Made by a program: the position numbers and the translations under genes | The notes under the pieces: model-generated | Databases searched by the model: none | What the model was told of the DNA's origin: nothing | Seen by the model: only the letters and a program-made list of their open reading frames with translations | Assembly (NCBI RefSeq): GCF_000002075.1 | Contig: NW_004798018.1 | Span: forward strand, 52,541-116,540 | Length of the DNA stretch: 64,000 nucleotides | Source of the DNA: Aplysia californica | Lineage: Eukaryota | Reading direction: 5' to 3' | Part shown: positions 1 through 64,000 of the stretch, piece after piece | Position numbering within the stretch: position 1 is the stretch's first letter | Layout of the letters: each line of letters opens with the position of its first letter

Positions 1-985
1 GTTTCGACCGAAGAAAATGTGATTTACGTGGTTTAAAAAGTAGTCTCGTAAAACTGACATTGGGGAACATCAAAGGAGACATCAGGAACCACCATCACCG
101 TGGAAATGTTCAGATAGAGGGGATTGTCTGTGTGTGTGTTAAGGGGGGGGGGGTGCTTTTTGCCATTTCGTCAGTTAAAAAATGGAAAGTAAATAAAGTT
201 GGACTGGTCCCAAAGTTATTGCAGTCTGAGACAGAATACGTTGCGCTTACTTTTTTTTCGTCATGTCGTGCTTTTTTTTCTTTCCGTGTTACATTCACTG
301 TCCAGTCCTTGAGATGTTGGTTTCTGAGGAATCAGCACGACCCACGGAGGTTGCAGACGGGTTCAACAAATTGTCCAGAAAGATTTGATTTTTTTTCCCT
401 TCGAGATGGAGAGCCTTCATCCCTCGTGACCTTGGTTTATTCTACTAAGATTCAGTATATGATAATGTCAAAATAAGACCGATAGAGATTTAATAAAAAT
501 CATCATAAAGAAGCTGTAACCATAGAATATAAGTATATGACTAGAGAGAGCTCAGGAGAGGAAGGGGCAAAATGAAAAGTAACGCTGCTGCTAGAAAGGA
601 ATGGTGCGGTCTGTCCAACCCAGAGAGGCGAGCGTAAAAGTAATCAGCGCTGAAGTCCATGACCTCATTCACTGTGACATATATTATCACCAAGCGTATT
701 TAACTTGCACACTAAATATAGTGTAAAATTACTTTTGATTAACATTTTGTTAATTAACACTTTTGCTTTTTTTTCATCTTGTGTGGTTAAATAAAATCGT
801 GTAAGGCGATGAACGATGGAACAAAGATGAGAAAGGTTCTTACTACTTACTGTCATGACGATACTCAAAATCGACTGTTTAGCATAAGCAAAGATAGTAA
901 ATAACAAGATGGGCCACTCAGCCAAAAAAGTGTCCGCAGGAAGTATGCTCTTTGCTTCAGATGGCGCTGCAGTCTGTTTTGAAGC

Positions 986-1085
986 NNNNNNNNNNNNNNN
1001 NNNNNNNNNNNNNNNNNNNNNNNNNNNNNNNNNNNNNNNNNNNNNNNNNNNNNNNNNNNNNNNNNNNNNNNNNNNNNNNNNNNNN
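986..1085. other. Assembly gap (100 N); further gaps at 6985-7116 and 29032-29171
   Basis: Runs of N. Confidence 0.98.
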
Positions 1086-1586
1086 AATTGTCCAGAAAGA
1101 TTGCCCCTTTTCCCTTCGAGATGGAGAGCCTTCATCCCTCGTGACCTTGGCTTATATTCTACTAAGATTCAGTATATGATAATGTCAAAATAAGACCGAA
1201 AGAGATTTAATAAAAATCATCATAAAGAAGCTGTAACCATAGAATATAAGTATGTGACTAGAGAGAGCTCAGGAGAGGAAGGGGCAAAATGAAAAGTAAC
1301 GCTGCTGCTAGAAAGGAATGGTGCGGTCTGTCCAACCCAGAGAGGCGAGCGTAAAAGTAATCAGCGCTGAAGTCCATGACCTCATTCACTGTGACATATA
1401 TAGTTAACTTTCACACTAAATAAATATAGTGTAAAACTGCTTTTGACTAGCATTTTGTTAATTAACACGTTTCCTTTGGGAGGTTTTTTCCATCTTGTGT
1501 GGTTAAATAAAATCGTGTAAGGCGATGAACGATGGAACAAAGAGGAGAAAGGTTCTTACTACTTACTGTCATGACGATACTCAAAA

Positions 1587-1940
1587 TCGACTGTTTAGCG
1601 TAAGCAAAGATCGTGTATAACAAGATGATTCACTCCTCTCTTTGAGCCAGTTGAAAAAGTGTCCTCAAAATTTGATGGCTCCCTCTTTGAAAAAGCGCGG
1701 ACTTTGCTAACAGAGCTACCTTACTTGTGTGAAAAATAATAAAAGTGAAACTAACAAACTGCAATTCCTATTCTTCTTCTGTAGAAACGAAAGTGCAGCG
1801 CCATCTGAAGCAACGCGCGGACTTCAGTGGACACTTTTTGGCTGAGTGAACAATCTTGTTATGCTCGATCTTTAGCGAAAGACTCCTATATACGCCTTTA
1901 AAAGGGTGACGTATGACGGAGTCTTACACTGAGCAGTCGA
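1587..1940. mobile_element. MITE-like element with long imperfect inverted repeats
   Basis: tcgactgtttagcgtaag...aaagatcgtgtataacaagatgattcactc versus gagtgaacaatcttgttatgctcgatcttt...cttacactgagcagtcga. Confidence 0.45.
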
Positions 1941-2406
1941 AATGCTCTTTATGAGACATTTATTGATGTTTTACTCCGTGCTGCATTTTTGGCATATTAT
2001 GTTAAATCCTTTTTTTTTTTTTGGGGGGGGGGGGGGGGGGGCCTTATATCCATTTTCCTGACCGATCGGTAAATCTTTTACTCACTCGTCGATATGATCT
2101 AGATAATTTGGGAAGCGCGCTGTTCGACCTGCCAGTCAGGGCTTAGCTTGGATCTGTAAAATACATGTACTGCATTAGAACAGAATGACAAAAACGCAAG
2201 AAAATATACATGTAGCCTACAGCCAAAATTATCCAAGACCCATCACAGAGGAAAAATAGTTGTCGTAGACAGGTGGGCGACTTGGGCAGTGTTATTACTG
2301 GGGGGGGGGGGGTTAACGCTAGCAGGAGCGGGAAGTTGTCATTTATACAGGTGATTGTTTTGGCCAAGTGACTGTTAGAGCAAGTTCGACTGTATATTGT
2401 CCACAA

Positions 2407-2472
2407 GCCGTTGGGAATCGAACTCTCGCCTCTTGCTTGAAAAGGCGAAGACATTGACCATCATGCCACAGA
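2407..2472 (-). mobile_element. Truncated tRNA-derived SINE head
   Basis: Minus strand tggcatgatgg (A box) ... gagttcgattccc (B box); no complete cloverleaf. Confidence 0.45.
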
Positions 2473-3284
2473 CTTAAGGTGGATAACACAACATACAACA
2501 ACACGAGGAATTGTTGTTAAAAAAACAATTATTAAGATGTGAAATATGAAGTAAAGGGTTCCTGGTCCATTTCCACGATTACTAAAGGCGGCAAGATGGT
2601 GCATCATTAGGAAATGAACTTGCTTTGATCACTCAATATTTCTGTAAATCGGTATGTGCACATGTACTTAAATGTACCTGTGAATTAACTGGCAATCTTC
2701 AGGGACAAAAGTAAGAAATGCTCAAAAAGATTATATTCCTGAAGTTGTGAAACGCTAATAAGCCTGTTGACAAAACATGAGAAAAAAAAAAAAAAGATCG
2801 ATCGGTCTGCCAAAGAAACAATTGCGTCAATCACGCCTTTCTGATACATGTACAAGACTGCTATTGAATATCACTGAGCCTCTAGATGTATTTCATACGG
2901 CACAGTACAAAAATGATGCTGTGGTTTATCGTGCCGTGTGTTGGTGTGTGCTGTCCTTTTGGCGATGTACTTTGCTGTATACATTGAAGTGTGTTGTCAT
3001 TCGTTAGCTGTGTTGTTTATGGCGTTTCGTGTATTTTGAATCTCAGTGTGTACATATATTGCGTGCAGGTGCGGTGGGTTTAGGCCCCGTGGCACGGTGC
3101 TGTACGGTGCTGTCTAGGGAGCTGTGTAACACTGGGCAGGAGGAACCACTTGACCGGCGCAGACAGCGACCACTTGACATGCGCAGAACGCAGAAGGTTA
3201 CACTCAAAATGATGTAGTACGTCGTACCTTTTGGAACCCAACGACCGCGCCCTCAGACAGCCAGGTGGATTCCTCATAGTATAA

Positions 3285-3655
3285 GGGGTGCCCTTTGGCG
3301 CGATCGGGTCAGGTCCGGTCGGGTCGGGTCGGGTCGGGTCGGGTCGGGTCAGGTCGTTTTCTGCCTCCGCGATTGTACCCGACGACCTGGAAGTTAAAGT
3401 AGACCGGAAATGCCTGAACTTGACATCGCAGTGTCAACATGGACACGTGACTTGTAGGTTACAAAGCCTTGTTGTGACTGATTGCAAACCACCCGATCGC
3501 GCGACTTGCAGACTTGAAAACAAACGCGTTTGTTTTTTAAAGTCACAGACCGCGTCGATCAGTTTGTGCCACGATAGCCGCAATTGACCCTCAATTTGGC
3601 TAGCCTCGACTACCAACTTGACCCGACCCGACACGATCGCGCGAATGGGCACCCC
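3285..3655. mobile_element. PIF/Harbinger-like MITE with an internal (GGTCG)n repeat
   Basis: TIRs GGGGTGCCCTTTGGCGCGATCG / CGATCGCGCGAATGGGCACCCC; left flank TAA. Confidence 0.7.
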
Positions 3656-3738
3656 CTATTAGCCTGAGAGAGCGGACGTACAGTACGCTGCCGGGGGAGA
3701 CCAATAGATGAGAAGTATGACGCACACACAGTAAATCG

Positions 3739-3917
3739 GTGGGTGATTGGCGAGTGTTCTAGTGTAGTTTGCTCCTTCTTTTGTTTTTATCCAGACATAT
3801 GTTGTCCTTATATCCCCTCCTTTTTGTGTTTGATACTCTTTTTGAAACACATCTAATATTCGGCACTTATATGATCTAATTGCGTTGCAAGTGCCGTAAA
3901 ACTCTTAGTAAAACTAA
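3739..3917 (+). repeat. ~180-bp short retroposon family, copy with TSD acagtaaat(c/a)g
   Basis: Starts GTGGGTG(G/A)TTGGCG; ends in a hairpin plus (ACTAA)n. Confidence 0.75.
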
Positions 3918-6900
3918 ACAGTAAATAGGCTTTCAGAGCCAAATGAAATGAACCACGCTACCAAGTGGTCGGCGGGTACAAACGGGCGTTGATGACAGAA
4001 ATTCTCAAATGATGAACTTGAAAGATCTTGTCATTGTTCAGCATTTGAACGCCTTTTAGATTGCGACCTGCAAATACATTTCGAACCGCACCTGATATTT
4101 TGACAACTTCTCAGTAGTGACCAAGCTACTATCACTAAGAATATTTGACATCTTCTTTGAAAACAATTTGGAAACTTCTTAGTAGTAACCAACCTTGTAA
4201 GAATATCTCCTGCGGCTACTTCCGGGTACCTTTGAGTCTGGAGTACGTACACAAATTTGGTCATTAAGCAAAAGTCTGGGAGGTTTTTTTTGGTTGTGTT
4301 GTTGTTGTTTTTTTAGTGGGGTTCTTTCACTTAAAAAACAACTAACAACAACCTGATAAGAAAGAAGTTAGTAAGGAGAAAGAAAAAATCAACTTTCGGC
4401 CACAGAGGGAACGTACGGACTTTGTGTCGGTGTAGTTCAGTGCAGGAGATCAATCATCGTAGAGAACGCTTGAAGTGCGTGTGGAGTGCGGAGTGCGCGC
4501 ACCAATACACACCACGTGATTTGGCCAGAGCAATGATGATCAACGGAGGAACCCATTGCCCTTTGGCACTTGCCTTGTCTCCTGGGTCTGATTTTTTGTA
4601 AAGAGGAAGTCTCTCGGAAACTAGGTCATGACAGTCTGTGTCGAGGGGACAGGAAAGAGTGATTGGTGCACTGCTGAATCCACCACTACATCTTCCCTGA
4701 ACACTGCAGGGTTCATGCAACTAAACAAGCAGTAGACTCGTTATGAAGAGGTAGTTTTTTAGAAATAATTGCCGCAATTTGGAGTATTTAATTTGTTGGC
4801 CAAGCTGATGGACATTTGGCAAAGAGTATTTTTCTGAGAAGACGTTGGTGTCTGTCTTGAGCGCCTACACTAATGGCTTTACTTTGTTTAGTATCACCTC
4901 ATTGAATTTGGCCGTTTTTTGTGCGTTTTAGTACAGGCTACAGGCCTATATATTGACATTTAATGACAACTGCTCTGACACCCTCCCCTCTCCTTTTCCT
5001 CCTTTCGAGGTACTAAGACACTAAGAGCCTTTATTTTCAGTTTGAAGTATTGGTCCTCAAAAGCCTTAGGCTACTGAAAAAAATGCAGTTGATCAAAGAC
5101 CAAACTTTCCGTACTTGCTGGTTTACCGCAAAGAAAAAGTTATCGTATCGTACAGTACAAATAATTTGTGGCGGGTAGCCTGAGGGATACATAGAGGGTT
5201 TTAGAGTCCACGTCTTGAGGGTCTGGGGGTGTTTGCTTTAGATGTAGGTCTATACATATTGACGGTTCTGGAAAGAAAAAGAAATATTCAGTGCGGGTAC
5301 TTTTTTTTACGAAGGGAAATACAATATAACGTCTTTATGTGGATAACACATTTGTCGATAGAAGAGAAAAAAAAACAACTAAGATTGAGAATTTTTTTAA
5401 AACGAGAAATCTCGCCGATCTTGGGGTGTTAACATATTTACCTTGATTAGAACGGCTTGAAAGAGGGTAAGCCCATATTTCGAAACTGGACTGGGTCCAT
5501 TTGATCTATCCGAGTGAAGGCTTCAGAAGGAAAGAAAAACGAACGGTTTTTTTAAAATCTTTTCGCTTTACAGGTATGCAACATTCTCTTCTCATACAAC
5601 GACAAAGAGCCCGCGTTGTTACACCTCATATGTCGGTGAACCTAAAACAAACCAGCCAACTTTGAAGTAAATGAATCGTGAACGTACTTTTGTGTATACA
5701 TGTACAACAACGGCGATACCAGTAACTTAAAAAATCAAAATTTATTAACTTCTGTTGCATATTGCACTCATTTCTTTCAAAATCTATCAATCTCAGAATA
5801 ACAATCTCCGCCAATTGTGAGACGTTTTTTCATAACTTGGGGAGCGATTAATCAACAAAACTGTCTTGCCGTTAAGAAAACAACTAAAACTAAATATACA
5901 TTTTATGCTTAACTTAAAACGATCGTCCAGGCTTCCTTCTCTGAAAATTCAAATTCAGGTGCACCACATACGAAAATGGAATACGAGGAACGTATTTGGA
6001 TAACCCGAGCGTAAAGCTTTTAAACGGGGAAGATGGAGAATGTGTTATGGTTGAATCCAACTGGTCCCTTACACCTATTATGATAACCTAGGACGTCTGT
6101 TTTGGGAAGCATAAAAAGTTTAACTCAAGACACCAGATGGATCTCTCCTCTGTGTGAGGTACGGAACAAAACGTTCTCAACAGCAAGGCTGTCCCACGAT
6201 CTGGGTTTTTTTCTGGGTTTTTTTTTTTTAAATTTTTGTAGAAGTTTTTTTACGGCGCTCGCAACAGCATACGGTCATATGAGCGCCAAGGGGTGGATGT
6301 CAACAGAAAAGTCCTTACAGGGAATCGGGCTTACTCTGCTCACCTCTCTAGCTTCAACAGCACAAAGTCTGCTTCGATTATCATCAAGGCACCCCGGAAA
6401 TAGCGGGTCACAAGAGAGTGCCAAATACCGTATACAAAAGAAGTACATGTAGAGGGAAAATGACGAGGTGGGTGCTACGATCTGTAGGAAGTCATGTGAC
6501 TCTTGTACGGGGAGTAGGAGCAGACTTTGTTCTCATTATCTCAAACACGCAAAATGTCTCAGGATTGTCCATGACGAACTTTCTGAACAAGACTGTTATT
6601 GCGCATAAATGAATTGCAACTGCAAATATTATAGTAGACCCACCGGTAATTTCAGAAAAAGGCACATTAGAGAATTCATGTACTTTGAAAAAGGAGGGAT
6701 GGGGGTTTGTTTGGTAAGTGTTTTACGGCGCTCGCAAATAAAGCATTTTGAACGCGCAGAACACATTAAACATTTTCAGTTTGGTTGGAATCAATTGAGC
6801 ACGAAGGGCTCTCTAACATGTGCAACTTGCACATGGGACCCCCGAGATTTTTTGCCCCTATCCAAGAAAGCTAGGTACTAGATCTTACCTACCCTAAGAT

Positions 6901-7152
6901 CAGAGGTGTGGCAGGAAGACAGCAGTAAGAAGAAGCCAAGGAGTAGCAGCAGAAAAAATGAGGTTTTACCGTAATTGACGTATGNNNNNNNNNNNNNNNN
7001 NNNNNNNNNNNNNNNNNNNNNNNNNNNNNNNNNNNNNNNNNNNNNNNNNNNNNNNNNNNNNNNNNNNNNNNNNNNNNNNNNNNNNNNNNNNNNNNNNNNN
7101 NNNNNNNNNNNNNNNNACGCGTGTTTGTGTATGTGACTGTGTGCGTACGCAC

Positions 7153-7154
<2 letters not shown>

Positions 7155-7184
<30 letters not shown>
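7155..7184. repeat. (GT)n microsatellite next to an assembly gap
   Basis: Direct reading of the sequence. Confidence 0.9.
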
Positions 7185-7186
<2 letters not shown>

Positions 7187-8654
7187 GCGCGGGCGTGCAT
7201 GCGCAACTTCAGTCCGGTAGCTTTTTTTAACCCCCCCCCCCCTCCCCCCAACCACCATCCTCACCCCTCTGAAGTATGTTCCTTTATGCCCCCATACATA
7301 ATTAAAACAAAAACTCATTTCTTTCTTTACTGTAGCCTATTTATACAGACAGGGCTGTTTAAGCTGCCTGCGTATTTTTAAAAAAATGTATGCTCGTACT
7401 AGTATGATCTACAAAATCAGCTTTTTGTTTTATTATTTGTTTTAGTAGAGGTTTGACGGCACTCGCAACTGCATAAGGTCATATGAGCGCCAGAAGATTA
7501 GAGGTGTTACAAGAGAGTTCTCACTAAACTAAACACATTAACCTTTCCAAATAAAACTATGTTTTCTTTAAAAGCAAATAATTCTCTTAAGCTTTCAGCC
7601 CCTCCATTACTTTGAACAGACACCAAACATTGTGTGAAACGGCTAAACGGGTAAGCGACGATGGACGAGGGTCTTAGACCAGTGAGCCTACTGCGGTCAT
7701 GACAGAGAAGCCATTTTCTTCTCCCTGCTACTGACCCACACGGAAAGTTACAGTACACACACCCGATAGATTCTATTTCGAGAAACTCTTTTCCGGATCA
7801 TTTCAGTTTTACCGTGGTAAGCTGATGTGTCTACCAGCCATCCATTTCCTCTCATCCTCACTACATAAAAGAGAGGCAAAAGTCATACAATTCCGAAGGC
7901 CAAGGTTTACTCCTCGTTTTCGTTTGTGCAGACCAGGGGCAGTAACTCTTGGTGACCATAAATCTACCATCATCCTCGGTTCCTTCCCATGAACTCTTTT
8001 CACTACCATACAAGTTGTCTCCCATACATTCAAGTGCAGGTGAGAGAGAGAGAAGGGGGGGAAGCGGTGGTCTGACTCTTGACAACTGTTCTTTTCAAGT
8101 TGCAGCTGGAGGCTGGAGGGGGGGGGGGAGGCGGAATTTGAACGAATATAACCCCTTGGTAGACAAAAACATGTCTTTTGGACTAGGGCTGTGAGCACCT
8201 AGCTCAGAGGTTGGATAAAAGAATCATTAAACTCTATGGAGAGAAAGTAAAGATAAGAGGATGGAATGGAAATAAATGTATAAATATACTTTAAGTACTA
8301 CATAATAGAGAAGCACCTGTACACAGATAAACTAATATTGGCAGCTGTTCTGAAAAAGTAGGCGTTGGACCTTTTCTTACTGGAATGAAATGGGCATTTC
8401 ATAGACCCCTTTGGCTACCCAAAGACAATAGACAGTAGCCTATGATACAAAATCTACTCAATACAGTAGGCTATGTAATAAAAAATTAGGCACGTGTCGA
8501 AACTTCTCTAGTCTTGACAAGTTTAAATGTCTCAGAGCACATAAAATGATATAACATGGAATCCTAAACTTGCAATAAGATGGATTCCTTACATCCCAAA
8601 ACCCCAAAACACTGTTAAGTCACTCAAGGCCGCGACTACAACCAACCATGTGTT

Positions 8655-9260
8655 TGGGGGCTCTCGTCGCATAGAGGTTAAGGTGTTCGCCTCTCTTTCA
8701 AAGTCCCGGGTTCGAATCCGTGTATTGACCAAAAAATTTTCTTCTTTAAATATTTATGCTCTTTGGAAATGTTCTGTCGTCTCCTTTCGTCTCCACTTTC
8801 TGCCCCACCCCCTCACCTCCTTTGCCCCCTCCTCTGGGCTCCAGACTCTTTCTGCAGCCTTTCTACTGCTACTCCATGGCTCCTTCTTACTGCTGTCTTT
8901 CAGCCACACCCCTGATCTTCTGGCAGAAAAGATCTACACCTAGCCTTCTCGGACAAGGGCGAAAAATCTTGGAGGTCCTGTGTGCAAGTTGCGCACATTT
9001 ACCCTATCTGTACGCCCTGGGGTCATTTTGTACCCCGGGTGTTGTATTCTTCACATTTTAAAAAACTTCTCGGCCAAGTCCAAATTGAAACTTTCAGTAT
9101 TTCTCAAAAAATCATTTTGAAATACTGCTATGCAAAGTGTACGGATTGGATTAACGGGTAAATTTCCTCTTTAGAAAGTGATGGCACAGAGTTCCGCACG
9201 TCGTATGGATACAATAGTAAAACACGACGTACGGATTGGGTTAAAGATCCCTTGGAGGTC
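8655..9260 (+). mobile_element. tRNA-derived SINE interrupted by a piggyBac-type MITE; a related body copy lies inverted at about 6818-6958
   Basis: A-box-like tcgcatagaggtt and B box ggttcgaatcc at about 8665-8719. Body ctcggacaagggcgaaaaatcttggaggtcctgtgtgc...gcacat[TTAA]agatccc. Confidence 0.65.
9002..9240. mobile_element. piggyBac-type MITE (about 240 bp), copy 1
   Basis: TIRs CCCTATCTGTACG / CGTACGGATTGGG with TTTA/TTAA flanks; homologous to 42870-43122 in inverted orientation. Confidence 0.75.
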
Positions 9261-12200
9261 TAAAATCTATAAAAGTAGGATTCAGCATTCAACAATAAAT
9301 ACATTATTTGCAGACTTATAAGTCAACCGCCTGTCCCACAAATGGTATTTCCCCACCTTTTGAACACTCATACATTAACTACTAAAAAGAGAAAGCCATA
9401 AAGCAAAAAAAAAATTTTTTTGCTTTCTTTTAGTAAACGTTTTATGGCACTGGCAACACAATAAGGTCATAATATATAAGCGCTGAAGATTAGTACAGGT
9501 CTTACAAGCGAGTAAAAACACAAAAAAAGAGGAGAGATGAGAACGATAAATAAATGTTCGACAGGAAAGAAAGAACAAACCACACCAAAGTACCCGCCAA
9601 CCACCCACAGAATAAAAAAATGGTTTTTAAACTTCTAAGTAAGGTCACCAATGTGCTTTTATTTATCACAAAAAACTCGTACCAGTTTCTTCTCTACAAA
9701 CAACAGCAAAACATTTTGTTACCAAACAGTAAATGTACTCCTGACATCAACAACAGAACGATACCTTTTTTTACAGAAACAATGCATTCACCTTAACTTT
9801 AACTATTAGCCTATAATAAACATTTCTTTAACTTTAATTAAACCCAGCACAAATTAAAAGATAAGCCAAAAAAATCTCCCAAAGCAATTGGTCTAAAAAT
9901 TCGGGATAAAAGTGACCTAACTGAAACAGTGCAGTTGTTACCTACATTTAAAAAATAATAATAAAGAGGAAATCCACATGAAGTGTGCGGATAACATTCA
10001 ATTATACTCTGTTTAAAGTGAATGTGAAGTTTTCTTTCCCTTGTGTAGATGAGGCAGAATATGTTTCATAGATCTTCCATTGGAAGAAATTGATGCTGTG
10101 CTCTCATCTGCTTAAATTGTAACATAACATATATATATAATACATAAGAACATGGACTGGCGTGGATATGGCAGAATGTGCAACAGCAGCTCGCGACCAG
10201 GAAAGATGGAGGGTCAATACACGTCAACCTCTGAGGCAGAGATGACACCTCCAGGTATCCACGTATATATATATAATGTGAACATAACATCATACCCACA
10301 CTTAACTCAAATACACAAACACAGACACATCACCGTCAAAGTCACAAGGTTAGACAACCTGATTTTCTCTACCTTACTATCAAAACCACAACTTTTGTAA
10401 ATCTGTGGAGATGACAAAACATAATCATGAAATATGAGATTAAAGTCCTAGTTTCATGTGACAAGAACTACAAAACTCATATTGTGGTATATAAAATTGA
10501 TTCTTTTAAACTCTAAATATGACTTTAGTTACTCAAGAAAGACAACCTTTCGACTCATGGTTGCGGTATGTGACATATGAAATGTGTAATGATCAAAGAA
10601 TTATATTCTTTATATACAAAGAACTGCCCCTCCACCAATCAACAACAACCCAACCCACACACACGACAGTTTTCATACTTCTGATCATTCCTCTAAAAAG
10701 TGTAGTGTATATGCCCCCAAAAATAAGCTTTTGAAACCGCAAGAGGCTGGATAACTTGAGAATACATAAAATAGTTGTACTTAAAGTCTCAACACTTGAT
10801 ATAGATTGGACATATAGAGTGAAAAGCGTGTTGTTAAAAAATTTATAACAATGCCAAGGCTTTGGGGACTCCTATTTGCTTTTACCTGTGCAACTTAGAA
10901 CCAAAACTAAACTTAATTTTAAGAAGTGGAGTAGAAAACCAACCGCTCAAGTCAGGAGTATTTTATAACAAGATTGCAATCGGAATGTATAACTATAAAT
11001 TCTTAACATCAAAATCATGAAAACCTGGCTCCATTATCATACTTTTAGGAATCTCAAATTCTTCATTCATTTAAATCTAAGGTGAGAAAATTTGAGGCTT
11101 ACTCTAAAAAGGGACAAAAAGATCAGGCCACCAGGATTATATAATTATAGATGAGCACACAAAATGAACCACAATGCAAAATTTCATAACAGATACAATA
11201 CACAAAAAGATTCACTCCACCTTCATAAGTCCTGTTCGATCTAGTGCCATGAAAAATAAAGAATAAAAAAGTGGATTTCTTTTAAGATCATGATAAAAAT
11301 AGCTACTGTCTTAAGTGGTTCAACAAGTCAGCCGTGTGGAAGGGAAAAACAATACAAATCTCCTTCACAAACAGAACATTTCATCATACATTCTGTATAA
11401 AGATGTACAAAGTAAAATAAAAAGATGCATTGCTGAAAACAGACTCATTTATCAATCTGTGCAAAAATGGAAGAAAAGTTACCACAAGTGTGCAGGTTCA
11501 GTGGCAGTAAGAACCTTGGAAAAAGGCATAAAAGTGTGCAATCGTTTACATCTTCACCAGAAAGTGCGATATCTTGGAATATGGTACCCAAAAACAACAC
11601 ATATACTCTAAATTATCAATACAACCGTTTAAACTTCGGTCAACTTCGTTACAATTGTTGATGAGAGGGAAAAAACAACAACTGAGTTGCTAACGCATCC
11701 TAAAGTCCAGAAAAGAATGGTTAGACATAAATAAGTAATTACAATGATACACAATTTCTCCAAAACGCAGCTAACTCAACAAAAGACTTCCAGATTTGTG
11801 TAGACTATAGTATAGTATCTTTTTACAATGATTGACCAGCTCTAACTATTTTTCTCAACTAAGTTGTGGATTTGAAATCAGTGATTTATATTTCATTATG
11901 ATGCCGCCCCTGTAATTTTCATATGTTTTTTGGAGATTCCACTTGACACATATCTTGAGATCTTTGTCTACACTCATTTCTCCACTCACCACTACCAATG
12001 ACGACCCTCAGCACATGGCGAACACTCTCATAGCAAAACACACACTTGGCTTCAGTTTTTCGGGGACATAGAGTAAGAAGCCTCGAGCACCATTGTATAC
12101 ACAAATACACACACACACACACTCACTCAAGCAAGCATGCATGTGCACACACACAGGGTATAATTTGAGTGGTAAGAAGTAAAGGCCTTGAGTAATCTAC

Positions 12201-12769
12201 ATGAAACGACAACAAATTCAACCTCTCCTCTCGAGCCACCAGAGGCAGGGTGTCCCACTTACACAGTATGATGGCACAATGTAACTTGGTGATTTATAAA
12301 ATATGATGCAAAAGTGAGCCCATTTTTTCGTTTCTGTTCCTTTGAATTAAAGCATATTTTTCTGAGCTTAACTAATTGATTGTGTTGTTGTCAACAGCTA
12401 ATCAAACAGCCAAAAAGGTCTCCACAAAAAGGATTTGGTGCAAATGCAAGTGTTTGAACAAAGAACCTCATGAGTATGAAAAAAACTGTAAGAAAAAATC
12501 AAGATCTTGTTGCATTTGCTAAAAAAAAAAGGGTTTTTTTTGCACTTAACATTTTGGCCTACTTGGTGCTATGTTGACAATGATAATGCTGAAAAAGGAA
12601 CCAAAAATAAATAGCTGTACAAAGGGGAAACAATTTCGCAGCATACCTCTGATACTTTTGTAAGTAATGAACAACCTTTCACTGCTGTCTATATATAAGA
12701 TTTTGAAATACTTTTTGGTGTTTAGACAAAGACTTAAGCAACACACTGCATACATCACAACCACACAGC

Positions 12770-12935
12770 TCAGGGCATCAGTCGCTCATACACCCAGCCT
12801 TCTTCTCCAGTGTGTGTGAAGTTCGGATCCACCTTTTCTCCTTCCTCTGGTTTCCTGAACACAATACGGTCGTGGAGTCTGTTTGTTTGGCCTTGCCAAA
12901 ATTCAAATCGATTTGGGACGACTCGAAATCCACCC
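12770..12935 (-). CDS. PNPO: PNPO last coding exon ([23 protein letters not shown]...ERLMP*)
   Basis: Acceptor tttttctggcgcag; stop TGA at 12770-12772; PNPO C-terminal signature. Confidence 0.95.
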
Positions 12936-15900
12936 CTGCGCCAGAAAAAAAGACAATACAATTACTTAGCGATGTACATATAAAAGTCATTATTACTAGA
13001 AAAAGTAATCACAGGAGGAAATATTTTTGGTTTAATCTATTCTGATTCAGTAAAACCAAACAGAAAAACACCTGTCTTTACCAATTCTACATTTTATCTA
13101 TTCACTAACATCTCATATAAAATCTAATGAGTCAAATGACAAATATTCAGTTAAAACAAATTACTGCACAAAAGCCAACCAAGTCAAAACTATGACAAAA
13201 GCGCAAGATGTCATCTTGGATAATTACCAAAATTTTACGGACCAATTCTTTTCAAGGCTAAGATGGATTACTACAATAACACTTAACAAACAATAACGAA
13301 TAAAATGAAATATCATTTACCAATAATCTGGTTTTGGAATTGGAATGTCGTTGCCCTCGTATTTGTCGAGAAGTTCTTGGTTCCTTTTATCTAGCTCCTG
13401 GAAAAGGAAAAATAAACTCATTACTAAAGAACAATATAATGTGTCAAAAATAGCTGTGCAAAGTGCAAGTTGGTTGACTTTCAGTTCTCTCTCGAAAAAT
13501 CAGAATTATAATAATAATAGTTTGCTTGTCAATGTCAGGCGATGACCAATGCATCTGCAAACGAGAATATTTTTTTAATGAAACACAATTAATATAGGTT
13601 AAGATGACTTGTGGCTTCTGCTATGGCCAATGAGACCAATGCTGGCTGAGAAGTGTTCACTACATTTTCAACATTCAAAAGTTTCAATTCCACTCATGGG
13701 TGGATGCACAATGCTTGGACTTCTCTCTTGGCTTCCGCATTTTTAATGCAAGGAAGATCAGAAAGTATGACTATAAGAATATACTTTATAAAAACTTGAT
13801 AAAAGAAGCAAGTCAAGTAATTCATAAGGTGAACAATATCACAGGAGCTGTAGTTGTTATTCACCCCAAACCAGCTGAACTTTCCCCCTTCTATTTGTAC
13901 AGTTCAACTCCAACCATTTTGACAAGAGATTTGCAAAAGACCATCAGAAGAAAACAGCAAGACAAATGGAGAGACTTCATCAGGAGGTGCTGTTTTAGTT
14001 TTAGTAGAAGTTTCACATCATTTGCAATACAAAGATAATATATAAGTGTGGAAGAATAGAGATGTAATAAAGAAAGAAGGAGGAAAGATAAGAATGATAG
14101 ATGTTTGATAGGATAAAAAGAGCAAACCACATCTGAGCATCCACCAACTAACCACACTGGGTATCGTTTCATCACAACAGACTACGTCTGCTGCACTAGT
14201 TTACACTTCCTGTATGATGACGGCACATGTGACTCATAAATTAGACCAATACACGCTACATAAGTTGGTTGGCTGCAGAGAGCACAAGGGGAAAAAAACT
14301 AAACCTTCTGCACTCTGTTAAGTCATCTTTTATCTTTACTTTACTTTTGTCCGCCGCTTATACCCTTTTGGTGTCTCGGGAAGAAAGAGATGTCTCTCTG
14401 TCGCCAGCCGGAGAGCTTGGGTCAGGGGGATGTCGTGAGTTGTTAATGTTTCCCTGACTCCATCTATCCAGGTCTATTTCAGTCGCCCTCTAGTCTTGTT
14501 GCCACTGAATTTTTTTATGTAAGCACGTTGTGCTGGGTGGTGTGTTGGTAATCGCATGAGATGTCCGAACCATTTATCATCTTTAATCATTTCAGAAATT
14601 GCATAAATGTCTTCGCTTCAGACTCCACTTCTTTCTCCTTTGGACTGATCTTACCGTCAGTTCCCAGAAACTTAAGTGAACTCTGAGCTACCTGATGGTG
14701 GGGAGAATTTATAAATAACTAGAGAAAAGTGAACAGAAACAGCGTGTGACCACACACGCCAGGTTAGCTTCTAAACCACCTGCCCCAAACAACAAATGTT
14801 ACACAATTCAAACTTCCAGTGATCACCTCTCGGTTCTTGATGAGAGTACTCTGTTGGCTGACAACTGCGCCCATCTGGCTAGTGCGTGGTCTGGAGTGGA
14901 AGTACTGGGTCGATTCTGCCTCCGACACTCGCTCCACTCTGCCTTCTATTCTTATCTAAGGACAGAGGAAGCAGTCTTAGAATTACAACACCAAAATGTT
15001 AAAAGAATATCATTTTACCAAATATTTTTGATATAACCTTATCTCTTTTATGCCTCATGAGGTACATGTACTTAAATGGCACATAAGAATGAACAGGCAG
15101 GCAGAAGGACTTATCATGAAACAGTGAGAGCTTCCGAGATTATACAACATGACAATAGATAAGCATTTAAATTTGAATTTGAACTTTTTTGAAACTCTTG
15201 AAAGTCAGGCATGAAAATTCATTATTTCAAATCCAAGTCCAGAACTTTCCATTGCATTTTGACCTTTATTCATCAGACACTCACGAACCCAGTTAAGGAC
15301 AGAAAGAAAATATAAAAAGCATTAGTAGCTTAATCAAGTTCTATCCACAAATTTAGGACCATTGGAGGTTAAAAAAGTACACAGTTTATGAAAACAGAAA
15401 CAAATACACTACATCTTATGTTGTGGTATAAGAAACAGCAACACTCACCAAGTGCAACAAATAGGTACACAGTACTTCCAAAAAGTAACTAAAACAAGAA
15501 ATACAATTTTGTATCTACTTTGCTATGGATCTATTTATGAGTCAGCAAATTTGGCTACGAAGAATGAGTAGATGTATAACAAAAGGTGAGGTTGCAACTA
15601 GATCTCACTCACTACCCTTCTTCTCATTTAAACACCATCCAATCAAAATATAAGGCTTATAATATCTATACCATAAAAATTAAGTATGAAATAGTCTTGC
15701 TGTCAACAAAAATACCAATATAATGCACTGCCCCCTCACAAATTAAATGATGCCCAAAACCATGGCTTCTTAAAATTACAAAAAGTCCTCTCGGTGACAA
15801 TGAGGTGATGGGAATGTAGCCTTCTGAGGTATCTGCTGTAAATGGAACATCTTGGCCATAAGCCTCCACAAAGACATGTATTGCTAGCATTTTTCTTCCC

Positions 15901-18900
15901 CAGATCACAAGCAAAGCAATAAAAAAAAAATGACAGCCTTACTCACCGATTTCATAAGCGCCTCCCAGTAAAACATTAAGCTACAATTTGGATTTTCAAC
16001 CTGATATGCCAAGGAGATAAAACAATAAGGAAAAGAGAAAAGTTAATGCCAAGTCATAAACAAGTAAAAATACTTAATATCTCCACTCGTCAAAGACCAC
16101 ACATAAATTATGAACAAAATGAATGGAAATCGGTGGTAAATAAAAGTGGGAAATTTCAGGCCAAATAATTTTACGATATAATTCATAAACCATTTTTGGT
16201 TCGCAATTTGTGTGTGATTTTTGCCAGGTTTTTTACACAAATGTGACTTTGGACATGAGCTGAGGAGAGTTATGTGCTTGTTGCTTGTCCTACCTTGCAC
16301 TAAAGTTCGGCCATTTTGAGGAAATAAAATTTGTGAATTTTTTTCTTATGATAAGTCCATTCCTAACTTCCACTATTCAACATTTGCTGCCTGTACACAG
16401 TGCTAGTCACTGAGCGCTCTTGTGTTTTCTCGCACACAGTGTAATGCAATGTTACATCACTGCTCATAATGCTTCGAATTTTAAATAGGGAAAGGGGAGC
16501 TCATTGCGACAGGTACTGTTAATTTCATGAAAAAACATTTGTTGTGCTTCGAGAGTCAATAAATGCTCTTGTTCGAGCAGTTAATGATGTGGCAGGTGAA
16601 TATTGAAAAGTAATGAATACTCTTTAGAACTTAGAGGCATCTTTTATAATTCTTGCAGGTTCCACTTATCAAAATATTTTTGTATTAACCTCGATGATTT
16701 TAGTTATAGTATGCTCTAATTATACTAGGGTTTGTGAGAAATGAGAGGGAAGTCCATTATCTGTTAAAAAAATATATTTAAAAAAAATAAATCTTAAACT
16801 CCCAATAAACAACCAATAAGTATTCGAATGGCTTTGCCATGCTTTGAATAGCTGTGAATAACGCAAAAATCATGGATGCTGAATAGTGAAATACAATTCA
16901 ATAGGCACAGCTCTACTTTGCACTGAGGGTCACAGTTCTACTTTGCACTGAGGGTGATGCTGTAACACATATGCAGAGATAACAGAGCACTGCACACAGG
17001 CTTACTTTTTCTATATTACTTTATTGAGTCACCTTAAAATTAATTTTATCCCACTCCCTTTGCTTTTAGTTCTAGTAACCCAGACCCACTCTACTGTTGT
17101 CTGTGGCATGTCTTTGAGCGAAGTTGGAGAAACTGAGAAACCAAAGTACTAGATTTACTAACTCATTTTTTCTTAACTACCCCAAAATTACTCTTTTTCA
17201 AAATGAGTAATCCAATCTTCCACAGTAAACCCCCTAGATATCGAAGTCATGTCCAGCCCTCCCTCACCACCAAACATCTCCTCTCCCACAACCCAACTCC
17301 CTAATCAGCATAGTTTTCAAGCATTCAATTTTTCCTTTTACTTTTCCAATTCAATGACAATCTATCCAAGAGAGATAAGCCCTTCAAACTGGTGTGCAAA
17401 GTCACATTTGCATAAATTTATAAAAAAGCATTCTGTGTCATCGTAGTAGACAAAAGAATAAGTTTGAAGTGTTGGAAGTTACGTATTTACCTGCCTGCTA
17501 ATGGTGGAGGTTTCAGAATTAGTCGACAGATAGAAAAGTAGAGAGGCAAATGGATTTTCCTCCTGTGATTGAGAAAATGGTACAAATATTAATGTACACA
17601 CGCGAAGAAACAAAATGAATTACTACTCGGATTCAAGCCATAAGGAAATAGGATACATCACGTTGTAAGTGAAGTTTTTACAGTTTATACATGAAATAAT
17701 AGAACATTGGTTATACTTAAAGAATATGGAATCAATAGAAAATCTACAAATTTGACCCAAATGTTGATTATTGGCCAATATCTCCATTTGTGGACTGCAA
17801 GAAGTAACTCATTTTGTCGGCACACCTTGCACATCTCTTCGCTTTTCACATATTTGTTCTTTTTTGCATCAGGTATGTTGTATAAAATATAGCACAGAGA
17901 AACAAACAGACACAACAGACGTGTGAAATACAAGTGAGAGAAAAATTAAACTAGGAGTAAGATTTCTTGAGCATAAAAGATAGTATAAATCACATCATAG
18001 CTTCTATCAATACTGCAATAAGAGACAATATCAGTTTCAGCATTCTTTACCATACAATCTAATCTAAAGGAGATCTCCTTTAAATAGACAGATAAAACTG
18101 TTCAAAGATTTGAAATAACTAGAGATTTTAGGACTTACAAGTTCTTGGGCTTTTCTGCTTCCATAGTTTGTGTAGAACACGATTCCCTTTTTGTCAATGC
18201 CCTTCATGAGAACCATTCGAACAGAAGGTTTTCCATCTCTGGAGAACAATAACAATGATGATAATAATGATAATTAATAACACTAGTAATAATAATATAC
18301 ACCGCATATCTCTATGCTAGAAAATCGGCTCCATGCACTTCATAATCTATACATATTATATGTGTGAAAGTTCTTCACTTTGGCCGCCTAAAACTTCCCA
18401 ACCACTGAACTTTCAAATTTTACAAAATTAACGGTGGTTCAGAATCATTTAAAGGGTGCACAGTTAAAATATGCAGTCTGAAGTCCCTGTAGTTTAATTT
18501 TCAGTTTTTCATTAGTTTTGTTTAGATCTAATCTTGGGAAAGTTCGTCTTCTTAGACGCCATTGTAAACAAGTGAGAGGTCCGTTCACAAACAGTGCATA
18601 CTGGTTCAACAATGACTTGGCGATCGATTCTTTTGAGTCCGTTCATCGCACGAGGTACCCAGCTCGTTTATTAATACCCAAACAAATCCTACAGCATTAC
18701 GAAATGTTTTGAACTTCTTTAAAAGAGACTATAATTTTATCTGTGCACTTAAGCACGGAACAAGCAGGCTAGGATGCATGTTTAGCATGGTAAAAATGAA
18801 AGTATGTGGGAGTAAACATGGTGGTCAATGAATTTTGATTCAACAAAAATAAAACTCTTTTTTAACTAGCCATCAAAATCAATTTGTTGTTTTAATTTGC

Positions 18901-21900
18901 AGGGGGGGGGGGGGGATAAAAGGGGAACAAATCTGTTTTATTTCTCCTTCAGTGAATAAAAGAACAAGAGATCATGAAATTTTAGTGATTTTTGAAAGTT
19001 ACTGTGACAACTTGTCCCATTTAGGAACAAACCAGTTTCATTAAAAAATATAAACCAATGTACAAAAGTTTTTAAAATGTGCAAAATTGAGGTAGCCAAC
19101 TCGGTACCGGTAATAATACTGAGGGAAATTTGCCATTTACAACAAGAAAAGAAGTTTCATTCAGATATCGAGATTCTAGATATAATGTTTCACATAACCG
19201 GCTGTCATGGCAAGTTGGAAAATAATAAACAATGAGAAACAAGAGTGATAAATTAATCCTTGAAAAGAAATCTAGGTTACAAATAGCTGGTATTGGGGGA
19301 ACAAATGTCAATAAACGTAATTACCAGTACTAGTGTCTTGAACTCTCTGGCTTATAATTATAGGCAGGTAGGAAGGCCCTCCTGTTCTGTATCCCCAAAT
19401 GACAGCACAATATATATTTATTCTATAAATTAGTCAAAATTATATGTCCAATCTACTGGCTATGTGGGTGAGTAACCTGGCTGCAGTCAGAGGAAAGCAT
19501 GAAGACCTTCCCCCAACTTGATCACCCAAGAAGCCATGAGAAATAATAATAATGATAGAAATAAAAATGATTAACTGCATTAGCATTCAAATTTGCCCAA
19601 TTTTAATTTCGACAAGATGCTCAGAGTAGATTACAATACAGTAGGTAAAGCAGACATAGGCACAATATAAAAAATCCTAAGAACAAAAAAAACCAAACGA
19701 AACAAAAAAAAACATTTACTTCAAAGACAACACAAAGTTCCACATACTTGTACATTGATAAAAATCCACTATTACAATTAACAGGAAAATAGACATAAAA
19801 ATGCAAATCAGTACATATGTAGAAACACAGTTAGACGTTAAACATGTTCATGGTTGACAACTCACAATAAGAGAAAGAATGAGTCTACTCGTTAAATAAA
19901 AGCAAATAAAAATGCTTTATGGTTGTGAAAAGAAAACCATCAAATTACGAAATGGATCAGTAGTCACCCTCGGGTTATGCAGTAAGTAAAAATATCATGA
20001 CCAGCATAAATATATAGCCAAGCAGTAGGAGAGCCTGAAAACCCCTCAAGTTCAAGATTATGCTCTGTACGGGATTCAGATCAGGGTTTTAAGCAGAGCA
20101 CAGCACTAGCGGAATGATGTCGAAATCCCCCGCTGGAAGAGCAAAGGGTAAGAATATAAGCAGAACAGCACAACTGGCAATAAACACTCACTTGGTGGCT
20201 GTGGCAATGGCCATTGCATTGGCTTCCATAATCCCATCTGTATTCTTGGCCTCCTCAAACCACGCTGTGAACTGTCCAAAAGGCTCCTTAGCCACAAGGT
20301 CGCCAACATCAAAGACTTCTTGTTTGCCTTTGTAAGGCTTCCTCATTCCTGCCAAATGAACAATTTAGACATTTCATGCTCAAAATCGATCATTATTTAT
20401 GTACCTTCAAACTGAGTACGTCAAAATGTAGACAAACAACATATCTGAAACAAAAATATTTTTAATAATTACCATCAAATCTTACCACCTACGTTGACAG
20501 CACATTGTCAAAGAGACAAGACATTAGCCAACAGGGGTCAAATTTTAGTGCTCATGTCCAGTCCTTTTTATAAGAGAAATATATTGATAGGCATGATGTG
20601 AACAATTAAAGTGCCATTTCAGTCCGATCAACTGATTTCAAGTCAACTAAATCTCTTTAAAATTGTCAAATGTGGAAGGCAAACTTAAAAAACTTTTCAT
20701 TAGCTATCAATAGGACCCATTAGAAGTTTATAAAAATTGTAAATTTCATCACCTTTCGTCAGCAACTTATAGAACCCATTAAGAGTTTTTAAAATACAGT
20801 CGAACCTGAGTAAGACGGAATCGCAGGGAAGCCAGAAAAAATTCCGTCTTAGAAAGGGAAATTTAGAGGAAGATGGAAATGGGTCAGCAGGTATTGGTCA
20901 ATCTAATTTCACACCTCTGGCTTCTGGCTACCCACGAAAGTTTCCGTAGTGGCTCGCTACTCAAGCACTCTCACGGGCAGTCGTGAGATTTCACACCCAC
21001 ACTACCCTGACAATCTACATCGCTCAGGGCTCACATGATGGGGTAACATCTACCCCCAAATTGCACCCCTACTCCCCTTCCTCGTCTAGCGGCATGGCCA
21101 TGACATTAAGTTTAGAGCCGGCGGAACCAAACTTAAAAGTTTTTCAAATCAGAGCTGAGCGGGCAAAGCATTTTCCATCTTAGACAGGTGAAACCCTCGG
21201 AAGGGAGCGGATTTTTCTTTCCGTTTTCGCTATGGACAGGTTTCTGTTTTATACAGGTAATTAAAGAGGAATATATCAAGGGGTGAGCGGGGAGATTCTG
21301 TTAAGACAGGTTTCTGTTTTATACAGGTTCGACTGTACTGTATATTTCAGGCGTGTGCAGGAGACACACCAAAATGGTGAGCAGGAAGAGAAAATATGTT
21401 GTATACAGAAAATGCTTAACTGCTCCTCGTTTAGTTTTAGTAGAGGTTTTACAGCACTCGAAACTGCATAAGGTCATATGAGCGTCAAAAGATAAGAGGT
21501 GTTACAAGAGAGTAACAAACATAAAAAAGAAGGAGGGAGATAAGGACGATATAAGTTTGATAGGAAAGGAGAAGCAAACCACACCAGAGCACCCGCCAAC
21601 CACCCACTAACTGCTCCTAACACTGCTAAGATATTGTTGAGATAGAGATAAGTTGGCCCTACTGCCTGCTTAGAAGTGTAGGTAAAGAAAATAAGTTTGA
21701 TTTCACTTTTATCAGATGGTGAAAAAGTGGAGGCATCTTAGTACCTGAGACATTCAGCAGCTTATCTGAACCATCTCCCTCTTGATTTCTTGAGCCACGT
21801 CCCACATTAGAAAACAGTGTCCTGGCTCGAAAGCTGGTGAACAAGTCTTTTCTATGTCTGCTACACACAAGACACAACCTAACAACACTTCGCATTGTTT

Positions 21901-24900
21901 ATTTTAGAAACTCTGCAATTAATCTCTCGTCTTTTTAACAAAGCATACCAGCTGTAGAAGAAACAAAAAAACATTGTCACACAATTAAAAGTCGTTATAT
22001 AGAAAAACATTTATTTTTCAAAAAAGAATCTTTTATCCCTGAGAGAGAGTCATAAAGTCTGTGTTTTTCGTTTCATCTTAGAAATGGTCTGGAATCGTTT
22101 AACGTCAGCACAAAGACGAATATATTTGGTGGGGGGCTGTGCAGAGTAATTTTGTCAAGGGAACTGTAACTGTTGTACGGAATCGGCAATCTAATTGTAT
22201 AAATATCGTTAAAAAGTGTGCGGCTCTGACAGTGCGCAGCTTTGATATTTTTTTTCTCAAAAGAGCGCAGCTCTGATAGTTTCCCGCAGCAAACAATATG
22301 CAGTTTGATCCCCAAAGCAGTGCATCTGTGTGCGGGAGTGAAAATAAAAATTTACCATAATAGGAAACAACGAGAAAACCATATCACCAGATGACTACCC
22401 TACTAGAGCACACATGTCAACCACCTACATATAGAGTAGCGGCGGGGTTGTGCGATAGGGGGGTCTGCGCGGCAACCTTGTAGTATGAACCAATTTAAAC
22501 ATGCTAGAGCGTTCCAGCATTTATCAACATCCGGCAGCACCTTTTCCTGTAGTACGAGATTATTGGCAGGTCACTGTGGTTGCTTATTGCACGTACACAG
22601 AGGCAAATTATTTCCAGGTTTGCTGATTACGTATTCTAACGGTGTATCGGCCTGCAGTTGTAAGGCTGTCAATGCATTTTATGAAGATGTGTATACTTGC
22701 ACTACACACAAAGCAGTGTGTTCTGCATGTAGCATCAGTACTAAGCAAAGCACGGACCCTCTCAGCCTCTCTGAGGGGATGGATGGGGGTTGGCGCGCAG
22801 TGCCGCCACGGCGTCTAGTAAGGCGGGGTTTCGCGTCTCAGACCTCTGCAGCGAGAACGGGGCAATATTATATTGCATCAAGGCCCACAACAGCCACCTG
22901 ACACAGCCTCTGTACCAGGCGTTTTTCGGGGCCATTATTAAGCCAGCGTGGCGAGAGGGGGTAAGGAAGTTTGTGAGGGACACCACGGAATCCGTCACAC
23001 TGAGGACGTTCGCCGGCGTCCTGAATTGAAGGCCTGGACAACAGTAGCTCGGCTAAAAACGGCCCTGAGGGGATTCCCCAAGTCAGGGCTGTTTTTCTAC
23101 AACCCTGACGTGTCCTCACAAGTGACAAGCTGAACCCAGCTGCACCTTAACAGGATCCCCTGCCCCTACCCTCCACTTGTCATCCACCTCGTCTGCCTCT
23201 GCCCCATCCGCCTCTTTTGCTTCTAAACCATCCACGACGTCACAAACTCGGCGTCACCGACTCAAGGAAATATTCTCCATGAACTTTAAGCTTGGGGAGG
23301 AGAAAGTTGACCTGTACCTCAAGAGGTATGACAATGGATATGACCTCAAGATCGACCCCAACTACAACATATGGTCCAGCCTGATGGACAATATTGAACA
23401 ACTGACTCCTCCGCTCCCTCAGCCATCAGCAAGAGCCCTGAAACCTCAGACCCCCACCGGGGAGATGACTATCGACAAGGTGCTCACATTTCCGTCCTGT
23501 TCAAAGAACAAGTCCGTTAGAAAGCCCCAGCCACCTGTGCCATTGTCCATCAGTGGAAATGACTAGAAAGAGATGATACTCACAAAGAAGAGGAAGGCGG
23601 AAGAAGAACAACAGCAGAAGGAAGAGAGAAAGAAGCCAAGGGAGCAGAGAAAGATGGAACGGCTAGCACAAGCTGAAGACAAGAAGGAAAGCCAAAAAGA
23701 GAAGAAAAAACGAAGGGAGCAGGCAAAGAAATAGGAGGAGAAGAAAAGGAAAATTCAAGAGAAGAAGATGAATGCTTTGGTTGTGGCCTCACAGAAGAAG
23801 AAAGAGGAGGAAGATTCCTCTGACTCAGGAGAAGAGCCGGTGTACGACGACAGCTCGGACGATTGTGGGGATATTACGGTCGACTGTGCTGGATGTGGAG
23901 CCACCACCGCAGGATAAGTAGTGCTCACCCAGTGCATGCTTTGTGACAAGTGGTGGCATGTCAACTGTGTCAAACAGATGGACCTGAGGACAAGACTCAG
24001 GAAGACCTGGATGCCATGGACATTGAGCTCTTTTGCTGTGCTAACTAATCTCTCCTTCCCATTTTGTTTCATACTAATAGTGTAAACAATATCTTTGTTT
24101 ATCCATGTGCAATTAGATCCACATGTCTCTACTTTGCTGTTCTTATATAATTTAAATCAAGTTTTCAGGGTTATCTAGACTCACTAATAGATTACTGTTT
24201 CCATTGTAAGTGTTGGCTTCAGTTATTTTTTGTTTTCTTTCTCTTGTGGCTATGCATAAAAACAGAGTGTCTTTTGTAACTCTTAACTCTTGTGCAATTT
24301 GTAAGAATATTTCCGGCGTTGTGGTTAGAAAATCATACGTTAGCCTATAAGATTCATAATAAGAAGTTATAAGGACATGTTGCAAGACCCGCCCTATCCT
24401 AGCGCGCAGCCCCTCCATAAAACGCGCCACCCTCAAGCAGGAACGCGCACCCCTGCTCATTGTCGCACACACCCGCCCTCACTTTGCCTCACAAAAAACC
24501 ACTACTAAGGGAGACAGGCAAACAAAGCAGGCATAGCGCGCTGGGCCAACGATAGCAGACGAAATTTGCTTCTCATCAGTTATTATGCAGTTACCTCCCC
24601 TTTCACCGGGGTCTAGCAAGGTCACTTTTTGTGCTTAGGGTAGCCCAGACTACCTCCTCTACTCTAGCTAGAGCACTGTTGAAATGTAAAGCACAGTAAC
24701 AGAATGAAAGCTATTGATATCAAGAATCTACACATTATGTTTCAAGGGGTGACAGGAATAGTACAGGTACTTTTTAAAATCACTGAGGGAAAAGTTCTAC
24801 ATACAACAAAATTAAAATAGAGGTCATACAAAACAAAAATGCCTGAAATGGTAAGATGTAAGCTTGAGTTTTAATTGTCAATTGAGTGTTCACAATCAAC

Positions 24901-25501
24901 AAGTAAGCCACTATAAACTCTTCTAAAAAGTTTGTCACTTATTAGTCCTTCCTTGCACAAGTTTTACTGAAATTAGATAAATGCACATGTTTAGTTATCC
25001 CGAGCTGAGGACGTGAGTGTAGATTTGGCTTTAGGAATTTTAGTGAAAGTCGGTTTGTTATACAACTTATCCTTTAAAAAGGCCGTCGTTATAAAAAAAA
25101 AAATCCTTGACGAACAATTTTTAACAAAAGTAAAATTTTAAGTAAGCATGCATTCTTTTCAAATTTCAGGGGAGTGTCCTTTTACACATAGCATTATCGG
25201 GCAGACACTGCGACTTAAACTTAAAGACTAGATCTAGATCTATTTCTGTGCTGGTATAATACATAACCCCTCTACTGATTTTACAAAGCAGAGCACACAA
25301 TACATAATAAACATGCCTTTGTGCATGGAGAAATTATACAACATGTCATGGCCATGGGCAAGGAAAGGCATTGGAGTCGGCTAGCGTATCTACAAAATTA
25401 CAGTACATATATTGATAATCTGTAAATTGAAGTAGATAAAGAATCTTTTTATTTAGTCTAAAACATCAGAGGGAATTACCGGCAATATCAAGATTTGCCA
25501 T
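12770..25501 (-). CDS. PNPO: Pyridoxine/pyridoxamine 5'-phosphate oxidase, spliced gene (about 234-283 aa depending on isoform)
   Basis: Coding exons in transcript order: 25480-25501 (alt first A) or 21745-21895 (alt first B); 20192-20348; 18139-18238; 17491-17562 (alt 4a) or 15947-16000 (alt 4b); 14827-14955; 13321-13397; 12770-12935. All are GT-AG and phase-compatible. Family motifs: [73 protein letters not shown]. Confidence 0.96.
13321..13397 (-). CDS. PNPO: PNPO exon ([26 protein letters not shown])
   Basis: cag acceptor and gtaaat donor; 77 nt; phase 0/2 fits neighbours. Confidence 0.93.
14323..14690 (-). mobile_element. Decayed RTE-type LINE 3' fragment in a PNPO intron
   Basis: Minus-strand translation gives LKFLG...[10 protein letters not shown]...RGR..TWIDG, followed by a (GTAAA/GATAAA)-like tail. 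Confidence 0.55.
14827..14955 (-). CDS. PNPO: PNPO exon ([36 protein letters not shown]...)
   Basis: tag acceptor and gtgatc donor; 129 nt; conserved YFHSRP and SQQS motifs. Confidence 0.95.
15947..16000 (-). CDS. PNPO: PNPO alternative exon 4b ([18 protein letters not shown])
   Basis: cag acceptor and gtgagt donor; 54 nt; phase 0/0; matches the family NPxxSLxFYWE motif. Confidence 0.9.
17491..17562 (-). CDS. PNPO: PNPO alternative exon 4a ([24 protein letters not shown]), paralog of exon 4b
   Basis: ttttctcaatcacag acceptor and CAG|gtaaat donor; 72 nt; phase 0/0; open frame; NPFASLLFY...RQ matches the same PNPO segment as 15947-16000. Confidence 0.8.
18139..18238 (-). CDS. PNPO: PNPO exon ([33 protein letters not shown])
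   Basis: ctccag acceptor and gtaagt donor; 100 nt; FMN-binding motifs. Confidence 0.96.
20192..20348 (-). CDS. PNPO: PNPO exon ([35 protein letters not shown]...[12 protein letters not shown])
   Basis: ggcag acceptor and gtgagt donor; 157 nt; phase 1/2. Confidence 0.94.
20797..21335. mobile_element. Tc1/mariner (Tigger-like) MITE
   Basis: TA-CAGTCGAACCTG ... CAGGTTCGACTG-TA. Confidence 0.8.
21428..21607 (-). repeat. ~180-bp short retroposon family, copy with perfect 11-bp TSD taactgctcct
   Basis: TSD at 21417-21427 and 21608-21618. Confidence 0.85.
21745..21895 (-). CDS. PNPO: PNPO alternative first coding exon B, mitochondrial presequence-like ([29 protein letters not shown]...LLNVSG)
   Basis: ATG in acaATG context; CAG|gtacta phase-1 donor in frame with the next exon; upstream acceptor ttcttctacag at 21952; Arg/Ser/Leu-rich N-terminus. 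Confidence 0.7.
22434..24484 (+). mobile_element. Decayed pogo/Tigger-like DNA transposon (DDE_1 C-terminal part, K/E/R coil, PHD finger) in a PNPO intron
   Basis: [28 protein letters not shown]...KPAW and [13 protein letters not shown] are DDE_1-like. CAGC...[12 protein letters not shown] is PHD-like. Frameshifts and stops present. Imperfect TIRs gtagcggcggggttgtgcga / tcgcacacacccgccctcac. Confidence 0.75.
25480..25501 (-). CDS. PNPO: PNPO alternative first coding exon A (MANLDIAG)
   Basis: attATGG start; CCG|gtaatt phase-1 donor; acceptor ttttatcaacag at 25556. The joined LDIAGMRKPY resembles the family D-x-A-x-x-R-x-x-Y N-terminal motif. Confidence 0.75.
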
Positions 25502-25849
25502 AATAATGTTGTCCAAAGATTGTCAGTCCACAAGCCACAAACTGGTTTTGCACAGCTGTTGATAAAAATAAAGGTCAGAGGCTACGATTATAAAAACCAG
25601 ATTTTTCTAGAAATAACAACAAGTGAATACAAAAAAATAAGCAATTCACGGGCTTAGTAACTCATTTCCAGGAGTTTCTCTGACTTCTAATGATTTATGA
25701 GGTATGTAATTAGTTTGCAATATTATTTCTTATAGAAGTAGATCTACGTGTTAAATAACCAATTTTTTTACACTCGGATAGCACGCTACAGAAAATGCTT
25801 ATACAGTTTGCCTCAATCTGGGATACTAGGCTAACCCGGATGTTTTTGT

Positions 25850-26390
25850 TGAGTCGACCAGCATGCTTGAAAGCTAGGCACCGCCCACCTGACCATGTGC
25901 GTAAGGCTGACTTATCTCATTAGTTTCAGAAACCAGAAGTGACAAAAATACAGAATTCTTTCGACAAGTTATTTCGCTTGTGAGTTACAGTAAATGTGTT
26001 CTCTCTGCATCCTACGTCTTGATATATTACTTAATAGGAGTGTATCTCTTCATGGGTCTGCCACCAATTTTCTGGCTTTTAGACAAGATGGGAAATTTCC
26101 TTTCGTATCTGTTTACATTTCGCGGGTCAGGGTCGCAAATCAAGTGAGTTGTAAAGCACATCCGCTACCTTCCATAAGATTGTCTTTAGGTAACTTTCGT
26201 TAATTTCGATAAATAAAGTATTTATGTGTCATTTTTATCTTTTCTCGCTACAACTGAAGAAATAATATCCTTCTTTTCTTCGTTTATGTTAACCGACCCC
26301 AGTGCTCAGGGAACCTGTTTAACGCTACGCCCACGGATTTGGCGGGAATGATGGCGTTCTCTTGGGTCTGAGGTTTGGCAAGCAGACGTA
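25850..26390. promoter_or_regulatory. Probable bidirectional promoter for PNPO (minus) and CDCA7 (plus)
   Basis: Locally CpG-rich. E2F-like sites TTTCGCGG at 26118-26125 and TTTGGCGGGAA at 26338-26348. CCAAT at 26064. Plus-strand donors gtgagt at 26144 and gtatgt at 26388. Minus-strand donor CAG|gtgggc near 25888. Confidence 0.6.
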
Positions 26391-27756
26391 TGTTTTTCCC
26401 ATATGATCATCTTGGCATTTTTTTCCCTCGATGTGTCTGGGTGTCTTTCCACGTTACAATGATTAAAGAATTGAATCAGACATTTGAAGCAGCCGGAAAT
26501 TGATGTAGATCTAGGCCAAGTTTTTAGTGAATTTCGTTGTTTCTCTTTTCAAGGAAATTTGGTGGACCATGCCGATCAGCATCCATTATCCATCACCTCA
26601 CTGATCACACTCACACACATGATGACCGATAACATTAACGGAATGTCGATTGTTAGTTGTTATTTTTTTATGAATACAATTCATTGGATTGTGCAGCGGT
26701 ATTATATCAAAGTCTGCCTCCACAGTCTATGCTTTTGTTGTCTTGGTTTCGGTATTTATTTCTTTTTCTTTCATGTCTTATTGGTTCCTTCTAGACTTGG
26801 CCATCTCTAGAATCTAGCCTAGCACAGACTAGACAGTCACCACAGTCCTACATTGACATCATTATTATTATTGTATAGATCAATATTGGCAACCTTCTGT
26901 TGCATGTCCACCGATCCATACAATTTCTGCTTGAGGGATATAATGTTTGAATGTTTTGACGAGGATTGGCCGGACCTTCCTTTCACTCTGTTATTTATAG
27001 ACTCTGTGGTGTGGTCAAACTACATGATAGCCAAGAGTTAGCTAGATGATAGATCTAGATCTAAATCTAGACTCAAATGTTAGAAACGACTGTTAAGATT
27101 AAGAGTTATGTTTACTCAGAATTAGATTAAAAATTTAGAATAGAATGTTATTGCATGCTGACTGGCATTGTGGTGTTTCAGTGATTGTGCCCTTTCACTT
27201 TCCTGAGATGAAAACAACTCGGTCTCGGTAAATTTTTACTTTCACTCCCACACACAGATGCACTGCTTCGGGGGTCAAACTTCAGTATTGTTTGCTACAG
27301 ATCACACATAACATAAAAAGCCACTAAAACTGTCGCAAATCAGTAATTTTCCAGAAAGTTTCAAACCTCACTGCATAATATCAAATTATGGGTTTAAACA
27401 GCCCCCTGATTGGTCCAAAGGGCGCAAATTACTAATAATACTACACAGTTAGGCTTAGGGCTTAGTGTGATTTAGCTCTATTAAAAACCATCAGATATTT
27501 CCAAAGTTATTAATTTGCTACGGTGATACAGTTATTTGTGTTCAGCGCACCAATATATAGAAGATGGACAAGTAGACTGGAGAGAAAGTAAAGAATACCC
27601 CAAATTGTTTTTGCCAGAAGCCCCAATTTTAAGGTCTCTGCTTGCTGGCTTTACTTCTGCTTCGTGGCAGTGGAGGCCTTATGAAGGCTATGCAACTGTC
27701 TGCTTTTGTCTTTTGAATACGGGATGCAGACTACTAGTCCTTCATTCTTGGCTGTT

Positions 27757-28599
27757 CAGTCGAACCTGTGTAAAACAGCCACCCATTGTCATGGAGAAAA
27801 GTGGCTGTATAACACAGATGGCCGTCTTATGCAGGACTGATCAAAATGAAGGAAGTAAGCCATTCCCTTCTGAAGTCCTAACCAGGGCTGATTCAGGCTT
27901 AGGGCTGCCGTACGGCGGATTCGAATGGGGATTTTTTTTCTTTTGAAAAAAAGGGGGCGGTGGAGGAAGGGGTTTTTCTGTTTGTTTTTGGTTTTTTGTG
28001 GGGGGTTTTTAATTTTTTTTTTTAGCTTTTTGGTTGCTGATGTTGTGCAAGGATAGAATAAAGAATGTAAGACAATGAAGACCGAGTGTCATGGTAAAAC
28101 ACACTCACGGGTTGCCACCACTCGAAGAACGAGCAACGCTTCGGTCGCAAGTTCACGTTAACGTCCATTGTTACTTTGTAACAGATTGGGTAAACAAAAC
28201 AGTGACCAGTCACTTCACGTACAATATGTATGAGTTGTGGGAGGGGCTTAGTTTATGACAGACGCTCGCTTCTCTCACCAGCAGTTGAAAATGTATTGTT
28301 ACCCATTGGTCACCTTGGGCTTGGGTGAAACATTCATTGGAGGGACTAACAATAATGACAGGTGAATGAATTATGGCGACCTGTCCACAATATCAGAGGC
28401 CAATTTAGAATTTATGACAGAGCATTGGGCGATTATAGAGACCATGTCTGGCCGCCTGAGGCAGGTAAATTTGGCTCTGGGTTGATAAAATAAGGTGGCC
28501 GCAGTCGTGTTTGACAGGTGACAGTTTTACAGTTAAATTATGTCGAAAAAACGCAGGGGGGGGGGGGATCGAAAGTGGCCGTCATAGCAGGTTCGACTG
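27757..28599. mobile_element. Tc1/mariner (Tigger-like) MITE in the CDCA7 5' intron
   Basis: CAGTCGAACCTG ... CAGGTTCGACTG-TA; same TIR family as 20797-21335. Confidence 0.75.
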
Positions 28600-28851
28600 T
28601 ATATATTTGTACTTTTGTCATGGATCCATACATGACTTGTCCAAGCTACCCATAGACTATAGAGGCCTTCAACTCTACAGCTTCGCTTTCTTTCCTGCTC
28701 CAATTTTTTTTTACCAAAGACGAAGTTGCTCAAACTCATCACAAGGAAACTAAAGTTCCATCTAATGATTTCCTGGTTTCCTTTTTTTTCCAGACCACTG
28801 TCCTTTTTGAGTTTTAAAATCAGTGTACAGTGACATCTTCACACATTAGGA

Positions 28852-28869
28852 ATGGAGGACACTGGAATG
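28852..28869 (+). CDS. CDCA7: CDCA7 first coding exon (MEDTGM)
   Basis: Acceptor ttttttttccag at 28793; ggaATGG start; ATG|gtaact donor, phase 0. Confidence 0.7.
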
Positions 28870-31800
28870 GTAACTATCACTGATTTCATTGTTAAAAGTG
28901 TCTGTTTTTTCTTATCCTTGTTTAATTTCAGTTAATGAGTTTGAGGGGCAGAGTAGGAAAATGTTTCTTTTTGTTGCTTCCAATAGGGAAGGGGAAAGCC
29001 AAGTGTTGCATTGCAATAGCAAAATTAAGTANNNNNNNNNNNNNNNNNNNNNNNNNNNNNNNNNNNNNNNNNNNNNNNNNNNNNNNNNNNNNNNNNNNNN
29101 NNNNNNNNNNNNNNNNNNNNNNNNNNNNNNNNNNNNNNNNNNNNNNNNNNNNNNNNNNNNNNNNNNNNNNNCTTCCTCTCCCTCTTTCTAATTTCTTAGC
29201 TGGCGACCTTTTGCTTCTTACAAGAATTTCCTGATGTTTATGTATGAAAGCTTTTACGTCATGTGATGCTGTAACTATCTAGAGGTGTTGTCATGCCCTG
29301 TTTGTTCACTGAACTTTTCATTTCAATATTCATGTCTCTTTTACCAGGACGATGTTTGCCACTATGAAAATCTCAGGAAAAGAAATCTGGAGGACAATAA
29401 AGCCGTGGTAATATTATCCTCTTCTTGTATTTTATGAAAAGCTTAGTCAGCACCTTTTTCTTTCTTGAACTATGTGCTGGGGCATTATGTTTTTGTCCAC
29501 CTGTGGTCCTTTTCAGAGATCATGATTGGAGTGAGTTTATGACTGCTATAGTGTAAAGCTGCAAATACTATATATTCAGACAGAGACGTTTCTTTTCATA
29601 CGTTGGCAATACCAGCTGGGTGGTAAGGGGGACTGATGATTTTTTTTTTTGGGGGGGGGGTGTATTAGTGAGGTTTAACTGTACTGATTTTTTGTGAAAC
29701 AATTTAAAACTTTAAATGTGATTCATGAGAAGAAAGTAAGGGTTTTTTTTAATTGGTCCTGCTTCCCCCCCCCCCCCCTTATTTTGTACGTACATGTATT
29801 CATGTGTACTGCTTAGCTTATTTCTGTACTAAACGTGTCCACTTGTGCTGTTTTACAGTTGGCGAAACTTATGTGTGACATCAAAGATCAGATTGTCAAA
29901 AAACCGACCACAGTCCAGAAGGTGAGGAAAACTATTTGGTGAACAACTTTTCACTTAAGTAATTCTTAATATACATTACCTTGTTTGTAAGTAGTAATAG
30001 CCTTGTTATATTCACCTTAAGAATTAAGTTCATTGGTGACAAAGGTCCTTTGTCGTCTAATACTTGTCCATCTTATGGTCTGATTTGTAGGGCATGAGTC
30101 TATACAATGCTTACTCACAGCTGGGTCTTAAAGTTGCAGACTCATAACCATATTTCTCCTTAACAATGGGTGGCTGTCGTGGACAGTTTTTTTACCCTTA
30201 TTAGAACCATTGCTGCCATTCGCGGCCTTATGGGTGTATTCTCATTTTAAGTAGTTGAACAGTGCATTTAGTTAGGTTTTTCATATGTCCAGTACCTCTT
30301 CTTATTATTCTTAATCGTTGCTGCTTTGTTTCTATCATTTGCTAACTGAAAGGAATTGTTATTTGGGTTTTTTATTTTTTAAATTGTGTTTGCAGAGAAA
30401 GAGAATTTCAGCAGCTGATGCTGAAGATCAGTTCATCAGGAGAAACCCCTCCCGCCGTGCTCGTGTAACCCCATCTCGGTTTGATCTTCCTCGCACTCGG
30501 TCCAGAGCCAGGAGCGGGTCTATCTCATCAACAGTGTCTTCGGCTTCCTCTTCCTCTACAACACCCTCATCATCCCCTGAGGTAGGCCAGGAATTGATAA
30601 CTAGATTATTTTTTTTTCATTTTGTCCTGTGTGTGTGTGTATGGAATGGCAGGTTGTGAGGTTCAGTTGGCGGGTCTTTTAGCAATTGTAGCTAAATAAG
30701 GGTTCTATCCATTGCCCTCATCCTGACTTAAACAATTAGATTAACATTTGAAAGGGGGGTAAATGATCCTTTAAATTTTAAATTCAATCTGCTGTGCACT
30801 CAGATTAGCTAGTCAGTTTCTAGGAACATCCCCACCACCATTTCAAATTGAAGAGGGAAATTGTTAAAGATGATGAAAATATTTCTTCAAGCAGCTGGAA
30901 CTTTGTGGCTCTGACTTTTTGAAGAGTGATGATTAAAATGATATGACGCTCTGCCTTGGCTATTGAAACGGTTGCCACTGAAACAAAATCAGAAATGACA
31001 CCTTGGTTTGTGTTGTTCTTCAATTTGTCTTCTGTCTTATTTCAGAAACTTGTCGTCCGGTTTGGGTTTTTCAAGAGGTTAAATACAGAATCATCAGGAC
31101 TTCCTATGGATGAGGTAGGTCAATATGTTTGTCTCATTCACATTTGTTGGCAGTTGTTGTTGTAATTGCTTTGTTGTTTAGTTTCTCATACTTTTCATAC
31201 CCTTCTTCAAACCCTTTTTTTTCTGCTTCTCTTTGTGGCCAATGACTGTTCATATGGAAACTCATGAGATTTCAAGGAAAGTTGGTGTTGTTCCTGGTCC
31301 ATGAAACTCCCTCACCCTCTGCTAGAGTCGTCCAAACAAAATTACCATTCAATATTCTCTATGGGATGCATCATGGTGAAATGAGGCACTCATCAAAATA
31401 ATGAAATCCAAGAAATCTGCATTTTTTCGACCAGTTTGGACTTTTGTTTCTTTTTCTTTTTTTCTTCAAATTTTTGTTTTTCGGCTCAACACCTTGTATG
31501 TCCTTTCAAAAAACACTTTTATATGTGGATTTTATGGAAAAACGTTGGTTAAAGGCACACCAAAATTTAATTTGCAGTTTCCAAGGACTCTAGTTATACT
31601 AAGTCACCAAACTTTGGCGGCTACTTTCTCGCTAATTTTACCTCTTAAACCAGGCGACCCCTCCTCCTTCAATTGCAAATATCTCGACTTCTATTCAAGA
31701 TAAATGGGTATTGTTTTCATCTAAAATAAGGCAAATGAACAACCTTTAAGATTAAGAAGATACCAGTAACTCCATGCCCAAAAATTGACAAGCACCTGAT

Positions 31801-34800
31801 TCCCCTGCGTCATGACACACATATGATCTCTCAGTCCAGGGGTCCCACACTTTAGAATTATGTTCAAGGGGATGCTGCTGGTAGGTCATACTTCTTTACC
31901 TTTTTTTTTTTTAAATCTCTTTTCAGCTTCTGTCTTTTGCCTATGAATTAAATGACTGTTGCTCTGTCAGTGTGGTGTTCTAAAGCAACACACATCTAGA
32001 AAATGTTTTGAAAGTGAAAATTTCAGTTTGAACTTTAAAATATTTGGAAGTGGATGCTTTTTGGATGCTTTCCTATCAATCACCTATCATCCTTATTCTT
32101 CCTCTATGACACATTGTACCGTAAAACGCTTACTAAAACAAAAACATACATTAGGAGAGAAATGACTCATCATTTTCTGGAAAAGGGTAGGGAATTCCGA
32201 ATAAGTTATTTGACAGCAGTCTCCTATTGTTTACTTTTTCTTGAGTATGTGTAGAACAGAAGAACGTTTAACCAGATATGCACTGGCACAATCAGTGGAA
32301 AGACCCCCTGCGACATTTTGGAGAAAGCAACAGAGCCTCAATGGACATGTCCGGAGTGCAGAGATGTTGCTTCCTGAAACAATGAACAATGATTGAGTAT
32401 GTTACAGTATGTACTTATCATGTGTGCTCTATCTACTATCTGAGCTACGCTGTATTGTGTTTCAAATCTTGTTCCTGTAATGTGATTTTTTAAAATATTT
32501 TTTTTATTTTCACGTGTTTTCTGTGACAGAGTTCTGATGAGGAGGACGCCGAGGACTGTCCCCTGCCGCAGATCACACGGAAACCCCGCACTGTTCGAGA
32601 GGCGAGACCGGTGGAAGACATCACTCAGGCTGACCTGGATATGGTGGCCGTGTCAGTGTCGGACAAAAAATATGACAGTATTTATGTAAGGAGCAGTTTT
32701 TCATCGGATGATGCAGTTTCTCCCATAATACCCTTTTATACATTCTAGTATGCACATAACAAAATTGGCGGGACGTGGAAATCTTTTCTTAATGTACATG
32801 TTTCTAATACAAAGAATATAATATTCATGTATTTATAAGAAAAAATTTGGGACCTGAAAATCTGTTCGCAGTGTGCTTGGTAGACTATAATGATAACCTA
32901 CCAAAAAATTTACAAGTAAGGATACATGATCTCGGTCCGGACAGGATATGCTTTGTAATTCATTCACATAAAGAGGTTTTAGTATTCTTTATTCTGTCTT
33001 TGTTAACAGTTGTGGCATAACGTTTCTTTGTCTTAAAGATCCTTTCATGTTTTGCCTGACAGTGGTTGGAGCCTGTCACTGAAAATGTCACTTTTCTGCT
33101 ACTTCTGTTGTGTCACTCAAGCCAAATGGTCAGATTTTGTTCCTTATTACTTTTAAGTTGGATGTTGTAGGTTGTTATTTGGAATGCAAGAATTACAGTA
33201 GGATTTTCTCATGTCTTCTCTGGTTTCGTTGTCTTGAAAAAATATCTATACAGTAATTTTGTTCTGTCACAGGGCTCTACCTGCCACCAGTGTAGACAAA
33301 AGACGAACGACATGAAAACAATTTGCCGTTCAGAGGACTGCACAGGCGTCAGGGGTCAGGTGAGTGGGACTGGAAAAAAAATATCATATACAGCTACAAC
33401 AGTCACTTGTTGCCATCTGTTGTCATATATCTCTGAGTGTGAAAATGTGGGTGGTTTGCGGGTGCTCTGATGTGGTTTGCTCCTTCTTTCCTATGAAACA
33501 TCTGTCTTCCTTATCTCTCCTCTTTTGTAGGTGGTTGGCAGGTGCTCTGGTGTGGTTTGCTCCTTCTTTCCTATCAAACATCTATCGTCCTTATTTCTCC
33601 TCCTTTTTTGTGTATGTTACTTTCTTGTAATACATAATCTATTCTTCGGCACTTATGTGACCTTATTGTGTTGCAAGTGCCCTAAAACTCTTACTCAAAA
33701 CAAAAAAACCCAAAAAAAACTCCACTCCTTTATTATGTTTGTTACTGTCTTGTAACACCTCTTATTGTATTGCAAGAGTCATAATAACTAAAACAAAAAG
33801 GAATAAGGAAATGCTGCTTTTCGGCAGTTTCAGAAGCCATAGGGAACTTCTTTTTTTGTGTGTGTTTTTAGAATGACAGATCATGTCCTACTTTGCAGTG
33901 GATTCTATGTTGGATTGCTTTGTAATTCACTGCACAATGACGATCAGATTATTTCACCAGCTATATAGTCAGTCATAGACAATAGGCACACTCAAAATTG
34001 GAAATTACGGGTAGCTCGTACAATACACCATTCCTCAACAGAACCGCTGTATTTTCTTTGTATTGACAACATTGTTTTCATGAACAATCGCGCAGATTTG
34101 TCTACATATTGTCTCAAACTTGACAAACCCAATCAATTTTTTCTTCACAATTATATCTCAAATTTAAATGATCTACCTTTGTACAATGGAAAATGTCTCA
34201 CCCGTGGTCATTAAGAGTATCAGGTGACATGAGTCCACTAGCCTCGCCCCCAGAGTGGTACACATTTTGCCTGAATCGAGTGTTTGCCCACAAGAAAAAT
34301 TTAGGGAATTTCTAAATCGAATGAGCAAGTCAGTAATGCTTCTTTTCCTTGGAACTCTAACGAAATGCTAGGTCACAGAAAGGAAGGATGATGATAAATG
34401 TATCATAAAGTTGTTTTGTTGGTTTCTTTTGGTGTGGGAAATAATTTTGGCTTTAATTTTAATGATTAATCTGGCATGTTTCGTGAAAGTAATAATGTGC
34501 TTTGGGGGGTGGGGGTTATTATTTTGGAGGGAGAACTTTGAAACTTATATGAGTGTTTGGCCAAATCTATTTACAGTTTTGTGGACCATGTCTCAAAAAC
34601 CGGTACGGAGAGGATGCCAAAGCAGCTCTGATGTCTCCCGTAAGTGTATGCTGATGTTTAGACTGTTGTTTCCTTTATGAGTGTTTTTAGTTGTATGAAA
34701 TCATTATTGCTCTCCCTTGTTTATCTGACGGTACAGGAAAAGAGTAATTAAATAATCTTCATTTCAGTGTCAGTTGTCCTTTAGTCAATACATGTTTTCA

Positions 34801-37323
34801 TGTTGGTTACTTTGGCCACGTCTGCCTCCATGGGTACTGTTCGGTTTTTTACAGATGATAAGTACAGTGATATCTTCTCTCCAATTTATTAATTACTGAT
34901 GTCCGTCTAGCTATCTTTTTATTTCTCTTTTTGCATTTCCCTGATTAATCACACCTCTTCCAGTATTGTTTTTATGGTTTTCATCTATTCCTGTCTGTTC
35001 TTCAAATCTGCCCACTCAGCTTGTTTTTGCTAAAGGATTGTGATCTGTAGCATTCATGCAAATCATATTTTACTGATGGTTAGAGGGTACCACAGGTAGG
35101 CCCTGCTTCTTTAACTCTTTTGGGATGTATCCCCGATATATCTGCTCGAGTCCGTACCCCTTGTGGAGGCATCATGGATATATTGGCAATGATTGAGTGC
35201 CTCAGTTTTGTTTTATTTTTACATGATCCTTCATTTATAAGAACTTATTATTGTTACTTGAAAACTTGGAAAGGATATAGGAAACAAAAATATCTAGTTT
35301 GTCATTGTCAAAGCGTCAGTTTGGCAATAAGCGGGTGAATTCAGTCTTGATTCAATGGAGCTATGTATCCAGACTCAGTAGAAATATCATAGCTGAAACA
35401 AAAATTTAATTTCTAGCTCATTTTTAACCCTTTCGTTGCCAGGGGGTATGTCTTCCTACTGTTACCACTGATTTTCAGCTGAGCTCGTTACCCAGGGCAG
35501 CTACCTTATGTCTTAGTGTTAATGGGCGTGTCGTCTACCTTTCCCACTCGTGATATACTTAGGACCCCTGGTTTTCGATAGTGTCACTTTTCTCACTTCT
35601 CTCGTTCCCTATGTCCAGCCCCCGTCTTACTCAAAATTTCGAATAAATTGCAAATCTAAGTCAAGGTGTGCTTTTTTTTTTAACCGCTGTTTACGTTTTG
35701 GGGATCACACAGCCAACCGCTACCCTAGATCTGTGTTTATCAATCACTTGCTAGCCTAGCAGTAAAGTAATATTAGTAAAGTTGGTACTGATGTGCAGCT
35801 CTTTTATTGCTAAATACGAATCCATGCAGAGCTTGTGGCTAAAACTCAGCAAGAAGAATTAGAGCTAGATGATTAGCATGACGTACATGTAGCATAGGCA
35901 ACCAGGAGTGGCAAATTTTGTCAACTTCTGTGATGTCCGTGATATGGCACAAAGCTAAAAATGAAGCATTTTCATGACGTACCAGGTACCAGCTAATACT
36001 GTGTGAAGTGTAGCATGTGGAAAAAAATATTTTTTAAAGTAAAAAATATAAATTCACTGTTTTGGAGGAAAATCATTTTAATGCATAATTCAGGAATGGC
36101 CAAGCTAGCACTTTTTCTCAAGGAACTATATTTTCAACGACATGACACTTTTCTTGCCTTTTCACATTCTTGCTTAAAAACATCTCTGCTGACAACTTGG
36201 GACCTTTCTCGGGGCACACTTACATGCGTCCTTTTCTTTTTCTTTTCTATGTAACAACACTCGAAGAATGGGTATCTGTGGTATATACTGAGCCGTCATA
36301 TTTATTTCCTGTGCTGACCCGTACAGCTTCTCCTGTATAGTTACTGGAGTTGGCCACTGAAAATTTTATTATTGCCTTTGATGTGCCTCCTTTTGGTTTG
36401 TTTCAGGACTGGGTTTGTCCACCATGTAGAAAGATCTGCAACTGCAGTTTCTGTCGAAGAAAAAATGGCAAGGCTTCCACAGGAATTCTCATTCATCTGG
36501 CACGAGAGAGAGGATATTGTGATGTTAATTCATTCCTTAACGGGTAAAGAATGTTTTTGTTCTTCTCAGATTTGTGCTACCCACAATTTTCCCTGACCCT
36601 ACCTTTTTTCAGTACTTGATTTTTTTCTTTCTTTTTTTAAAAATTCTTTCTCTGCTTATGTTACCAAAGTCTAGCCTCACATATCGGCCTTGCTTGGCCT
36701 ATCTCTGCGAGTGAGCTAGCGTGGCCCGGCCTAAATTTAGTATGAAACGTTAAAGCTATGTTATCTCTCAACTCCATTCTCTGACTGAACTTAATGGGAG
36801 GTTGAACCGTGTTGTGAATAAAAGACAGTGGTGTCCAGGTAAACAGAAATCTGCACGGCAGATCAACAAAGCAATGCCGTCTGCTGTGTTCGGCTTCTCA
36901 TGGTTTGTCAACACTTACTAATGACAAGTGAGGAACCTTTACACAACTTAAAAGTTCCTTGCTGTGGCTGTAGTAATTAAATTTTGGATGCAACCTCGCA
37001 ACCTGAGCCCATCCACAAGTGGTAATGGAGCTTTTAAATGTGGCGAACTTTTCTCTGCCCGATTGGTCTCATTGACCACAGCAAAAGCCACTAGTCATCT
37101 TGACCTTCTTGACCTTTAATTCTTCCAATTCTTTTTTGTTGGAGAAAAGCATATTTTCCTCTGCAAATGTATTGGTCATAGTCAGACATTGATGGACAAG
37201 CTATTAGTAGTAGTAGTATTGTATCAGTAATGACATTTTGGATTCAGTATAGAACTCGTGTCATGTTTGGATAATTTGTTTTACTTTTTTCTCCTCCACA
37301 GATTGAAGAATACAACTGACTGA
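28852..37323 (+). CDS. CDCA7: Cell division cycle-associated protein 7 (zf-4CXXC_R1), 286 aa, 10 coding exons
   Basis: Exons 28852-28869, 29348-29407, 29859-29921, 30396-30581, 31046-31114, 32530-32685, 33273-33359, 34577-34639, 36407-36543, 37302-37323; all GT-AG and in frame. N-terminal [20 protein letters not shown] helix. Zinc finger [11 protein letters not shown]...[23 protein letters not shown]...[17 protein letters not shown]...TGILIHLA. Confidence 0.95.
29348..29407 (+). CDS. CDCA7: CDCA7 exon ([20 protein letters not shown])
   Basis: ccag acceptor and gtaata donor; 60 nt; conserved R..N...NKA helix. Confidence 0.88.
29859..29921 (+). CDS. CDCA7: CDCA7 exon ([21 protein letters not shown])
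   Basis: ttttacag acceptor and gtgagg donor; 63 nt. Confidence 0.85.
30396..30581 (+). CDS. CDCA7: CDCA7 exon ([23 protein letters not shown]...SSSPE)
   Basis: tttgcag acceptor and gtaggc donor; 186 nt; RRNPxRRAR motif typical of CDCA7. Confidence 0.88.
30861..30986 (+). ncRNA. Candidate intronic box C/D snoRNA (orphan)
   Basis: C box ATGATGA 30870-30876; D' CTGA 30911-30914; CTT-TTTG-AAG mini-stem; C' GTGATGA 30926-30932; D CTGA 30978-30981. Flanks ttgtt/aacaa. The D box ends 64 nt before the 3' splice site of a CDCA7 intron. Confidence 0.4.
31046..31114 (+). CDS. CDCA7: CDCA7 exon ([23 protein letters not shown])
   Basis: tttcag acceptor and gtaggt donor; 69 nt; phase 0/0. Confidence 0.8.
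32530..32685 (+). CDS. CDCA7: CDCA7 exon (SSDEEDAED...[27 protein letters not shown])
   Basis: gacag acceptor and gtaagg donor; 156 nt; RPVEDIT motif. Confidence 0.9.
33273..33359 (+). CDS. CDCA7: CDCA7 exon ([29 protein letters not shown])
   Basis: cacag acceptor and gtgagt donor; start of the zf-4CXXC_R1 domain. Confidence 0.96.
34577..34639 (+). CDS. CDCA7: CDCA7 exon ([21 protein letters not shown])
   Basis: ttacag acceptor and gtaagt donor; 63 nt. Confidence 0.96.
36407..36543 (+). CDS. CDCA7: CDCA7 exon ([46 protein letters not shown])
   Basis: tttcag acceptor and gtaaag donor; 137 nt. Confidence 0.96.
36800..37115 (+). mobile_element. Decayed RTE/BovB-like LINE 3' end in the last CDCA7 intron
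   Basis: [20 protein letters not shown] resembles the terminal zinc-finger-like end of RTE ORF2. Confidence 0.45.
37302..37323 (+). CDS. CDCA7: CDCA7 last coding exon (LKNTTD*)
   Basis: Strong acceptor ttttttctcctccacag; completes the phase-2 codon; TGA at 37321-37323. Confidence 0.8.
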
Positions 37324-49000: not shown

Positions 49001-52000
49001 CATGTTGCTTTCCAACAAGTCGAGACACCTTCGAAGTGTCAGAGACGTGATCACACTTCGATCAGCTCTAATATTAAAACTATTAACCCGCAAATTTTCG
49101 TTTCAGTACCAAAATGGAAGAATGAAACATTTTGCAATAACTATGTAAAACAAAATCTCGGCCCCAGAGTCTCGTTCAGGCGAGACTTCATTTCTAAAGA
49201 CACCTGGTCAGATCGGTCGATTCCGGGCGAGTTAAGATATAATGTGTTAACTGATTCATTCATTCATAATTTTTTTAAATACCAAAAGATGTTCAGGTTA
49301 AGGTGGATGGGTGATTAAAAATAACCAGGATTCATTAAGGGAGTTATCCACCGTCTGCTGGATTAACAAGAGTGATGTGCAGGGTGAGTAAGGCCAATTG
49401 TTCACAGACAGCGCTGTCCTGTACTGGACAGATAGAAGGCAAGGCTCTCTGGTTTGTCACAGGACAACGGACTTCTTGATTTGTAGCTTGATCAGTTTAT
49501 GTGTGAACTGACACATGAAACAGCCAAGCGTTTTTGAGTTGGATTAAGAAAGATCATGAAGGTGGAGAAATAGATTTCAACAAGGGGAATGGGGCGGTTC
49601 TTTTCCTCAGAATGGGGTCATCAAACTAGGCAATATTTCAAACAAACAACAGGACTTGCAACACCAGCCTGGCTTCAAATTTTAACAGGGAACCACCTAA
49701 ACCAAACCTTTTTTTAAGACCTCAGCAATTTACTACGAATGACCCCCAGCATTGTCCTGTGCCATGATCAACATTTTCAAGGTTTTAAAGCAAGTGATAC
49801 CTTCTTCTAGCCCAGCACAAGTTCATGATTTATCATAAGGCCTTTTGAAGACACATCTGATGTTTTCATTTCATTTTTTTTTTTTTGAAACTGTTGACTT
49901 GCTCGAATCATTGAAAGTCCAGTTTAAACCACAGAGCCACTAAAACTGAAGTAGGAGAAAAGCATGAAGAGTTCCCCTTCCTACGTTACCTCGTCCTCAG
50001 GCTTGTATGGTCTCAGACTGAATGACTTGGTCACTATGTAGTCTGGTGGCTTGATATAAAAAAGGTCGTGTGCACTATCAATAGGTAAAAGGCGCTGGAA
50101 AAAAGGGGAAATCACTGAATGAAGAAGCATAAATGGCACAGGTAACAAAAAATTATACATTCCTGAAAGGGATGGTCAAACAAGTTAATGTTTTAAGTTT
50201 AGTAAAGTAAAAATCCTACCAATAAGAGGCAGAACCCAGTCAGATGGCACCTCCATCAACCACTGTCCACAGCACAGCACCCATATCTCAGGCCTGGGGA
50301 CTCTAACAGACATTTTGGAAGCAGACTTTCCCCTTAGTCTTGGTCAAACTATGTGAAACTTGTAGTTAAAAGTGTGTTTGACTGTGCATAGTCTCAGGAT
50401 GTCGGACTGACATATTTTCCACCAGCAAAATTGAAATTCCTTCCATGACAGGTCATCCTCTTGGGGCATACACAGTGTATTCAGCATTCAAAGTTCAACC
50501 ATACTCTGGACTGGTTCAACAACAAACTCACCCCTTCCATCAAGTTTTCAAATCATCCACATGAAGACACAATACTGGGATTACTGCTGTTCCAAGTGAG
50601 AGCAAGACATTTTTGTAAAGCAAAATGGACCTCAAACCAAACTGATTGCTTTACCATCAATACACACGTTGCAATGAGAAAAGGTTTCCAACAAACTGCA
50701 TGCTTTTCTGTGGCCTTCCTGCACAGGCAAATTCAAATACAAGCGGTCAGGCAAGTTGAATATCTCTCTCGTTTTATCACTGTTCATAGGGGGGGAAAAC
50801 AACTAGACCCAGAAGATATATCGAATGCAGCAACATTAATACTAAGTAACTCAAAATATTTTCTTACAACAATAACTATTTTGATGAATTGACCCCCAAA
50901 AAACAAAAGCATTCAGACCACGTTTCTTAAAGCCAGTAACACGAATATCAGTGTAGCATAAAAGCTAGCATGCTTCGATTAATTGTCTTATTTCATGCAG
51001 ACCAAATCCAAAACTTAAGATCCGAAATCTTTTTCCTCGTTAAAAGTCCATGTCATAACAATCTGGATTCCCTCAAACTCTTGTGCAGAAAGTATCATTA
51101 AAACAAATGACCGTCAACTTTGCAACAGAAAGCCAAAACAAACTTGCAACCATAAGAAAGCATAGATTTTATAATACACAACTCAAAAGGCATTCACTCT
51201 AAAGACAAACATAGAATTTCCTGATAAGCCGCCAATGTAGGAAGCTGACAACTGCAACCGACTGCATACAACACCCAAGAAAGCCTGGCATCATTCCTTT
51301 ATAGAGAATGACCGGTCAAAACCTGCAGCAATACAACAAGCACTGTGTTTATTACTTTCTCCATTCACCCCACTGACAAACTCATGGTGATTGCACCATC
51401 TATCGTCAGCTCAGTAATATGTCAAGTTCCTACATTTTTACTTTTATAACACCATTTGAGTTCTCTGAACTTCTGCTTCCTTGAGTCTTACAAAATACAA
51501 CCAATTCCGACATTGGGCTTACAGACTGCACGTAAGAAAAGTGGGTACGCAATCTCTTCCATTACTTCTGCAATAGTCATCTTTTGACTGGGTCATACTT
51601 AGCCTTCTTTCTTACTTCAGGGTCATTAAAATATTTTTGTAACCGTTGTTCTGAAACCTCTTTTTCTTAGTAACATTTTTATCACTCAGATCTACACAAA
51701 TTAACATCTGTTCAAAAAAAAAAAGTCTATAATTTTTTCCCAACATGAATTATGCTTTCACACTCGCCTGTCGTCAAGCCCCCCAAGAAACAAACAATAT
51801 TTGGTTTTCCTTTCTACTTTTTTCAGAAGAAAAAAATCTGGATTGCAGCCTCAGCTCCTCTCAATGTGATACATCATCAAAGAAACTATAACCTGCAGAG
51901 AAAAACTGAACTGCATTTGAACCCATGATGTTTCACATCAGTTGATGAGGGCAAAATCTACCCTGAGCACAAAAGCAACAACAGACACGGCAGAGAACTT

Positions 52001-55000
52001 ACCCTAACTCCAATCTTCAAATTGATCCACCTTCTCATAAATAAGACCAGTTGTGACAACACTTTTCATCAAATTCAAACATTCCGTACACAAAAGACAA
52101 CACTACTTTCCAAACTCAGAACATGTTTTTACACAACGACAATCCCACTTAGTGACATTCATTAATTTTTTTTTGTCAAATACCATACTTGGACTTTGCC
52201 GATCACCCTGCACTGCTCTCCCACAAACATGCTCAGATGCAAGAAAAGACCAAGGAGCTCAACAGCCTATCAAGGAGTGGTGACCTACGTATTCCTCAGG
52301 CAAGTCGAAAGTAGTTAAGCTAGGAAAAGTTTCAAGCCCTGCTGTGACAGTGGAAGACACTCCTCTGGAAGAAGATGACTCCTTTACCTACCTTGGAAGT
52401 GTCATCGATGGTAAAGGTGGAACTGAGGCAGTTGTAAAAGCAAAAACCGCCAAGGCAAGGTCAGCATTCAATCCATTATCATACGTCTGGAAAGCAAGCA
52501 ACAACTCTCTGCATACCAAAATTTGACTCTTTAACTCCAATGTCAAGTCAGTACTTCTATACGGCTGCGAAACTTTGAAGACAATATAAAGACAGTACTG
52601 AATAAAGTCCAGACTTTCACTAAAAGGTATTCGAAGAGTATCCTAAGAATTACCTGGCAGGAAAGATTAAGAAATGAAGAGCAGTGGGAAAGGACAGGAC
52701 AAAAGGATATCGAAGTACAAATAGGACTAAGAAAGTGGCGAAAGATGGGACACACCCTCAGAAAGCCCAGCGGAAACATCACAAGACAGGTCGCTGCAGT
52801 GGAACCCACAGGGAGCACAAGGCAGGGGTAGGCCACGGGAAACATGGAGAAGATGTGTAGAAAGTGACATAAGAGAAATGAAGCTCACTTGGAACAATGG
52901 CCCATGACAGAGATAAATGGAAGGAGCTTGTATGTGGCCTATACCGTGCCAGGGTTGAATGGCATTTGATGATGACCATACTTAAATTGCAGGCACAAAA
53001 CCAAAAGACAACTGATAAAATTACAACAAAAAAAACAGCTACTCCACACAAGGCAATCACCAGCTCCAAGCCATAAAAACCACCTACTTTACAAAAATTT
53101 CAAATAGAACTGGTACAGAGTTCAACAACAGCAACAGAACAGCCTACATCCGGCCAGTGAGGACCACCAAACACCTGAGACTGATGCACTTTTTACAAAC
53201 AGAACCTTCTGTACCAACAGAAGATCAAATATTTTTTCTGTATCAACACCTGACGGGCAAGGGTAACAGACTAAGGGGAAAAAGGTACAAGCTGTAAGTC
53301 ATGTTGTTCGGTGAATAAAGAAATAGAAAAACTTGTTTGTGGACAAAAAACTTACTCGGAATCATTTTCAACTTACAAAATTTCTTTCTCATTCACGCAC
53401 CTCCTCATGAAATCAAAACACTGATAAATTTTCAAGATGACTATTATCTTCAGTCCATTGCCAACAGCACTAAAATGATTATCTTCAAATCAGTGTGTTT
53501 TGATTTCATTTTTATTATAGAAAGCTTATGAATGGTAAGTTGACAAAAAATCCTACATAAGAGATACCAAAGGTAAAAAAAGGTAGAACCTGTCTACAAA
53601 CAAGCTTCTCAAATGATGAATGAATGATGATCTTTTTACCAGAGATACCAATCACAAATGAATCTCTTCATTTATCCTGACTGAAAGTATTTTTCTAATC
53701 AAGTGGAAAATTTCCGGCCCATTTCAGTTACTATGAAACAATCCGAGATGAATTTGTCATACACTTAAATGTGCCCGTTGTTCTGTCAAATCACAATGGA
53801 GGTCTCTACAGCTCAAATAGGATCTGGAGGTTCATATTTTTTTTAAGCATCAAAAAGGAAATCAAGGCACATTTGAGTAAACAAATCCATTTTCTTTCTT
53901 TTTTTTAACAGCATTTGGTTTTGAAAATCACAAGTCTCGTAGCCAGGATAAATGAAAAGCAAAATTTAGACCGAATTTTTCCCCGTCTCCACATCAGGAG
54001 GGACATGCAGAAATCAAAGACTTTTACCATCATAAATTTCTCTTCAAATGCCATCATCTCATTCATCGACAACTCAGCCACCTTACTAGCAAAATTCACA
54101 CGCTGCTAGTAAAATGGAATTCTACAGATATCAAGAAAATACACTTTGCTTCCACACCACCAATCAAGGGTGCATGCATCATTCGAAAATAAGTGTATTT
54201 TCATCTGATAGAAAGAAGTCGGTGCTTTTTCTGTACATCATTTCTGCTACAGCACAAAGTAAGACATTTCATATTTATCAAGAATGGGGATGAGGCAGGG
54301 GGGGCTTCTGAGATACAGGTGCATGTACGGTGAGCAGCAGCTGTAAGAAAGAATGCCATTAATTGTGATGGAGCTCCCATCTGGGTACAGCCAGGCCACA
54401 GCAAAGCTACATGAAAAAGTATAGTCAGTTCTCCTAATTCATCATGGTAACTGAAAAAATAGTTAATTCATTATAAAAGAAACAATAGTTAATTCATCAT
54501 AACTGAAAATATTAGATTCTTTTGAAGCTCTTGTGTCAAGATCCCAGCTTGTCTGTTGCCAGCACAGCGATCCCACCATTACAGAATAATACATTCCAGG
54601 TGGCAGATATACATACTTGCAATTCAGATTGTAGACCTCCTCTGAAAACCCATGGCTCTTGATCACCACTGACAAATGCATCCCTATAGCCTTTAGAAAA
54701 CCCTGTGATCACCAGGAAAGACAAAAGAGCTTATTAACAAATAAGTGAAGAGTCTGAAGATTTTCAAACAGAGAAGGTATCTTTTTTTCTTAGTTTAGTT
54801 ACAAAGGTTGTACAAATAATACAGAAAGTTTTATTTTATATCAGTGATAGTCTTACCTTACCTTGTCTAGAATCTTTCATGGCATCCTCAATATGCAGGA
54901 TACACTAACTTTAGTAACAACCACTTCAAAACAACACTGGAGGAGGAAATTTATATATGACAGAAGAGGAAAACACAACAACTAAACACTAACTGCTTAG

Positions 55001-58000
55001 TCTAATACTTACATAACACCAGTTATTTCTTTGATGGCTTTTCTACAGAACATTAAAGAAACCTGTTTAAATTGTGCAGCTTTCATAGAGAACATGTGAT
55101 TAGAAACATTCTTGCTACTTCTTCACGGCACTGTTTCTCTTATGACGAACAAGAGTTTAAAACTGCACAAGTTTCAAAAGACAAAGTAGTTTTCACACAT
55201 TCAGTTCTAAAGGCAAAGGAATTCAAACTGACAAAGTGGTTCTGTGACACTGCTTGTACAGTACCACTCTCGTCAAATCCATCCTGAAGGAAGGTAAGAC
55301 TTAGGTTTCCATCAAACAAACTTTCTGTGAAAACATCTGTGGCATAGACAGAAGTAGCAAATCGGTTTCTTACCATTCATGTTCATCTAAAAGTAAAAGC
55401 TCAGAAATCCACAGATGAAGAATAGCTTTGACTTTTTGAGAGGGCGTGAAGGGTGATAAATGAAAATAAATGCATTTACCAACACATGAGAAATATAGCC
55501 AAGTAGCGAGGGGGCTGCACTAAACTGCAATTCTTCTTTCTGTGGGATCGTTGAGCTGTGAGGACTTAGTAGTCTCGGAGAGGAATTTTTTAAAACATTC
55601 TTAAGAGGGTACAAGCAACAGAAAACCAGTGAACCAGCTTTTAAAAGAAAGCAAACTGAACAGATCAAAAGATCTTCCAGTCCATATAAACTTTCCTAAA
55701 ACTGCCACAGAACTCACAGGTATCGTCCATTTTTCACAAAAAATCCCCCAAAAAATTTTAATGCAAGGAGATCAAGATAGAGCAAATATCACTATCTTCA
55801 CACTAAGAAACCAACTGCCAGTCTTTATAATCATGCTGTACTTTACATTTGCAGAAAATCTTATGTCCTTATATATCTTGACTATTACAAAACACAAGGT
55901 TCTTTTCAGTCAGTTGAAACAGCATTGAGGCTTGCCCTCTTCAGTACAAAATTTACGGGAAACAAAGTCAAATGTCACAATGTTTAAAAAGTAGAAGGAA
56001 ACAAAATCCTTAGGGCCAAAGCAGTCACCCACCTCCAGACAAGACACTGATCAAACTGATGTACCAGTACCCCTATTTTGCCAACACCCCCCCCCCCCCT
56101 AAGCTTTGAACCTGGAAAGGGTGAAAACAAAACCAAAGACTGAATTAAGAAGGAACCCAGCCCCTTCTCAACTCGCACTTCAAAAATTGATTTTTTTTTA
56201 AAGTTAACAATTAAAGTGCAACAATTATCTAATACCTATAGAATGCATGGACATGGTATCCCAGAATATACTGAGGCACTGCAGTTTACTCACAAATAAT
56301 TATCACCAGTCTCTTCCAGAAAAACACCTGGTTAACTTGCTTGCACCCCCTTATCTGGTCCACATATCATTAATGTCAAAATCTCAGGACCTGTGTGGAA
56401 ATGCGCATTATCAAAATAGTTTTAGAAATGACACTTCCATGGAAGCTGCACATTCATGGTTATAATTATTAATACATGTTGAATAAAATAACTGCTGACA
56501 AGGACAGCACAACTGGGAAAAAAACAGCACATGTATATACACAGAGATATATATTTATAAACATGAAATGCCTACATGTGACACAGCTGTACGTCTGTTG
56601 CGCCAGTGGATGAGAGGAGAGTCCTTTTGCTGTAACATAAAATGTAAAAGTGAGACCTGAGGTAAACAAAGTTATTAAGGCACAAAAAAGTGTTATCACA
56701 AAATTATTTTCAAAATATTTGAAAAAATGTTATTCCCATAACTTTTGCATACCGGGTATTACAAATTTACAGAAAGAATATTGGTACTCCAATTTTTTTT
56801 TTTTTTAATGTATTGATTAATTACTTTACAGCCAGGTCAAAAAGTGTCCATATGTTGACTGAACTTAACTTTACAAGTTAGCCTCGAAAGAATTAAACTG
56901 ATGCACAATATCAAAACACATAAGTGTTTTAGAAACTCCTACCAAGAAATAAACAAACAGCTGACAAACTTATCTTGACCAAACGAAGCAGAAAGGACAC
57001 CCAAATCATTTAATCAGGTCTCAGTACAAAGTCTTAGTTGCTGACTAGACCATTCATCCTCATAGTTGCTGCGAATCCACACATTATTTTTTCAGTTCAA
57101 GGAATAACACGGGTAACAAAACAAGAGACAATGTCAAGTATATACCTAGCCACTGCACATAAGCTCTGCAAATCTTGAGAATGCTGACCAAGTCCCACAA
57201 ATAGGAGTACATATCACACATGAAAGATTTGTTGGGACCATTGACAAGCTTCCTCAGAAGCTCCACTGTCACTTCGACTTTGTCCGAAAACTCTTGTGCA
57301 AGGTGATGCCATTCTGTGGCCTGGAAAATGAGCACAAATAATCATCAAAACAAGAACAACTATATAAACCATAAAGAAAAATATTGAAGCCAAGTTCACT
57401 GACCAACAGTCCACAATATAAACATTTGACCAACCAGCCTACATAAAAGCTACAACTGCTTTTCACAACTACCAGAATCACAAGTCACAATGACTTTTAA
57501 AAGTAAATATAAATATCATCTAAGATTGTATCTACAAGCAAGTCTACTTTCCTATTGACAAATTAAGGCACTTAACTCATGAAATAGCTAATAAATGAAA
57601 CACTAAATTCTTATAAAATGCCACATATTATTCAAGAACATTTTATTAAAACCACTGCGACCTGCACTGTATGACCCACAAAAACAAACTTCCATAAAAA
57701 GATTCAATACCTCGAACGTGTTGGCTTCTTTATTTCCTTTCTTGATGATGGCAGCAGCATTATTCCTTAACCAATGCAGTCTCTGAAGAAGGAAAAGCCC
57801 CTGACTGCCGTGCTCAAAAGGCATGTAAAACAATTCAGACAGGAGGAGAGCATCATCTTCCGTGAACACATTGTCAAACTCAGCCTTGAGATCATTGTCC
57901 TCTCTCCTGTCCATCTCTGAGCCTTCCACCTGCATCAAACTATCCGAGGAATTCTGCTTCTCCAATTTGGGTAAAGGATCCGAGTCTGACACACTGACGT

Positions 58001-61000
58001 CTACGTTGGGCATTGAGGCCACGCTGGGGGAGCCCTGTGCCCCATCTGTGATGTCCGAGGAGCAAGACATGGCCACGTCCATAGGCTCAGCACCACACTC
58101 AGGGGTAGATGTGGAGTACGAGTCCAGGGGTGGCATCTCTGACAGACTGCTCACCGGGAGACTAGGAGGCTGGAGGAACGTTGGGATAGGCTCTGGAGGC
58201 TGAGCTGAACTCTGTAGCAAGGGTAAGGGGGTCACACCACTAGAGCTGATGGTCTGCGTGGTCGAGGAGGTCGTTATGCACGTTTTTATCACATCTGGCA
58301 GCGGAAGTCCAGCAGGAGGAGACGGAGGCATGTAGGGGACACCGGGGGGAACGTTGCTAGCATCCAGGTCGGACGGGTCCATACAGGGCTGAGCAGCCGA
58401 CGGAATATCCTGGGGTGTGGGAGGGTCTGTCGTAGGGAAAGGGGCGACACCAGGCGGAATAGACGGGTTGCCCGGAGCACACGATGGAACACCCGGTGGA
58501 CTGGAGGGAGGGGGGGACGGAGTCAGGATCACTGGGGGACCAGGCGGGTGACAAACGGGAACCCCTGGAGGCCCTGTTGGCACTCCTGTTGGAAGAAATG
58601 TGGGTATGATGCGTGGGAATGGCTGACGGGGAGGTTCACGGTGGCAGTGTATCTCACACAGCCACTCACCCATTGCCACTTTCAGGGCTTGCTTTGGTTG
58701 GTAGCGCAAGTCAATTCGGGAGGGGAAATCCTCATCCGAACTGAAATCACTTTCGGTCTCCAATTTGATGTCCGATGCAATGGGACTCATTCTGTCATCT
58801 GAAATATTGAAAAACACAAATAAAATAAAATACTGCACTACTGTTGTTATATTTGCAACCTAAAGTACAGATCTTTCATAAAAACAAAGCGCAACTTTTA
58901 TTTTCTTTCACACTTCCCAAACAATTTTTTTGTAAGCTCCATTCAATTCCTGATGAATGGTGCAAAAGGAGGATTGCTATGATCTTATTTTATCACTGTC
59001 ACCACATGGCACTGGGATATTGAATTCTGATCTCATAGATTTATTTCAAACAAGTTCGGACTTCCTTTCTCATGGGAGCCACTACGTTTTTCAATGGCTT
59101 GATTACTTTGTTTTCAAAATTAAAATGCCAAAAGAATTTCATCTTCTTCATGAGAAAACAAGTTGCTCAATGAAAGACTATGTTGTCATACTTTATTGGC
59201 ACCATTTCCTGTACTTTAAAAAAAATCCTTTAATTTTTCTGTAATTATTTTCAGAAAAAACAATTATTTGTATGTATCTATATTCAAATAATCAGTGCAG
59301 CAGCAGCAAAAATCTCTGCCTTTAGAAGAGATGAAGGACATCACATCTCAATGGATTCCCGACTTCATTAGGCATCTGAAGTGTTCCAGTCTCGGCCCCT
59401 CTCCATACAAGCATACCCAAAAGAATGACACACAGAAGTATCTACCTTTCCTTTTAAAAAAAACAAAAACATGTAAAACTTACTATTTATAATGTCCTTC
59501 TTCACACCATCTGGATTTGACTTGCACCACTGACCCAGAGTGTTGATTGCCACAAAATTAGCCTCAAACTCAGTGTTTGGGTTTGTCATCACACCGTTGA
59601 TATACGGGATGATTTCTGGTGATCGTCCATCATATGGTCCCAGGAAAATACGTCTTGGATCATAGTCATTAGCATGAATGTTGTCCCAGATGACACAGGG
59701 TCTTTTTAAAACTGAAGCAATTTCCTCCAGAGAAGTAATTGATAGGCGTTTGCTGACAACTCTTGGCCCTGTAAATTTTAAGAAGTTCAGTTCTCAGCAA
59801 AACATGACTAAAGAGAAAGCATGTTTACAAATTCATTTGAAGTTTCATGATAAAATGCGTCATATCAATTTATTATTATAATGATGAAACCTAGGCTGAA
59901 TTCTCACTTTAAATAGATGAGATCTGTACACTTTTTTCACAAAACGCAACATATTTTGCTTGCAGAAATGAGAAAAATCCATTTAAAGTATTATCAATTT
60001 CCAAAAGGGACACTGGATCTGACCTAAAAATGATTAATGATACCACAGTACTCATGTTGCTGTTATCGATCCAGCAACAGCTGGGCCCTCACCCTTCTGA
60101 CCAATGCATATAGTGATAAGTGAAGGTTTGCTGCAGTGACCACAGTATTCATAAACTATAAACTGCCATTACAGTGGTCGCCAAACCAACACTTTGGATG
60201 ATTTTGTAAAACTATTCGTGTCAGCAAGTAAAGGACAACAGTTTACTTCCCTTTCAGACTATTTTGTATCAATAACGAGGCCTACTTTATTCTTTTTCCC
60301 CCGCATCAACCATAAAATAACATCTCTATCATATCTCTTTCCTTTAAATTAAACAAAAAGTGATACCCTTTCAACAAGAAAAACATTGAAGCACAATTAC
60401 AATAATCCGAAACAGAAAGTAACCCCAAAAAACTTTTATCCACCACAAGGAAAGTCACATGACTTGAGAAAACTTCACTGGCCCTCACAGAACATGTTGC
60501 AATTTGTCAAGGAAAGTCAACTGCTTTTGATATGTTTTGGAATAAAGAAAAAAAAGTTCACTTGCTACAGTTCTCGGGGGGGGGGGGGGGGGGGACTTGT
60601 TTCTATAAAAGCAAGTTAATTCTGGAAATTTGATTCACCTTTCCAGATATAATCAACATCATTTCTGCCAAACTCAAAATTGTGTTTACTGCATTTAATT
60701 GTGACACTGTACATTTCAAGAGTAACATTCAGAAACAGTCAAGAATTCAATAGAGCAGCTGCAGACCAAATATAAACATAACAATTAGGGTAAAATGAAC
60801 ACTTCCATAAACCCTTTTATGAACAGGTAAAAATAAAAAAAATACTGCTACTGGTTTTGGCACCTGAACAAATGTCAAAATTTTTTTAATATTTAAAATA
60901 AAAGGAAGGGACAAAGTTTCTTATCTACTTACCTGTCCACATAATATCAATACCAGGTAACAATTTGGATCCAATTGTGGTCAGATACTCTGAGGTAGCT

Positions 61001-63868
61001 ACTGTTGGTACAGCTCTCGAGGCACAATATTCTGAAAGAGTAATGTTTTTGTCCTAAGGTTAGCAAAAAAATATTCAAAAGAGGCATGTCTGTTTTGGGT
61101 TTTCATTTCAAATTAGAATATAAAGATTGAAAAAGGGAAGAAAGGTTGAAAGAACTACTGTACTAATTCCTAAACAATATTATATCAGTGATGAAAAAAT
61201 GATATTATTTATAACACACATGATACATTTATACAAGATCCCTAACTGAAGAGGACAGAATCTTTTCCAACAATTGGAAGCTTTTCAAAGAGATTATTTT
61301 TAAGATCCGGAAGGGAAGGGAATACTTGTACAAAATAGGTACACATCTCTTCCATTCAAAGCAACAATATAAAAACACACTAATCACACCACAGGCATTC
61401 CTCTACCTATTATATCTTCTGACTTCACAAACTTTTTACAGCAGTACGAAGTTTTCAATTTTTAAAAAAAAAGCATTAGATAGTAGAGCCAGTGGCATCT
61501 AATAAAACCTAAAAAAACCACACCTGTTGGGCAAAACAGAAACAGTTTTGGCTGGTTCAGATGTTCAAAGACTTCATTTGACACAGACACTTGAGCTGAC
61601 CCAAAAGACTGGAATGCGCTCCTGTCAGCTTCAGACAGCTCAGGGTCGATGTCATCAAACAGAACAGCAAACGCTTCGCATCCAAATGTGGCCACCTGAG
61701 AAGTGTAAAAATATATCACAGGTTAACACAAACTAACACCAACTATAGCGGAAAACATTTACAGAAAATAGTAGCTGGTGACAGATGGTTAAGACGTCAG
61801 TAGTAGAATTTAAATGAGTTGGCACATTAACAGGCACATTTCATTAGGTACAGAATAATCTACTATAGCAAGACTAAAAAGAAGTTAGAAAGGCTACAAA
61901 TTTCAAATCACAATATACTGATCCTAAGAAACAAAGGAAGCTATCATGTATTTTACTTGTCCTGAGCATATTCTTTTAGTCAAGCCATTTCAGATTGGTT
62001 ATTTCTCAAACTGTTATTTTATTCCAGTTTCCAGTACTTAATAACCTTCTTATTTTGCAAACACATTTTGAGATGTTTCTTTAGCCTTCTAACGTGAAAG
62101 AACATGATGCAATACCATTTTTGACAAATAAAAAGAAAATCACGGTGTAATTACAAATTCTCAACTTACATGAGAAGAGATAGTGCAATGATGGAATTCA
62201 GGAAATAATCACTTTCCACTCACATATCAAAATCAATCATTACATATACAAAAACAAAAAAAAGGAAATAAAATAATGCACTTATATTTCAAAACAGTAT
62301 GATCAGTGACTTTCAGACTGAACAAAATATTTACCGTTTTATCAGTCTGGACTTGACATTTGAAAAAATCATAAAGAAGTGCTTCAATGGCAAGCAAAAT
62401 GTTGACCAAAAGGTACTCTCAGCGTTTAAGTAAGAAGAACATGTGTTTCCTTCATCTTTCTCCCTTACCTGCTCCAACTTCCTTTTCAAAGCTTGAACAT
62501 CTTTTGTACTGGAGAAAGAGATGTCTAAGCCCGGGGATATGGCGTAGACAAATGTGACACCCTTTTCTTTGGAAGCAGTGATCAAAAACGACAAATTTTC
62601 TGTGAAAAAGAAAAATATACATCAAAATACATTTTGCAAACTCTTATTTTATTCACTTATTAGAAATCATTATATCCCGCCTAACAACCAAAAAACTGCA
62701 AAAAAAGTCTTGGTATAAATATCTTTTAAAAGTAGCAATGACTATGAAAAATTAAATGTTCATCCAAATTGCTTAGAAATGGGCTTAAATGAAAATAGAG
62801 TAAATTCTAAGAACTATGGTTTTTAAATTTTAAAAATCCATTGATAAATAAAAAGTTATTGTGATTTTTGTTGGCAAAATGTTGGAGGACCTCCATATAG
62901 GAAAAAATCGCCAAAATGTGGGATATGTTTTTATGTATTTTGAGGAAAATCTGTTCATAAGTCAGTAATGAATTGGAGCATATGAATGAAACTTGGCATC
63001 TTCATGTGATTTTTAGAGCAGAATCTAGTTCTGCTTTCACTTTTTCGATGTCTTTATTACTTTGGATCTTAAAGACTGATATTTGCGTGAAATTTGTTGA
63101 ATTGCCTGACATCGTTTTTACCGCGACGCGATCACCCCTTCTAAAACTCAGTAAAGCGCTATCGGGAAAACCCGCGATGTAGTCATCAGTGACCTATTTA
63201 GTTATAGGCAGCCAATCACATGCCGCCTAGCGATCACGCGCCTCTTGCTTGCCGGCACATCGCGTTTGGAATGCGTGATCTAGTTTCCGGCTCTAGTGTT
63301 TTATCAATGGATGGGTGGTAATTTTAAGTTGGTGCGTAAAATCTACTAAACGCAGAGATCTGAAATTTTACAGCAATAAAGAAGACATGTGGGGCGCTTG
63401 TGTGGTCGGCGATCAACCCGCAGCTCCGCTTAGTTTTCGAACCGCAGAGGAAATTGCACAAACACGGCAATATCTCCGGTTCTAGTAATCGTTCGGGACT
63501 GTACGCTGGCATTTCGTTAGTTTAACCTTCCCTCCGATTGGTTGCCGAGTTTCATTTATTTTCGTCCAGTTTTCCCGTAACTATACTTAAAAGAGAGTGA
63601 CTTCTGATTCCGAGCGGCCCAAAAATTACCCCTCGCGCGGAGGCTGATTTCCGGCCCAAGGCGCAGCGGGCGATTGGCATTGCTATAAAAAGTCTTTAAT
63701 ATTTCTTACTTATACGGAATTCTTATCAACAACACTCCCATGCCCAGTTACATCAAGATGAGAAAATTACCTGCTTCCTCTACAGAATACAAATCTCGCC
63801 AATATGCTCTGTGTTTGTAGTCATCCTTTGGGGCATACATGTATGTGTTCAGACCAGATTTCTGCATC
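45800..63868 (-). CDS. OGA: Protein O-GlcNAcase (GH84 domain, stalk, pseudo-HAT domain); 5' end lies beyond the window; about 939 codons in the window
   Basis: Exons 63771-63868, 62469-62599, 61524-61695, 60933-61031, 59484-59768, 57711-58798, 57146-57320, 54617-54702, 49990-50094, 47996-48087, 46922-47114, 45800-46096; all GT-AG and phase-consistent. Motifs: [23 protein letters not shown], catalytic [58 protein letters not shown]. Confidence 0.97.
46922..47114 (-). CDS. OGA: OGA exon ([25 protein letters not shown]...SPAE)
   Basis: tgcag acceptor and gtaagg donor; 193 nt. Confidence 0.94.
47996..48087 (-). CDS. OGA: OGA exon ([31 protein letters not shown])
   Basis: catag acceptor and gtatgt donor; 92 nt. 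Confidence 0.93.
49990..50094 (-). CDS. OGA: OGA exon ([17 protein letters not shown]...RPYKPEDE)
   Basis: ttccag acceptor and gtaacg donor; 105 nt. Confidence 0.94.
52340..52975 (+). mobile_element. RTE-clade LINE 3' fragment in an OGA intron (antisense)
   Basis: [29 protein letters not shown]...WK...[21 protein letters not shown]; [10 protein letters not shown]; tgatgatga tail. Confidence 0.85.
54617..54702 (-). CDS. OGA: OGA exon ([29 protein letters not shown])
   Basis: cacag acceptor and gtatgt donor; 86 nt. Confidence 0.95.
57146..57320 (-). CDS. OGA: OGA exon ([11 protein letters not shown]...[22 protein letters not shown])
   Basis: ttccag acceptor; weak gtatat donor; 175 nt. Confidence 0.93.
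57711..58798 (-). CDS. OGA: OGA large exon: stalk helices plus Pro/Ser-rich disordered insert
   Basis: tttcag acceptor and gtattg donor; 1088 nt; [31 protein letters not shown]. Confidence 0.95.
59484..59768 (-). CDS. OGA: OGA exon (GPRVVSK...[10 protein letters not shown]...[10 protein letters not shown])
   Basis: tacag acceptor and gtaagt donor; 285 nt. Confidence 0.96.
60933..61031 (-). CDS. OGA: OGA exon (EYCASRAVP...IDIMWTG)
   Basis: ttcag acceptor and gtaagt donor; 99 nt. Confidence 0.96.
61524..61695 (-). CDS. OGA: OGA exon with the catalytic Asp-Asp pair ([11 protein letters not shown]...FCPT)
   Basis: ctcag acceptor and gtgtgg donor; 172 nt. Confidence 0.96.
62469..62599 (-). CDS. 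OGA: OGA exon (ENLSFLI...[14 protein letters not shown]...LKRKLEQ)
   Basis: cacag acceptor and gtaagg donor; 131 nt. Confidence 0.96.
63073..63695. mobile_element. Kolobok-like non-autonomous element (TTAA TSD), CpG-rich, in an OGA intron
   Basis: TTAA-AGACT ... AGTCT-TTAA; interior much richer in CpG than the flanking intron. Confidence 0.5.
63771..63868 (-). CDS. OGA: OGA exon ([32 protein letters not shown])
   Basis: aacag acceptor and gtaatt donor; 98 nt; upstream exons lie outside the window. Confidence 0.95.
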
Positions 63869-64000
63869 CTGTTAAGGATAGGAAAGAAATCAAATGAAAA
63901 TTAATCTAACAATTCAAAATCAAACGGACTATGGAAATTAATTTGTCACTCATGGAGCATCAGAAAAGGAGCATACCTGGTAAATCCTGGGAACAGAACT

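Follow-up and report, generated by a model that had tools for sequence, protein, structure and literature searches.

The PNPO gene of the mollusc Aplysia californica possesses two adjacent homologous versions of its fourth exon, 4a and 4b, and assembled transcripts contain one or the other of them. This exon pair is ancient and no local oddity of Aplysia. About 150 enzymes rely on the cofactor supplied by PNPO, which is regarded as a single-form housekeeping enzyme. That molluscs, nemerteans, annelids, and farmed decapods have retained a second form for over 500 million years implies that it serves some purpose so far missing from B6 biochemistry. The type of splicing event is well known and both Aplysia isoforms are already present, unremarked, in automatic annotation; new are the evolutionary depth of the pair and its host enzyme. 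The original prediction, made from the DNA letters, held that an alternative exon 4 had not been described for PNPO, and none was found in the full-text literature, in which subscription journals are mostly uncovered.

Two versions of exon 4 in the Aplysia gene

A search of 927 Mb in 4,332 contigs identifies one PNPO locus in Aplysia californica, which is situated on the minus strand of the window, i.e., the whole stretch of 64,000 nucleotides analyzed here, and the exons of three RefSeq isoforms of this species all map into this window (Table 1). The automatic RefSeq isoform X3 (P0312, 240 aa) contains 4a, and isoforms X4 (P0287, 234 aa) and X2 (P0286, 277 aa) contain 4b. A second PNPO gene or a mis-assembly is ruled out by the single genomic locus together with the matching layout in three other genomes. 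Re-derivation from the DNA confirms both exons at their predicted positions, with AG acceptors, GT donors, phase 0/0, open frames, and the predicted peptides, and a scan of all open AG..GT/GC candidates of 45-99 nt in the gene yields 4a, 4b, and boundary variants of these as the only exon-4-like segments. Exon 4b aligns to residues 123-140 of human PNPO, and the segment encoded by 4a is equivalent to residues 122-139. The proposed tandem duplication is borne out by the adjacent position of the two exons, the equivalence of their protein segments, and their compatible phases and splice sites; within one species, 4a and 4b share about 50% of their nucleotides.

Table 1. Exons of PNPO and the intron between exons 4a and 4b in the Aplysia californica window.
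Feature	Position	Strand	Remarks
Short first coding exon	25480..25555	-	ATG at 25501, 7 codons; used by RefSeq X3/X4
Long first coding exon	21745..21951	-	ATG at 21895, 50 codons; used by RefSeq X2
Exon 2, constitutive	20192..20348	-	Transcript contigs and mapping
Exon 3, constitutive	18139..18238	-	FMN-binding RMV..K and SRK motifs; donor common to both choices
Exon 4a, alternative	17491..17562	-	72 nt, phase 0/0, donor CAG/GTAAAT; long-hairpin form
Intron 4a-4b	16001..17490	-	1,490 nt
Exon 4b, alternative	15947..16000	-	54 nt, phase 0/0, donor TCG/GTGAGT; canonical-length form
Exon 5, constitutive	14827..14955	-	Acceptor common to both choices; starts with the strand bearing the R141 equivalent
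Exon 6	13321..13397	-	Mapped from P0287
Exon 7, last coding, with stop codon	12770..12935	-	One match in genome

Expression was examined in four runs aligned to positions 14750-20450, as contigs for X18 and X7 and as raw reads for X21 and X23. The contigs of X18 contain four GT-AG joints by which each exon is spliced to exons 3 and 5, as expected for the predicted use of one exon or the other. Both joints of 4a (18139>17562 and 17491>14955) have a depth of 12.2, and those of 4b have depths of 26.5 (18139>16000) and 20 (15947>14955), a difference that matches a contig running from 4b into the next intron (5.5). By contig depth, the ratio of 4a to 4b is about 1:2 in X18, with roughly one third of the signal for 4a, and the 4b path (64.3) is the only one among the joints listed for X7; as contig depth is poorly quantitative, this difference between X18 and X7 hints at regulation and is no measurement. 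X18 is without an RNA record, yet its joints fall exactly on splice sites and therefore stem from spliced molecules. The raw-read runs X21 and X23 have zero depth on exons 4 and 5, from library bias or silent filtering, and hence give no junction counts.

Neither a joint between 4a and 4b (17491>16000) nor a skipping joint (18139>14955) is present among the joints listed for X18, whose contigs drop rare forms, and the depths of exon 3 (33.9, close to 12.2 + 26.5) and of exon 5 (30.1, close to 12.2 + 20) leave little room for skipping or co-inclusion in X18. The proposed mutual exclusion thus agrees with the joints from Aplysia, but isoforms with both exons are on record in other species. Exon 4a is spliced and is conserved in relatives, which rules out a decaying pseudo-exon at the level of the lineage, and constant co-inclusion of the two exons was not seen.

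The two first coding exons both join exon 2 in phase 1. The first exon of 50 codons, with 8 Arg/Lys and 1 acidic residue among its first 34 residues, resembles a mitochondrial transit peptide, and contig ends fit use of the long first exon in X18, where the match extends to 20351, and of the short one in X7, where it extends to 20349. Mitochondrial and cytosolic human PNPO arise from alternative start codons (PMC12718117), whereas Aplysia seems to use exons for alternative PNPO N-termini. Between the two first exons, a GC-rich (48%) stretch at 22780-24050 contains degraded coding-like sequence and is probably a transposon remnant.

Distribution and age of the exon pair

Segments of the 4a type, defined by the pattern NP..SL.FYW[ST]..N....SRQ, occur in the snails Physella and Lymnaea, the ribbon worms Tubulanus and Lineus, the annelids Owenia (27 residues) and Dimorphilus (25 residues), and the decapods Penaeus, Scylla, Portunus, Eriocheir, and Macrobrachium. 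Most of these taxa also have a canonical 18-residue isoform on record, and isoform pairs are known from Lineus, Owenia, crabs of the genus Scylla, and four Penaeus species. As expected if the pair extends to related genomes, it is also found in DNA, where an exon of 72 nt is followed by one of 54 nt in Penaeus indicus (L005:3401-3472 and 3769-3822), in the nemertean Tubulanus (L006:2964-3035 and 3304-3357), and in Physella (L012:5732-5803 and 6130-6183). Order, lengths (72 and 54), and phases are identical in Aplysia, Penaeus, Tubulanus, and Physella. In addition, an intronless environmental contig (L013) represents a spliced gastropod-like transcript with 4a alone, which has 80% identity to the Aplysia 4a protein. 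For P0080 and P0156, annelid-type or unplaced and known from proteins only, the long form alone is on record. The unplaced proteins P0156 and P0018, from 9-kb contigs, have an intermediate 4a-type segment of 20 residues (FYWS...SRQ), and conserved motifs are altered in P0018.

A search of bacterial and archaeal genomes with the 4a-type DNA pattern gave no match. No candidate for exon 4a was found in the gap-free PNPO regions of a dragonfly, a spider, a starfish, and a hemichordate, and protein records hold no 4a isoform among the cluster members for Mytilus, Mizuhopecten, Pomacea, Biomphalaria, and Hyalella. Exon 4a has apparently been lost often and is therefore dispensable in many lineages. 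A region search with shrimp 4a yielded 14 candidates, all of them from decapods, and is uninformative for other phyla; the Lingula locus (L007), which is without the exon-4 region, and contigs L002-L004, which stop before exon 4, have no bearing on the distribution.

Over the 16 alignable core positions, 4a segments are 71% identical to each other and 4b segments 69%, compared to 55% between 4a and 4b, also within species. Aplysia 4a is identical to shrimp 4a in 15/24 residues and to Lineus 4a in 17/24 (whole protein 63%). Selection had been proposed to act on both exons: a pN of 0.33-0.45 for 4a and 0.25-0.48 for 4b in the face of mostly saturated pS is purifying in kind, but dN/dS is not usable. 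In AU tests with alignments of 18 or 15 columns, which leave the insertion out, separate duplications in each phylum are rejected (p = 2e-5 and 6e-4, respectively), separate duplications in Spiralia and in arthropods give p = 2e-4 with 18 columns and a borderline 0.05 with 15 columns, and a single 4a clade is not rejected. With per-phylum duplications rejected, the protostome ancestor most likely already possessed the pair, and as far as so tiny an alignment can tell, one protostome origin is very probable. A convergent origin of the long exon in spiralians and in decapods, which would place the pair after the protostome ancestor, is rather improbable, although tandem exon duplication is commonly convergent (PMC9741552), the insect and spider genes checked are without 4a, and the AU value with 15 columns is compatible with such a course. 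Both groups agree in position, order, length of 72 nt, phase, donor type, and C-terminal motif of the exon, and the 15/24 identity between Aplysia and Penaeus as well as the AU value with 18 columns likewise argue against an independent origin.

Under a single origin, one duplication of exon 4 of PNPO would have taken place in the last common ancestor of Spiralia and arthropods or earlier. Of the two copies, the one upstream would then have gained an insertion of 6 residues (7-11 in the annelid type), by which the short W-E-P-L turn was converted to a longer β-hairpin, and the downstream copy would have stayed at canonical length, with splicing normally taking one copy of the two, as in the Aplysia contigs.

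A similar case is the Ca-α1T/cca-1 exon pair, which is common to arthropods, nematodes, and molluscs (PMC9741552). Like that pair, the one in PNPO consists of tandem homologous exons of the same phase with one per mRNA, is ancient and conserved between molluscs and arthropods, and is absent from the deuterostomes checked. In contrast, its host is a small soluble metabolic flavoenzyme and not an ion channel or a muscle protein, its copies differ by 6 codons, and products with both exons are in frame and on record. PNPO is not mentioned in the tandem-exon survey (PMC9741552) and constitutes a rare soluble-enzyme addition to the short list of duplicated exons common to Spiralia and arthropods. 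Vertebrate-type PNPO genes have one exon 4, whereas Aplysia has two, and the exon boundaries around residues 122-139 of human PNPO are as in Aplysia.

Other exons of PNPO have duplicates as well. In the hemichordate Glandiceps talaboti, which has one exon 4, exon 3, encoding an FMN-binding strand, is tandem-duplicated (L010:2415-2520 and 2870-2975, approximate positions) and its copies are used by isoforms X1 and X2, a separate duplication within the same gene. Isoform X1 of Mercenaria mercenaria has two consecutive exon-5-like segments (P0280 vs. P0310), and a comparable variant at the start of exon 5 is seen in proteins from Elysia and Plakobranchus (P0323 and P0304); exon 5 is possibly a third duplicated exon of PNPO. 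In Aplysia PNPO, neither a second exon 3 nor a second exon 5 was found.

The exchanged segment and the function of the isoforms

Human PNPO and E. coli PdxH (TIGR00558, PF01243 and PF10590; PDB 8QYT, 1NRG, and 1G76) have the same fold as the Aplysia isoforms. AlphaFold monomer models without FMN are confident for both isoforms (pLDDT 93.9 and 95.1). The 4b model has a strand at residues 98-105, a helical three-residue turn at 106-108, and a strand at 110-120; the 4a model has strands at 98-108 and 113-126, forming a β-hairpin that is three residues longer per strand and is without the turn. The insert of 6 residues predicted for 4a is thus confirmed by its length (24 vs. 18 residues), by a six-residue gap in the human entries aligned to 4a, and by the longer hairpin in the model. 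The 4a model superimposes on human PNPO (8QYT) with Z 28.4 and rmsd 1.0, its barrel being intact. Both isoforms score above the cut-off of the pdxH profile (240 bits for the 4a isoform vs. a cut-off of 180), and a search of the ESM Atlas gave PNPO matches only, all below 0.8.

The Gln139 encoded by the exon had been taken for an FMN ligand and is indeed listed among the FMN and substrate residues of human PNPO, as an FMN contact (PMC10969823). It is, though, the sole listed FMN contact inside exon 4, and since the remaining FMN and substrate residues are all encoded elsewhere, are common to both isoforms, and are alike in the human enzyme, the idea that the two isoforms differ in their FMN or substrate sites is overstated. 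The 4a isoform possesses equivalents of E77, K100, T111, Q139, R141, Y157, R161, S165, Q174, and S175 and also of W206, E217, W219, R225, H227, and R229, and positions equivalent to the allosteric site (PMC10804683) are common to 4a and 4b isoforms. R141 neighbours the exchanged segment, and the exchange R141C raises the Kd for FMN about 100-fold (PMC7424515).

Ser in place of Gln139 is not peculiar to 4b, as had been thought, for the last residue is Ser in 80 and Gln in 77 of the 171 distinct canonical 18-residue segments, Ser being found also in starfish and dragonfly with their single exon 4, and in Physella both exons encode Gln. RQ ends all 17 distinct 4a peptides and SRQ 15 of them, with the crinoid P0155 left out because its extension is of another kind. 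As Ser is an ordinary state at position 139, the longer hairpin of 4a is the distinctive change; it occurs in none of the 267 canonical segments sampled. The reported loss of Trp from 4a applies to Aplysia, which has Leu, but not to 4a in general, for the W133 equivalent is present in 171/171 canonical segments and in 16/17 4a peptides, including the related transcript L013. Codon 12 of Aplysia 4a (at about 17530, minus strand) is CTG, at a position where every other 4a or canonical segment has Trp. CTG is two base changes away from TGG, which makes a single sequencing error unlikely. Judged from this comparison of segments, the change from Trp to Leu is recent, and Leu at this otherwise invariant position may reflect a local decay of Aplysia 4a.

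Because every listed catalytic residue is shared, both proteins are most likely, on the basis of their sequences, FMN-dependent PNP/PMP oxidases. Form 4b would be the housekeeping type, as its exon is the sole one retained in dragonfly and spider. Form 4a would be a tuned variant, in which the FMN-contacting Gln is always kept and a surface hairpin lies beside the strand crossing the FMN/dimer cleft, and the added hairpin would alter how tightly FMN is bound, how stable or mobile the dimer is, or how partner proteins are contacted. That both isoforms are B6 oxidases, of which 4a is tuned in FMN affinity, dimer behavior, or partner contacts, is the reading that we favor, with some reserve. Two proteins that differ by one hairpin offer a clean comparison for that surface of PNPO with regard to FMN binding, dimer dynamics, and PLP hand-over. 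A more far-reaching view, which we regard as rather doubtful, is that since the protostome ancestor splicing toggles PNPO, according to tissue or condition, between a B6 oxidase and a second enzyme or adaptor; the putative second job might be the conversion of a further substrate, 6-NAD(P)H for example, or the selection, by means of the hairpin, of the proteins that receive PLP.

A specialization of the 4a isoform for another substrate, e.g., metabolite-repair oxidation of 6-NAD(P)H, seems quite unlikely. It would be in line with the oxidation of 6-NAD(P)H by PNPO as a side activity and with related enzymes that retain that activity alone (PMC8669784), and the conservation of a pattern of its own in 4a for more than 500 million years is beyond the expectation for a neutral loop. 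The 6-NAD(P)H oxidases of the Npun_F5749 type (TIGR04026) and PhzG share the split-barrel FMN fold with PNPO and provide a precedent for substrate change, with identities of 15% and 31%, respectively. However, the residues binding the PLP phosphate and the ring are all intact in the 4a protein, the TIGR04026 profile gives 27.8 bits (cut-off 220), a score not raised by 4a (PhzG, 153/270 bits), 4a isoforms score below 4b isoforms on the Npun_F5749-type profile in 3/3 species, and the closest structures are PNPOs, with PNPO-related proteins far lower (Z 16.7 and 14.2). Similarly little weight is given to 4a as a weakly active or inactive subunit that dampens PLP output via mixed 4a-4b dimers, or as a scaffold. 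PNPO is obligately dimeric, both chains contributing to its FMN and substrate sites (PMC10969823), and in Aplysia 4a another residue takes the place of the invariant Trp. Isoforms with both exons (P0410, P0411, P0443, P0313, and P0296) and with neither (P0389) are recorded, whose transcripts would contribute to the damping, and a mutation of the human exon-4 acceptor leaves activity undetectable (PMC3999720). Against a damping role, the equivalents of R138 and Q139 are kept more strictly in 4a than in 4b, the 4a model folds with high confidence around an intact barrel, and the protein records of P0080 and P0156 hold the long form alone.

It is also improbable that 4a and 4b are nearly equivalent and kept by partitioned expression or drift, the difference between the proteins being irrelevant. 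The repeated loss of 4a, the commonness of both Gln (77/171) and Ser (80/171) at position 139 of sole enzymes, and the ready duplication of PNPO exons (exon 3 in Glandiceps and apparently exon 5 in Mercenaria) would be expected from equivalent copies. In contrast, the length of 4a is fixed at 24 residues in molluscs, nemerteans, and decapods, with a conserved S/T after the Trp and a conserved (S)RQ end, while 4a and 4b of the same species share only about 50% of their nucleotides. These features are difficult to reconcile with equivalence, and redundancy would hardly have allowed a second copy to persist for so long.

Choice between the two exons

Steric exclusion had been discounted in the original prediction, and this conclusion stands. 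The intron between 4a and 4b, which has 1,490 nt in Aplysia, measures 268-326 nt in Tubulanus, Penaeus, and Physella, all donors are U2-type GT, and 72 and 54 are both multiples of 3, leaving every combination in frame. Intron lengths of 268-1,490 nt, ordinary GT-AG sites, and a preserved frame thus eliminate steric clash, U2/U12 incompatibility, and NMD as means of exclusion. In the docking-site/selector exon clusters of the Dscam1 type, exons are too distant for steric exclusion. Aplysia PNPO resembles such clusters in exon spacing but differs in showing no intron pairing above shuffled controls and no conserved intronic words. The RNA pairing that had been considered did not materialize in Aplysia, where no intron pair exceeded its shuffles in a weak test that scanned for 40-nt duplexes, with 8 dinucleotide shuffles of each intron pair as controls. 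A few intron pairs from Physella and Tubulanus beat their shuffles, with no common pattern, and neither conserved intronic words nor TGCATG elements are common to the introns of the four species.

The two donors differ consistently across the four genomes: that of 4a reads CAG/GTAA and has no G at +5, and that of 4b has G at +5 and T at +6. This difference may make 4a and 4b unequally dependent on splicing factors; the exonic CAG is also the Gln codon. Isoforms with both exons are on record for Physella (X1 and X5), Macrobrachium (X1), Scylla olivacea, and one marine transcript (P0296), and the isoform with neither exon is from Tubulanus. Such isoforms, in which the core hairpin is duplicated or deleted, may be noise or model artefacts. 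An exclusion that is enforced neither sterically nor by U2/U12 incompatibility or frame is probably leaky, and the choice is most likely set by protein factors; the different 4a/4b ratios between samples point to regulation by splicing factors.

Introns 2 and 3 of the Aplysia gene contain interspersed repeats at 17700-17830, 18340-18660, and 18920-19200, where contig depth is very high, and one intronic interspersed repeat lies about 140 nt upstream of the 4a acceptor. In Physella, five short tandem repeats that resemble the last codons of the gene are situated right after the PNPO stop (L012:7446-7692).

What the first reader, a model, noticed from the sequence alone, without database searches (positions are those of the whole stretch)
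21745..25555. Alternative first coding exons give cytosolic versus mitochondrial-type PNPO
Seen: two ATG-bearing exons each end in a phase-1 donor that joins in frame to GMRKPY. Exon A (25480-25555) encodes MANLDIAG. Exon B (21745-21951) encodes a 51-aa leader, [51 protein letters not shown], which is Arg/Ser/Leu-rich with one acidic residue in the first 38 positions. Both end in similar residues (LDIAG and LNVSG). Splicing A into B hits a stop (GCT GGT ATG CTT TGT TAA), so the two are alternatives. Inference: exon B is a mitochondrial presequence, allowing PLP synthesis inside mitochondria, whereas vertebrate PNPO is generally treated as cytosolic. Combined with exons 4a/4b this gives up to four isoforms (234, 240, 277 and 283 aa). 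Coupling of compartment with active-site variant would be a compact regulatory system.
Basis: partly seen in the sequence, partly recalled or inferred. Interest (0 to 1): 0.7.

Follow-up and report, generated by a model that had tools for sequence, protein, structure and literature searches.

The report
Cassette exon adds PNPO mitochondrial leader
In the sea hare Aplysia, the vitamin B6-activating enzyme PNPO has an optional second exon that cuts the normal start short and supplies a new start with a likely mitochondrial address tag; this is a splicing version of a two-compartment arrangement already reported for human PNPO.

Summary
The sequences are real, but the layout was misread. The gene is Aplysia californica PNPO, and its four proteins (234, 240, 277, 283 aa) are already RefSeq isoforms X1-X4. 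Exons A and B are not alternative first exons. Contigs from 2 of 4 runs splice A into B and B into the next exon; 3 of 4 runs splice A straight to the next exon. B is therefore a cassette exon. Including it turns A's start into a 12-codon upstream ORF and leaves B's own ATG, 39 nt further on, to start a 51-residue basic leader, likely a mitochondrial presequence (not tested with a predictor or GFP). Zebrafish hars has this layout, and human KARS1 uses a similar exon-2 switch. Mitochondrial PNPO is not new: human PNPO residues 1-31 are reported as a targeting signal (PMC12718117). Outside this snail group, 89 of 91 long PNPO leaders keep a second Met. What appears unreported is that heterobranch snails seem to have moved the choice from start-codon selection to splicing. 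No coupling to exons 4a/4b was found. Modest interest.

The parts
25480..25572 (-). Exon A, likely the first exon. ATG at 25501 in strong context (A at -3, G at +4); 7 codons plus one base; start of the short, likely cytosolic form. 5' end not mapped.
   Evidence: Contigs cover 25479/25480 up to 25557, 25568 and 25572 in X1, X14, X2; context; in-frame stop upstream of the ATG
21745..21951 (-). Exon B, 207-nt cassette exon with AG acceptor and phase-1 GT donor
   Evidence: Joint 21951/25480 (ends CT..AC on the + strand, i.e. GT..AG) and loose end at 21744 equal to the start of the next exon, in X14 and X16; single match in the genome
21935..21951 (-). End of the 12-codon upstream ORF made when A is spliced to B (contains a second ATG at 21946 and the TAA stop)
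21745..21895 (-). 51-codon leader from ATG 21895 (A at -3), 39 nt after the uORF stop; predicted mitochondrial presequence; no internal in-frame Met; three out-of-frame ATGs (21807, 21774, 21753)
   Evidence: Net +6 in first 30 aa, moment 8.3; local alignment to P0188 and P0004 beats all but 0-7 of 2000 shuffles
20192..20348 (-). Shared exon 2 (starts the MRKPY segment)
18139..18238 (-). Shared exon 3
17491..17562 (-). Alternative exon 4a (72 nt)
   Evidence: reproduces RefSeq X1 and X3
15947..16000 (-). Alternative exon 4b (54 nt)
   Evidence: reproduces RefSeq X2 and X4
14827..14955 (-). Shared exon 5
13321..13397 (-). Shared exon 6
12770..12935 (-). Coding part of the last exon (stop ends at 12770; 3' UTR follows)

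Best explanation
Exon B is a cassette exon spliced between exon A and the shared body of PNPO; skipping it gives the short, likely cytosolic enzyme from A's ATG, while including it stops A's frame after 12 codons, so that ribosomes would start again at B's ATG and make a precursor with a predicted mitochondrial presequence. Shown: both splice paths, the uORF, the open 51-codon leader and the four protein sequences. Inferred: one shared promoter; reinitiation or leaky scanning to ATG 21895; import and cleavage (an R-x-L-F-S motif at residues 25-29 is a candidate site); a role in recycling PMP/PNP to PLP inside mitochondria. B has no internal in-frame Met, so each mRNA would make essentially one form and splicing would set the ratio. 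The layout likely arose in heterobranch snails from the ancestral single leader with two in-frame Mets, probably by tandem duplication of the first coding exon.
For:: A-to-B joint in X14 and X16 (2 of 4 runs, two studies); B-to-exon-2 in the same two; A-to-exon-2 in X1, X2, X14; no cover just upstream of B in 4 of 4. Biomphalaria RefSeq X1 (P0081) is the A peptide followed by the B peptide and X2 (P0079) is A alone, which implies the same exon order (gene models, not rechecked here). Both short and long N-termini also occur for Arion (P0013, P0191) and in one unnamed JGI cluster (P0187, P0188); the B start is conserved in 2 of 17 leaders tested (P0188, P0004); 11 of 13 distinct long heterobranch-like leaders have net charge of +2 or more in the first 20 aa; human PNPO 1-31 is used as an MTS construct and truncation removes the targeting signal; human Met32 aligns just before the shared MRKxY segment, where A's peptide sits; zebrafish hars has the same layout, with localisation shown. 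B and the gene are single-copy.
Against: No TargetP/MitoFates run and no localisation test. The charge and moment test is crude, and 3 of 116 chance ORFs pass it. 15 of 17 leaders show no significant sequence similarity to B (usual for presequences, but not support). A's ATG is in strong context and the gap to B's ATG is only 39 nt, so output from B may be low; the uORF stop lies 190 nt before the next junction, which could invite nonsense-mediated decay. The runs are contigs whose RNA nature is a guess (the GT-AG joints argue for RNA); contigs cannot show starts or levels, so a minor separate promoter for B is not excluded. The shared exon ending (p 0.006 for B against an outgroup profile) is expected from selection on the protein alone and does not prove duplication.
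Confidence: 0.75

Rival explanations
1. B is mainly a poison exon: inclusion lowers PNPO output through the uORF or nonsense-mediated decay, and the long protein is rarely made.
For: Strong context at A's ATG; stop 190 nt before the next junction; a second ATG inside the uORF.
Against: B keeps a 51-codon open frame in phase with the enzyme; its start is conserved in P0188 and P0004; long basic leaders persist across relatives; the Biomphalaria model has no stop at the A-B join; inclusion is the only path shown in X16.
Confidence: 0.1
2. True alternative first exons with separate promoters, with A-B splicing as a side product.
For: Both exons have their own ATG and phase-1 donor; contigs drop rare variants and cannot show starts.
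Against: In both runs that hold B its 5' end is joined to A at a canonical acceptor; no run covers 22038-22211; the pyrimidine tract before B ties for the strongest of the 9 AG sites scored.
Confidence: 0.07
3. The long form is made but the leader does not import it into the matrix (cytosolic, intermembrane-space or other destination).
For: No predictor or experiment here; residues 39-45 are acidic and Gly-rich; a 2023 paper assumes no PNPO in mitochondria.
Against: Basic, acid-poor first 38 residues with an amphipathic moment; human leader reported as MTS; 79 of 91 outgroup long leaders are net basic.
Confidence: 0.08

Closest known systems
Zebrafish hars exon-2 switch (PMC5608375, passages read)
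   Same: Exon 1 start is followed by a stop in included exon 2; a second start in exon 2 gives the mitochondrial form; skipping gives the cytoplasmic form.
   Different: A tRNA synthetase, with localisation tested in cells; here a B6 salvage enzyme with localisation untested.
Human KARS1 exon-2 splicing (PMC4394549 and PMC5889485, passages read; Tolkunova 2000 seen only as a reference entry)
   Same: One gene; skipping exon 2 gives the cytoplasmic enzyme from the exon 1 start; the mitochondrial precursor comes from exon 2 splicing.
   Different: Different enzyme. That the exon 1 frame stops within exon 2 in KARS1 is recalled, not read here.
Human PNPO dual start (PMC12718117; abstract, PNPO passages, sections 9 and 10 read)
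   Same: Same enzyme family; long form carries an N-terminal MTS, short form lacks it; short start lies just before the MRKxY segment.
   Different: In human both starts are in frame on one mRNA with the MTS start first. In Aplysia the short-form start is upstream, the two frames are separated by a stop, and splicing chooses.
RefSeq models XP_005109137-40 (Aplysia PNPO X1-X4)
   Same: Identical protein sequences.
   Different: The protein entries seen carry no statement on exon order, uORF or compartment; the mRNA models were not seen.

Membership tests
[quoted passage not shown] | PNPOx_N plus PNP_phzG_C domains above Pfam cut-offs | tested here: met
   PF01243 at 93-99 bits, PF10590 at 70 bits in 3 of 3 isoforms scanned
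[quoted passage not shown] | TIGR00558 pdxH equivalog above cut-off and PhzG below cut-off | tested here: met
   239-250 bits vs 180 in 4 of 4; PhzG 152-158 vs 270
[quoted passage not shown] | Oxidase activity on PNP/PMP | not testable with these tools
   Inferred from alignment to human 1NRG, E 2.4e-76
KARS1/hars-type cassette-exon dual targeting | Exon 1 start joins the body in frame when exon 2 is skipped | tested here: met
KARS1/hars-type cassette-exon dual targeting | Exon 2 is spliced behind exon 1 and stops the exon 1 frame | tested here: met
   Joint in X14 and X16; 12-codon uORF
KARS1/hars-type cassette-exon dual targeting | Exon 2 carries its own in-frame ATG and a presequence-like leader | tested here: met
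   ATG 21895, 51 aa, net +6; 3 of 116 chance ORFs as extreme; crude test only
KARS1/hars-type cassette-exon dual targeting | Long form is imported into mitochondria, short form is cytosolic | not testable with these tools
   No predictor or imaging available; analogy to human PNPO
Alternative first exons (separate promoters) | Each exon begins a transcript and is not spliced to the other | tested here: not met
   A is spliced into B in 2 of 4 runs; no cover upstream of B
Leaky-scanning dual start (human PNPO type) | Two in-frame Mets on one leader, MTS start first | tested here: not met
   Aplysia B leader has no second Met; A's frame stops before B's ATG
Repeat-derived exon | Multiple genomic copies or raised DNA depth | tested here: not met
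   One match in G000 (the search skips very common words); DNA contig 21585-22328 at depth 65.8 vs 51-72 for the other 7 long pieces listed

The most novel reading that the evidence does not exclude
Heterobranch snails duplicated the first coding exon of PNPO and turned an ancient fixed-ratio dual start into a regulated splice switch, so that a tissue or life stage can turn mitochondrial vitamin B6 recycling on or off. The run-to-run pattern (skip only in X1 and X2, inclusion only in X16, both in X14) would be the trace of this regulation, and Aplysia neurons would offer a natural test of what mitochondrial PNPO is for.
Probability: 0.3. Interest if true: 0.55.

Novelty: new variant of a known kind. 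Interest (0 to 1): 0.3.

Why it matters
Whether mitochondria make or recycle their own PLP is unsettled: a 2023 paper assumes PNPO is absent from mitochondria, while a 2025 screen finds a targeting signal on human PNPO. A second Met in 89 of 91 long animal leaders, and the apparent rebuilding of the same two-form outcome by splicing in snails, suggest that both forms are kept by selection. In Aplysia the two forms come from separable mRNAs, so the long form can be measured by RT-PCR and knocked down alone. The mechanism itself is known, and the proteins are already annotated.

Tried and rejected
Raw reads of 2026 (X22-X24) and DNA-like X9 on 11400-28600: exon depth about 1 or below, tables dominated by repeats, no PNPO joint among the rows shown (141 more not shown); uninformative on splicing. 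The run search listed no holder on record as RNA; no conclusion drawn. Absence of B cover in X1 and X2 and absence of cover at 25692-26561 are not taken as proof of silence. An upstream non-coding exon using the AG at 25557-25556 was considered: no joint was listed and two contigs run through it, but it is not excluded; trans-splicing at that AG likewise unsupported. A third first-type exon between A and exon 2: a scan of G-GT[AG] donors with the tail profile found only B. A paralogue taking the mitochondrial role: all 6 matches in G000 lie in this gene. Pfam has no match to the B leader. DNA likeness between the ends of A and B is too short to test. The script stopped with an error after 9 of 17 conservation rows; the other 8 were run, and its first exon edges for 4a, 5 and 7 were off by one and were corrected there. 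Literature: 'Aplysia' plus 'PNPO' gave 2 listings, one neuropeptide study in two versions (listing only); none of the 15 listed of 10,241 mentions PNPO; one search listed 3 of 5, none on this gene by title. Earlier scan findings: none. No structure or complex prediction was run, as it would not bear on the question.
Full report
Identity. Exon 2 searched as protein matched three Aplysia californica PNPO isoforms at 100%, and the cluster look-up gave the fourth: XP_005109137-40, X1-X4, 283/277/240/234 aa. Joining window exons in a script reproduced all four exactly. All four pass the pdxH equivalog cut-off and fail PhzG. The 6 genomic matches to the protein all lie in this gene.

Observation. 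The ATGs, donors, leader sequence, single acidic residue in the first 38 positions and the in-frame stop after an A-B join are all present. A first exon would not need one.

RNA evidence. I laid 4 of the 18 holder runs listed on 21690-26900; they come from four studies, are contigs, and are only guessed to be RNA. One joint was listed: 21951/25480, with GT-AG ends, in X14 and X16. Loose ends at 21744 (X14, X16) and 25479 (X1, X2, X14) equal the start of exon 2 (checked). So A-B-2 occurs in 2 of 4 runs and A-2 in 3 of 4. The raw 2026 reads gave almost no exon cover and no usable joint.

Consequence of inclusion. In A-B-2 the strong A start reads 12 codons and stops inside B. B's ATG (21895, A at -3) follows 39 nt later in the same frame, behind a second in-frame stop, and opens the 277/283-aa products. 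The B leader has no internal in-frame Met and holds three out-of-frame ATGs, so leakage to the Met in exon 2 should be small. I infer that A-2 makes the short form, A-B-2 makes the long form by reinitiation or leaky scanning, and splicing sets the ratio. Short start-proximal uORFs commonly allow reinitiation and escape from decay (recalled, not checked). The stop is 190 nt before the next junction, so a poison-exon role is a real rival.

Is the leader a presequence? No predictor was available. The first 30 residues have net charge +6 with six Arg, and the best 18-residue moment is 8.3. Among 116 ATG-started ORFs of 50 codons or more in the window, 7 reach the charge, 2 the Arg count and 3 both charge and moment. 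An R-x-L-F-S motif sits at 25-29; a loose version of this motif was found in 5 of 11 heterobranch-like leaders scanned, the Aplysia one included, which is weak support. B is single-copy. Its first 30 residues align better than shuffles to 2 of 17 leaders, both unnamed JGI proteins among the closest hits (P0188: 0 and 1 of 2000; P0004: 7 and 2 of 2000); the other 15 show nothing.

Relatives. Of the 193 proteins stored (best hits plus cluster members; one search listed 120 of 4031), I kept distinct Met-started leaders of 20-100 aa before the MRxxY motif, dropping shorter, longer, duplicate, unmatched and non-Met rows. Among 91 outside my hand-picked heterobranch-like set, 89 carry a second Met within 20 residues of the motif and 79 are net basic in the first 20. 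This is the human pattern: Met32 aligns there, and PMC12718117 reports dual localisation from the native 5' UTR-ORF-GFP, uses PNPO 1-31 as an MTS construct and lists PNPO among truncations that lose a targeting signal (passages, abstract and sections 9-10 read; figures and supplements not seen, and its supplementary tables may hold more on PNPO). Among 13 heterobranch-like long leaders, 4 lack the second Met (Aplysia, P0008, Plakobranchus, Elysia). Separate short N-termini exist beside long ones in Biomphalaria, Arion and one unnamed cluster. The Biomphalaria RefSeq X1 model reads the A peptide in frame into the B peptide, while other models of that species start just before the B peptide; I could not check these against DNA. 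Both exon ends fit the outgroup tail profile (A below 0.001, B 0.006). This suits a tandem duplication but is equally expected from selection on the protein.

Coupling to 4a/4b. The X16 contig carrying A-B and the X2 contig carrying A-2 both continue for 257 letters past the junction, which equals the rest of exon 2, exon 3 and the one base shared by 4a and 4b. I infer that both end at the 4a/4b fork, so both exon-4 forms are present whichever upstream path is shown; the letters were not printed. B-type proteins with either exon-4 form also occur in two unnamed clusters (P0004/P0077, P0008/P0190). Nothing supports coupling; long reads would decide.

Comparison with known systems. Zebrafish hars has the same layout, with the exon 1 start stopped in included exon 2 and localisation shown (PMC5608375, passages). 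Human KARS1 makes its two forms by exon 2 splicing (PMC4394549, PMC5889485, passages). I found no paper on the Aplysia or snail gene in searches, which cover only the held open library.

Verdict. A real feature, with the layout corrected from alternative first exons to a cassette exon with a uORF-type start switch. The outcome (two compartments) is known for PNPO, and the mechanism is known from other genes. The lineage-specific move from dual start to splicing appears unreported. Interest 0.3; new variant of a known kind.

Noticed in passing
window 17491-17562 and 15947-16000 (-): The 4a/4b pair has look-alikes in crustacean PNPOs (for example P0015/P0016) as well as snails, and some database proteins carry both exons in frame (P0005, P0017, P0045, P0088), so the pair looks ancient and not strictly exclusive. 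This may be more interesting than the 5' switch.
   Followed up: partly
window 17491-17562 (-): Aplysia exon 4a has Leu where the family has a Trp after the FY motif; the other 4a-type proteins looked at keep Trp (P0007, P0011, P0077, P0190). It may affect activity of the 240/283-aa forms.
   Followed up: no
window about 26500-36550 (+): A divergently oriented neighbour with zf-4CXXC_R1 exons at 33171-33467 and 36341-36544 (CDCA7-like, name recalled). It may share a promoter region with PNPO; its 5' end was not mapped.
   Followed up: partly
window 25573-25560 (-): The longest contig on exon A begins at 25572 within a C followed by a T-rich run, resembling a pyrimidine-rich (TCT/5'TOP-like) start; motif name recalled, start not mapped.
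   Followed up: no
window 21489-21608, 22300-24600, 13696-14843, 17714-19435: Intronic repeats with very high depth in the DNA-like run; the one at 21489-21608 is heavily represented in poly(A) reads from other loci.
   Followed up: no
P0122, P0137: Arion and Physella have second, divergent PNPO-like proteins with a 4a-type segment, suggesting gene duplication in some pulmonates, whereas Aplysia shows one locus.
   Followed up: no
P0014-P0033: Decapod PNPO leaders often have three in-frame Mets (about 41-46, 23-26 and 7 residues before the MRKPY motif), hinting at a third N-terminal form.
   Followed up: no
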